Positions 1 through 62,495 are shown, counted from the whole stretch's first letter. The stretch: DNA of 62,495 nt, filler included, from Rhabdomonas costata (GCA_019059605.1; 18 parts of 18 records of this genome joined end to end with filler, not necessarily neighbours in it); one strand, 5' to 3'. Translations and numbers: made by a program. The notes: generated by a model not told the origin, from the sequence alone.

Positions 1-2186
1 TGTTCATGTTAGTAAACCTGGCTGAGTGTGACTGGACCCGCGTGGCTTGTTCAGTAGTCAAATGAGGTAGCCCCCTTTGTGGGTGCCTTTTTTTAGGCTT
101 TGGTTTAGCTTCTTGCAGCGTTTCCCTTGCAGAAGGGCTGCGGCCTGGTGAGTTCTAAAAACCCGGCCCGAGGTGAATGGCTGATTGCATCACACATGCG
201 CTTCTGGCGATTGGTTTTGGTATCGCTGTAGACCTCAGATTTTGTCTGGTGCCTTTTGGAAAGGGGGGTGGTAATTGAGGTTTTCGGCGGTGAACCTTCA
301 CCTTCGCATGCGCAGCTCCCTCCCTCTTCCCCGTTTATGTTCATCTGTGTTGCTTTGCTGCCTCTTGCATGCTTATATGGTCTAAGTTGTTTTGGGTTGT
401 GGAACCAGATTTGGGAAGGTATGGATGAGAGTGGACAGATTCGAGATACGTGTGAGACTTTTGGAAAATTTCGGTCCACTCACATTTTACTCCGGTCAAG
501 CGGTGCCTTACTGGTGGACAGGGGAGGGGTTGTTGTGCTCCCCCTTCCCCCGTGCTTCGCTGGTCCCCCTTCCTCCAAAAAATTGTCGTGCTGCACCACT
601 CTCCGCGCGCCCCTTGTGCGTTCGCCTTTTCTGTGCTTTGCCCTCCTCTTCTCTCGTCTCCTGACACGAGGGCTTCTGTTCCCTCCAGGCAAGCGGCTGG
701 GCCTAAGGAAGAGGGAATTGTAGGAGGTTTCTCCTCCTTCAGTGCCTCTTCCGGCTGGCGCTCATCCGTCTCGTGTTTTCTCTTGGCTCAGTCCCAGTGC
801 CTAAAGTGGTATCTCCTCTTCCCCATCCCTTCACCTTTTTGGTGTATCACTGCTGTTTGGACCTGTCGGTGCTGCGATCCACCCACCGCTATCTATGAGG
901 GGAATCTCCTGTGTTGTACACGTTCACATACACGTTCCTTCTCGTTTTCACGCGCGTTTACCCTCCCAGCCAACACGCCCACGTGTTGTCCTGGTGGGAC
1001 GTTTCGGTTTCCCCTGCTGTGTCGTCTCCCACCTCGTCCACCACCACTTTTTCCCCCGACCAGGACACTTTTATTCGCAGTGCTTGTGGTTGCTTGCGGT
1101 TGAGGTTGGTGCAGGAAAGTTACGGGAGTCTTACTGTCAAAGCATGCTACGTCGTTAATTGTTAGCGTGTGGGTATTCGATTCTCCGGCACAACGTGTAC
1201 CTTGGTATTCGGGAAGAATCTGCCTTTCCCAGATTATCCATGGCTCGCCACGCCATGACTCCACCGATTTATTGAGCACCTTCATCCCAACCCGAGAAGG
1301 GAGGTCTTTGGTCGATTTTCGATGAATTGTGTTCACGAAGTCCAAGGCCTTGCAGACTACGAAGTGTCCATCGTCACCTCAGCTTTGCTCAGTTGAACTG
1401 ACGAAAGTGCTTTATAGCTTCTCGGTTGTGCGACTCGCAAAAGGATGTACCCGCTTCTTCGCGCGAGCGAACGAAGCCCGAGCCTATGTGGCACCAGTTA
1501 CAGACATGTGGCGCTGGGCCACAGCCTTTGGGTCATACATGATCTGAGAGGCGAAGGTCCTGCTGCTGCTGGTGTCTCAAGAGGTGGCCAACGTTACGCC
1601 AACGTTACCTGACTGGAGGTGTGGGATCCCAAGGTTGCGATGAGGGCTTGTCCTTGCCCTCGGATCTCGACGAAAAAAGTTTCGTTTTCCTCGAGTCCGT
1701 TTTTTTTTGCTCCTTTTTATCGTTAGTTTTGGAGTGGGGACATTCGCATGCCCAAAGTTTCTCTTTTGGACGGTCTCAACTCTTTGCCAAGCAACCTGCA
1801 CACACCTCATCGAACGGGATAGTGCTTGCCCGCAGAGGTGGCCAAAGCCGAGGCAATACCGCGTTGATCCCGAAAAGCTCTAGTGTCCCGCGCCGGTACC
1901 GGCAAGCTCACTCCCCGTTGCCTGTCCTCATGTACCCCACCAGGTGGTTACTGCTCATAACGAGACTGCAACTTTTGTTTGCCAGGTTTTCCAGGCAACG
2001 CCACTTCAAGTGTTCTCCGCTGTGTTGTCGACCCTGTGATTGAGTGGGTAGTTGGTAGCGAGTGGGTGTCTTAGCTGGCGCGAAGCGGTCGGGACATAGC
2101 TTTCCGCTTGTTTTCACCCACGTGCGCTTCGGGAGGAATCCCCTGTTGTTTGATCACGCTCGCTTGCTTGCAGTGCAACTGGATGA

Positions 2187-2233
2187 CTAGGCGGATGCTC
2201 CTGATCTGGGGCAGATCAGGAGCGTCCGCCTAG
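2187..2233. repeat. Hairpin: 22-bp inverted repeat with 3-nt loop
   Basis: CTAGGCGGATGCTCCTGATCTG-ggg-CAGATCAGGAGCGTCCGCCTAG, with one T:G wobble. Confidence 0.95.
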
Positions 2234-2410
2234 CCGTAGAGTGGATAGTGTTATTAATCGCATTCCCGTTAGTTCGTTCGTTCGTTTTGTTCTACTGACA
2301 CCCCTCTCCCCTTAAAAAACCTTTTCCATCATTAATTAGAAACTCTTGATTGTTTCTCCTCTGTCCCTTCCCAACTTTTTGTTTTGATCCTTTATCCGTG
2401 CCCCTGTAAG

Positions 2411-3340
2411 ATGGCGATCGCCCAAACCCTGGCTCTGGCCCTGGGACGCGAGCTCAGCCCGGACGAGGCGGACCTAACGCGGCAGCTTTCACCGCAAGGC
2501 ATAGCCAAGATCAACGCCGACCTCACCCAAGGTGTGTATATAAGGCAGGACTCCAAATGACGGGCCATAGGTTTTAATATAAAGAAATATAATTTAATAT
2601 AAAAAAGTCATTTGTCAGAAGGTGCCGAGTGGGAGCTGTGAAGCCGACCACACTGACGGGCACAGTCCAGGACAAGGACGATGCAATGAACATCCATCGA
2701 CACCGTTCGCACATCTCCGAATTAAAGGTTTCTATTGATTCCATAAGCTTGCCATCAAGCCAGGGTTTACGTATGTGTTCTATCTGTTTTGTGGGTCTGC
2801 AGATGTCAGATGTTCTTCAGATGTGGTGTGGTTTTGTGTTTTATTGTGTGGTGTATGTGGGCTTTTCGTTACTCACATAATATCAGCATTGTGACCAAAG
2901 GCGGCACGGCCGTCACACTCATTATACTAGGAGCCTTCAACTTCTCTCATCATAAATTTCAACGAATTATCGATGTCTTCTGTATCTTCATCATATTTTG
3001 TGCTTAAAACAAAGGGTCAGCGGTGTTCAAGCGGGCTGGTTTGCGCATGGTGACCCTCAAACATACCTTACAATCTCAAGTACAAGCCGCAGAAATAGAA
3101 CGAATTACTGTTCCAGAAAAGATCTGGATCCACCCACTTTCACCGCTCTTTGTTCTTTGGTCGTATTTGCTTTCGGGTGGTCGCTCCTCCCATCTTCCCA
3201 TTCTTCCTTTTCCCTTCCAGGAGCGAACCTGGAGCATAGCTTGGCCGAGTTGAAGCTGGTTCTCCAAGCCTATCTGAAGCGAAAAGCTCTGGCGGGGGAT
3301 GTCGTTCCTGCCCAGATGCACCGCGTAGTGAGGCAAATGA
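2411..3340 (+). CDS. Probable 5' exons of a hypothetical eukaryotic protein (partial)
   Basis: Pyrimidine tract and AG directly before ATG (MAIAQTLALALGRELSPDEADLTRQLSPQGIAKINADLTQ|gt). A further GC-rich exon follows cag at 3221 (ANLEHSLAELKLVLQAYLKRKALAG). No family recognised. Confidence 0.35.
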
Positions 3341-3359
3341 GGAGGAACGACACCCCCCC

Positions 3360-3459
3360 NNNNNNNNNNNNNNNNNNNNNNNNNNNNNNNNNNNNNNNNN
3401 NNNTTAATTAATTAANNNNNNNNNNNNNNNNNNNNNNNNNNNNNNNNNNNNNNNNNNNN
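3360..3459. other. Artificial contig linker (N44-TTAATTAATTAA-N44). Identical linkers start at 6836, 10308, 13786, 17390, 20860, 24328, 27793, 31260, 34763, 38234, 41701, 45167, 48638, 52104, 55569 and 59033
   Basis: The same 100-nt structure with an all-frame stop cassette occurs 17 times at about 3.4-kb spacing. Confidence 0.99.
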
Positions 3460-3650
3460 TTTTTTGGGGCATTGAACTCCTGAGAGGAGTCCGTTGGTCA
3501 GTTCTCGTCCTCCGGGTTCAGTACCCTTGAGTAAGACCTGTTCGGCTTATTGACAACACAGCGCTGGTAATGATGACTTTCGGCAAAGACAGCTGCTGTT
3601 CATCCCTCTGGTGCCCATCGGTGTGTCCCATCATTGGTGGGTGGTTGCAG

Positions 3651-4517
3651 GAGCAGCTGCAGCTGATTGAGCAACAGGCTGCGCGGGTGGCCGAGTTGCA
3701 GGCTCAGCTGCAGACGCATCAGCGGGCCCACCAAGAGGGTATCGCGCAGCTCACGGCGCAGCACAGCAGAGAGCTTGACCTTTTGCAGGTTCTTTTCCGA
3801 TTTTTTTACCCCGCCCTTCTTCACGGCGGACCGGCCGCTCTCGCCTGATGTGGTGTGTCCTTCATGGACGGTGATACACGAGAAGTGGAACAGAGAGAGA
3901 TAGAGCGTTGGTTGGGAACTGACGCGCGAACAAATTCATCCCCGCACGACCACTGATGCCCTCACATCGAAATCGCAGAGGAGGATGCAGAACAACCTCA
4001 AGCGTTGTGAATCATATCGAGTGAGTCCAGAAACGGCAAGCCCCCCCCCCCGGGGGGGATACCAGTGGATCTCACGAAACTGACCGAGCAGCCTCTGAGC
4101 CAAAGAGGATGCTCCCTCATTTCGCTACCATCAAGGATACAAGAATGCTGATTGACCAGCAGGGACCTCCCACGCCACCACTCTACAAGTGTTCCCACAC
4201 CACCCACCCCAAAGAATGAAGTGGTCTTTCATCACTTGTGCATTTGCTTTTTGGATTCCACGCTGACAAAAATTACCCTTTTGCCTCAAAGTTGGTGTGG
4301 AAGGTGAGGGTTATGTGACAATCTCTGATTTACAAAGGCTAAGTTTCAGCAAGCCCTCTCGAAGAAGGACAAGATGATTGCCGACCTTACCGCCACCGCC
4401 CACCAAGCCGAGGAGCGGGTGCAGCAGCTCGAGCTGGGCCTGCAACAGCTGGAGCCCAAACTGGTGCTGAGCCCTTCAGTCTCTAGCCTGCTAAAGTCCA
4501 CCGAATGGCTGGCCTGA
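3651..4517 (+). CDS. 3' exons (3651-3788, 4350-4517) of a coiled-coil protein
   Basis: Phase-0 GT-AG splicing joins EQLQLIEQQAARVAELQAQLQTHQ...LDLLQ to QALSKKDKMIADLTATAHQAEERVQQLELGLQQLEPKL...*. Heptad-like Q/E/L-rich sequence. Confidence 0.6.
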
Positions 4518-5656
4518 GCTCGCCAGTTTTCCCGGCTACGACAGCCAGTTCTCACTGCTGTTTGTATGCCGTCGTTTTTGATGTGCCGGGTTGAGATGCC
4601 TTTCAAAACGCTTCCTCAACCTCTCGCTGCACAACCCATCAGACCTCCTAAGTGTTTTCCCGCTCTTTGAGGAAGGTCCGCGGCAAAGCGAAGGACTCCC
4701 TTCTGTCGTTTGCTCTGCTGCCGGTTGCCATTTGTTTTTTTTTGTTCTCTCCATGTGGGCTCGTGATCTGTTGCCAGCTTTTTTTCTTTGCTTCCTGTGG
4801 ATAGTTTGCTCTAGATGTCAATAGAACTGCCGCTACTGAACTCTCACCCTGTGCGAGTTTGGCTGTGGGTGAAGGTGCAGAACGTACAATAACATGTTGA
4901 CTGTGCCGTACCTCCAGACACTCCAGGACGCAAGGCAAGGTTCTTGCAACGTCTGCATTTCCGTAAAAAGACGAAATATGTTGCGTGTACTATTCTCGTG
5001 ATCTCTCACGTGATCTGAGGCAGATCTCGGGTCTCACATTCTGGCGGACACAGATGTGTGTCTGATGATTCTCGAGAAGTGAAAAGTGATGTTATATAGC
5101 TCCCCTTTATTGTGTTTGTGCGAGCAGTCGGACACGAATTCTTCATTCAGGCAACCTTCCTTTAAAGGCCAGTTATCTTTTTTAGAAGGCTTGCAACGTG
5201 AAGAGATAAATGAATGAAAGGAATAGTTGTCAGAGAACAAGGTGAAACATATGAGGTTAGACTTCGCAGTTTCACAGTGTAATTTCACCGCTTCGGTTGC
5301 ATTTGGAATCGAAATAGCAAGCTGTTAAAATCACTGGGGCTGGGCTGTTTGTATTTATACGGCGCTCTCGTTGCCCTTTGCAAACCCGCTGAAAAATTCT
5401 AAATCTTGTTCTGAGTGTGATTATTTTTTTTCGGTTTGGTTCCCTGACGAAGCTTTGCTGTTCTACTTTTTCTTGGTGGTGTAAAAGCCGTCTAAGTAAA
5501 GGAAACCTGTCTCTCAATTCTGCAGCTGTTTTCCTGACATCTCCCCCACCCCTTTTCCTGTGCCTCTTGTGTTTTCTTGATACTCATAACGGACCGAACC
5601 TCTTCGAAGCGCTTTTGGTGGATTTCTCAGCTAGCCTTCTTGGCTACTTCTCAGGG

Positions 5657-6720
5657 ATGCAGTGCGTTGTCTGCTTCTCCGTTGGAGCACACGTCGCCTG
5701 CACTCGATGCGGAGAAATGGCTCATTTTCATTGCTCCTCCCATGGAGTGTGCATGAAGTGCAACCCCTTGGCAAAAGCTGTCACTGCGGATGGGGATGTG
5801 GAGATTACCTCGTATGCGCCTCTCTGTGTGCTCTCCTGCCTTGTTGCAGGAGATCGCTCTTTTGCGGAGTCCTTCCAGGCGGACTGCTGGCCTTTTCGCA
5901 TCATCGATCAAGGGGATCAAGGGGAAAGGGGTAAGTGGTTAAATGGGCAGGGAAGGCGGCTGGATAGTGACGGCTTACTGTGGAGGGTCATCCATTCCAA
6001 TGGCGAAAAGCTGATGACTACATAAGTACTGGACTAGAGCAATGACAGAGACCTGATGGCAACCTCTGAATTCATGGGTCCTGGGTGTGCACTGGGAAGG
6101 CACGTTTGGAAGGAGCTTATCAAATCCACAGTCGTACAATCCTGTGCCTGGCTGCCGTTATTTCTTGTATAAAAAAGGGGGGGCTTCTCAAATCCTGAGG
6201 AAGAGCCTCAGGATGGTCCGAGAACATCGGTTTGTAGTTGCCCTTGAGGGGTTTCACGAGTCACCTTTGGGCCTTGTGTGTGAGCCTTCCCTAGCCTTAC
6301 CGGACTTTTAACCGAAATTTCATCCTCGTCCATTCGGCTACCAGGTGAACCCGGTAACCAGCGTGTATACAAGGAGAGAAAGTGCATTGCCCTGAAGATG
6401 ACTTTGCCAGCCGCCTTGGTTTTCATAGTGGCATCTCTCCACCGGATTGAGTTCCTTTGCGGGTGCGGTTATGGCCTTTTTGTTCCCTGGTGACCCTTAA
6501 CAGAGACTTTGCGGAGTTTAGCAGAGTCCCCGAGGTTCAGTACGGTAACCCCGAGTACGACCCGGCTGCCCACAAGCGCGTCGAGGAGGCCGGGATGCTC
6601 CCTCTGGTGGTGCCGAAGAGGGTGAAGTCTCCCACTCGTCAACCCCCGCCTGGCGATGAGGTTCTTCAGCCCAACGCAAAACACGGAAAATGCAAAGCCA
6701 TGCCCTCAATCCTCAGATGA
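5657..6720 (+). pseudogene. PHD/RING-like zinc-finger ORF followed by disrupted coding-like sequence
   Basis: MQCVVC-x8-CTRC-x4-HFHC-x5-CMKC has C4HC3 spacing. Downstream coding-like segments (6087-6311, 6457-6720) lie in different frames separated by stops. Confidence 0.45.
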
Positions 6721-7537
6721 TAGGCAGTAATTGTGATCTCCTCTGAATCATAAAATTATCGTCCCCTGCCCGACTGATAACACACTCCACTCCACTTACC
6801 CACTTGTGTATAACCCACTCTAACCTCCTATGTGGNNNNNNNNNNNNNNNNNNNNNNNNNNNNNNNNNNNNNNNNNNNNTTAATTAATTAANNNNNNNNN
6901 NNNNNNNNNNNNNNNNNNNNNNNNNNNNNNNNNNNGTGGGGGGTTGGTACATCGATTCGTATTTTTGCCCTAAATTCAATTCCTAAAAAAAAACTCTTAC
7001 AATGCGCATTTCTCGCGGATTCCAGAATCTCAAAAATTCACGAAATTCGTATTTCGTTCCGCTAACATTTTCGAGATTCGAGATTCGTATTTCTTGACGT
7101 CACTCCACAGCTCTGCCTTTGGGCAGCCCGCGTCGCTCTTGCCACGCGGATTCTGTGGAAGTTTGTGGTGAGTGGGACCCGCTTTACAAGACTATTATTA
7201 TACTATTACTATTACAAGACTATTTAAGAACTGAGGAAACGCTGCCTGCGAAATTGGTTGCATTAGCTCCAGGGAAGCCTCGACTTCTCCATTGCTGCAC
7301 AACAATGCGCACGCTTTCCCCTTTTTCATCGCTCGAAGCGTGTGGTTTCTGTAATACTCTTGAACTCATTGAAGAAGAGCAAAGCTGACTCTCCGAAAAA
7401 AAAAGCTATGATTAAAACCCGTCACACCCACAGGGAGGTGTAAGGAACTTAGTCACAAGCATGGGCAAGAGCATGAGTTCACACTCGGTTCCGGGTGTTT
7501 AACAGAGAGTTTTGCTCCGCAATCAAAGCGAGAGAAG

Positions 7538-8971
7538 CTAAAAAAAAATCCCCATGTACACTGGTTCCCTATTCTTGGGGTACTGAGAATGTAGCAGCGG
7601 CAAGAGCGAGATGCAACTCCAGGTCTTCGAGATCTCAGGGTGATCGGGGCCCAGGTGCATCTTTTGAATCCTCAGGCACTCCATTTCCAGAGCCTCGCAC
7701 TTGGAATAGTCAACCTTTTCTAACGAAAGGTGAGCTTGGACAAGCTGGCGCAGTGTGGCTGCTACCTGAGTGTGGTCGTTGCCAAAGGTCTGCCTTTGAA
7801 TCTTCAGGGCTTCCTCGAACAGCGGCTCCGCGGTGGTGAAGTTGCCTTGTTTCGAGAACTCGGTCGCAAGATCGCGAAGGCATTGGGCAACCGTTGGGTG
7901 AGCGATTCCGAAGTGCCTCCGCAGGATCCCCAACCCCTCCCCAACCAGCGGCTCGGCTTCGGGATACTTTCCTTGGACGCCGTGGTGAACTGCGTAGTCC
8001 AGAAGGGTCAAAGCAAGGTCTGGATGATTGCTGCCGAGCTTCTCTCTAAGAATCCGTATAGAACCTCTGAAGTGCGGCTCCGCGGCGGCATGATTGCCTC
8101 GATTGCTCAAAGCAAGGCCAAGTCTCTGCAGAGTCACCCCAACGGCTGGGTGGTCGCCACCGAACTGCTGCCTCTGCATCTTCAAAGTGTTCTCAAGTTG
8201 CAGCTCCAGAGGCAAACCACCTCCGGGTCCCACAGGTTCCACAGGCCCCATGGGTCCCGTGGGTCCCATTGCAGCTTGCATGGGTCTTATAGGTCCTATT
8301 GGCATTGGCCCCATAGGTCCCGTGGGTCCCATTGCAGCTTGCATGGGTGTTATAGGTCCCATTGGCCCCATAGGTCCCGTGGGTCCCATTGCAGCTTGCA
8401 TGGGTGTTGTAGGTCCCATTGGCCCCATAGGTCCTGTGGGTCCCATTGCAGCTTGCATGGGTGTTATAGGTCCCATTGGCCCCATAGGTCCCGTGGGTCC
8501 CATCGACGGTACAGGTGAGCTTGTGAGGTGGGAAGAAGGTGTGAATTGGGACTGCGGGGCCAAACTGAAGGTGCTGGGGGGTTGAGCAGGCATAGAGCCA
8601 GGGGTAAATATAGCCCCAGAAATGGGCTGGGATTGGCTTGAGAAGGGGAATACCGCTGACGAGGGAGGCTGGGTTGGCGCAGGGTGCGGAGTGAAACCCG
8701 AGGTTGTGGAAGCGATATTAGCAGAGGAGAGGAAACCAGAGAAGGGCAACCCAGAGGTAGACAAGCCCGCGGACCCTGTCGCCGATGCACTGGGAAAGAC
8801 AGAGGGTGTTGTGGAGGGGAAAGAGGAGATGACGGCAGTGGCTGCGACATCCTGGGGGGGAAATGTGGGAGGGAATTGTGGCACTGGGTTTATTGAAAAA
8901 GGCGCGGGGTTAGACCCTGAGAAGGAGGGCAGCGCTACGGCAGGACTTGTGGTGAAAGCAGGGGATGTCAT
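7538..8971 (-). CDS. TPR-repeat protein (kinesin light chain/nephrocystin-3-type TPRs) with a Ser/Pro-rich N-terminus and collagen-like GPX repeats
   Basis: Uninterrupted ORF with repeated 'G.DHP.VA..L..L' and 'G.Y.EAEPL..E.L.I' units. Likely start MTSPAF at 8971; the ORF is open back to 9064. Confidence 0.85.
   Translation of the reverse strand: MTSPAFTTSPAVALPSFSGSNPAPFSINPVPQFPPTFPPQDVAATAVISSFPSTTPSVFPSASATGSAGLSTSGLPFSGFLSSANIASTTSGFTPHPAPTQPPSSAVFPFSSQSQPISGAIFTPGSMPAQPPSTFSLAPQSQFTPSSHLTSSPVPSMGPTGPMGPMGPITPMQAAMGPTGPMGPMGPTTPMQAAMGPTGPMGPMGPITPMQAAMGPTGPMGPMPIGPIRPMQAAMGPTGPMGPVEPVGPGGGLPLELQLENTLKMQRQQFGGDHPAVGVTLQRLGLALSNRGNHAAAEPHFRGSIRILREKLGSNHPDLALTLLDYAVHHGVQGKYPEAEPLVGEGLGILRRHFGIAHPTVAQCLRDLATEFSKQGNFTTAEPLFEEALKIQRQTFGNDHTQVAATLRQLVQAHLSLEKVDYSKCEALEMECLRIQKMHLGPDHPEISKTWSCISLLPLLHSQYPKNREPVYMGIFF
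8250..8503 (-). repeat. Coding minisatellite, 57-nt unit (MGPTGPMGPMGPITPMQAA), about 4.5 copies
   Basis: 57-nt period visible (TGGGTGTT at 8344, 8401, 8458); one unit is 60 nt. Confidence 0.95.
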
Positions 8972-9296
8972 CGTTGTTGACGTGATTGGTGCATAAGAGT
9001 TGGAAACGAACATTTTGCAATGTGCCCCCCCCCAAAAAAAAACAAGAGAAAACCGCTGATGCAATCCAACCCAAGCATTCTGGTTTCACACACACACACA
9101 GTTCAGCATATCTCTCCCCTCTTGAAGGGGTCAATGTCCCAATAAAATCTTCGCAGATCCCCGCGAACTATCCCAATGTTGATTTTTTGTTGCGCCTTTT
9201 CTTCGTCGAAATCACTTACAAAAGCACGTTGTTCACACGAAGAGGCTTCTTGTGGAAGAAGGCACTGGGACATCAAAATGACACACACAAACCAAA

Positions 9297-9346
9297 CAAT
9301 GTTACTTCTTGGGGCCTTCTTACGAACGCCCCAAGAAGTAACATTG
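9297..9346. repeat. Perfect 19-bp inverted repeat with 12-nt spacer
   Basis: CAATGTTACTTCTTGGGGC ... GCCCCAAGAAGTAACATTG. Confidence 0.95.
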
Positions 9347-9918
9347 GTAACACATGGGGCAATAACACAGCGGCTCCGTCCCGGAAAAGAACGCACAATG
9401 CAATGCGACGGTCCAGACCATAGCCTGTTCAACTCATCTCAATAAGATTACTTTTAAGTTAAATATGTTTGTTTGATTTGAATTGAGGGCTTTCCGCTAA
9501 AAGTGCAAAGTGTGCCTGAATTTTCTGTTTCTTTGCCCATAGCGTCGCTACGCACCGTGCTAATCGCAAGATTGCAGCAATACTAACTTTCGTCGAAAGG
9601 CCGTCGAAAAGGCAAATCCAGAACCATTTTGGCATTGCCCTGCAACCGCGGTCGCGGAAGGTGAAAACGGTGCCTGGGAAGTTACTTCAGCAGCCGGAAA
9701 CTTTTTGTCGTGAAGCCCAAACAAACCATACGAGAAATTAAGAAAAAAACCATAAAACAATCTGACTTCAGTGGGCTTCAGTGGGTTTCAGGATATAAAT
9801 ATCCGATTCCAGTCTAAAATGAAGAGCAAATAAATCCACGGGTCATTAATAAACACCTGATCCCATGGCACTGATGTTCGGACGCACTTTGAGCGAAGAA
9901 GCCCTGCATTCTAACAAC

Positions 9919-10042
9919 AACAATTTCTTTCCTTGTCTCAAGTTCAGTGAATACGGAAAATAAAGATGTCGATAATTGGCAACAATTTCTTTCCTTGTCT
10001 CAAGTTCAGTGAATACGGAAAATAAAGATGTCGATAATTGGC
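9919..10042. repeat. Perfect 62-bp tandem duplication
   Basis: AACAATTTCTTTCCTTGTCTCAAGTTCAGTGAATACGGAAAATAAAGATGTCGATAATTGGC occurs twice. Confidence 0.95.
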
Positions 10043-11035
10043 ATAACGAAGTCAGCCGAGGCTCTCCGAAGGATGCACAAAAGAAAGGACACAAATTTCG
10101 ACATCATGACTGAAGTTCAAGAAAATAAACTTACTATCAGGGAACCACAATTCAAAAGCAGCGGACAGGAACATATGTATACAACTGAGAGCGCGCACCG
10201 CTCTTGGGGAAGAAGCTACAGCAGATCCACAACGACAACAACAAAAACAACAACAACAACAACAAACAGGCACAATCGAAAGCCCGAATTATATCCGAAA
10301 AAACACANNNNNNNNNNNNNNNNNNNNNNNNNNNNNNNNNNNNNNNNNNNNTTAATTAATTAANNNNNNNNNNNNNNNNNNNNNNNNNNNNNNNNNNNNN
10401 NNNNNNNGGGAAAAGGGAGGAGGGGTGCGCAACCCAACCCGACGGGGGGCGTTCGACATTTACACTCTTACGAATCCTCCATGCAACAAACGAACTCGTA
10501 ATCTAAACTAAAACAGCCAGGAGCTGGGTGCTGGTGGTGTGGTTCACTGCCATAAAAAAAACAGCAGAAAAAGAACCAGAGGCCTCGGCAACTGTCTCCT
10601 GGCATTTCATATTCATTTCCCTCATTCCACCACAATTCAACCATACACATGCACGCAAGAAGTCAACACGATAAATATAACGTCAAACGTGCTGAAACTG
10701 TGAAACTGTCGACGATACAGGACCCGAAGCTCTGTTTTAATGCGACAGATCGGGATCACGACCACGGCAACGTTTCTCTCATCCACCAGACAAACCGATA
10801 GCAATAGAAGTTCAAGTTGAGTAGCATATGAAAATCAGGAATTTGCGGGGCAAGCAGTACTTATCAGTAAGCACTTGATTTCGATCAAATAAACAGCAAA
10901 ACAAACAAGTAACATGCTTTCTGGTCTTCGCTAATGTTCACCGGTACCTTTTATTATTTTAGGAAAGGTACCGTACAAATGTATTGTTTTCTCACACTCA
11001 CAGGTCTTTCGTTCCGTTTTCACTGACCTGAAAGA

Positions 11036-11754
11036 ATGCAGCACTCGTACGAGAAGCGAAAGAACAATTTGGAAAAGCTTCGTCTCGTAGGGATAAAAGA
11101 AGGAGTCATGATGCAGTTATTTGACAACCCAATGGCTGACCTGGGGCTCGACTGCGTGATCCTTCACGCAGTATTTGGGTCAGTCGAGCTGGAAATGGCA
11201 ATGGCGAAGGCTGTCCAAGAGCGCAAATTCAGAAAAACGACAGAAGCCGTGAAGCGCACGTTGACCAAGAGCATTTTCGTGATGGACAGCGTGGGGGATA
11301 CCGCCATAGTCAACCTGGAGGCACGGGAGACCTTCAGGGAGCTCGCTGGACACGGAGATGTTCCAAGCTGGCCAATGTGTGTGTGTTCGCGCACATAATC
11401 TTCCCTTCTCGTATAAAATGCGAAGAAAAAAGTTCTCACTTCAGTGCCAATACATATTTGTTCCACATTGCAGGCATTGTCCTGTACTTCCGTACCGAAG
11501 GCGATGCGTGGCTTGCCACGGACATGAACGTCATCGAGGTAAAGCCTGGAGACCTCCCCATCGCTCTTCATGCAGAAGTGGAGAACTTCGACCCGTTCCG
11601 GAAAGGCCGGAATTCCCTCTTCCAAGGAAGCACTCTCAGCAGCGCTGATCCACAACTGCGAGGTTTTGGGGGTTCATCTCCGGCAAGACGCACACCTACT
11701 GGGGCTGCGCAAACCCAAGGTGCGAAGGGCTATTCCCTTTCACCTCCTCGGTAA
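11036..11754 (+). CDS. Hypothetical protein exons upstream of the USP-like domain
   Basis: ATG ORF MQHSYEKRKNNLEKLRL..., then a GT...cag intron-like stretch and GIVLYFRTEGDAWLATDMNVIEVKPGDLP. No family recognised. Confidence 0.35.
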
Positions 11755-12025
11755 AGGCCTGTCCACACTGCCCCGGGTATGCAAAATTTGATTTTTAGTA
11801 TAGGTATATTCTCACTTTCACTTTCAGAGTAACCCCACCAACCTTTTCAATAAACAGGAACTACATTGGACACCAGTGGTTCGCACACTGGACGATGCTA
11901 CTGAAGAGCCCTGATGAAGAGACCAATGAATACGTGTTCATGGGTCGCCGAGCTCTCTCCTACCTCTCCGGACCATGGGCAGTGCAAGGGTCCGAGGAAC
12001 CCCTCCCACAAGAAATTAACGAAAG

Positions 12026-13103
12026 TTGATGCAGCGCTTTTGCCCTCCAGAAGCAAAAGTTTACCTCGATGTTGTTGTCTGGGCTCGTTTTCGAGAGCTG
12101 TCGGGGATGCCACTGCTGGGAAAGCCCGCAGTCCACGTGGTGTGTTTCAGGCCAAGCGGCGAAACCACTTGGCCTGTTCCCCTTCCTGAGCCCGCAAAAG
12201 CTCCAGACGCCCCCAGAACCATGCGGTCCCTGTATGGAACCAGCCTTCGAGCATGCGTCCCACCACCAGCGCAAGACAAGCCGCAGGGTTTGCCCAATGT
12301 TTTGCAGAACTGCGGGTTGAACGCAGTTCTGCAAGCGATTGTGGTAAATAAGGAGCTGCTGAGTGCTTTCAGTTCCCAAGAGCAAACGGAGTCCCTAAAA
12401 GGGAAGATCGCATTTGTCCTACAGGACCTCGCCTTAAAGAAGAGCATCAACAACTACATTCTTCGAGAGCTCTACAACGGCTTGAAAGCTCTGGGTTCCG
12501 CGGAGGATAGGCGCGACTCAGAAAGTGACGCAAGGATGCTGTGGAACATCCTCTGCGATCAGTTCCAACCCGCTGCAGCTCGAGTTGTGGGACAGACCAC
12601 CGGCCAATGCCCCGTCTGCAAAAACGTCATTGAGGGGCCGAAAGAGACGCACTACGCTATCAACATCCAACTTCCCCGCGCAGAGATTGTGGGCTTTGGC
12701 TCTCTGATGGACAACTTGACCGCAGGTAACCACCCTGTTTTGTCCCAGCTGCGACAAAGATGTGCTACAAGGCCAGTCAGCCCCCCGAGAACAGAGCTGG
12801 AAATGCGACGTCTGCGCAATCTTCCTGCTAAACTACCCCTCAGCTCAGCAGCAAACAGCCCGAGTGAAGAAAAACCCTGAGCCACCCCAGAATCTCCACG
12901 TCCGGGTGCAGGTTCCCGCATCCTTCACCTTCGATGGCAAGTCCTTCGAGATGCGAGCGGCCATCGAGCACCGCCCCGGCCACTTCGTCACATGGGTGGC
13001 ATCCCCCAACGGATGGTGGTGCTGCGATGATCTCTTCGTGATGTCCGCCAAGGAGATACCCACCAGCGAGTTCGTGGCAGTTTTCGCATCCCAGGCCAAG
13101 TAA
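12026..13103 (+). pseudogene. Ubiquitin-specific protease (peptidase C19)-like domain with a +1 frameshift at about 12720-12740
   Basis: Cys box GLPNVLQNCGLNAVLQAI, QQDA-like box DSESDARMLWNILCDQF, zinc-ribbon CPVC...CPSC split across the frameshift, His box FEMRAAIEHRPGHFVTW...WWCCDD. Confidence 0.75.
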
Positions 13104-15567
13104 ATTACGCGGGATCCTGGAAGGAAAACCGAATCCACCCTTTCTCCAACCCTTCCCAGCAAACGTAGCTCTGTCTCTTCTCAGCATCCAGAAGCTTTTA
13201 TTCCGTTTTACGCGCATGGCAAAGGAGTATATTGTCAGCTTGTCACCACGGTTCTGTCCACTCCCTCCTACTCTCCCGCACACCCGCACACGAATAGAAG
13301 CTTTCCGCCCCAATCACTCCTTTTGTCATCCGTTTTGTGATCCCCTTTCCAACCTCCCAATCACAATCTTTGCCTGTCTTCGTCCTCTACAACCTGATGA
13401 TCCCTATTTCCCAGTGGCTGTTGCTGCGACTGGGACAATCCGATAACGTTGTTCAGTTTCTTCATCGCTGCTTCAGGATGGATTGAAAGGAGGATTCTTC
13501 GCATGAAACCTCAGCGCTGCACGAACTACTTTTCGAAATGCTGAAAACGCAATGTGAGATTGCAGTGCTCCCGAAAAAAAATCCCGAAAATCCGACATTG
13601 GATGGAACCAAAAAAAGCCATGTGACGGGAATCAGTCAACCTTTCTGGTACATGAACACAATGCAGGTAGCCGCTGGAAAAGAGCAGCTGCGCGACAATG
13701 GCCCGGGACCCGTGGGGCAGAAGGGAGGTTACCAGATGTGGAACGTTCGGTGGTGAGCCGTTTTCGGTTCCCCACGGCACCGTTCNNNNNNNNNNNNNNN
13801 NNNNNNNNNNNNNNNNNNNNNNNNNNNNNTTAATTAATTAANNNNNNNNNNNNNNNNNNNNNNNNNNNNNNNNNNNNNNNNNNNNGTTGTGGGGGGGATA
13901 ACCCCCTCTTCCCCAAGGTCAGGGTTTTGGTTTGAAAATTTTCGAACATTTACTTGATGCCCCTGCTGTATCGACGGTCATTGAAGAGGCAGTTCATGCT
14001 GAAGAGGTCAGGAATACCAGGTACGAAGAAGGTTATGCGAAGGGATACACAGATGGTGTCTTTGGTGTGGAAGCGCGTCTGTGCGAAGCTATTGCCGAGA
14101 AACTAGGTGAGCTACAGATTAGAGAGGGAGTCGAATGATGTGGTGTTGCGTGGGAAGTTGCATCCAAAATTGCTGAGCATTGACCCCTTGGGGAAGAGGG
14201 GGTTATCCCCCCTACATAATGAATAAATGACCCTCCCAGGAACTTTTTCAGAATCGAGCTTTGTCGTGCATTCGAGGCACTCGTTGGATTTATACTTTTC
14301 ATTTTGTGGGGAATTTTATTTTTTCTATGTAAGTGTATGAGATGTAGGATAACATTACATGGAAAAGCGGCGCTACAAAGGAGTGTTTTCTCGCTGGCAA
14401 CACCAATGCGATTCCATACATTTTGCTGTACATATCTCAATGTTCTGGGTTGCAGTTGGGAACCCGTCGATTGCTACGGAAACGACGAGCCACGACCAGG
14501 CATGGATGAAGCTCAACGATGACTACCACAAAGCAGGTTGCGCTGCATGACAACTATTCTGCTCTTTTCAGTATTTGAATTGTAGATCGTGGGAGAAGCA
14601 ACACATGCTACCTGTTTCCCACCTTCGGTAACTTACGCTTTCCCCAAGGTGACGATCTCGCCGCGTGGCTGATCAAACGGCGCATTCTGACTGAGTACAT
14701 CACGATGCTTCTGGTGCAGCGGGCTCAGGGTCAAGTCCCTTTGGTATATCGTGACGTCGACCATTAACATCCTTTTTGCTTTTGGTACGAGATACGACAT
14801 TTTTCTCACCGTCCTTATTGATTTTTTTACTGTCCTTCTGCTTTCGTTCCCTTCTCTTCTCTCCATCCCTTCGTCCTTCCAGTCAGAAACCTTCAGAAGG
14901 ACTCGTCTAAGTCTGCGCCAAAAACTCTCCTGTGCGTGCTTTTCACCTTTGCCCCATCCTGCTCCGCTGCTCCAATGCGCTTCTTTGATGTTTCGATCTC
15001 GCTGAGGTTTGCCCCATACAGTCGACAATTGTTGCCCATCTGTGCTCTGACGCAACTGTGGAATGATTCACCGACAATCCTTGTGAACGTAGCTGGCAGT
15101 CAGCCCTTTTCCACCTCTACAGCTCAAAAGCTCGGAGCCTCGCAGAGATGATGGCGGTGATAAGGATGGCTCTGATGCCTTTTCCGCGGTGAAGCTGAAG
15201 CGCATTCGGGATTTGTTGGAGGGTGCTCTTGCTGCGGATAAGTCCACGGCCCATCGTGGCGCCCTGCAGGATGTCCGCCTGGAGCAATCCTTGAACCAGC
15301 TGAAGCAGGCATGTGGAATCAAGTTATTCACTCCTTGACCACTCGAACCAATTCAAAAGATTCATGCTTTGCTGTGACATGGAAAATTGCTCAAGGAGGA
15401 CTGGTGTCTGTTACGTTACGTGAGCAAGAAGACAGAAGGACACCTGGGTGAAAATACAAACCGTTAAGCGCAGCAGCTTGCCGTACCTGTGGCCTTATAT
15501 GTTCTCGTTCACTTCATGGAAATCGCTGTGCAGGGCCCTTCGGCTCTTTTGGGTGTGTCATTGTCAG

Positions 15568-16846
15568 GTTCTGCGGCGGTTCGATTCCTACCTGCGTTCT
15601 GTGTTCCGCACCTACACGGGGTGCAAGATATCTATGCCCCTGCACAAGGCGCAGCTGGAGTTCTCTAAAGTATTCCCAGCGTTTGCCTCCCCCCACTACT
15701 CCAGCTCACTATTTTCTGCCGGTTTTTTTTTTCTAATCTCATGGCACTGGTTTCCCCTCCTCCATTCTGTGTACTTCTCACGGGAAGAACAGGAACCCTT
15801 TCATACCATTTCCAGACTTTCTGGGTGGTTCTGGTTGTCAAAGTTCCGTTGTATTGTCCCCTTCAAAGCTATCCTCACGCTCTAATGCCGCTTCGAGCAG
15901 GAGTCAAAGATGCAATAAGGCACCTTTAACGTATCGTACTTTCTTCCGCAATTCATTCGCTTCTGTACCGACTCGAAGTTGCTGTCCGGACAAGTCACGA
16001 AGCAAGCTCTGGTGAAGGTCTACTCCAGGAGCAAGCGAGCGCCGGAACAGGCTGGTACACCTCGTTGTCTGGCGTGTGCTGTTGGACACACCGTGGCTTT
16101 TATGAAAGATGCCGCTCACAGACTTTGCGCCAGTTCGAGTCTGCTCGGGAAGGTGCTCTCTTCCATGCACAAACAGAAAGAAGTGAAGCGCGCGCACACG
16201 CACACACACACCTGCACCTGCACACCCGCAGGTTCTTCAGAAGAGCCCGATGAAGCCGCGGAGGAAGAGCAGGGCAACCTTTTCCACTCTTCGCTTTCTC
16301 CCAGCGAGTGGGTGGAGTTCCTGATCCGCTTCAGTGTAAACAAGTACAACAATGTGAAGGTTCTCCTCCCACTGCTCTCATGCTTTTTTTCTTCTGTTCT
16401 TCTGCGGGACAAACAGGTGTGGGCTCAGATGGGCTTGTCATTTTGCAGGGGAAGAAACCCGCGTTCCAAGTGCACAACTGCGTGGAACAGCTGATCGAGA
16501 AGGACTTGATCCCGCATCTTGTGGGTTCCGACAACAGTGAGTTCAAGGCGATGGTTTGGTCAGAGACTATTCAGGTGTGGTTGCTGATTGGATTTCTTCA
16601 GGAAGGGGGGCGGGGCGGTGCGCAGGTCACCGCGTTGAATTGTTTTGTGTCACGTCGACCATATGAGGATTTCACAACGGAATGTGTGCTTTTCACAGGC
16701 TGTTATCAAGCTGTACCGGTCCATGATGAGCAAGCTGTTCAAGCCCTTTGCAAAGAAACACTCGGTGTGTTCTCTTTCCTTCCTGTGGGTGCCTTTCTCA
16801 AAAGGCAGGTTTTCATAGACTGTTCGCGTCTTTCGTGCAATTGGGA

Positions 16847-16886
<40 letters not shown>

Positions 16887-17281
16887 GGTTCAGATGTGCC
16901 CTCATTGAACCTCGACGGCTTCCACGCTGTCTGGAAGGAGTGTGGGCTCATGGATGGCGCTATTAGCACCCAGACCTACACGGAGATCTTCGAGACGCTT
17001 GCAAACCAAAAGGTGAAGTGAAGGCCAGGGCTGAAGCCACGTTCTCCTTCTTGATAATCAATCATTGATGAACATCATTTTCGGGGAAGGAGGGTGCTCT
17101 TGCACCTCTCGGCTTGGGTTTGCAGGGGTTGATGATCTACAGCGTCTTTGAGCACTCTTTGGTGGCCGTCGCGGCGTACCGCTACCCTTCTCCTTTCCAG
17201 CCGATGCATCACAGGCTGCGAATGTTCATGGAGAAGTGCATTGGGCCCGCCATCCAGCACAGCAAACTGTTGCGGAAGTGA
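15568..17281 (+). CDS. Multi-exon hypothetical protein with degenerate EF-hand-like repeats (3' part; further candidate exons from about 14456)
   Basis: AG/GT-bounded exons: VLRRFDSYLRSVFRTY; FLPQFIRFCTDSKLLSGQVTKQALVKVY; LSPSEWVEFLIRFS; VEQLIEKDLIPHL; AVIKLYRSMMSKLFKPFA; LNLDGFHAVWKECGLMDG; MIYSVFEHSLVAVAAYRYPSPF...LRK*. Confidence 0.6.
16849..16883. repeat. (GT)n intronic microsatellite. Similar CA/GT tracts occur near 34690-34722, 45822-45845, 51525 and 52223; (TCA)n near 35554-35587
   Basis: Direct inspection. Confidence 0.95.
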
Positions 17282-20200
17282 GGGTGGAAGGTGGGAAGGT
17301 GAGAGGAAGGGAGCAGCATCATTGTCCCCCTTCACCCCTCCAATCCTGGCCCGCAAATATCGTCTTGTCATGTGGCTGTTTCACGTTTTNNNNNNNNNNN
17401 NNNNNNNNNNNNNNNNNNNNNNNNNNNNNNNNNTTAATTAATTAANNNNNNNNNNNNNNNNNNNNNNNNNNNNNNNNNNNNNNNNNNNNTTCTTCTCTCT
17501 CCCTTTTTTTTTGACGGTTTTGCAGTCTGGCCCCGACGCTGTACGCAACCCAACTTGTTTGCAAAAAAGAAAACAGTTTTGTGCCTTTCATCCCGTTGCC
17601 TTATCCTGGACTTCAGGAAACGAAATTTTCAGCAGGAAACGAAGAATTCTTGAAGCTGGATGCCAAAAGCTAGATCGACAGCAACCCTCGCAAGCGTTTC
17701 GTCCCCCAGCGTCTGAAAATGCTCTGTGCTGCTGTCCTGATGCGGGTTGTGACTCGGGGACGCCCACGGGGGAGGGGGAGGGGCAAAACAGCAAGCTCAT
17801 GTTGTCCCTAAACTGCTGCACTGATTGCAATGCACCTGCCGCTTCCCAACAAACTTTTCGTCACCTTGCTTCAGGTGGGTAGGCCGGGAGTGATCGTGAC
17901 TGACCAGCAAATCCTGATCACAAAAGGTGTAACCCGAACAGCACGAGTTGCGCAAAAAAAAAAATATGAAAACGCGACAGAAGAAAACAAAACTCGGAGT
18001 GCCAGCCTCCCTCGGTTTGGTGAGCCCCCGTCCCCGTCAGGCCGCTGGATAGTGACCATTAGCTGTGGAAATGAGCACTTTTCAGCCAGGAGCACCCCAG
18101 GAGCTTATTTCACTTCCACTGCTAAGGCTTTCCGGGATCTTCCCACCACCACACCATCTGCACCATTCGCGTAAATGTTTGCTTTAAAAAGGGAAAGCAG
18201 TCAAGGAGACGTTCACAGAAAAAAAAGCCAACCGCAAACCAACACCAAAAACTGAAAAATACTCTGAGTTAACAAGTTCCTTTTTTTTGCAAGATGACAA
18301 GTTCTTCGCTGCTCAGATTCGTCAGTTTTTCCTCTGAAGACATCAACAAGCCGAGGCCACAACAAAACGCATTCGCCACGAAATGTAGGTTACTCAGCTT
18401 AAAAAAAACGAGAAAAAAGACCCCCTTCAGGAAAAGTCGACACCTCCGGGGTAACAAACGCGATGGCAGAACTATCCCGGCTTTCGGCCCGAAGCTGCGC
18501 AACACGGCACCCCGAAGCACGACGGGCAGACTCGTCGCCCTTGCGGTAACTCAAAGGGCGGCCCCCCTCGTGCTGCAGCAGAACCTCGTCGGGCTCAACA
18601 AAGCCCACACGCGGGAAGAGCTACGCAAAATGAGCAATGTACGGACCATGATACAATCAACGGAAACCAGCGAAGCAAAGTGTTCAAAGAGGTTGGAAGC
18701 GAAAAGCGCAAAAAAGGAGTCACACACACCTGCGATTCTTCTGAGCTGAGCGAAGCAAGCACGCTTTCTGCAGAATGAGCGTCTGAAGCTTCGCTGAGCG
18801 TTGCACTTGCGGCCGACAAACGGCGGCTCTGAAGCAAAAGGAAAAGCACTCAGAATAGCACACAATTGAAAGATGAGACCGCTCGGTGGCAAAAAAAAAA
18901 AAAAGAAAGAAAACGCAAAGCAAAACAGTCACACCATTCTAAGTTCAGCTCGCCGAGAGAACAAAAAAGCACAAAAAAAAAGGCACGGGAATGAAAATCT
19001 GCGTCAAACAAAAAGCTGACAATGAAAAATATGTCTATATATCTGTCTATATATATGTCTCCCACCCACGAACGAACGCACCCACAATGTCCAGTGTTCG
19101 CTGAACACAGAAACGTGGTCGATGAACGCGCAAGCGGTCGACAACAATTTAATGAAGGCCAGGCAAGGTAACAGGGGAAAATCAGTGAAACAAAAACGCG
19201 GTTCTTGACCTCCAAAAACCAAATCGCAAGACACTCGCACCCTGGCAACTGCCAAGCAAGCAAGCAAGCAAGCATTGCTTGATAATCCAGTGCTGAAGCC
19301 TCAGCGAAAAAGACCAGGAGGATAAAAAACAACCCAAAAAGTAAAAGAGAGGCAAAAAGGAGGGAGGGAGGCTCGCGCTGTACGGGCAACTTCCCCACCC
19401 TCTGCACCAAGGGTATTCTCGCCCTATAGCTCAGCACTGGCGACAACAAGAACAAAAAGCGATTCAGAGGGAGACGCCACCCTTTGATAGGTTCGCGAAA
19501 TTAAAAAAGATGTGGGAAAAAACAATTTTATGAGGCGCCAGTATTTATTTTCTGGGGGCGAAGGGCATCTCCCTGGGAGCGGTTCCTGGGTCAATTGCGA
19601 CGCAGTGGTGGCGATGCAGCTCTATATTCCCGTTTTGTGGTGGACACGAGCACTGTACCGAAAAAGGGGGATAGCAAAAGGCTGAGGCAGCCACGAACCA
19701 CTGCCACGCGAAGACTTTCCTGGTAAATTAAGGTTCCAAACGGCAACCAGCCGTTGCCGTTTCCATCGTTCATAAAGTTGGAAAGCGCGACTCAAAATGC
19801 CCACTGATAAGAGTTTCGACATCCGACAAAAATTCAGCCCAACCCTGGCGTCAAGCCTTTAGAACCGTGCAGACCTCAGTTGCTGCAATGTCATGCTGCT
19901 TTTGCTTAAAAAAAAAACGAGCTTTCCCGATGCTCCAGCAGGTCTGCTCTTCGCTGCCAAATATTATGGCAACAATGGCTCCGAGCTCGGCTTTGCACTA
20001 CAGCCACATCGATAACCCGAGGAGCAGGACTCCGAAAGTGCCCGTGGAAAGCCTCCAGTGGACCCTCAAGTCTCGTTGGCACGCATGCTAAATTGAACAC
20101 TCAGTCCAGGGCATCCCTCATGAGGTTTGCCGCGCGTACGTTTCGCAGGACCAGGGAATTGTTCGCGCGTTTTCCTGTGAGCCTAATGCCTGCGGGGGCC

Positions 20201-21407
20201 ACACCGCGCGCGTTTTTACTAGGACACCTTTTTTCTTTTATTCCCCCTTTCGTTTCCGTTTCCCCCCTGCTCCTCCGTCTTTTCCTTTCGCGCACAAACG
20301 CGTATACAAAATACACCCCCCAGAACCGGCACAAGAGTCAGTCAGCGTCACTAGAGCGGAGGTGGGAGAATCGCGAGAGGACGTGACGAAGTGAGAGTAG
20401 GGGGGTCAGTGTCGACGGTGGCAGAGCGCGTTCGGGAAGCGGTGGCGGGGGCTGCGAAGGACCTGGAGCGAAGAGAGAGACAGCGGGGCATCGGGCATGG
20501 ATTGGCGGCCATCAGGTGAGAGACACCTGAAACGCTTTGGGGACGGGCAAAACGTCAGGTTCACAATGAATTGTGAAATCTGTCGAGCCCTGTGACGCAA
20601 CAGCACGAACACAGAGGCAATAAAGCTCTCCATTTCCCGGCCACTCATTCTGAAGCGTCTTTGACCACACAAAACCCCTCAAATTTTTCTTGGGTTTCTG
20701 GTTTGGGTGACCCTTTCGCTGTTCAAAAATCACCACGGTGTAATCAAATATTGAATTATGACAACTCTGCCAAGGACGCCCAGGTACTGGGCTTCGTAAT
20801 TGGCGCTTCTGGCCGAAAGAGAAGCCAGAGAAGGGCAGTAACACTCATGCCCAACACCCNNNNNNNNNNNNNNNNNNNNNNNNNNNNNNNNNNNNNNNNN
20901 NNNTTAATTAATTAANNNNNNNNNNNNNNNNNNNNNNNNNNNNNNNNNNNNNNNNNNNNATGTACAAGTAGCTGTGAGCATCACAGCAAGGTAGAGAGGC
21001 ATCAGGTCACTTCGGATGGAGAGGAAAGTGGAGATACCTCAATCTAGACACAGTACGCAGCTCCACAACAAAAATGGTGTGAAGGGTCGGCACTTTCCTA
21101 GTTTAGCTGGAGTGAAGGGGGGCGGGGGGCAGAGTGGATCATGAATTCCTTACTGGTCCTTTCCTTTCCTTTCCTTTCCTTTCCTTACGGCCAAGGGAGA
21201 GGTGCGGCACTATGCTAAAACAGGGAAAGAGCACTTCCCGAACTACAATATAAAGAGCGTGAAGCCGGGCCAGCTGTGAGGCTCAACGCAAGGGTGGTAG
21301 AGCTCGTTTGATCCGATGATACCCTGACACTCACCTTCTAAATTGTCAGCGGCTTCACCATCAGTCGTGCAGACACACGTACTACTACCACCACCACCAC
21401 CAAACAT

Positions 21408-23580
21408 ACGCGTGATAGTCACCGAGGGCAAGAAGGTCGGTGCAGTTCCCAAGTGCGTTTGCGGGGGTGTCGCCCGCGGAGCAGTTGACGACGTCGTAGC
21501 TCACCCCATCTGCGCTGCGGAAGAACAGCAGCTGGTACGGGGTGGCAATCGAGTCCAGGCCCTGCCCGGTCACCGCCAGGCTCACCACGTCCCGGGGGAC
21601 GGCGGCGCCCGTGAGGTGAATGGTGGGCCGGGGAGGCAGCGTGGGGTCAACCGTTACGGCGTAGGCCGCGTGCAAGTCCTGGGTGACCTCGGACTCCCCA
21701 AGGGTGGAAGTAAGGTCGAAGCTCGCGTTGGCGGAGAGCAGCAGAGCCATCGAGTAGAACGCACTGCCCTGCAGCGCCGAGGCGCCGTAGTGAGTGTCCA
21801 AGAGGTCGTCAAAGTAGAGCGCAATCTGAACAAGGCACATCGCGGGAACATTCACAAAAGAAAGACGGAGAAGGCTAATTAGAAGCCAGGGAAGAGAAAC
21901 AGAAAAGGTGGGAACTGCATTGAGACGGAAGGTGTTGTGGTTGGAAGCTAACCAACCGGGAGCACCGAAACGACCACCAATGAGGACTTCCTGCTGTGTA
22001 GAATATGTGCAGGAAGGCTTCCCTTTTTGAGGAGGAGGCTTACTTTTTTTTTTTTAGAAAGCGCCCAGCCCCAACTAGCTTGGATCTACCGGTGTATCAA
22101 TGCACAAGCAACCAAGGAAGGATACCTGCCCAGGGCGATCTCAATCTCCTATTGCAAAAAATAGAAAGAATACCAGTGAACTCCAGAACACAAGCAAAAA
22201 GGCTTTCCTCAAGACTCAAGGCATTGCAAGGCAGCTTCACAAGGTTGGTCCATATCACCCGAGAAACAGAGCAGAAGGGTTTGCTCATATGTCACGGGAA
22301 AAGGAGTCTTGCCTTGATTGGGTCCGCGGGGAGCCCGGGGCTGAGATCCTCGTTGGCGTCAATCCACAGGGTGGTCACCGTGGTATTCCCGCCGGCGGCC
22401 TGAACCTGGGTCAGCACCGCGCGCTGCGGCACCTGCAGGGGGACAACCCTAAGCCACGCCGGGAACACCAGGGAGTACCGCACAAAGTATGCCATGTAGT
22501 CCCCGGTGTTCTCCGCGGTGATCGACAGCACGAACCGCCCCTGCAGCACAGAGAAACGGCACCAACTTCTGCGAGGGATCCAATTTCGGGTTGCCACCGC
22601 CATCTTGATCTTCACCAGAGCAGATTGATCTACCAGTTCAAACTGTACAAACAACCCGATTTCCAAAGGTACTGGGCTTGACTCCCGCTATGTCACTCTT
22701 CCCTTCCCTTTTATGTTCCGGCACCCCAGTCCCTTCGCATCGTTCACGACATGTCTTGTTTCTGTGCATAATTATCCCTTTTATTTTCTTCGTTCTCGGT
22801 CTCCATGTTGATTTTTTCAATCTTTGCCAGTCCCCTTGCCATTTTTTCTTGCGTTGATCAGTGCATAGTGCCTTTCTTCCAATCTCCACTGTCTTCGGTG
22901 CCATGCCGGACATTGGCTGAACACAGACACTTGCGTCTTGTGCACATGTGTACTGGACTTCCGTTAATGACTAATTTTGATGTCAGTATAATTTCGTATA
23001 AATCGTTACATCCGCATACTTCGAGGAAAATTTGGTAAACATTCCCAATTTCAAACTTCAACTTTCAAATTTCGAGAAAAAAATCGAGTCAGGGGGGCCA
23101 CGTCAGTGGAACAAATTAGGAAGCGGACAGCACTTAATGACATATGCGAGCCAGGCTTCAGCTCATCACATAGCAAATGCACTAAACACTGGTATGCAAT
23201 TTGCACAGTTCGCACAACTCGGCGAAGAATGAAAACACCCTTTATATTGGCAATCATACCAGGTAAACCACCTCCAACCCCTCCAACCCAATACCTTGTC
23301 TTCTGGACGCAGTTTCTGGTCGAACAGCTTCTGGCCTCCCAGGGACTCCGCCTGGCCCGCCAGGGTGACCTGCAGCCAGGCTCCCCTGGGGCGGAGCTGG
23401 ATCGAGGTCCCCAGGCAGCCCTGCTTTGGCAGCCCCCTCCAGTCCAGGAACCCCGCGCAGGTCGAGAAGTGCACCCTGGTCCACTCCGCGGGGATCGCGG
23501 GCACCTCGGCGTGCAGCACGAGGTGCAGCTCGGCTACATCCGGTCCGTTGACGGGGGCCATCGGAATGGGGAACACCGGG
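21408..23580 (-). CDS. Internal exons (about 23580-23294, 22541-22313, 21825-21408) of a large hypothetical, probably extracellular beta-rich protein
   Basis: Three strongly GC-rich open exons with splice signals. N-x-S/T sequons (NTT, NAS, NCS, NCT). No family recognised. Confidence 0.6.
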
Positions 23581-25216
23581 ACTGAAAAAAGGTTGAAAGA
23601 GCAGCTCTGGTGAGGCATCCGCCGTAGCAGCCCCTGGTCTGTCATTCTCAGTCGAGAGTGGAAGGGAAGGGAGGTGATGTCTTTCGCGCGTTGAATTGCG
23701 AGTCCCACATGGGACTCCTTGCCCATGCAGATGTACCCTGCCCAGGCTGACTTCACATTGTGGGTGAGCCGCATCTACCACCACAGGCGTCTGTCAAACG
23801 ATAGGCGCTTCTTCCACCCCCGGTGCCAGGCAGGTTATGGGCAAGATGTGATTCAAGACACATTACCCTTCTCAATTCAATAGAGCGCAAATTCTGTCAG
23901 GGCTCTGCCCCGACACTCCTCCTGCATATGCAGATCGCTTTTATATGTGCACCCTCTAACCCCATGCGAGATCCATACCCTCTCCTCGAGGACATGCTCA
24001 AACTCCCCACACACCTCCCAGTATCAAGGATCTGTGAGCCACGACATCATGGAAATTAAAAAAGCAGCTTGTCCCATGCTCAAGGCTGCCTGTCACACTA
24101 ACCTATCCTACAAACCCATCCATGGATCCGAACAAAAATTATTGCTGAGTCCGACCGTTGGCGTACATATGCGGCCTGCGAACAGCGGTCCGAAATTTGG
24201 AGTAAGAGCCTGAAGAGCCCCCCTTGCCATGCTCGGTCTCGCCAGAAGGGTTTATCAATTATTTAACATTATGGAAAAAACCGCCTTGGCCTATAAACTC
24301 CCGCAGACAACCACCCCCTCCCACGCANNNNNNNNNNNNNNNNNNNNNNNNNNNNNNNNNNNNNNNNNNNNTTAATTAATTAANNNNNNNNNNNNNNNNN
24401 NNNNNNNNNNNNNNNNNNNNNNNNNNNGTTGTTGTGGAACAGACTTCGCTCATGGGCGGCCAGTTTTGCGGTGACCAGAGCTGGCGTTTGAGCCGGAGCG
24501 TCTCACAGCTCGCGTAGACGTTTGCATCTACACACGCCTCCAAAATCATGTATTGCATTCTTCGATTTCGGCTGCAATGTTGCCCGCAAAGAGTGAGGTA
24601 GGGGTGTGGCAGCAACGACGTTGTGTGCGCGGCCGCACGCGCGTTGGGAGCGTGGACGCCCCCTCCCCTCCAAAAAAAAGATATCATCGTGCATCACCCC
24701 CGGTTTTGTGGCACGTCGAGCTTTCCTTTGCTCATCATCAAAAGGCGAAGGTCAGGCTTCCGGACTCTTACGAGCGCCTTTTTTTGTGGGGGGGGGGGGG
24801 TCGAAACTTTATAAGCTTTAAAAAGGGACATTTTCGGTGCAGTGGATCAGACTACCTAACCCCCTTACTTCCCGAAAGGGGAAATTTTCTTGTGTTTAGG
24901 AGTGTAACAGTTTTTAGTATTAAACGTGAAACTCCTCATGGCACGGCGGCGCCTCATCCGTCCGCTCCGGTGCTAAACTAATGCTGTCACAATCGGTACA
25001 CAAAGTCCAAAACAACCACAAAAAAATGTGGGGCCCTGCCAGTGCTACTACTCTATTTCGTCCTTCGTTTGGTTATATCATTTCGCCAATTCCAGAGAAG
25101 TTTGCTAAACCCACTCTGTCGCTTCTCTTCCCTTCTCCTGTTAAGCGCTTCGCTCCTCCGTAGGCTTCCACAGCATCGATCCCGCATCTCTCTCCGCGCT
25201 GTACTGCTCCCGCGTC

Positions 25217-25392
25217 ATGGGACGCCTCTGGTTCCTACTCCTGCTCCTCGGTCCCTTCGCACTCGCCGGCATCATCGTCGTCGCTGGGCCACCGTGGCGA
25301 AGGAATGCGGCGTCTTGGGCTGGCGGCTGCCATGCCAGGGCCTGGCCCCTTCGCACGGCAGTCCAGGCAGTACGCTTCGACGATCAATGCAG
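25217..25392 (+). CDS. Probable first exon of a secreted or membrane-anchored protein
   Basis: MGRLWFLLLLLGPFALAGIIVVAGPPW is a hydrophobic N-terminus; the GC-rich stretch ends at ag|gtgttt. Confidence 0.4.
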
Positions 25393-27912
25393 AGGTGTTT
25401 GTGTGGTTGGTTTGTTTTTTTGTATGGGCCTGTTGGGAAAGTGTGTCTCCTCAGCGGTGCACGTGTGTTGACATTTTAGAAAAGGCTGTGTAAGTATCCA
25501 CGAGATATGCGCAGAGATTCAGGAAGCTGCTGCGCAGAAGGTAACGTATCCCCATTTCACAACTTAACACAAACACTTGTGGGTGTAATTATTTTTGGTT
25601 GCAATATTCACTGGCATAGTTACCCACCTCTCCGTTGCTCGATATTCAGTGCATTTCACCAACGCCCCGACCTGTTCGCATACGAAGTTCTGGTCGTGCC
25701 CGAATGTTTGCATAGTGAACTTAATACAAGAACCTTTTTTTGAATCTTCAATTTTCGCAGCTGTGACTGGGCCCAGTCTCCAAGAGTGCATCTGATATTA
25801 CTCTTTCGTTGGTCAAACTTTTCTGGATCACGAGAAAAGAGTACCTCGATCTCTACTATGTTTTTGCAGCGGCCACCGACCAATGCATTCCAGGCCTTTC
25901 GCGAGGCAGCACTGCTGGAGCCTTCGTGGAAGTTGATTTCATGCACCAAGTTAGAATCCATGCTTGGTATGATGCCTGCTTTGCATAAGCTTATCGTGCC
26001 GGGGAGTTGCTAGGGATGCATTACTGATCGGTGGCCCTGGGTGGTTAGTGGCGGATTCCTTCTTTTAGGTCTTTCGGATTAGATATCCACTCTTCACTCC
26101 CCGGATCCCCCGATTTGCATGGACGCGGTGCAAGGTCCCGCAAACATACACACGAACACAACTAAACTGTTCCTTTCGTGCCGCTGATCATACAAGCTCT
26201 TGAGTTTTTTCCAGTAGGAGACACACCGCAGACAACGCACAACGCACAAAACACCATCTTCACGCCCGCATCCTTCAGAGTGTTAGGCGCTTATCGCATC
26301 CAGGTTCATCCCTCACCGAAACGCGCTGACAATACGCCAATATGTGTGAGTTCCTTCTTTGACTCCTTTTGGAAGCTGGGCTGAATGCTCTAGGTCTTCC
26401 GGCAACGGCAACGGCATCTGCTCCTGTCCCAATTGCCTCACATGAGGGAGGTCCATGCATTAGTTTATATTTGAGCCGAAGTTGTGATCAACAATGCAAC
26501 CCCCCCCTCCTATTTCCTAGCTGTATGGTTACCGCACATCTTCCTACATTCACCCGTTCACTCACCCACTCACCCATTCGCTCACTCGATGGCACTTTCA
26601 GTGACTTCGTGGAATTCCCTTCCGGAAGCCGACAAGATCCTGTGGATAAATTTTGGGGAAGAACAGGTACTTCCGTGTTTGAATACAGAGAGGTTTCTGG
26701 GACACCACTTTTCTTCGTCTTAACGCTTTTTTACGGTGAACGTGAATCTCCTTGGGGATTGTTTCGATTCGTGTACCATGGGGTTCTGCAGGGGTCTAGC
26801 CGTTTCGGGCAAGCTCCTTTGGCGGTTGTACGCAGAATGTTTCTTCACAGTTGGCCACGAAGTTAGTTAAACTACTCAGAATTTGCAGTGCACCCCCACT
26901 CACCCACGCACCTCCCACACACCTGCACACCTTACTGTGCATATGCCTTTCCTCGGATCGCATTCGGTTCGTTCACAGTGGGAAAGCAGTCGAAGGGTTC
27001 ACACCCGTGGTAATACCTTGGTCTGGAATGGCAGTGAGTGGTGGTAACAAAAGCTCTTCTCAGCGCGCCTTTCAACTGTCTCAAATGGAGTTGCTGTCCA
27101 GCTCGCTGCCACCATTGCTGGCATGCCCTTTGCAGGCTGCGAAGCGGCAAGCTGAGAAGCCACAGACTGTGAAGCGGCAGGGCGCTTCTTCCTCGAAGAA
27201 CGCCATCTATGGTAGGTCCCTTCACAGGGCTTTTGCTCAGGGAGAAGATTCAGGGAGAGTGGATGGTGGTGGTGGTGGTGGTGGTTGCAAAGGATCAGGT
27301 ATATGTGAGTCTCCGGGCTAGCAAACCATTTACATGGCGTTAGGTGGTGATGCACGCGCCCGGATATTTCCAGGATGTTTTGTACCACTGCGCTCCACGC
27401 CCACAACTCTGGAACCCGTCTGATGCGGCCAATCAGACTCATCGTCACATATTTGGAAAACGTAAGATTTCGACGGCAGCCCCCCCCCTCCCGATGGACT
27501 CGACGGGCCCAGGCACACAGGCAAGTGATCATAAAATAGGCAGAAGTGTCGCTCCAACGGCTTCTTGTATTTCCGTGTGTATCACTTCCTTCGCAGACCC
27601 GGTGCAGTTTCCATCGGATTACCGTGACAGAGACAATACCATCGCAGCGCAACCGCGGAGCAGCTCCTCGGTCGGTCCCCGAGGCCCGTCTAAGACAACC
27701 GCTGTGGGCGCCGGAGAGTCGCTTCAGGACTCACATCAGGGCTCTTGGGCGACGAGCGCGGCCAGGGAGAGCCCCACAACCCACCCAAACAANNNNNNNN
27801 NNNNNNNNNNNNNNNNNNNNNNNNNNNNNNNNNNNNTTAATTAATTAANNNNNNNNNNNNNNNNNNNNNNNNNNNNNNNNNNNNNNNNNNNNTTGCAAAG
27901 GTGCTCCTTTTT

Positions 27913-28329
27913 TTAATTAGTTGAAGGTTGAATATTAGTAGTATCTGGTGCTTTAATCGAAGGATTTGATTGACCACTACCAAATAAAGTGGAGCCAGCA
28001 GTACCCATGATTGTTGGTAAAAATAGAAGCGATGCTCCAACTGCCAAGAGGATCATTGGTTTGCTTAAAGGTACTTGCTGAGGGTTATCTTTATGAGCTT
28101 TAAATTGGAGCATTCCCGCTAAAGCAAAAGCTACACCAACTACATAAGCAATTACCACTATAAGTGTGTATAGGGTTAAAATTTGTCCTTGAACATTGCT
28201 TACCATTTTACCTAGAGATGGTGAGGGATTACCGCTAGCATATACAGGAGTAACTACCAAAATTGTTAAGCATAACCCTATTAAGTATTTACTTACTCTT
28301 GATAACATAGGTAATAATTTAGTATTCAT
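27913..28329 (-). CDS. icmD: Dot/Icm type IVB secretion protein IcmD (DotP)
   Basis: IcmD-type motif AYVVGVAFALAGMLQFKAHKDNPQQVPLSKPMILLAVGASLLFLPTIMGTAGSTLFG. Intronless, AT-rich, with AAGGAG upstream and the expected position after icmC. Confidence 0.9.
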   Translation of the reverse strand: MNTKLLPMLSRVSKYLIGLCLTILVVTPVYASGNPSPSLGKMVSNVQGQILTLYTLIVVIAYVVGVAFALAGMLQFKAHKDNPQQVPLSKPMILLAVGASLLFLPTIMGTAGSTLFGSGQSNPSIKAPDTTNIQPSTN

Positions 28330-28338
28330 ATGAAAACA

Positions 28339-28344
28339 CTCCTT
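28339..28344 (-). promoter_or_regulatory. Shine-Dalgarno site of icmD
   Basis: Minus strand reads AAGGAGtgttttcatATG. Confidence 0.75.
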
Positions 28345-28395
28345 GCTTTATTTTAATAATATTATTATATAACTTATATTAAATTTATTCTAGTT

Positions 28396-29034
28396 TTAAG
28401 GATGGAACATTATAGTAGATAATGCTTGTATAGTAGGAACAAAGTTAACAGCTAGAACCCCACCTATAATATGTACCAAACCTTTACCAAATGTGCCTGG
28501 TTGTGCTCCCGATTGACCAACATGGGCCAATATAAACCAACCTCTAGCAAAAGCGATAAAACCTATCAATTGAATAAACATAACAACAGTATCTATTAAC
28601 CCAGCCCAATCTTGACCTGTCCCAAAGCTAACGTAGCTCATTAATTCATTACTGGCATTGGCATCATAATTAGCGCTGACATTTATATTGATAGTGTTGC
28701 CATAATCGTCTTGAATAGTAACAGCAGAGTTATTAAATAATAGGTTTATACCACTACCAAATATTGAAACAGAAAAAACATTAGCAGTTGTCGGGATATA
28801 CAATAGGACAGCACCAATAATAATCGATACAAAGGGACCAACCACTTCTTGTTTTTGTTGATGCACTTGACCAAAATTACGCAGCGCGGTGATCCCTCTA
28901 ATGATAAAAAACACCCCACTTACAAACGATACTATTAGCACTAAATTAGTTAATGGTAATATTAAAGCCTTTAGGTTAGTTAAAATTTGTTGTATGTCTA
29001 AATTACCGAGGGTGCCCCCTGTACGTAGGCTCAT
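28396..29034 (-). CDS. icmC: Dot/Icm type IVB secretion protein IcmC (DotE)
   Basis: Four hydrophobic segments with IcmC-type motifs (GPFVSIIIGAVLLYIP; IQLIGFIAFARGWFILAHVGQSGAQPGTFGKGLVHIIGGVLAVN). ATG overlaps the icmG stop (ATGA). Confidence 0.88.
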   Translation of the reverse strand: MSLRTGGTLGNLDIQQILTNLKALILPLTNLVLIVSFVSGVFFIIRGITALRNFGQVHQQKQEVVGPFVSIIIGAVLLYIPTTANVFSVSIFGSGINLLFNNSAVTIQDDYGNTININVSANYDANASNELMSYVSFGTGQDWAGLIDTVVMFIQLIGFIAFARGWFILAHVGQSGAQPGTFGKGLVHIIGGVLAVNFVPTIQALSTIMFHP

Positions 29035-29718
29035 CTAAGCACTACTCCCGAACTGGTTCTAACAAGATTATTAGCGGCATCTATTAAAGCAATTTTACCA
29101 TAATCACCTAACGAATCACCTTCAGCTACAGTAATAATTTGTCCCGCGGAAGATTTTAACCACACACGACCTGGAATTACAGCGTGAACTACGTACTCTG
29201 GTGTATTACTAAATAAATCTTGTTCTGATGGTCTTACATTAGCTGCTAAATCTAAGTCTTCTTCTTGAATGTATTTTTTTACTTTTTTAACGTCTAGAGA
29301 TAGTCCATCTACCGTATTAGCGAGATTTAATATTTTGGTATCGATGTTATTGGTACTATTGTTAACATTATTAATTGAGTTTGATTTTTCTTGTAACGTA
29401 TTTTGTAGTTCCCTAATTTTATTGGCATTAAGAGCTAAATCATTAGTAATGTTTTCTATAGAAGTTTTTAGTTCAACAATAGTTTCTTGGGTACGATAAT
29501 TATGATTAGCTTGTAATTGATTAGCTTGTAATGCATTTTGATGTTCGAAGCCGCTAACTTTGGTTGGTTGTTCTATAGGTATGTTAATTTCGAAGTTATT
29601 AGAATTAGTAGTAGCGCTTTGATCGGTTGGTGTCGATGTAGCTGGTTCATGGATTGATTCCGTAGTTGGTGTTGCCAGTTGTTGAGCGGTTGGTTCCGTA
29701 GTTGGTGCTGCGAGTTGT
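29031..29718 (-). CDS. icmG: Dot/Icm protein IcmG (DotF), 5'-truncated; absent from the ORF track
   Basis: Hand translation is open from 29750 to 29031: Pro/Thr-rich linker, coiled coil, then the DotF-type C-terminus YVVHAVIPGRVWLKSSAGQIITVAEGDSLGDYGKIALIDAANNLVRTSSGVVLR*. Confidence 0.88.
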
Positions 29719-31257
29719 CCTCGGGAATCTCTTTGGGGTCCGCAGCACCTTCACGTTCGGAGTCCTTCAGGGGCTCCGCTGAGGCAGGCGCTTCCAAGAT
29801 GAGCTTGCACAACTGCGCGGACACCAGTAAACATAAGTGTATCAAATGCAGAGCAGCTAGGCGACGAAAAAAGAACGAGGCTTTCCGTCTAGATCAGAAG
29901 TCATAAAAACCAAAAATGCGAGACTCATCGATAAAGTGCTCAATTGGCTGTCTGAACCTAAAAAAAAAGCAACAAGACTTTTTTTTTTGGTCTAATGCAC
30001 TTTAGATGCCTGGCGTTGCTAAGGCAGGTGTGTCTTCTTCCTTCGAATGAATGAGCGGCACCGAAGGGTGCAAGCAGGTTAAGAACAACCTTCTCTCCAA
30101 TGGCGGGAGGGATCTCTTGGCCATCACGGCACATCGAAAGAACTTGGAAGCACTCGCCGGCATTTGCCTCCGTGCACACAACATTGCGGGTGGATTCCCA
30201 CTCCACGCGGAAGCAGTCCCCCAGCGTCTGCAGGACCCTCTTTGAGCACTTCCACGGCGCCTGGGCATCAACAAAATGGGAGAAGGGAGCAGCATCTAAT
30301 GCCTGCATCGCCAAAGCAAGGCAAAAAGCACTTGGAAGGTGTGGAAGTTGTGAGAGAAATGTGGCGAGCGAATATACGCACCCTGAGCTTTTCCGACGGC
30401 ATGCTAGTCATCCGGCAAAACCCCAGAAGGCGGTTAGTCCCCACTGCGCAGAACACCAGGGTAACGTTGCCCTCCGCGAAGGCCCGCACGAGGTGCACCT
30501 GGCTCCTCTTGTGGGTGGCCCAGAGCCCGACGTCAGTGGAGATGCTGATGTTCGAGTACGGAGCTCTGATGACAAAGAACTTCCGCGGCATTCCATTGGG
30601 CTGCGCACCACCCTCGCCAGCCACCTTCCCCGGGGTGTCCTTTGCGTGAGCCTCGCCAGCGCCTTTCCCCGGTGCATTTCCGATTCCATGGTGCTGCGAG
30701 TGGGGGTTGGGGTAGTGGTGAGGAGCGTATATCTGAGGCCGGCGGGGGAAGTTGTCTGAGGCCGACGGGCGGCCTCCAGGTGGAGGCCCGATGTCGTCGC
30801 TGACGGTGCCGTGGCCGTTCTCCCACAACAGCTGGCACAGAGCGTTGCCCAGGTCTGGGGGAACTTCCTGGACTTCAGCGCACAGGGTGACCAGCTTACC
30901 TTCACTCCAAGGGTTGGTGTAGCCGCTCGGGATGACGTCACAGGTGCAGTACCAGCTCACGTCGAAGGCATCACTCAGAAGGGTGAGTGGAGTGCCCCTC
31001 CACTCCGGGCGCGGCCGGCTCCGGGGTAGAGAGTCCATTCGGAAGAATCCTCGGAAGTGGGTGGAGTATAGAGGGGAGAAGAGCAAAATGACGCGGCCGT
31101 CGTGGTAAGCCTCCAGGAGCTTCGGAAGTTGATTCCGATTCACGGCGTAGCTGTTGGTTCGGATCGATAGCTTCATGTTTCTCTCATCCGATTTGGTCAC
31201 AAAGAAACGAGTGGGCCGAACCGGCGGAGGAAACATGAAGCTATCGATCCCACCCAA
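29719..31257 (-). CDS. Eukaryotic protein with two tandem YTH domains (partial; exons 31257-30382, 30260-30090, 29812-29719)
   Basis: YTH1: RFFVTKS..NMKLS...VILLFS...HFRGFFRMDS...FDVSW...NPW...EVQEVPPDLGNALCQL. YTH2: KFFVIRA..NISIS...GLWAT...VTLVFC...LLGFCRMTS...FRVEW...RDGQEIPPAIGEK|LCKL. Both GT-AG introns are phase 0. Confidence 0.88.
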
Positions 31258-31616
31258 CCNNNNNNNNNNNNNNNNNNNNNNNNNNNNNNNNNNNNNNNNN
31301 NNNTTAATTAATTAANNNNNNNNNNNNNNNNNNNNNNNNNNNNNNNNNNNNNNNNNNNNGTGTGGGTTGAGGCGTCCGCTCTTCAGGAAGTTCGGTTAGA
31401 TTGGAAAGAAACCCGTTTGTGTGGATGAGGGCAATGTTACTGGCAGGGATCAACTAAAGAGTTCCTGTCAGACATGTCCTGTTTTGCTATCATTTTTGTC
31501 ACTCTCAAGGTTACTCTCCAGGTTCTAATTGCTAAGGGTGATAGGTTTAACTTCTCTTCCCCCGGAGTGTCGGAGTGTGGGGTTTCCTGCTCTGTGCCCG
31601 TGCCCGTGCCCGTCAG

Positions 31617-32161
31617 GTGCTGTCCACGGACATGGGCAACCACGCCAAGATCTTCAACAATTGGAAGCGTAGGATTGGTCAGGACCATGACCTGCACAAG
31701 AAGAAGGACGACCAAAGGTGTCCATTTCAAATTATAGAGTGGTGCAGAACTTGCAACTGTCCAGCACAGCGCCGAGTGAAGAGCATATGCTTTCGAGAAT
31801 GTGTGCAGATTTGAAACGTGTCCATAATTGTGAAGTGGCACACATCAGCCTACCAGGCTTTTCCAACCTGATAATACACCTTGCTCTTCGGGGGGGGCCT
31901 CCCATTTGTCCCCTGTGACTAAGGCTGGCGTTGTCCATGGCGATCAAAATGGCCGACATCAGCAACTGTGGTCGGCCCGAGCACCTGTACTTGAAGTGGG
32001 GTCAGAAGCTCGCTGCAGAGTTCTTCCTGCAAGGCGACAACGAGCGCAACCGAGGCGACGCAGTATCCCCGTTCATGGACCGCTTCGCTCCTAGTATGGC
32101 AAAGAGTCAAATCGCCTTCATGAACTACATCGTCATCCCAATGTTCGAAAGCATCGCGGAG
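31617..32161 (+). CDS. Class I cyclic-nucleotide phosphodiesterase, catalytic-domain exons 31617-31717 and 31924-32161
   Basis: VLSTDMGNH...; AIKMADISNCGRP...W...LAAEFFLQGDNER..G..VSPFMDR...AKSQIAFMNYIVIPMF. Confidence 0.93.
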
Positions 32162-33480
32162 GTACTTTCCCCCACCTCTCTGTGTGTTCTCTATAGTTTT
32201 CTATGGTCTCTGTGTTTGTGTGCTCTCTATGGTTTTCTCTCGCGATTACCTTTCTGCGATTACACATGCATTGCAGTGCGCTTGACGAATTAATTTTCGA
32301 AGCAAAAGGCCAGAGAGCAAAGCCCGGAGTGGGATTGAGGAGGCTCGAGGCCCGAAAGGGCTGCATGGGCGTCGTGCCAGTCGGGTCCCCATGGATGACT
32401 CCCTGTGAATGGGTCGTGTGGAGGTGGCCACTATGTAGCAAGCGATACGAAAAGCACAGCGAGGTATAGAGTGGACTGTGAACGGTAGTGGGACCCGAGA
32501 GTGTGTCATGGAGGGAGGCAGCACAAAGAAAATGGGGGAGCTCCTCATACTCCTTTGACTCTTGCTGTTGCCAAATGCGCAAAGTATGGTAATTATTTTG
32601 ACGCATTGTGAGAATGCAACCTTGCTGTATGGGTTTGCTCCGCTGCTCTCCTGTTGTGCAGTATCTTCCGGAGATGCACTTCTCCGTCGACCTGTGCGAG
32701 TCAAACAAGAACTACTGGTCTCAGAACGACGACAGCCTGTAGCCAGCCACATTCGGAAACTGCCTTCCGAGCCAAGTTGCAATTCCTCTCAAGGCGTGAG
32801 ACACAGTAGTGGTTAGGGTTACCTCCACCGGGTTTGGTTCGTTTTGGAGGCGGGCTCTCGGGACCCCGCATGGAAATGCTCTCATGTTGATGCTCTTCCC
32901 CAATTTCCCTCTTCTTTTGTTTCTTCCGTGCCGTGCCCCATGTCAACCACCCACCTCCTTTCCTCCCCCATGTCCATTCCCACATGGTGTATGTGTAGAT
33001 TGGGCCTGGGGCCTGCCCGCAGGACCTTGTACTTTGATGTTTGTTGATGTTTCACCGTATTGTCTTTTGCGGCAAAGGTTCAGTGGATGGGAATGTAGCT
33101 TTGCTGTTACCAGCACACCGGCCCGACTGGACCTAGCAACCCCCTTCCCTCGTGCCTACACGAATTACGTCCAGGATTTCAAGAATTATGCTCGCATTTT
33201 GAGTTCAGATCACTGCTGGTCGCGGTGTTGTTGGTCTGGCAGTAAGTTGATTACCAGTTTAGATCATCGGATCGTCTATCACAATGAACGCTGACCATCA
33301 GGCAGCCGTCGTCGAATTTTTCGAGTTTTTTTCTGCACAGCATTGTGGCTGGAGCAAACCCCTCCCCTTTCTCACCGAAATGTAAGGAAAGGATTTCTGA
33401 GGACCCTTCCTCCTGAGGTTGTGTTGGGCGGTGCTGGGGATGTGCTCCCATATCGGAGTGCGATACAAGCGTCCTCACAG

Positions 33481-34320
33481 TGCCAAGGATTGCCTTCCGC
33501 CTGCCTGCTGCGTGGATGCTGGCATCATCCACAGAGCCGGGCTCCCCACCTCCCAAGCGCCAGCGGGCGCCTGGCGGGGCCCCAAGCCCTGGCCCCGAGG
33601 GCAGCGACTCTCTGTGTCTGGACGAGGAGGAGGCTGGCACCAGGGCCAGCTGTGTGAGCAGGGGCACTGGCAGTGAGGAGGGTGGCTTTCTGCTGGACTA
33701 TCCCGAGGGTACCGTGCTGCACCCTGCTCGGCGTTCCGCCATGGCGGCGCGGGGGCAGTGTCCCAGCAGGTGGTTCACCGGGCAGGGAGTGCTGCTGAAT
33801 GTGCTGCAGGGAATGCGTGAGGGGGAGGCTCAGCAGTCCTCAGAGAGCTGGGAGTCTAGGTTCACTCTGGAGGAGGTGGGTGCATCACCCTCCCCCGTCC
33901 CCCTCTCGCGGTTTCTGCGTTTTCTGTTTTTTTTTCGGGTGCGTTTTGGGTATTCATATAATTTCGTGAAGGTTGTCAGCCGTCCGCACCTTCGGGCGGC
34001 CCTGGTGAGCAGCTACGGTCACAGCGACGAGCTTCTGCAAAAAGCTTTTGGAGGTGCCATCCCTACCACCTACTTCTTCTTCGTGCGGTGGTCTCTGTAT
34101 TACAAGTGCAGAATAGGTCCCAAGTTGGAGATATTTTCTGTGGTTGTTGGTATTGCTTGGGGAGAGGACGATAGTGGCAAGTCGGCTTCTTCCCGTGCCC
34201 CGTGCGACAGGTATTCCCACTGTTCTTGTTATTCATGAGAATGCTGAAAGCCGAGGACCGCAAGTGGTATTGAACCCGTTTCCCTCCATGTGGACGGACC
34301 TCGTGATCATTCCTAGGTGC
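33481..34320 (+). CDS. Hypothetical protein exons, possibly the N-terminal part of a tyrosyl-DNA phosphodiesterase 1-like protein
   Basis: GC-rich exon with NLS-like PPPKRQR, spliced to give SRFTLEE|VVSRPHLRAALVSSY, which resembles the start of the TDP1 catalytic domain. No HKN motif seen. Confidence 0.35.
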
Positions 34321-34681
34321 CCCTCGGCTGCTTCCCGGTGTGCACAATCCGATGGACGTTTGAACTAAAATATTTGGCCCGCCCTCAATCCTTCGATACT
34401 TTCTCATGGTTATACACTTCACTGTTTCTACGTTTCATCTCTTTCCCCCATTTTCCGGACAAGCGGTCTTCCTTCTTGCTTGCTTGCTTGCTTTCCTCTA
34501 ATCTAATTATTTAATTTCTTTATGCTTGTACCTTTCAGTGTGTATGACACAAATCAGTCTTTGCTTCTTTGCTTTGGTTGGAGATGGGTCCTTCTTTGGC
34601 ATCCACATATCGCCCCGAAAAGCCTTCGATGAAGGCTGTGTCGATTGCCTTCGGTGAAACCCAAATTGCGGGCATTTCCGG

Positions 34682-34723
<42 letters not shown>

Positions 34724-34870
34724 ACTGAGCAATTGGACAGAAATGGGAAATTCAAAAAAACCNNNNNNNNNNNNNNNNNNNNNNNNNNNNNNNNNNNNNN
34801 NNNNNNTTAATTAATTAANNNNNNNNNNNNNNNNNNNNNNNNNNNNNNNNNNNNNNNNNNNNGTTTGTGG

Positions 34871-35128
34871 GGCTGCTTTGGAGCTGCTGGAGAGAGGTCG
34901 TTTGTGCTCGAAAACAAGAGATGGAAAGCAGAGCTTAATCCGGAATTTTTGTTGGCATAAGCTCGAGGGAAAATTTTCCGAAAGAAGTTGATAGCTTAGG
35001 GCTGAGAGCAAGCGAGTACCCAAGCTTCTCCGATGAGCTTATGCCAACAAAAATTCCGGATTAAGCTCTGCTTTCCATCTCTTGTTTTCGAGCACAAACG
35101 ACCTCTCTCCAGCAGCTCCAAAGCAGCC
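34871..35128. repeat. Perfect 94-bp inverted repeat (34871-34964 / 35035-35128) at contig start
   Basis: Arms are exact reverse complements with a 70-nt spacer. Confidence 0.95.
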
Positions 35129-36364
35129 GTAAAAACCCAATAGTACTGATCCCAAGGAGTAAAAAAGTCTTTTCCTACTTTTCATACTGTCCCGTTTACA
35201 GAAGTTAACAGGGTCGAGTGCATCGTATACATGGGACTAGCTTATTGCAAGCTTCAATACACGTTTAGTTCCTAGCGCAGCAAGGGAGATGCAGCAATGC
35301 ATAGGTTTTCTACTACATGGCCGGGTTCCTTACCGGTAAGACTGAAAGGGAGCTGCGCCCCCTTCCCACCATAATTAGTAAAAGTAGCAGACAAAATGTG
35401 TGATAGCCAGCCGGGCTCTCGATGCTGTGTGTGGGGAAGTGATACCAGTAAAGCCTATGTGGTCCCGCAGTGTGCTGGCCGCGTCAGTCCGGGGTGGATT
35501 TGAATGAACAAGGTTCCATCTAGTTTTGGTTTATTTGTGCGTTTGCTTTGTGTTCATCATCACATCATCATCATCATCATCATCATCTTTTCTCTTATCT
35601 TCTGAAATGCACAGTTGCCGTGGGAATGAGGTCAACCCACATCAACGCGCGGCCCATTTTTGTTGCGAGAATCCAAGAAGGCACAAGACTTTGCAGACCA
35701 AAGCCAAACAGATGAATCACGTGACCAAACTGAGCACCAGCAGGCGCGCGCATACAAAAGGTTCACACTGCACAGGGTTGACCCTCTGCCCTAAATGTGA
35801 TTAGCATCACATCAAATAACGTACGAGAGCAGGACACGATGCGATTAAAATCACACCAGCAAAAAGGGCAAAAAACGGCGGATGTTTGGATAGTTGAACG
35901 GTTCCGACCCACCGAACTGGCAAACGCTGGCAAACGACAACGCAGCCCGGGGCCTGTTCGAGTCATCCCTTCATTCGTGGACGAAATGACAATATGCAAG
36001 AGACAAAGCAATTAGGCATTTCCCGCAGCCCAGTGTTCCGATTCGGCCCGCACCGGTGGGCTCGAGCGAAATTAGGGTGGCACCCTAGACCAAGTCCCGA
36101 GGCCCACCGCGGAGGCCATGCAACAGAGTTGAGCGAAGCAGGTGGTAGTTCCAAGGGGACAGCGGCTTCTGGTTGCTGAAAAGGGCAGATAAAATGCAGC
36201 AAGAAACCATGTGCCTTCTTTACGTGCAAAGCGATCCATTGCGCAGATAGAAGGAAGGCTAAAAGAACGGTTTATACCATTTGTGATTCTTAACCGCTTT
36301 GAAAAAGCTCAACAAGCATAACTGCTGAGCAGTTGAAGGATGAAGGCGGGCCTGCTGGAAAGAG

Positions 36365-36895
36365 NNNNNNNNNNNNNNNNNNNNNNNNNNNNNNNNNNNN
36401 NNNNNNNNNNNNNNNNNNNNNNNNNNNNNNNNNNNNNNNNNNNNNNNNNNNNNNNNNNNNNNNNNNNNNNNNNNNNNNNNNNNNNNNNNNNNNNNNNNNN
36501 NNNNNNNNNNNNNNNNNNNNNNNNNNNNNNNNNNNNNNNNNNNNNNNNNNNNNNNNNNNNNNNNNNNNNNNNNNNNNNNNNNNNNNNNNNNNNNNNNNNN
36601 NNNNNNNNNNNNNNNNNNNNNNNNNNNNNNNNNNNNNNNNNNNNNNNNNNNNNNNNNNNNNNNNNNNNNNNNNNNNNNNNNNNNNNNNNNNNNNNNNNNN
36701 NNNNNNNNNNNNNNNNNNNNNNNNNNNNNNNNNNNNNNNNNNNNNNNNNNNNNNNNNNNNNNNNNNNNNNNNNNNNNNNNNNNNNNNNNNNNNNNNNNNN
36801 NNNNNNNNNNNNNNNNNNNNNNNNNNNNNNNNNNNNNNNNNNNNNNNNNNNNNNNNNNNNNNNNNNNNNNNNNNNNNNNNNNNNNNNNNNNNNNN
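36365..36895. other. Scaffold gap of 531 N
   Basis: N run without the linker cassette. Confidence 0.99.
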
Positions 36896-38951
36896 AGAGC
36901 CGCCAAGGGGCACGGGTGGGTTCCGGCCTGAGGGTGCAAGCGCCGGCCACGCAGCGTTTTAGCAAAAACTTCGGAACTGCCTCGGATTTGCCCCCATAAA
37001 CATCTGCCATACTAAGTAAAAATCGCGAAAATCCAAATCGCTCTCCAAGTAGGCCCGGCGCTCCCCCCCCTAAATCAGTGCCCTGGGGGAAAGCATGAGG
37101 GTGATGCCACCTTGCCTTGCCCAGCAGGAGGTCCAGCTCGTACTGTGTGCTCATGGCGCTGCGCTGGTGCTGTGTCAGGATCAGGGTTGCCAGGGCGTGA
37201 GAGGAGGCTAGGGAGGGGGCAGCGCTACTCAGCTTCCCGCGAGACTCCCCGAGCCCTCCCCACAGCGGCAGAGACGACCGTGGAAGCTCCCTTCCCCCCT
37301 CCCTGAAATGCCCTGTGACGACAAAATTCTCCAGGGAGTCCGAGCTCACCGAGGCTGGGCCTGCATGCGTGCGCGAGTACGTCATGAGAGCCCCTCAGCA
37401 TCACAGTACGCCCTCTTGGCCCACAGCGCGCGCGCGAGTGAGGAATGCTCTGACAGGCGATACAAGACGGCGGGTGAAACCGCTTTCGTTGCGCCGCTGT
37501 GGCAGTCTTGGTCTGACGGAAACCACTCCGTGCACGTACGTGTGATTGTAAGACCCGTAGATTGTACGTGTTCATGGTACGACACGTACGCACCAAACAC
37601 GCACCGACAGAGAAGGAAACGGAGAGAGGGGATCGTAGGAGGTGGCGCCATAACCTAAGTCGCTAATATGCGCAAAAAATCGTTTGTTCCGTGTTGTGCA
37701 GTACGAGCGGGAGGATTGCTCGCGTTATTATCCTTAATGCCTTCCATTTACCGATTTGCCGAAAAGTGTGTGTGTGTGTGGACGTGTGTGCGCGCGCGCG
37801 TCATGTACAAGAGTCCGGAATGGCTCTAACATTCAACGCTCACTGTCGGCATTCCAAATAACGCAGAGCGTAAACTCAGAAATGATGCCTTTCAACATCA
37901 GTCATACCAAGGAGAATGGAAAAGCCCTTCACACACATGTGGAAGCCCATCAACATTTTGGAGCGTCCCGGAGCTTTAATCGAAAGCACATAATTTTCAA
38001 ACTCTGAGTTTCGGGATGTACGTTACCTTGCCAAAAAAATCACATTGAACTGAACACTGAAACACGTTCCCTTTCAAGAACGAAAATCAGGTTTGGGCGA
38101 GTGTGCCTTTTCGTCTTTCTGAGGTTTGAATCCTGAGTTTGCAGGGGTATACGACTTTTATCTACTTTTTTTTTTGGGATGTAACTTACCTTAGGTGCAC
38201 AAAAGAATCGCCTCTGTTACACACCCCCCCACCNNNNNNNNNNNNNNNNNNNNNNNNNNNNNNNNNNNNNNNNNNNNTTAATTAATTAANNNNNNNNNNN
38301 NNNNNNNNNNNNNNNNNNNNNNNNNNNNNNNNNTTTTTGGGGGAAATTTCTTCTCCTCGGGAGAAAACTTCATGGAGTGTCCCAGAAAACTAATGGAAAT
38401 CGGCTCCCGCACTCGTGCAATTCCTCCCTGATCCTCCATTTTCTATCCCATTATCCATCTTCTTGGGTCGCAGGAGGACAAAATGTACCACATCCGATAA
38501 AGGGATAAAGAGTTGTGACCACTTATGCAGAGGTAACCATTTGGGTGGTGATTACTCTCTTGCCTTCACTCAAGGCGCACGCGCACGCGAAAACAAGAGA
38601 AAGCAAAAGGGGAAGTCGTAAGTGAAACAACAAGTGCATCATGGACAGTTGGTTTTTGTCCCCTCTCCATGCACACATAACAGTACAGACACCCCTTTCC
38701 TGCCTGTCCTCCTCATGGTGTTCTAATAACGACCGAACTCAAGGCAGAAGCTCAAGAAACTCAAGGACCCTTCACAGCCTCACTGCCCCAATAAGCTGCA
38801 GCGCAGCTCATGGCGAAGGGACTGAGCAGGTAGTCAAGACAGGGATCAATGCGAGTTGGATTGGTACGCCAATGAAAGAAGCGATAGAATGGGAAGGACT
38901 TGGAGGAGAGAAGGGAGGGAGGGAGGTCGTGCAGCGGCCAAGCACATCAAC

Positions 38952-40570
38952 CTTGTACTGCCCCTGCGTGTGGGGTGCGAAGGAGTTCAGCAATGCCCCA
39001 GACTTCCGGTCTAGAAGCCGCACTGTACTATCCAGTGACTGCACCAGGAGGCAGTTGGAGTCCCATGACACCCGAACGTCCGTGATGGACCGCAGTACAC
39101 AGTCTGAGGTGAGCTGGCCCTTTCTCAAGTCAAACGTCCGCACGTACCCTGAGCGCAACGGAGGCAAACTAACAAATGAAATACCACCTGGTAAACCTGC
39201 ACAATGGATGAAGTTCTGCCTTGAGCCTCGAAAAAAGCCAGTCCGGGTCAACGCCAAGTGTGATGCCTCCAATCAACCATAGCTTTCGGTTGTCTGCTGC
39301 TTCCACTGAACTTTCCGTTTGCTGGCTCGTGACTGCTAATCTGTGAAGAGCTGAGGAGGTGCAAACGTTTCCCTAACAAATACTCCGGACCCCCAAAACG
39401 AAAAAATTCAATGTTGAAAGAATAAGCCAACCGATAAGCCAAGAGACAAGTGCCTCTACAATCCAGCCCAACACTCCCCCGCCCAACCACTGTCTAGGTT
39501 TCCTCGTAGCTCTACACAGCGCACCATCCACGCAGCCCGCCACAACCTCCGCGTCGTGCACCCTCACCGCCGTCACGCTATCCGTGAACCCACCCAGGCT
39601 CTGCAGCGGTACTAAGGCCCGGCTGCGAAGGTCCCACAGCTTCACGGTGGAGTCGTACGAGCCCGAGACGAGCACCCCGTCGCCTACCCCGCCGTAAGCC
39701 AGAGTGTTTACCCGCTCGCTGTGCCCGCGGAGCTTCCGCGAGGGCGTGTCTCGGGTCACATCCCTATCAAAAATGGCATAGCTCAGACATGCGCACCCAA
39801 GACGCAACACCAGCACGATATATGCTCATATAAATCACGACAGCAACAAATACATGAAAACGCTTCCTCGAGGATTTCGCAGCGCGGAGCCGCATACAAC
39901 CCTAACACGCTTACCAATCATGTTCTGACTGGTAGCACGTTGAGCATCTATTCCTCGCCGAGTGACAGTCATTAACTCAATGATACCCACCACTTAGACG
40001 GGCAGGACACTTGCCACGACACTTGGGGAAATAGCAGACGAGAGCAAAAAAAAAAGCTGAAAAAGCCACAAAGTACTGAAATAGCAGGCACCCATGTGCC
40101 CCGCACAAATTCCCTGCTCATAGGTATCGTGCAGCTCTTCTTCAAACCACGCATCCAACCAGAAAAACTTCCGTTATGTGCGTAATTCGTGTACGCGGGT
40201 TCCCGTTCAACGATCGAGCTGCCGACGTAGAGAACGTTGAGAAAACTTCAGCATTTTCCCTGTTAATTCGGAGGCAGCAGCAGGCCTACCAGACTAATAT
40301 GGCCTTGTCCAGGCCAGCCGACGCGAACCCCGCGTTGTCCGAGGTAATCGCCAGGTCCTGCACGGCGTAGGTGTGGGCACGGTAGGCCTTCACCAGCCGC
40401 CCGTTGTGGGGGTTCCACAGCTTCACCAGCCGGTCATCCCCACAGGACATACAGTACGCCCCGTCCCGACTAAACCGCAGCCCACACACCGCGCCCTCGT
40501 GGGCGGCGGCAAGAGTCCGAACGGGCACTGTAGGCACGGCCACAGCCCCCGCGGCGGGAACCTCGCTCAT
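38952..40570 (-). CDS. WDR83: WD40 protein, WDR83/MORG1-like (exons 40570-40290, 39763-39525, 39148-38952; 3' end missing)
   Basis: HEGAVCGLRFSRDGAYCMSCGDDRLVKLWNPHNG; GHSERVN; VSGSYDSTVKLWDLRSR...PLQSL..FTDSVT; GCVDGYVRTFDLRKG; SLDSTVRLLDRKSGALL. Intron phases are consistent. Confidence 0.88.
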
Positions 40571-41800
40571 TGGGGGCCACACAAAACAAAAGCACGAAAA
40601 AAAACTATCGCGGTCCCACAAGCCCTGAGGAAATAAAGAATAGAAAAGGAATGCAGCTTTAATACGCAGGTGGACAGACCCACTGCGCACTTTCCTAACT
40701 TTTGCCACAAAAACCAGAGTACCAGCTTGAGTAGCAGGATCCGCAACGTGTCAGTGGGGTAAGCAGCATACAGAAAAGAAAAAACCAAGCCTATTGCAAA
40801 CAAACGTTTGGGCTTGCGACTCTCCCCGTCACACGCCCAACCACCCAATCCAGGCTGACAGCGGAAGAAGGGGGATCTCACTTATCGCTTGATCGTCCGG
40901 AACACAACAGTCCATTCCAGTCAAAACGCGAGCGTTTGTGAAACCCTAAAATCAAAATGAAAAAACAACCCAGCCACTTTCCTCCGTTCCTTCACCACTG
41001 AAATCGTCACGATTTGCCTCATTATTAAGGTCCATTTTGGACTATAGCTCATGCCTGAACTGCAACAAGGCACACAAATTCACATCATGAGACAACGCTT
41101 GGACAGTGGCAGTTCGCTCCGAGATTCTCCAACTTTTTTGCGATGCCACACCTTTTTCTGCAGTTCGAATCTAAAGGCTCACATGCCAAAGTTGGAGAAA
41201 CTTCTTCGTGCCGAAAAAGACACAGCCATATCAAAACAGTCGTAACAACCTCAGGGAACCCAAGGTCTGGAGAAAAGTTTCACATCATTGCAAAGTTAGT
41301 CTGCGGGTGAGCACGGGCATTTACGTTTTGCGGTCAAGGGACAACACTGGCAATGCGGGACAAGAGAAGGACAATGGTGAAAGAGGAGGTACGATCAACA
41401 TCCGGTCAACACACATTGGAAGCACAGAACCTACTCAGAAGTCTCGTCTGACGTAAAAGAGGGGGGAGCGTCCCTTTCACCCTTGCTGTCAGCTACTACC
41501 AGTAGCGGCATGGGTGTGAGCCAGAAACTGGACAGGATATCGGGTATTAACAACTAAACGGAATGATGAGGCATGGAAATTTCATTACTTGCACCACTTT
41601 CGACGGAACCGAGACAGGGACGAAGCAACCCGTCTCCAGACTAAACAGGCGCAACATATGCACAGGGAAAGATCATGACCAATGATTAAAAACACCACCC
41701 NNNNNNNNNNNNNNNNNNNNNNNNNNNNNNNNNNNNNNNNNNNNTTAATTAATTAANNNNNNNNNNNNNNNNNNNNNNNNNNNNNNNNNNNNNNNNNNNN

Positions 41801-43200
41801 GGTGGTGTTGGAGAAAGGATATAGATCGATTCTGCCTCCACTGATGGACTCCTAAGGCATTATCTTCCACAGGGAGCACATTCAGAGCCGATCTATATCC
41901 TTTCTCCAACATTAGATAAACCGCTTTACCTCTAGATCTACGTTCTATCGTCTTTAGCGTGGCTTGCACAACTGCGGGCAACGTCTTTGCCTTTCTAACT
42001 ACAAGACCAGAGCTATTTGCAAGCGTTAACTGCGACGTGGTCGTCCCCCCATTGACTGGGGCGGGTTTGGTTTCACTTCTTTCTTCCGAAGCTCTTATGA
42101 GGATGCGGATGGGAACTTTAGCTTGGGTGGGCAAATTTGTGGGACAGGAGAGGCCAGGATTCCTGCTCCCTCTATTTTTGGTACTCCACTTTTCTTGGTG
42201 GTTCCCCAGCCACTTCTGTCACTTGTTTTCGGTCGTACAGTTCCGTTTTAGCTAGTTTACAATATCTGTAAACGTGTGCGGGGCTCAAGCAGTAAACAAT
42301 ACCCGTTTATGTTGCTCCGGGGCTTTCGATTCCTCCAGCCCTGACCTTGCAAACGGCGAAGCCAGATCACCTTTCTGCAGCAGGCTCTCTGCAACCTGTT
42401 GCTGGCGTTTCTGGCGAATTGCCTCGCATTGGCTTGGTGGGATCTGCGGCCTTCCACTTATCGCTATAGAGTGGGGCCTATATCTCCATATATCCTCTTC
42501 CACCACAAAATGCTCCTCCACCAACCAAACGTCGGTCTCCTCTATGGCGAGAGGGTTCGAGTTGCGTTTACCTGCATCTCATGTGTGGCGTTAAACACCA
42601 ACGGTCTTGCTGGGACTATGGCCGCCAAAGTTTGTGGGACTGACACAGCAAACAAACCAGCACTCCGGCTCACAGTCGCTGAACTCGGCCCCTATCCGAA
42701 CACAGGTCGGTGGGGCACATTTACCGAATCACCTTTATCACACGACGTCAGAAACGCTGTGCTTCCAGAAAACGGGGTATATCCGTAACGCATAGCATTT
42801 AAATCCATAGAATAGCCACCCTCTGCAACAGTCCTGTGTAGCTGAGCTTCCGAAACTACTAATATAACTTGGGGAGGGGTTATTGGTTTCAGAAAATACC
42901 CATGCGCTAATTCCATGGCCTCGTGCAGGGTCTGCGGATGCTTGGACATCACTTTAGCTTGTATCTACTTCCAAGCCTCTAACGAACAAATACTTCTGCA
43001 ACGACTCGTTGTAAAACATTGTGCCATTTAGCAGGTTGATTCCCGTAACTAACTGTTGGTTGTGGAACTAGAAGTTCCTGTCAGTCATCTTTAGCTTTTC
43101 CAGTCTCCACACTACGTTGTAATCACAAGTATGATGACAGAGCCTTTTCTTTAACGTTTCCACAAAACCTTTCCAGTCCACAAATGTCTGACCTGGCGCC
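41801..43200 (-). mobile_element. Decayed Ty3/gypsy-like LTR retrotransposon gag (and possibly protease) remnant
   Basis: Hand translation: VDWKGFVETLKKRL...VVWRLEKLKMTDRNF*...KYLFVRGL, frameshift, AKVMSKHPQTLHEAMELAH. This fits the retrotransposon gag pattern with a stop and a frameshift. Confidence 0.7.
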
Positions 43201-45484
43201 ATCACAAGTCCAATATATCTCGATCAACGAAAAAGAAGTTTTGCGCTGACCTGTTGGAAAAACCCCAGTTCTGGGGACGCACACCCACCCACACAGAGAT
43301 TTAGCTGAACACGCTCTTCTGAAGGCTTTGCACCACCTGCGTAGGTGGATAACTTTAGCCTGTCTCCATCGCCCTGCTGTACCTCGATTGAACTGCTACC
43401 ACGAGACCTCTGTCGCGACGCCTCTGGCTTTATCTCCTTGCTAGCTGGCTTTGACTCTCCCCCTTGGGGCTCTGCGCGCCTGCTCTAAGCGTGGATGTAT
43501 CCGGGCTTCTCTGGTGCTGTAGGATCTTCCTCCTCGCTGCGCTCAATTTGAATATGATACAAAACCCTCTGCTACCACATGTCAATGTGGTAATTCTCTT
43601 GAACACTGCGCTCCGGATCTTTGGATCTTGAACAACCTTCTGCTACCACCTGTAACACACCGTCTACCGAGCCTCTTACGTGCCTCCTACCTCTTGCGGG
43701 TGGTCGTGGCTCTTGGCTCCGCTTATGACAGCCTGTATCGCGACTTATCTTGCACTAAGTGGGCGCTGCCACGGTGTAAACACATGGCTTCCTCTCTTTG
43801 TGCTCTATAGTCTGTCGCCGCGGTGTGGGCTATATCTATGGTTCCTGGCTTGGGTGTGGCGTCGGGCTCTTTGACTTCGCGCTTGCTTGCTCTAGCTGGG
43901 GGCGAGGGTTCTTTAGCTGATGCGGAGACGGGGTTTTGGGGAAAACGGGTGGTTTACCTGGACTTTTCTTGCTGTGAATTTTGCTGGCTTCTCGTTTCAA
44001 AGGCCTTTTCTTTCGAGGGTTCCGCTGGGAGGTGTGGTCCTGGAGGTCTTGCCTCTTCTCAGCCGTCCGCTTACGCATTTCACACCCAAAAACAAGGCAA
44101 GCAATAAGGGAACGGCACCAAAGCACAGCACAGGGGAAAGTGAGAAGTTTCAGCTCTCAACCTTTAGCCATGACTCGCCTCCAGCTTGCTTTTAGCATGT
44201 CCCCGCTGAGCTTTTAGCTGTGACCTGTAATATAGGTGAACAGCTTTCTAATCACAACCAAAAACACCACGAAAACCAAAGTATACCCAAATCAAACTCA
44301 ACAAAAGAGCATCCGACGTCGGACGTCGGTTTTCAGACTTCTTTATCGGGATCTCTCTCCTAATCTCTTTAAATCGGCGTTGAAGAACACCGACTTGTTC
44401 CTCTTTTAATTCTCCAACCGCTCGTTGTGAAAATCCTCCATTCTGCAGGATCTTGATCTCGTCAATTCTCGCTGGGAAAACCCTCAACAAACGCGTGCAC
44501 ATGCGCATCCAAGATTGCTTTTATCCTGGTAAGCCTTTATCTCCTTTAGCTTTCTGTTCACCCATTGCCTTGCCTCAAGCCTTTCCCGTCTACTTTAGCA
44601 CCTCTCTTCTTATTTTTGGGGTGCGCTTTATCTCTTCTCCTCGCTGCTCGCTGTCATATGTTCTTGCTCTTGCTTCGTCTTCGTCCTCAGCTTTCTTCCC
44701 TTCCACTGCTCCCATATATATCCCGTGGCTTCTTCCACTGGCTTTATCAAAATGCACCACTTCTACATCAAGTCTTGGGCTTTTCCAAAGTCCCATCTCA
44801 CCAACAGTATTTTGTGCTCAGCAACAACCCATGAACTGAATCTTCATCGGGAGCTGGTCAACCATTTCCCCCAAATCTTTGTTATATCAACTACTCTTTT
44901 TTTCACTCTGTCGAAAACGGCGCTGAAAATCGGGACGACTTTATCCACCCGAAGACTCTCCTACGTGTCCTGGGCCGGAACTGGCTCCAGACTTCGTCCG
45001 GCGGCGGACGGGTAGAAGGGACGCATTCGAGTTTTAGGATTTCCGCCTTTCTAAGTATTGCGCGCCGTGAATCGAACTCCAACTCTCGGACTCCAACTTC
45101 CATAGTTGCAGTTACTGCGTTGAATTTTGTTTTGACATTCATTACGCTCATCATGAGATGTCGCGGNNNNNNNNNNNNNNNNNNNNNNNNNNNNNNNNNN
45201 NNNNNNNNNNTTAATTAATTAANNNNNNNNNNNNNNNNNNNNNNNNNNNNNNNNNNNNNNNNNNNNTGTTTGTGGTTGGTGTGGTTCTCGGGAGTTTTCG
45301 CCCACCGGAAATACCGTGCGGCAGCGTCGCGATGTCATTGAGGTGGGCTGCGTGGGGGGGGGGGCACGACAGGTCCTCCTATGCCTGCGGGTTGCTTCTT
45401 ATTCCTGATGGGCACATTTGCTTTTCTGATCCAACGGCAACGGGCCTGCCTGCATTGCTATTCCTTCGACTGTCTTGCTCCAGG

Positions 45485-45811
45485 AACACGGTGCTGCGGG
45501 TGAAGTGGAATCCTGGGGTGCCGTGGCAGCTGCTGTCCGGGGGCCGGGACTGTGCGGTGCGGCTGACAGACCTGCGGATGATGGCCGAGCCCTTTGCCGC
45601 GTTTGAAGGGCACAAGAAAGAGGTCACCGCGCTGGACTGGCACCCCGCGCATTCCGACCTCTTTGCCAGCGGGGACGGCGCGGGGGCGCTGGCATACTGG
45701 CTGGTAGGCCCGTACCACGGTCATGGAAACGCTCCCAGGGAGGACGTCGGTGGCGGGGGGACCGGCTCCGTGGCAGCCCGGCACGGTCGGGAGGTGGTCC
45801 CACCCTTATCC

Positions 45812-45844
<33 letters not shown>

Positions 45845-47035
45845 AAACGCCCTGTCTTTTTGTCTTTGCGTGCTCCGCGTGCGGCACACTCAAGGATTAA
45901 AAAGGTCAAGTGTTCAGTTGTCAAATTCGGAACCCGAATCTGCTTTTACTCGATGCAGGGGCTTGCAAGCAAGGGTATGGCGCCTCCTCTCCCGTTCCAA
46001 GTCGAGGTGGGAATTGTGCTGGCGCTTTCTTCTCACCTCGCACGGAGTTGGGGGGGGGGTTCTCTCAGGTGATCCATCCCATTGCGGAAGTTCCGAACGC
46101 TCACTGCAGCCACGCGACGAACTCGACGATCTGGGACATCAAGTGGCACCCTCTCGGGCACATGGTGTGAGCTTGTGCGCATGCATTTCGACCGCACAAG
46201 CTAGACGCCCTTGCTTCGTCCATTATGTTCACGCCACTGTTCCCTTCCTTTGTCAGCTTGTCACGGTGGGGAACGACATTTACTGCAAGATCTGGGGGCG
46301 CCGCAAGCCAGGTGTCTCTTTTTTTCTTCCCCTCCTCTCCGCTTTGCGAACTCGCTGCCCTCTCTTTCTTTTACTGTTGAGCGCAGGGGTGAGTTGATGC
46401 GTCCTTTCCGGTGTCCCCATGGTCTGTTTGCTTCCTGCTGCAACGCAGGACAACTTGAGGACGCCAAGGAAATCCGTCCGGATGGCTCTGTGCTGCAACC
46501 CGCGGCAGCGCAGAAACCAGAGGCCAGGCAAACCGGGGGCAGGTTTGCGCGCCTGTGTGTTTGCGTTTATTAAGTCTTTTTTCTGGCATTTCTGTTATGA
46601 GCGAGTCTGGATCGCTCCGTTTCGTCTTAGCAAGACCGCACCTAGCTGTGCGTTTTCGGTGTCTAGCTGTCTAGAATTTCTGCTTTGGAAAGCACGAGCG
46701 TGAGTTCGGAAATGTGTTTGCTAATTTGGTGTAGCTTGCTATCTGAAGAGAGCGGTGTGAGTGAAATTGCATTCCACGTGGCATTAACACCGCGTTTCCA
46801 GTGCAGTCCTATATATACTGATGCATGCACCCTCAAAGCACCGACATCTGCAAAGAAACATACACATTTCCTGGTACACGATCTATTGGTGCGTATCTTC
46901 CCACACTTGTGCAGGAGAAAGCCCGCCTTCCAAGGTCCCGCCCTGCTGCGGCCTGTGCTCAGCACGGAGTACCGCGACTTGGCGGCCTCGGAAAGCCAAA
47001 AGATGCTTGTCACGTTTGGCGACGAGGATGACTGA
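45485..47035 (+). CDS. WDR33: WDR33/Pfs2/FY-like polyadenylation factor WD40 protein, 3' exons
   Basis: NTVLRVKWN..WQLLSGGRD...DLR...FEGHKKEVTALDWHPAHSDLFASG; AH...IWDIKWHPLGHM|LVTVGNDIYCKIWGRRKPG. Last exon ends VTFGDEDD*. Confidence 0.88.
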
Positions 47036-48450
47036 GTTGAAGCGTGGCGCTTTATGTTTCTGCTTGTGGTTGGCACGATGCTGGATGGAACGCTGGATGC
47101 ACTACTCAAGCGAAGGCAGGATCAACACGAATGGTATTGAAGGATGTATGCCTCATGGTGGCTGAGAAGAGCTAGGGCGAGAGCGAGGGGCCACCGCTTC
47201 GTCCCGAACCGGTTCTTTCGAGTTGTTCAAACCAGCCGCAGCAACGTGACTTGACAGCGCCCAGTACTACACAAATACTTCCAAAAGCCACCGGGCCATC
47301 ATTCCTCCCTTTTCTGTTCTCTTTGTTTGTGGCCCTATAGTCGGGGACGCTGTCTGTCCCCATGTGCTTTTTCCTTGCGCCATGTTTCCTGTGCTAGACG
47401 CGCCAGCGCTTAGATACTGAGTTTGGACCTCCTGCGCCCGCTTTCGGGGATAGTCTGGTTACAGCCGATGTCCAGGTCCGCAGGGGTGCAAATGTATGGC
47501 GTGCGCTGTGGAACTGGAAGCGGCCAATCCGTTTTAGGTCCTTGGTGCTTGTGCGGGGGGCGCCTCGAGCAACCCAACACCGTTCCTTTCCAAAATGCTG
47601 TTACCTTTAGGCTAACCATGCGGTGCCAGTCCATCGCCGTCAGCGGCTTGCGCGTGCTGTGGCGGATCACGTGCGGACTGCTTTCCGGCAAGTGGGCCCG
47701 GCGCAGCACCAAACGTGAAAGAAAGGGGGCTCTTTGCTACCGGCTCCTTCCCGGGGGTCCCAAATGAAAACCCCCATCGATCGTCGGTACTGAACCAATC
47801 ATGAGAACCGTGAAAATTTTCTCTCTGCCCCTCGTAGAACCTCCCGTTCCACCCCTTTCCTAACGTTATTCCGCCTTGTTTCCGGGGGATTGGAAATGGG
47901 TCTGGGTGGTGCTTTAAATATTTGACGCTCGGTCCAAATGGAATCAATAACACCCTGATTATGCATGATTCTATGTGCTTGGCGCTTTGATACCGGAAAT
48001 CGGCGTGACCACCTTAAGACATCCTGACTCACCCGTTGTAGCTTTTCCTGGTTTCATTGTCAAATGTTTGGTCCGTCGAAAGGGCGTGGTAAGTAAGGAT
48101 GGAAGCTTGTTTAGGAAAACACCTTTACAAGAGGAGACCACTCGACTGGTCAAGGAGTTTTGGCGACAGAAGGCCCCTACCTGCCGCGATTGACTTTGGA
48201 AAGCGTGTTAAATTAGCCCGAACATGGTATTTTACGCCCCTTCGTGCGGTCTGCTGCCATCCCATACTCTTGAAGATCTCGATACTTGATACCTTTGCGA
48301 TTCTTCATTGTGGTCCGCCCCAAACAGCTTGAGCAGTGGAGCGGCGAACGTGTTCCAGACAAAGTCGAATGAAAGGCACCGTTCTGGTGTGTGAGTGCGC
48401 TTGCAACTGATAGCTTCAACCCTGGTGGTGGAGAGTGATGGCGGGTCGGC

Positions 48451-48631
48451 TTGTACTCTGAAGTACCTAAGGAACGGATATCCGAGGATCATCGTGATTG
48501 GTGTTGTGATTACCTTGAGCGCTAGTCTGAGTTTGATGTCACCAATTGGAAACACGGGACGAACAAAGGTAATCACAACACCAATCACGATGATCCTCGG
48601 ATATCCGTTCCTTAGGTACTTCAGAGTACAA
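48451..48631. repeat. Perfect 66-bp inverted repeat (48451-48516 / 48566-48631) at contig end
   Basis: Exact reverse complements with a 49-nt spacer. The minus strand reads MILGYPFL, like the end of a retro-protease. Confidence 0.93.
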
Positions 48632-49195
48632 ACAAACNNNNNNNNNNNNNNNNNNNNNNNNNNNNNNNNNNNNNNNNNNNNTTAATTAATTAANNNNNNN
48701 NNNNNNNNNNNNNNNNNNNNNNNNNNNNNNNNNNNNNGTTGGGTGTGTTTTTGTCTTTTGCGAGGGTCCACACAAGAAGCAAGAACAGAAGACAACGAGA
48801 ATGCCGCGTCAGATCGGGTGTGGGATGGGGTTTTCTTCCAGTGGTGACTGGGACGACTGGAGCCTGTTGTAAAACTCTGCAAAGTCTGACTTCCACAGCT
48901 CGCAGTTTCACTTCTTCCGATCAGGTCAAATTAAAAAATCGTGGAGATGTTCCTTGTTCTGCATGTTTTTCGTCCAGAGCGTGACTGGACCCAGATGGGC
49001 AAATTCCCAGAAATGGGAGGGATGGCTGGCGGTAGGTGTTGGGTGGAGTTCGCGCAAAACTCTCTTCTGCTCAGAGAACTGTGAATTATTTCTTCTCCAC
49101 CCTCCTCCCCCTTGCTGTTTTTTTTTCGCAAGGCCTGCTGTATATACAACCCCAGGCCTCCTTCGTCTTTTGTCCTCTTTTTCAATGAGTTGCAG

Positions 49196-51894
49196 CACCA
49201 GGCTGACGATGGACTCCCAAATGCGGTTGCAGAACTCGAAGGCAGAGCTGGAAGCCGCGCGCACGCAGTACCTGCAGAACTGCGGCCGTGAGCCTCGCCC
49301 TGGCACTGCGCCTGGCCGGACTGTCCCCACCCCAGCGGCCGCAGCAAAAGATCTGGAGACATTCCCTGGGCCAGACAGCCGGGGTCCGACACGGCCTGGC
49401 TTCGGATGGACCTCGACGACTGCCAGGCCGCTGGAGCGTTTCGGTTACTCCTCTGTCGGCAGGTATAGGGAGGACGTAACTCGGCGCCAAGATTCATAAC
49501 ACCCCCCTGTGAGAACAAATGGCCGACGACCCAACGAATGCAAGTGCGACCGAGCTCGACCATTCGGTCAGTGTTCGATAGCTTTTGACCAAGCAATCAA
49601 TTTGGTCGGAGCGTCAGTTTTGCTGAGTTGTGCCGAGAATTACTAGTCAACAAAGATAAAGATATTAATACCCTTTCACACACGCCCACAGCTTACCGCG
49701 GCCAAAGTCTTTTCCCTAAAATAATCTCTTGTTCTTCTTGCTCCACAAAAGACTCCAGCTGGGTATTTTTCTTCATCGTACTGACCGAAGGCGAACTCGC
49801 CAAAATTTCCAAATCACGATTCCATTCATATTACGCCACTAAGCCGACCCCAATGCGCACCTTTGCGAGCGCGTCTTCCCGAAAACAATTTCTTGTTTGT
49901 TGGCTACCTCTTTATTGTAAATCCTCTCCCAATGAGACAACCACCACCTGGATTCCCTCGGTAGCATTTGTTACCCGAACTGGGGCTCATTCAAGGTTTG
50001 AAGGTAACACCCCATCCCACCCGGTCTAAAAATAATCTCCAGGTCTGTTGGTCTGCTTTTCCCCTCGCACGGACTCAGATCATCCTGCTCGTTTTCCATG
50101 TACTATCGAACCCCAAGTGGCAATTTCTACCGAGGGGGAGACGGCCTAACGGATTTAATCCACAAAACTTTGAGCTTTGTGATCCGCTTAATTTCTCACC
50201 TAGTCCCAACTTTTCGTGCTTGCGGTTCTCCTTCACCTTCTTCAGTGCTCCTGTGAGACAACCCCACATTCAAACCGCGGACTATCTTGCGAAAAGGACC
50301 CAGGAACTTGACCGCCGTGAACAGCTTTTGCTGGTGTGCCCGTGCTCCTTGTTGTTTTTGGGGAGATGGCTTTGCGTTGCAAGTGCCGCTTTTTGCCACG
50401 TTCGAGGCACTGAACGCACAAAACGCAAATTGAGGGGACAAGAGAAGAGAAAAAATAGTGGCAACAACCGAAACTGCAAATAGTGTTTTTTTTGCTTATT
50501 GGCCACGAGGAACCAATGCCCAAAGGAATCAAACAAACAACCACAAACGCGAATTTCGATAAATTTCTCACCGAGCCCTGTTGTGTTGTGTCTGTGAGAA
50601 AGAAACGTGACACAAATTTGGGCAGGATCGGGAGACATTCCCCGGGCCAGACAGCCGGGGTCCGACACGGCCTGGCTTCGGATGGACCTCGACGACTGCC
50701 AGGCCGCTGGAGCGTTTCCGTTACTCATCTGTGGGCAGGTATCTGCCGCCGGCCTTTTTGTTTTCCAAACGATGGAGAAGTTGCGTCGATTTTCTTTCTT
50801 TCGGGGGCAACGCTCCTGTTGCAAAGCAAGTCGACACACTCCACCAACTTTCGTGTATTACTTTCATAATACACCGCCGTGCCACCGCCACCCTCTCCTG
50901 ACGGGTGGCTCTCCTCTTCCTTGATTCTGAGCTTTGTGAATCACTTAATTTCTCACCTAGTCCCAACTTTTCATGTTTGCGTTCCCCTTCACCCTCTTCA
51001 GTGCTCCTGTGAGGCAGCCCAACACTCGAACTGTGGAATATCTTGCGAAAAGGGCCCAGGAACTAGACCGCCGTGAACAGCTTTTGCTGGTGTGCTCCCC
51101 TCCCCTTTGTACCTGTAGCCGTTCTTCATACAAATTTTCGCATCTGGCCATTTGAGGGAGGGGCTATGGCATGTTGGAGTAGGCACAGAAGGATCCGAGT
51201 GGAGCCAAGCTTGTTGCAAAGCGCTTTGGCGATTTGTTTTGGGGGGGTTTCTTTGCGTTGCTATTGCCGCTGTGCCATGTTCGGGGCGCTGAACCTACAA
51301 AATACAAACTGAGGGGACAAGAGAAAAGAGAAAAAACAACTGGAACTCCAGAAACAACAGACAGTCACGTTTTTTTACTCTGCGGTCACAGGTGCAGAAA
51401 AAGTATTTTGGAAAAGTTCTCCGTTGCTCTCCATGATGAATTGCAGCATGCTTTCTTCGGGCGGAGAGGATCACGTGGGCAAAACGAAGCAGTTGCCAAA
51501 AGGAATAAAACAAGCACGCACGCGCACACACACACACACATACACAAACCACGAACCACTCACACTCTTCGCGAATTTCGGTAAATTTCCCCTTTCTGGA
51601 AAAATCGCAACACAAAAACGAAGCCCATTAATGTTCACAGATTCACGAAAGGTAAAGTCAAATATTTACATTAAAGGTAAAGGTAAAAGGTAAAGGCGGG
51701 GGACAGCTGATTGCAAGGAGGAGCAGAAACAAAAGAAGAAGAATTTCACAACGCTCGCCTCTTCTGAAAAGAAGTGTGGCAAAAATTTGGTCAGGACCGT
51801 GAGCGCGCCGTGGAGCTGCACCTCTCACGAAGTGGGCTTGATGAAGGAGTTCACGATTCCCGAACGTCTCCCCCGCGCTCTCGGTCTCCACGAT
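49196..51894 (+). CDS. Hypothetical protein with internally duplicated exons (49196-49462, 50246-50333, 50626-50738, 51002-51089, 51795-51894)
   Basis: All junctions are GT-AG and phase-compatible. The peptide ETFPGPDSRGPTRPGFGWTSTTARPLERF.YSSVGSAPVRQP....YLAKR.QELDRREQLLL occurs twice. Confidence 0.7.
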
Positions 51895-52982
51895 GTATGC
51901 AAGTTACCCCTCTGTGCATTTATTTTTTTCCTATCTGGCTTTTTTATCATGCGTCTGGAATTTATTGGGTGCCGACCAGTCATTCTCTTGCCTGGACGGG
52001 ATTGCTTCCGACATGGCTGCAGACAGGACTGAGGGTGAAGGTCAGAAAATTCTGACCTCAAGGACTGGCCACGCAGCGTTTCGGGAGTTGTATACACAAA
52101 ACCNNNNNNNNNNNNNNNNNNNNNNNNNNNNNNNNNNNNNNNNNNNNTTAATTAATTAANNNNNNNNNNNNNNNNNNNNNNNNNNNNNNNNNNNNNNNNN
52201 NNNGCATGAACAAGGCATGCAAACACACACACACACACAGACAGCTGATCACAGATCCATTTACTATCGTCCTCAGCAGAAAAACGACAGACATTTTGCG
52301 GTGTTACAGGTTTTGTTTTTGACGGGGTGCATAACCGGATCATCAGTGCGCAGCAAATGTTCACCCAGCGTGTGCGTGGGTCATACTACACTTCCCGAAT
52401 GCACACCCGCGTTATTGTGTGTCAAAGTGGCATTGGCAGAGGTGGCATGTCGAACCAATTCCACCATGGAATCACATTTTTTGGCTTGCCTTGAGAACGC
52501 ATTTTTCTGAATTTTTCTGAAACTCATCTAAATTCTGCGGCAGGGCACGAAAGTGCACATTTGGTTTTGGTGATGGCTCCAATAAGCTCTACGTTCTTGC
52601 TGCAACAGGAAGAGTGAGAGTGAGGAAGGGCCCGGAACCGTTTAATTAGCCCGAATTCAACATCTCGTGTGTGCAGCCAGCCGAGTGCAGCCTCGGAGTT
52701 GACTGGTCTATTTTGTGTGCTATTGTGTGAGCCGTGTGTGTGATGTGTGTATGCGTGGAGAGTGCGTTGTACCGGAAACGGAGGATCCTGACTCTGGAGT
52801 GGGATGTAGTATGTAGTTGAATTCGTTGATCGTTTGTGCTCCTGCGGTTCCCTACGCATGCCTTGATGACATTGAGGCCCTTGTCCACTTTTGGCCCTTT
52901 CTTGTCCTTTTTGAGGCGTTTGGAAGGCGTTGGCGCGCCTTTACAGTTCTTTCTCTTATCGCTGTGCTGGGGGTTCTACCAG

Positions 52983-53476
52983 GGCCTACCTAGCCTGTTC
53001 AGCCGACCTCCGGAACCTCACCAATCGTCGGGGGCCTCATCGGAAATGGGGGGGGGGTGTAGGGCCACTACTTCGGCCCAAAACCTCGCCCTATTCGCTG
53101 AGTGACATCTGCAATGGTAACTCCCGAACCGGATCGGACAGGACAGGAGACCTAACATTGACCTCAGAACTCGAGCTGGAGTGACGAGTTGGGGCCCATA
53201 TTTGGTGGTATGGTAGTACTCCTGAGATGAGTTCGGAGTCCTTCTCTATGCCGAGATATGGCCCCTTCAAGGTCCCCTTTTTTTTTTGACCTTTTAAGGG
53301 CATTTTCAACCAGGAAAAATTTTCAAGGGCCTGGGGTTTCGGACCTCTGCAGGCCTGCATACTGACCTAAGCTTTCGGCCGGGCTTAGCATACCTAAGGG
53401 TAGAGCCTAGGAGTACTTCGTGCTGGAACCGGAGTGGGCCGGAATGGTTCGGTTTAGAGCCACGCTAGAGGCCAAT
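52983..53476. repeat. Dispersed repeat: 52983-53090 resembles 61787-61889; 53402-53476 resembles 57400-57474
   Basis: Shared blocks CCTCCGGAACCTCACCAA...CGTCGGGGGCCTC.TCGGAAATGGGGG and GGAGTACTTCGTGCTGG...CGGAATGGTTC...TAGAGGCCAATT on different contigs. Confidence 0.8.
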
Positions 53477-55871
53477 TAAGGACCTTTTTGTATTGTTTTG
53501 GGGGCCCTTTTTGCCTTTACACGGGCTTGCAAGGGCCCTTTTTTGGCCCTTTGCAGGCCTGCATACTGATAAGAGAAAGAACTATGGGCTGGCACACCGT
53601 CCGCCCACCTGCACGCCGATGTGCCAGCAACGACTTGTCTTCTTCTTCTAGCCCTTCTTTTAGCCCTTATATCATAGTTCTCCAATTATTAGTCCAAATA
53701 TTAGCCTTGTAGTCTTCCACCCCTTAGCTGCTAGGACTGAAAATATTTGTTCTTATTTTGATATCAAAAACCAGTCAGACTGGAGTGAGTTCGACCAATG
53801 TCTACACTGCAACAGCACAACATCAATTTGGCACAAGCTGTCACAAAATACACGACAAAAGAAACGACAAAATATAAAAATCACGAAGCCTTTCAAAGCA
53901 GAAGGGAAAAAAAGCTGCCGTATCTTTTGACTTGCCAGGCAAAAAGAAAAACGCTGTGCCATCGAGTTCACTCCCACACCTTCGGCCATAGATTCCAATA
54001 CAGAGTAGTAACAGAACCATCAGCGGCAGCGAATAATCAACGGAAAGGCATCAAAACTGCCCAACGAGCTGTCGAGAATGCAGTGTTCGCAGCAGGCAAC
54101 TTGCCTTCGGTCTCAAAAAGGCGGCGAAACAAGAGAGCGCTTGCGAGATGGTCAATTGTTGTGTTGAAGGATGTCCACTCCCCGTTTTGTCAGCCCACCG
54201 CACTTTGAGTTCCACTTGCAGAGTCAGGCCTCAAAGGACAACAGGGGAAATAACCAGAAATTGGACAGCAAGTCGAAAGACAGAGAGATAAATGAGGTAA
54301 GAGTATAAATGATCTGCTTTGGTAAATCAATCAGTAATACAATGAATTGCAAACGCAGAAACTTCTGCACTTAGATGCAACTGGCCTCCAGTATCCTCGC
54401 AGCCTCTGTCCCCACCCCCCACCCCCGGTGTTGTCATTAACTAATCCGGCGACGCAGAAAACGACCAAAAAAATTTTCAGAGGAAAAGACCACATTTGCT
54501 TTGACATTAGTGCTCGGGGTCGCGACGTTGGAGCTATTTTTACTATAAAAATGCAGCTCTCTCAGCCGCTCCGAGGCCGGGGGAACCATCGAAGCATCGA
54601 GATAGCAATTTCTCGTCACCGGTGAGGCGCCACAGGGGTGCGGCCCTCGAGCTGCCCCACTTGAAGCCGTCAAACCGCCGCGATCGCAATAGCTCATCTC
54701 CTGTGCCCCATGGAAGCCACACAACCAGCCACACGGGCATGCAGACAGACATAATGGCAGACATCCGTAGACTTCCGTGAAAAATACAAAGAGCAATGTT
54801 TTGATCAACGGCCGATCACTGCCGTTTGGGACCGTCCAAGGTAATGCGAACGCCATCCCGAGCTTCACCAAGCGATAGGAAATTTAAGCTTTGCTACGGA
54901 GGTGGAGTGTCCAATTCTAGAATACCTGCAGCAAAAGCACAATCAAAGTAAAAGAAGTCCAAGGTGAACAGGTGAACAGGAACCCAAGCCCCTGCAGATC
55001 AACACGGACATTAAGAAGACCCAAATCCGGGGATGAAACCAAAAAGAGCAAGATGGTTTGCATTCCACGTTGTGAAACCCGGCTCGTACAAAAATGCACC
55101 ACGACTAAACACATTTGTCAGCTGCATTAAGGAACAATGCCAAGAAAAAAAGGAGGAGAACCTGAAGCGAGGAGCCTTGCCACGCCCTGTTCCTAAAGAA
55201 AAAGAAAGGAAGCAAAAGAAGTGAACGTTGTGACGCCAACATGAAAAATCATGGAAACTATAAGCACAGGATTATTCCGCAAAACCATTGAGCAAGAAAC
55301 GATTTCATGAAATGAAGCTAAAGATCGAGAAACGCTGACTTAGCTTCAAATTTGCTGGTTTCCGCGTGTCGGAAACTCTACAAACCTGAAGTGGCTGCAT
55401 GGTGAGCTCGACGTCAAGCAAGTGGGCCAGGGTTCGCATTTTAGCTAAGAAGAATTTCTCTCAAAGGGGACCTTTTGCATGCCCTTTGCATAAAGCAAAC
55501 AATAAAAGGAAAACGGAAAACGTAAAACGCGCGAGTGTTGGAAGAGAAGTGCGGGCTGACAAACCAACNNNNNNNNNNNNNNNNNNNNNNNNNNNNNNNN
55601 NNNNNNNNNNNNTTAATTAATTAANNNNNNNNNNNNNNNNNNNNNNNNNNNNNNNNNNNNNNNNNNNNTGTTTTGTGTGAGTGAGGAACCCGGGTGCACC
55701 AATCCATACAGCAATGCAGACTTCTTCATTGTCGAGTCCAATGTGTGCGTGGATGCGTGTGGAAAATAGGGACAGTCAAACCCTTTCCCCTCTCGCGGTG
55801 GTCGTCTTGCCAATTTCTGCACAAATGGAGGCTCCATAACAGCTGCCATCCCTCCTTTTACTTATTCTCAG

Positions 55872-56175
55872 GATGTCCCTTGTGAACGACCAGTTCCGGG
55901 AGCTTGCACGGCTTTTCAACGTTAGCTTTGTGGACGCCCAGCAGCTCACCTTTGGCCGCCCAGACCGTTCCCACGACAGTTTCCACTACTTTCCAAGGAA
56001 GTGTATTGCTCCTGTGGTTCTGCCAGGGGCGAAGACCGCGGATAGGAGGACTAATTGTGTGTCGCCCGACCAGTGGGTGTTCACAGTGTCGCTGTCCGTG
56101 AGCAACATTATAGCCAACCTTGTGGAAAGGATGCGCCGGGAGCCCTTTCAATTACCCCTTCGCTGCCCATCTTAG
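55872..56175 (+). CDS. Last exon of a probable SGNH/PC-esterase-like protein
   Basis: After cag: VSFVDAQQLTFGRPDRSHDSFHY, a D-x-x-H motif in the usual C-terminal context. Confidence 0.5.
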
Positions 56176-57011
56176 CGGATCGGTCAAACGGCGCAGAGCG
56201 CAGCACTGGGCAAGTTTGTCCACTACGAGAATTAAGCCATCCGCTCTGGTGCGAAAAACTGTCACAACGACCTGGATGCCATGTTCAGTCGACATTCTTG
56301 GCTCATTTTGGTTGAATTTTGCTCTTTGTCATGTCCAAACTGTCTCTGGGGCAGTGTTCCAATGGAAGGCCACCCCACCCCCGGAGCACGCCGACAGGAA
56401 AGCTGTTCAGTCCAGGACGAATGGGCTGGTTACGGAGGCTTGCACCGCCTGGAGGGTTTTTCGCGGTGACTGGGCAAACAAGTCGATTGAGTAAGGAGGA
56501 GACTGAGTGGTTTGCCCTTTCATCTATACTTGCACTTTTGCGCACTTTGATGGTTCGTCTTCAACCATATGGGCTCCAGTTGGGTCAGACTGCGACGCCC
56601 TGCGTTCCTTTTGGGATTGCTTGACATTGCTTGACTCTGTTCCTGAATATCGCTCGAGTATACCGCTATACTTTTGTCAGTTGTGAACTGAACACTTCGT
56701 GTGGAGCATTCTCGATGAATAATTTATTATCTCCGCGAATTGCACGATGCGGGGATCTCGCTGGATCTTTCGCTGGACTTTTGTTTGATCTTGAAGTTTA
56801 AAGGGGTAAGCCTTCCACCACCAGTGCTTGTCGCTCCCCGTCCGTCTTCAACAACCAAACGGGCGATTCTCTCGCAGAACCGCAGAGAAGTCTTAACTCC
56901 CACTGCAGCCCAACACGCACTCAGACACTTTTTCCTATCACGCTCAGCTGTCGACTTTTGTTCTTCTTTCTCCTTCTCCTCGTGACTCCGATTCTTTCTT
57001 TGGTTGGCACA

Positions 57012-58249
57012 ATGCAACGGGTCGCTCGTCTGCTTGTCGGCTCGGCGGTCGCCCGGCGCGCCGCGCGGCCAGTCCGCCACTCCAGCACAGTAATGGGGCT
57101 GATGCAGCACCACCAGTATGGAGGGTCCCACTCCACACCTCGCACTCTCCCCAATGCTTCAATGCACACCATTCCGGTCGTCTGCGCTGCTCAACACACT
57201 GAAGGGTCCCAGAGGATTTTCATGTTGAAATAGGCTGGGGAGTGGGATTCTTCGGCCCATCTTCACCAGAGGACCTGGCACGGGTATCATTGTCACTACG
57301 CATAAGTGTGGTAACATTAAGGTCTTTTTCGACTGAACCTCATTTCGAGACTTGACATGCCCTTTTTGAGCCTTTGCATTTGCCTGCGTAACTTATCTAA
57401 GAGCCCAGGAGTACTTCGTGCTGGCATCGGAGGGGGCGGAATGGTTCAGTTTGTAGCTGCCGTAGAGGCCAATTTTTTTGGTCTGGTTGGGTCCTTGCGG
57501 GACTCTTTTGCAACCTTTTTGGTTTTTTGGGGGCTCCATAGAAGCCATTTTGGGGATCAACATCACTAGCCGGGCAAGAGGAATTTATCTGTTTGGCGAG
57601 GTTCGATTCTCGCAAGTGGAACCGGTTCCCATTCTGCGCTGCGGTTTTGTGCAACCCCCTTGCCGCCGCCCGGCCAAAAATTTCCTTGCGCTTCCTCAGT
57701 TCCCTAGTGGTGGGAAAATCGATGAAATGGACCAAAGTGGGAAATAAGAGCGTGAACCCAAGCAAATCGACAAACAAAAGAAAGAGAAATGTACGAAAAA
57801 CTCGAATTCCCTCAGGTTCAGTTTTTGGTGCTTTGATTCCCTCCTGTTTGTTGTTTCGTGGTTCAGCTTTTTTGTGGGCCTTTCTCTGGGCCGGCCTTTG
57901 CATTTGTCAGCGTGCATCTTTGTTTGTCCATCAGAAGCCCTCGGGAGGAGCATTCCAATTGACTTTAGGTCTCGTGCAAACAGATAGTGAGAGTGTGGTT
58001 ATTTTTTGGGGGGAGATGTTTCATCTTGTCTGTGCGTGTGGATTGTAGGCTGAACGTCTCCTCGATGATTAGCTTCGCCGCGCAGCACCACGGCGACACC
58101 GAGGTGGTTTCACGCACCGTGGAGGGCCCGATCCACCGCTACACCTACGCCGACGCCCACACCCGCAGCAAGAAGGTAGCCAACGCCCTGAAGGCCCTTG
58201 GAGTGGAACAGGGCAACACCGTGGGGACTCTGGCGTGGAACGGCTACAG
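57012..58249 (+). CDS. Acyl-CoA synthetase (bacterial medium/long-chain fatty acid-CoA ligase type) with mitochondrial-like presequence; exons 57012-57115 and 58049-58249 (partial)
   Basis: [68 protein letters not shown]...[21 protein letters not shown]. The GT-AG intron is phase 2 on both sides. Confidence 0.85.
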
Positions 58250-58488
58250 GTCCGCGCAGTGATGTGGAGGGGGGGGGCACAAAAGAATCAATCAAACCAG
58301 AAAAGCCCCCTGCGTACAGGTGAACCAGTTTGGATAGTTTGGTCGCTCGGAAAAGGTCATGGTTCTACACCTATCAAAGAACAGACGCAGAGAGAGGTTT
58401 CAGCAAATACCTCCGGTATCTGTGGGCACCCACTGACACCTTTCCATCGAAATTGTATGGGGCGGTGGATGCAGAGCAGCTTGAAGTT

Positions 58489-58711
58489 AATCTGAAACCC
58501 GGAATATTAAACCCAGAACTCCGGGTTTGGACAACAACGGACCCTCCCACTAGAAGGGAGTTCTGGTATTTAGAAATTATGACAGAAGAAATGGCAGGGG
58601 GTTTGGGTGCTACACACGGACCAGGACTGGTTTTGATTGGTTTTGCGCTGGTTGTGACTAGTTTCTCGATGGTTGTGACCGGAATTCCGGGTTTCAGATT
58701 CCGGGTTTCAG
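58489..58711. repeat. MITE-like element with inverted termini, intronic
   Basis: AATCTGAAACCCGGAAT (58489-58505) pairs with ATTCCGGGTTTCAGATT (58684-58700). Additional CCGGGTTT subrepeats. Confidence 0.55.
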
Positions 58712-59607
58712 GTAGAGCATTAGAGGGGGGTGCATTAGTGGCCGTCAAACCACACAGCCTCTAAGAGTTACATTCTCCCCGCTTCATTTAGTGAACATCA
58801 TGTTTCTCAGGACCACTCTGCAGCAAGCGCAAGCGTGCACGCATCCGCACACATGTGGAACGCCGGTACCCCAGGGCACCGTTCGAGCCGAGGCATCATT
58901 CGCGAGCAGCCGTGTGTCCGACAGTGCCGTCTGCCAACAGCGGTCACCATACACAAGCCGCCGTGACCGAATGAGGCAGCGAGCGGAGCAACCAGCGCAT
59001 CGGACGCCAGTAGTCATCGCATCACACCCACANNNNNNNNNNNNNNNNNNNNNNNNNNNNNNNNNNNNNNNNNNNNTTAATTAATTAANNNNNNNNNNNN
59101 NNNNNNNNNNNNNNNNNNNNNNNNNNNNNNNNGGGGTGGTGTGGGCAAAAGAACCAGGGAAGGTCGCCATTCAGAGCATGATGAAGGGACTGAATCGAAA
59201 ATTCTTCGCGTTGTAGCTACCAATAATGCATGGCCAATTACCACTGGAGCCAGAGACAGTTCTTCTCCGGCTAAGTATCAAAAATACTTTTCAATCGCGG
59301 TATCAAATATCGCGACTTTTCTATCGCATCAATGGCAAGCAAAAAGTCAGTTTTGCACATGTCGAGGCAGTCCAAAAAAGGTGCTTCGATGAATACTCGA
59401 GTAAGAGCATCAAAGAAGAGGTAGAAATAAGGACAAAAAGCACCGCAAGAAGTGAGTCATCGTGGAGGCGGTGATAGTGGGAATTGGTGGGCAGGATGGG
59501 TGGCAAATATGAGTGCTACTGCACCAGATTGCAAACGCTGGCAATGTTTGTGTGCGCCTGTGCCTCTGCATGTGGTACTTTTCAGCCTCTCCTCACTGGT
59601 GGCAAAC

Positions 59608-61615
59608 CTCCGTGTCACGCCTCAGCCTCTGAAGAAAGGCCTCCCCAATATCCAGGAACACCGGGTGCCGAGTGGCCTGGTAGAGGTAGTAAACTGACTC
59701 TGCAAACTCAGGTCGCAGGAAGTAGTCTGGGATGGTCACGATTTGCTCCTGAATAGAGGGAGAAGCAGCCCCACAGAAATCGGACACATCAAAACGGATA
59801 CCTACGTGAAGCGATCAACCGATCAGCCGAGAAACGACCTCTCTCCTGTTTTCTTTCCCAATAACCTCCACCCCGGTTTGCCAGGACCTGTCATTTTAGT
59901 CTGAGCTTGATTCTTGGCATGTGTTCGTTTGCTTACAATCGCCCGGAATGACTGTCGCAGGATCTATAGGTCACAATAAAGGGCATTGCGGGCACACCTG
60001 CACATTGAACTCTTCCGGCACAAAGCCAAAGTTCCGGAATGCGCAAAGGTATCCGTGAAAGCTCTCCAAGGCCGCCCGAAGGTCGCCGTATAAAGCCTGC
60101 ACAAGAAGAGGACGTGCCAACGTATCCAAGGAAGCTAATTGCAACAGCAGGCAATGAACAGGAGCAAACCAAACGAGTATTCATGCCGACAACCCCATCA
60201 GGCCACAAGAAGAGAAAATAAATAACCAAAAAGACAAGATGAATTTAACCCTAAAGTCGAGGTGCAAAGCTGAGAAACCATACAAAAGAGCCATATGTGC
60301 CCATGCTTCCAGCAATTTCGCGTCCAGCGTCTGGCTTCCGTTCATAAACGCATAGAGTAACTCCTGTCCACAATGCTGAGCGTCTCGCCCTATTTCCACA
60401 GGACCCCACGCTGCGGCATCCCACCCACAGTACCTCAAGGCCAGGCCAGAAGGCCTGCAGGCCGTTCACCGTCCGCGACCGCACATGCCCATTCACGTAG
60501 TCGACTTTCATGTGCCACCCACTTCCCTCTTGCCATAGATGACGCTGCACCGCGCCCAGACTGCGCCGCCACCGCTCCCAGCACCTGCACATCCGAAAGG
60601 CGCGCTCCATCGCTTTCTCTCAGCTTCGATGTACCGATGTACTGGTTGGGTGTCCTCTCCAAAGACAGGGGAGGTGTGTGACTCCACGAACCTGTTGCGA
60701 GATCTAAAACCTCTCCTAGAGGATCTTCGCATCGCAAATTACCCATTTCCACACTCGCACACACCGTGGTGCATCGACGCGCCCCCTTCTGTCTGGAGAC
60801 CCCTCCTGTCTTTCTCACTCTCTAGACATAATCGGGTATGCAGACGGTATGTGTGTGTGTGCATCCGTTGTGTGCCGTCTATGATCGCTCGTCCCGTGTC
60901 ATTGCTTCTGCGCCCTCCTCGCGCTTCTTCCTGCACAACACGGCATTTTGTCAGCACATCCGGCTTTGTTTCCGCTTCTGCCGTTCTTTTACCCCTTCGC
61001 CTCGCAACAATGTTCCGGCTCTCCAATTCCTTTTCAGCACATAAAACAAAAACGTCCTGAATCCTAAAGCAGAATTATGCTCTAGCGCCGTGCCTATTCC
61101 TGAAAAGAAAGAGTACCGTTCACTCCCTAGCATCACGTAACACTTCAGCAAGTACTCGTAGTAGGAGTCTGAGCCCCCGCCAATCTAGAAGGAAATGAAA
61201 GGGGTTTCTAGCACTTCGCACCTCAAAAATCTCGCAGATTCGTCGATCGGGTTCGTCGATTTCTTTCACCCAGATAACAGCTTTTTGATTTCTTCTCCAT
61301 AGGCACCTCCGAGCAGGGGAGTCATTTACAGGTTTTTCCAGAAAGGCCAATCTCCATGTTTTTTGTAGACCCGAAGACCAAGGACATCAGCGCGACGAAA
61401 AGGGACAACTTTTCATTGGTGCCCGCACCTGACGATCGAGACTTCGGTTCGCACGAATCTTTCCCTAGATCGCTCCGTACTGTGGCTCGGGCAAACGCAG
61501 AAGACCTGGCAGACCCAGGGCACACCTGCGCCGTCCTGTCGGACCACATCCCAGAACGAACGTCGAAGGAAGAAGCCACCAGGCCCAAGGCAGACCGCGA
61601 GGCCCACAGCGCATC
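59608..61615 (-). CDS. EDEM-like glycoside hydrolase family 47 alpha-1,2-mannosidase (exons 61615-61526, 61184-61117, 60584-60434, 60096-59998, 59748-59608; partial)
   Basis: ALWASRSALGLV...DVRSGMW|IGGGSDSYYEYLLKCYVMLG; LQAFWPGLE|ALYGD...FGFVPEEFN; YFLRPEFAESVYYLYQAT. Confidence 0.92.
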
Positions 61616-62495
61616 CTATGAATAGTGTTGAGAAGAGAGAATTGCAGGTGAATCCTATGGTGAGGGAAGGCAGCGAAAACAGACCCAAAATAGACACGCA
61701 CGGAGCACATCAGACCTATCGTGGAGAACCCTCGTCACCGCACAAAAAAGATGATGGGATGCGCTGTTATGGGTGCTCTAGTAGGTGGCCTATCTGGCCT
61801 CTTCAGCCTCCGGAACCTCACCAACGTCACGTCGGGGGCCTCTTCGGAAATGGGGGTAGGTCCACTTATTTCGGCCCCAAACGTCACCACATTCGCTGGG
61901 TGAAGTCCTCCATTGTCACTCCAAAGCTGGCTGATACTGCCCATAAGGTTACCTTGCTTCGTCCGTCACCGGACCTCACGAGGATATGCGTTTCCATTTG
62001 TTGCTCCAAAACGCACACACCCATTCCCAAATGCATGGTATTGTCACCTATGCACGAGCACCGCATGGAATTATCCGCGTCACCAAAAAATTCACAACCG
62101 AAAAAGTGCACTCTAAATCAGACATTTTCGGACCTTAGAAGCTAAAAAGCGGAAAACTGGCTTTGGAGGTGTTTTTTCCTCTTTTCGGCCTGTGTGTCTA
62201 CCCAACCTCTTATTTATGAGATGACAGGGGTCATATATAATAGCAGCCCTCCACACGTCTCACCACCGAAATCCGGAGGGTGTCTTCAGAACCAGGACAC
62301 AATCACACCCACACCGATAAAAAAATCCACGCTAAACGACGACACCCAACCAAAAAAATATACCCAACTTTGAGCAAACAAATCACACAAAGACCCAAGT
62401 TTACGTATATATAGTTGGTGTGAGCGTGTTCTGTCAATAACATCCGAAGAAAAGTAGAAACGTCGCAAATGGGCATTCGCCACTCCCACCAAAAA

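Follow-up and report, generated by a model that had tools for sequence, protein, structure and literature searches.

The window analysed here, that is, the whole 62,495-nt stretch of DNA with filler included, consisted of 19 short contig pieces with N spacers between them, and all genes on the contig of interest (27893-31259) were found on one strand (minus). Its features, in window coordinates, were as follows.

27893-27898, minus strand: first two codons of icmJ/dotN (TTG CAA), cut at the contig edge; compare the TTG CAG start in the related locus L001
27913-28329, minus strand: icmD/dotP, complete, 138 aa (Pfam DUF6750; synteny with L001)
28396-29034, minus strand: icmC/dotE, complete, 212 aa (62% identity to P0001 of L001)
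29031-29727, minus strand: icmG/dotF, 5'-truncated (NF038218, PDB 7muc, L001 IcmG)
29645-29716, no strand: 36-nt direct repeat, two copies (repeat search, translation, G/T-rich 12-mers, i.e., K-rich)
29717-29739, no strand: junction (35% to 57% GC; G/T 12-mer at 29728)
29740-30267, minus strand: non-coding eukaryotic sequence of high GC, presumably flanking the YTH gene at its 3' end (sequence, tetranucleotide profile)
30268-31257, minus strand: eukaryotic YTH ORF, 329 aa, open at the contig edge (Pfam YTH)

The GC content was 35.1% in 27893-29716, compared with 56.8% in 29717-31259 and 49-55% in the other contigs, in agreement with the AT-rich block with an abrupt edge and three co-oriented genes that an initial annotation of this DNA had described; its placement of the block end at 29718 also agrees with the end of bacterial homology at 29716, where the repeat ends. 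The tetranucleotide profile of the bacterial block correlated at 0.84 with that of L001, the corresponding locus of the nearest relative, and at -0.16 with the host, whereas for 29717-31259 the correlations were 0.74 (rest of the window) and -0.42 (L001). The loci of the relatives had a GC content (29-34%) similar to that of the block. Low GC, intact Shine-Dalgarno (SD) sites, and a preserved stop/start overlap are all signs of bacterial DNA, and the stretch 27893-29727 is, as judged by its sequence, a fragment of a Dot/Icm type IVB secretion system (T4BSS) operon, icmG-icmC-icmD-icmJ(start), of real bacterial origin. The block and the eukaryotic YTH gene occupy the same 3.4-kb contig with no N gap between them, an arrangement absent from the initial annotation.

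The icmG/dotF product matched NCBIfam NF038218 (E 3.5e-22, 79.3 bits, profile positions 88-260 of 266), below the curated cut-off of 200 bits for this IcmG_DotF equivalog; because the five nearest full-length relatives likewise fell under this value (72-98 bits), the cut-off shuts out the whole lineage and not just the window fragment. Homology to a solved DotF was also detected (PDB 7muc chain AF, 269 aa; E 1.8e-12), with query residues 91-238 aligned to chain residues 117-262. The gene is incomplete: its frame contains no ATG, GTG, or TTG upstream of 29165 and continues into the GC-rich eukaryotic sequence as far as a stop at about 29751-29753. The window protein aligned to residues 135-343 only of the 343-aa IcmG of L001 (71% identity), and about 110-134 N-terminal residues are missing, leaving the 3' two-thirds of the gene. 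A complete IcmG begins with a cytoplasmic part and crosses the membrane by a single helix, which in L001 lies at approximately residues 46-63, within the part lost here; the window copy retains the periplasmic linker, the coiled coil, and the C-terminal domain, without a start codon or a membrane helix. The earlier description of the block as having no stops or frameshifts holds in that the frames are open, but icmG is not whole, as its start codon and N-terminus are missing. The two copies of the 36-nt repeat, 81% alike, encode (Q)QLA(T/A)PTTE in the IcmG linker; they are G/T-rich on the plus strand and form the last clearly bacterial stretch before the junction.

Directly after icmG come two paralogous small multi-pass membrane proteins, IcmC and IcmD (25-33% identity in cross-matches). 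The stop of icmG (TGA) and the start of icmC (ATG) overlap as ATGA at 29034-29031, as had been noted previously. The icmC/dotE product, a multi-pass inner-membrane protein, shared 62% identity with its syntenic counterpart in L001 (P0001), which was also the best identity among ~5.8 billion clustered proteins, and 55% with P0003, which carries the JGI name 'intracellular multiplication protein IcmC'. No curated IcmC or other Dot/Icm model in Pfam or NCBIfam matched it, and the search for a solved structure yielded no match, the sodium channels at E 0.23 or worse being chance. The icmD/dotP product, a small inner-membrane protein, was 56% identical, across 138 aa, to its syntenic L001 counterpart and belonged to Pfam DUF6750 (E 2.6e-08, 34.3 bits vs a cut-off of 27). 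The SD sequence reported ahead of icmD was found as AGGAG at 28343-28339, 9 nt before the ATG. Another AGGAG (27908-27904) stands 5 nt ahead of a TTG CAA (27898-27893) at the contig edge; the proposal that a next gene starts here is borne out by L001, in which the 204-aa icmJ/dotN (NF038221, 231 bits vs a cut-off of 100) begins with TTG CAG 12 nt after icmD. The proposed identities of the three genes were thus confirmed by NF038218 and 7muc for IcmG, by synteny with L001 for IcmC and IcmD, and by DUF6750 for IcmD, and the failure of the proteins to match, which had been named as grounds for rejecting them, was not observed.

Conjugative type IVB systems have the same gene order, and weak matches to the IncI1 profiles TraP (E 0.0033) and TraQ (IcmC, E 1.2e-05) raise the question of whether the genes came from an IncI-type (traP-traQ-traR-like) plasmid transfer system rather than from an effector-translocating Dot/Icm system. 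This origin is very improbable, considering that the IcmG_DotF match (E 3.5e-22) is far better than that of TraP, that IcmC has no full-length plasmid match above 27.6% identity, and that the locus of the nearest relatives includes IcmJ/DotN above cut-off, with the effector adaptor IcmS in 5/5 of them. A conjugative plasmid was rejected as the source on the strength of the IcmG_DotF score, the plasmid match to IcmC, and IcmS. The likeness to the R64-type traP/traQ genes of IncI1 is one of distant homology and a shared small membrane-protein architecture, whereas the E-values fall short of those for Dot/Icm by 15-20 orders of magnitude and plasmid identity does not exceed 27.6%.

In Legionella, the gene order is icmG-C-D-J, DotF is part of the periplasmic core complex, and DotE and DotP are small inner-membrane subunits; by analogy, the same locations would apply to these proteins in the source bacterium. 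The C-terminal domain and coiled-coil region align with Legionella pneumophila DotF (7muc, E 1.8e-12), but the sequence is distant (79 bits vs the NF038218 cut-off of 200), the window IcmC matches no curated Dot/Icm model, and the window's relatives belong to another order and genome size class. The nearest relative was a metagenome-assembled genome (G001) named 'uncultured Francisellaceae bacterium', with amino-acid identities of 71%, 62%, and 56% for IcmG, IcmC, and IcmD, respectively. Its locus (L001) runs icmL-K-E-G-C-D-J and shares with the window the icmG-icmC-icmD-icmJ order proposed earlier, the TTG start of icmJ just after icmD, and low GC (32% vs 35%); among 15 related loci, 13 also had the icmG-icmC-icmD order, L011 having no separate IcmD match and L013 no IcmG match within the 1.5-kb flanks. 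L001 differs from the window in its icmC-icmD spacer (369 nt vs 66 nt), in the 67% identity over the concatenate, a divergence of roughly genus level or deeper, and in that the first 110-134 codons of icmG are missing from the window, where the gene is joined to eukaryotic DNA. In a concatenated maximum-likelihood tree of 14 rows, a phylogeny of the three proteins having been proposed earlier, the window was sister to G001 (91/88) inside a six-row clade (100/99); the best concatenate identity was 67% over 501 columns. The window branch (0.38) was longer than those of G001 (0.15) and G039 (0.20). Near-identity to a known contaminant, which had been considered as a possible refutation, was not found, with 62% for the best IcmC match and 27.6% for the best full-length plasmid match.

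The placement of the bacterium is based on three T4BSS proteins, the window containing no rRNA or marker gene of the bacterium (0 Rfam matches). Matches to IcmC were present in 32 of the 41 species of the GTDB order of G001, and narG was above cut-off in all five of the tiny (0.3-0.4 Mb) genomes of this order that were tested, while the window IcmC as query matched none of its eight tiny genomes. PMC11549363 assigns Azoamicaceae to UBA6186, which the tiny narG-bearing genomes fit. Therefore, we infer from the narG-bearing tiny genomes, the 32/41 species with IcmC, and PMC11549363 that the order of the source bacterium is UBA6186 / 'Ca. Azoamicales'. Because these same observations fit UBA6186, Francisellaceae proper was set aside for the nearest-relative genome. 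The order is placed within Legionellales in the broad NCBI sense by PMC11549363 and PMC9418006, and is sister to Berkiellales. The term 'Legionellales-like' in the initial annotation is therefore apt in this broad sense only and does not extend to Legionellaceae, Coxiella, or Fangia (PMC9418006), whereas its suggestion of a low-GC, Dot/Icm-encoding, possibly undescribed lineage is well supported (35.1% GC, 62% identity for the best IcmC). From these comparisons, the source bacterium is evidently undescribed and probably a relative of the Azoamicus group of protist endosymbionts. 'Candidatus Azoamicus' and 'Ca. Azosocius' (Azoamicaceae; respiratory endosymbionts of Plagiopylea ciliates) probably share its order and have a protist-associated lifestyle, but they are 0.3-0.4 Mb denitrifiers, whereas the relatives of the window fragment have 1.3-2.0 Mb genomes with Dot/Icm.

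IcmS was detected in all five closest relatives and in none of the 14 control genomes, and TLC nucleotide transporters were likewise present in 5/5, with two to six matches each. These features indicate an intracellular lineage, and a symbiont catalogue (bioRxiv 10.1101/2025.05.29.656868) gives 21/21 UBA6186 genomes as predicted intracellular. Taken together, this points to an intracellular lifestyle for the lineage of the window bacterium. The sub-clade into which the fragment falls has members with genomes of 1.3-2.0 Mb that encode IcmS and several nucleotide transporters of the ATP/ADP type, a profile that would fit an obligate intracellular life in protists, with effector proteins injected into the host. 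A Dot/Icm system is expected in this clade and is a known kind of system. Hosts named for the Azoamicus-related clade include Plagiopylea ciliates (PMC11549363, PMC13037464) and Loxodes (PMC12644861). The literature search retrieved no paper on a secretion system in UBA6186 itself, although supplements, which lay outside the search, may list one; PMC9418006 names both UBA6186 and a secretion system, yet discusses the system in another order.

The switch from bacterial to eukaryotic sequence occurs at about 29717-29728, with 11 nt (29717-29727) assignable to neither side. The 12-mer at 29728, TCTCTTTGGGGT, is G/T at 10 of its 12 positions (with two C's) and resembles the contig starts of the assembly, of which 12 of 19 have a first 12-mer with at least 10/12 G/T, against an internal background of 4.5%; conversely, 14 of the 19 contig ends are at least 10/12 A/C. 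These tails are like those of amplification primers and may derive from degenerate G/T primers of the PicoPLEX/GenomePlex type. Because the host piece is bounded by the G/T 12-mer at 29728 and an A/C-rich end at 31259, it has the appearance of a separate unit with an amplicon end on either side. Of the internal host positions, 14.5% had a G/T 12-mer within 12 nt, compared with 14 of 18 contig starts, giving a modest likelihood ratio of ~5. The left contig end at 27893 was not G/T-rich (7/12). Fold-back inverted repeats at three contig ends (I1, 111 nt; I2, 66 nt, 100% complementary; I14, 31 nt) reveal that amplification artefacts are present in the assembly. An A/C-rich 3' end could plausibly have landed on the bacterial side of the junction, which is itself G/T-rich, and on these end signatures the join is probably an amplification chimera.

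Alternatively, the dot/icm fragment could have been truly transferred and integrated in the nuclear genome, ~540 bp downstream of the YTH-domain gene, in which case a recent 'nuclear bacterial insert' would constitute no functional secretion system. The uninterrupted contig, the same strand for every gene, and the mid-gene cut in icmG, as an insertion breakpoint would give, are in keeping with this; inserts of this kind usually stem from intracellular bacteria, and the longer window branch is compatible with relaxed constraint. However, a chimera would break a gene in the middle just as readily, and a single junction is visible. Signs of residence in a host genome (compositional amelioration, decay of ORFs or of bacterial signals) were not found in the bacterial block: it remains at 35% vs 57% GC with a bacterial tetranucleotide profile, retains ~590 codons of AT-rich sequence without a stop or frameshift, and preserves its SD sites and stop/start overlap. 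In addition, the host side of the junction has the G/T signature of contig or amplicon starts, with its likelihood ratio of ~5 for a chimera, and other amplification artefacts occur in the same window. Lateral transfer is thus unlikely, and the specific case of a protist nuclear genome with a recent Dot/Icm insert from its own Azoamicales-type endosymbiont beside the YTH-domain gene is slightly more doubtful still.

The reading that we favour, with a probability of approximately 0.72, is a bacterial operon fragment of an undescribed UBA6186 / 'Ca. Azoamicales' bacterium that was co-amplified with eukaryote DNA, the join being a likely chimera. The DNA of the bacterium and that of the eukaryote would have been amplified together in a low-input whole-genome amplification, and the link to the YTH gene on the 3.4-kb contig would most likely be a chimera from amplification or assembly, such that the fragment would report a bacterium in or on the sampled cell and not a eukaryotic gene. 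It is also conceivable, but rather unlikely, that the bacterium behind the fragment had no relation to the sampled eukaryote, being prey, carried by another protist, or a laboratory or reagent contaminant, and that the fragment would be uninformative on that eukaryote. Any DNA sorted along with a cell is copied in low-input amplification, a location cannot be read from a 1.8-kb fragment by itself, and no further bacterial sequence was found in the other 18 pieces of the window (49-55% GC, eukaryotic TPR/WD40 exons). Against this, no near-identical sequence was found in large public protein sets (best 62%) or plasmids, making a common reagent contaminant unlikely, and the closest relatives all bear IcmS and TLC, marks of obligate intracellular life that imply some eukaryotic host. 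Moreover, if the junction is an amplification chimera, both DNAs were at least in the same reaction.

Under the co-amplification reading, the fragment would mark an undescribed bacterium, with at most 71% protein identity to anything in the public sets searched, from a clade of Dot/Icm- and nucleotide-transporter-bearing 'Ca. Azoamicus' relatives for which very few hosts are known, and a bacterial bin in the rest of the assembly, if present, would supply the clade with both a genome and a candidate host. If the junction were instead real, it would show directly that DNA has passed from symbiont to host in the lineage behind 'respiratory endosymbionts', and would link the eukaryote, as a host, with a clade represented to date almost exclusively by metagenome bins. 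Since bacterial sequence was joined to host sequence in this assembly, 'bacterial genes in a eukaryote' need read-level support before being read as gene transfer.

On the eukaryotic side, Pfam detected TPR and WD40 repeats only, in 4 of 82 host ORFs. The YTH (YT521-B-like) domain was recognised in the 329-aa ORF in two stretches (E 6.2e-30, Pfam), and the Atlas clusters nearest to this ORF were all eukaryotic YTH proteins (scores 0.91-0.92, a recognition below the usual level), the commonest taxa in them being Apicomplexa, Ascomycota, and Streptophyta.

The contig bearing the bacterial block (27893-31259, 3,367 bases) switches in GC content from 35.1% in 27893-29716 to 56.8% in 29717-31259, and three open frames were found on the minus strand of its AT-rich part. 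The first of these is icmG without its 5' end, as its frame lacks any ATG, GTG or TTG upstream of 29165 and stays open into GC-rich sequence, up to a stop near 29751. The other two are as follows:

29034-28396, minus strand: icmC, complete, 212 aa (second frame)
28329-27913, minus strand: icmD, complete, 138 aa (third frame)

The icmG TGA at 29033-29031 overlaps the ATG of icmC as ATGA, AGGAG lies 9 nt ahead of the icmD ATG, and at the contig edge the icmD TAA is followed by AAAAAGGAGCACCT and then TTG CAA. The initial annotation, which had described an AT-rich block with three frames, an ATGA overlap, AGGAG sites and a TTG at the edge, was confirmed for the most part; the one correction is that icmG has lost its 5' part and is joined to host DNA.

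The IcmG fragment matched the NCBIfam IcmG/DotF model over profile positions 88-260 of 266 (E 3.5e-22; 79 bits, below the curated cut-off of 200 bits) and the solved DotF of Legionella pneumophila (7muc) over chain residues 117-262 of 269 (E 1.8e-12), and the 138-aa IcmD scored above the Pfam DUF6750 cut-off (34.3 bits vs 27). No Pfam family was found for the 212-aa IcmC, which gave only a weak match to IncI1 TraQ; it shared 62% identity with a public MAG protein and 55% with a protein named IcmC by JGI. The nearest relative's Dot/Icm locus (L001, on a contig of a MAG titled 'uncultured Francisellaceae bacterium') has the order icmL, an icmK-sized ORF, icmE, icmG, icmC, icmD and icmJ. Its IcmG (343 aa) is 71% identical to the window fragment in an alignment that begins only at residue 135, and its residues 1-134, which comprise an acidic, cytoplasmic segment and a membrane helix near residues 46-63, are missing from the window copy. 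The two IcmD proteins share 56% identity, and icmJ of L001 begins with TTG CAG 12 nt after icmD, a counterpart of the TTG CAA that ends the contig here. Because of these matches to a profile, a solved structure, the MAG locus and the icmJ start, the gene calls icmG'-icmC-icmD-icmJ' (5'-truncated icmG; first codons only of icmJ) are sound, and the identity and order of icmG, icmC and icmD proposed at the outset are supported by the DotF profile and 7muc, DUF6750 and synteny with L001.

Among approximately 5.8 billion clustered proteins no closer IcmC relative was detected (best 62%, 5 matches), and a set of 72,556 plasmids gave no close IcmC match (the best match over the full length had 27.6% identity). 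Judged by these comparisons, the bacterial block corresponds to no known contaminant or plasmid, the near-identity to known sequence that the initial annotation had named as the mark of contamination being absent. In a maximum-likelihood tree built from a concatenate of the C-terminal part of IcmG with IcmC and IcmD (14 rows; two of 15 loci were left out, L011 with no separate IcmD match and L013 with no IcmG match), the window fell beside G001 (91/88), the genome containing L001, inside a six-row clade with full support (100/99), and the best concatenate identity to the window was 67% over 501 columns. The GTDB order of G001 comprises 41 species, 32 of them with an IcmC match, and eight of the other nine have genomes that measure just 0.3-0.4 Mb; a full narG scoring over the curated threshold was found in 5/5 of these small genomes tested. 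Because the order is gammaproteobacterial and combines 0.3-Mb denitrifying genomes with relatives of 1.3-4.3 Mb, we infer that it is UBA6186, renamed 'Ca. Azoamicales' and sister to Berkiellales according to PMC11549363. According to PMC9418006, NCBI Legionellales corresponds to several GTDB orders taken jointly, UBA6186 among them, and the earlier wording 'Legionellales-like' is therefore correct in this broad sense. The bacterial block is best placed as a real Dot/Icm fragment of an undescribed low-GC intracellular lineage in UBA6186 / 'Ca. Azoamicales'.

With respect to lifestyle, IcmS, a Dot/Icm effector adaptor, was detected in all five relatives of the six-row clade and in 0/14 control genomes, and each of the five also carries 2-6 TLC nucleotide transporters. 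Since both features occur in all five, the lineage is predicted to be intracellular and effector-injecting, and the suggestion of an undescribed, low-GC intracellular lineage finds support in the low GC, identities of at most 71%, and the relatives' IcmS and TLC. In the source bacterium, DotF would be a periplasmic core-complex protein and DotE and DotP inner-membrane subunits, all parts of a machine that would inject effectors into a eukaryotic host cell; such a role is well established in Legionella and Coxiella, and is proposed here from homology, synteny and the nearest relatives' gene content. The fragment on the contig cannot form a working system, because it holds three of the approximately 25 genes of the Legionella Dot/Icm, one of them truncated. 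The predicted lifestyle agrees with a symbiont catalogue in which 21/21 UBA6186 genomes are predicted to be intracellular (bioRxiv 10.1101/2025.05.29.656868). The eight genomes of 0.3-0.4 Mb (G002-G009), with narG in those tested, gave no IcmC match with the window query, which, with the IcmC query alone, is consistent with Dot/Icm loss in reduced respiratory endosymbionts.

The 62,495-base window is not a single locus; it consists of 19 short pieces, 17 of 3.36-3.50 kb and two that are halves of one gapped scaffold, with spacers of N44-TTAATTAATTAA-N44 between pieces. A 12-mer of at least 10/12 G/T starts 12/19 pieces and one of at least 10/12 A/C ends 14/19, the internal background being 4.5%. 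Examples are:

6936, 13886, 41801, 45267, 48738, 59133: contig starts with a G/T tail
3359, 27792, 31259, 38233, 41700: contig ends with an A/C tail

Such starts and ends are presumably traces of degenerate G/T ('K') primers of PicoPLEX/GenomePlex-type whole-genome amplification, and the tails suggest untrimmed degenerate-primer sequence from low-input amplification; the terminal 10-12 bases of each contig may be non-genomic. Fold-back inverted repeats at contig ends, which are classic amplification artefacts, were also identified:

34863-34973 / 35026-35136: I1, 111 nt, 94% complementary, at contig end
48451-48516 / 48566-48631: I2, 66 nt, 100% complementary, at contig end
13888-13918 / 14186-14216: I14, 31 nt, 97% complementary, at contig end

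All three probably arose as artefacts of amplification or assembly and not as palindromes in the genome.

On the contig with the bacterial block, bacterial homology stops at 29716, the end of the second copy of a 36-nt direct repeat (D9), and host-like sequence runs from about 29728. By tetranucleotide profile, 29717-31259 correlates at 0.74 with the remainder of the window (median of 32 control pieces, 0.74), and the bacterial half at -0.16 with the host and 0.84 with L001. The host part contains:

within 29717-31259: YTH ORF, 329 aa, still open where the contig stops, with two stretches of YTH domain (E 6.2e-30)

On its host side, the junction carries TCTCTTTGGGGT at 29728 (10/12 G/T), and the host part ends A/C-rich at 31259 (11/12); it looks like a complete amplicon-bounded unit joined to bacterial DNA. 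Of internal host positions, 14.5% have a G/T 12-mer no more than 12 nt away, compared with 14/18 contig starts, and the likelihood ratio for a host piece beginning at the junction is about 5. The plus strand of the bacterial side (29560-29716) is also rich in G/T, and an A/C-rich 3' end could anneal to it and then extend. The contig is probably a chimera (roughly three chances in four), and the simplest account is that a symbiont or associate was co-amplified and the contig is chimeric. Integration of bacterial DNA into the host nuclear genome would fit the physical linkage of both DNAs on one contig, the breakage of icmG mid-gene at the junction, and the window's somewhat long terminal branch (0.38 vs 0.15-0.20), but we consider it unlikely, given a block without compositional amelioration, without decay across some 590 AT-rich codons, and with intact bacterial translation signals, although a very recent insertion would equally keep composition, frames and signals. 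An origin that is neither chimera nor integration is highly improbable. The finding would gain interest if read-level data confirmed either a complete symbiont bin whose host is identified or genuine insertion into the nuclear genome.

The remaining window pieces have a GC content of 49-55%, with scarce long ORFs and no Rfam matches in the window pieces, and 4/82 scanned ORFs of these other pieces matched, only as eukaryote-type TPR and WD40 repeat exons; the pieces look like intron-bearing nuclear DNA of a eukaryote. The coding stretches are:

7541-9085, minus strand: TPR open frame, 515 aa, with TPR_12, TPR_10 and nephrocystin-3-type TPR repeats
39376-39825 and 40289-40750, minus strand: WD40-repeat coding pieces on the same contig, about 460 nt non-coding between them
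45269-46069, plus strand: WD40 piece at the start of another contig

The paired WD40 pieces suggest a eukaryotic gene with introns. The TPR frame overlaps an array of tandem 57-nt repeats (D2, 8240-8503, four copies, the last three 98-99% alike). One scaffold contains a 531-N gap at 36365-36895, compared with the 44-N spacers elsewhere, and this gap causes the apparent 25% GC dip at 36001-37000. In addition, (CA)n / (GT)n microsatellites, often with (GC)n ahead, recur on several contigs (D1, I3-I25) and are a feature of the host genome:

16849-16884, 34677-34724, 45809-45848, 51510-51549, 52207-52246: (CA)n / (GT)n microsatellites

Furthermore, several direct repeat pairs (D3, D4, D6, D7; 54-117 nt, 84-96% alike, spaced 756-1276 nt) lie within 49350-51334 on one contig, suggesting a tandem duplication of about 0.8-1.3 kb in host DNA.
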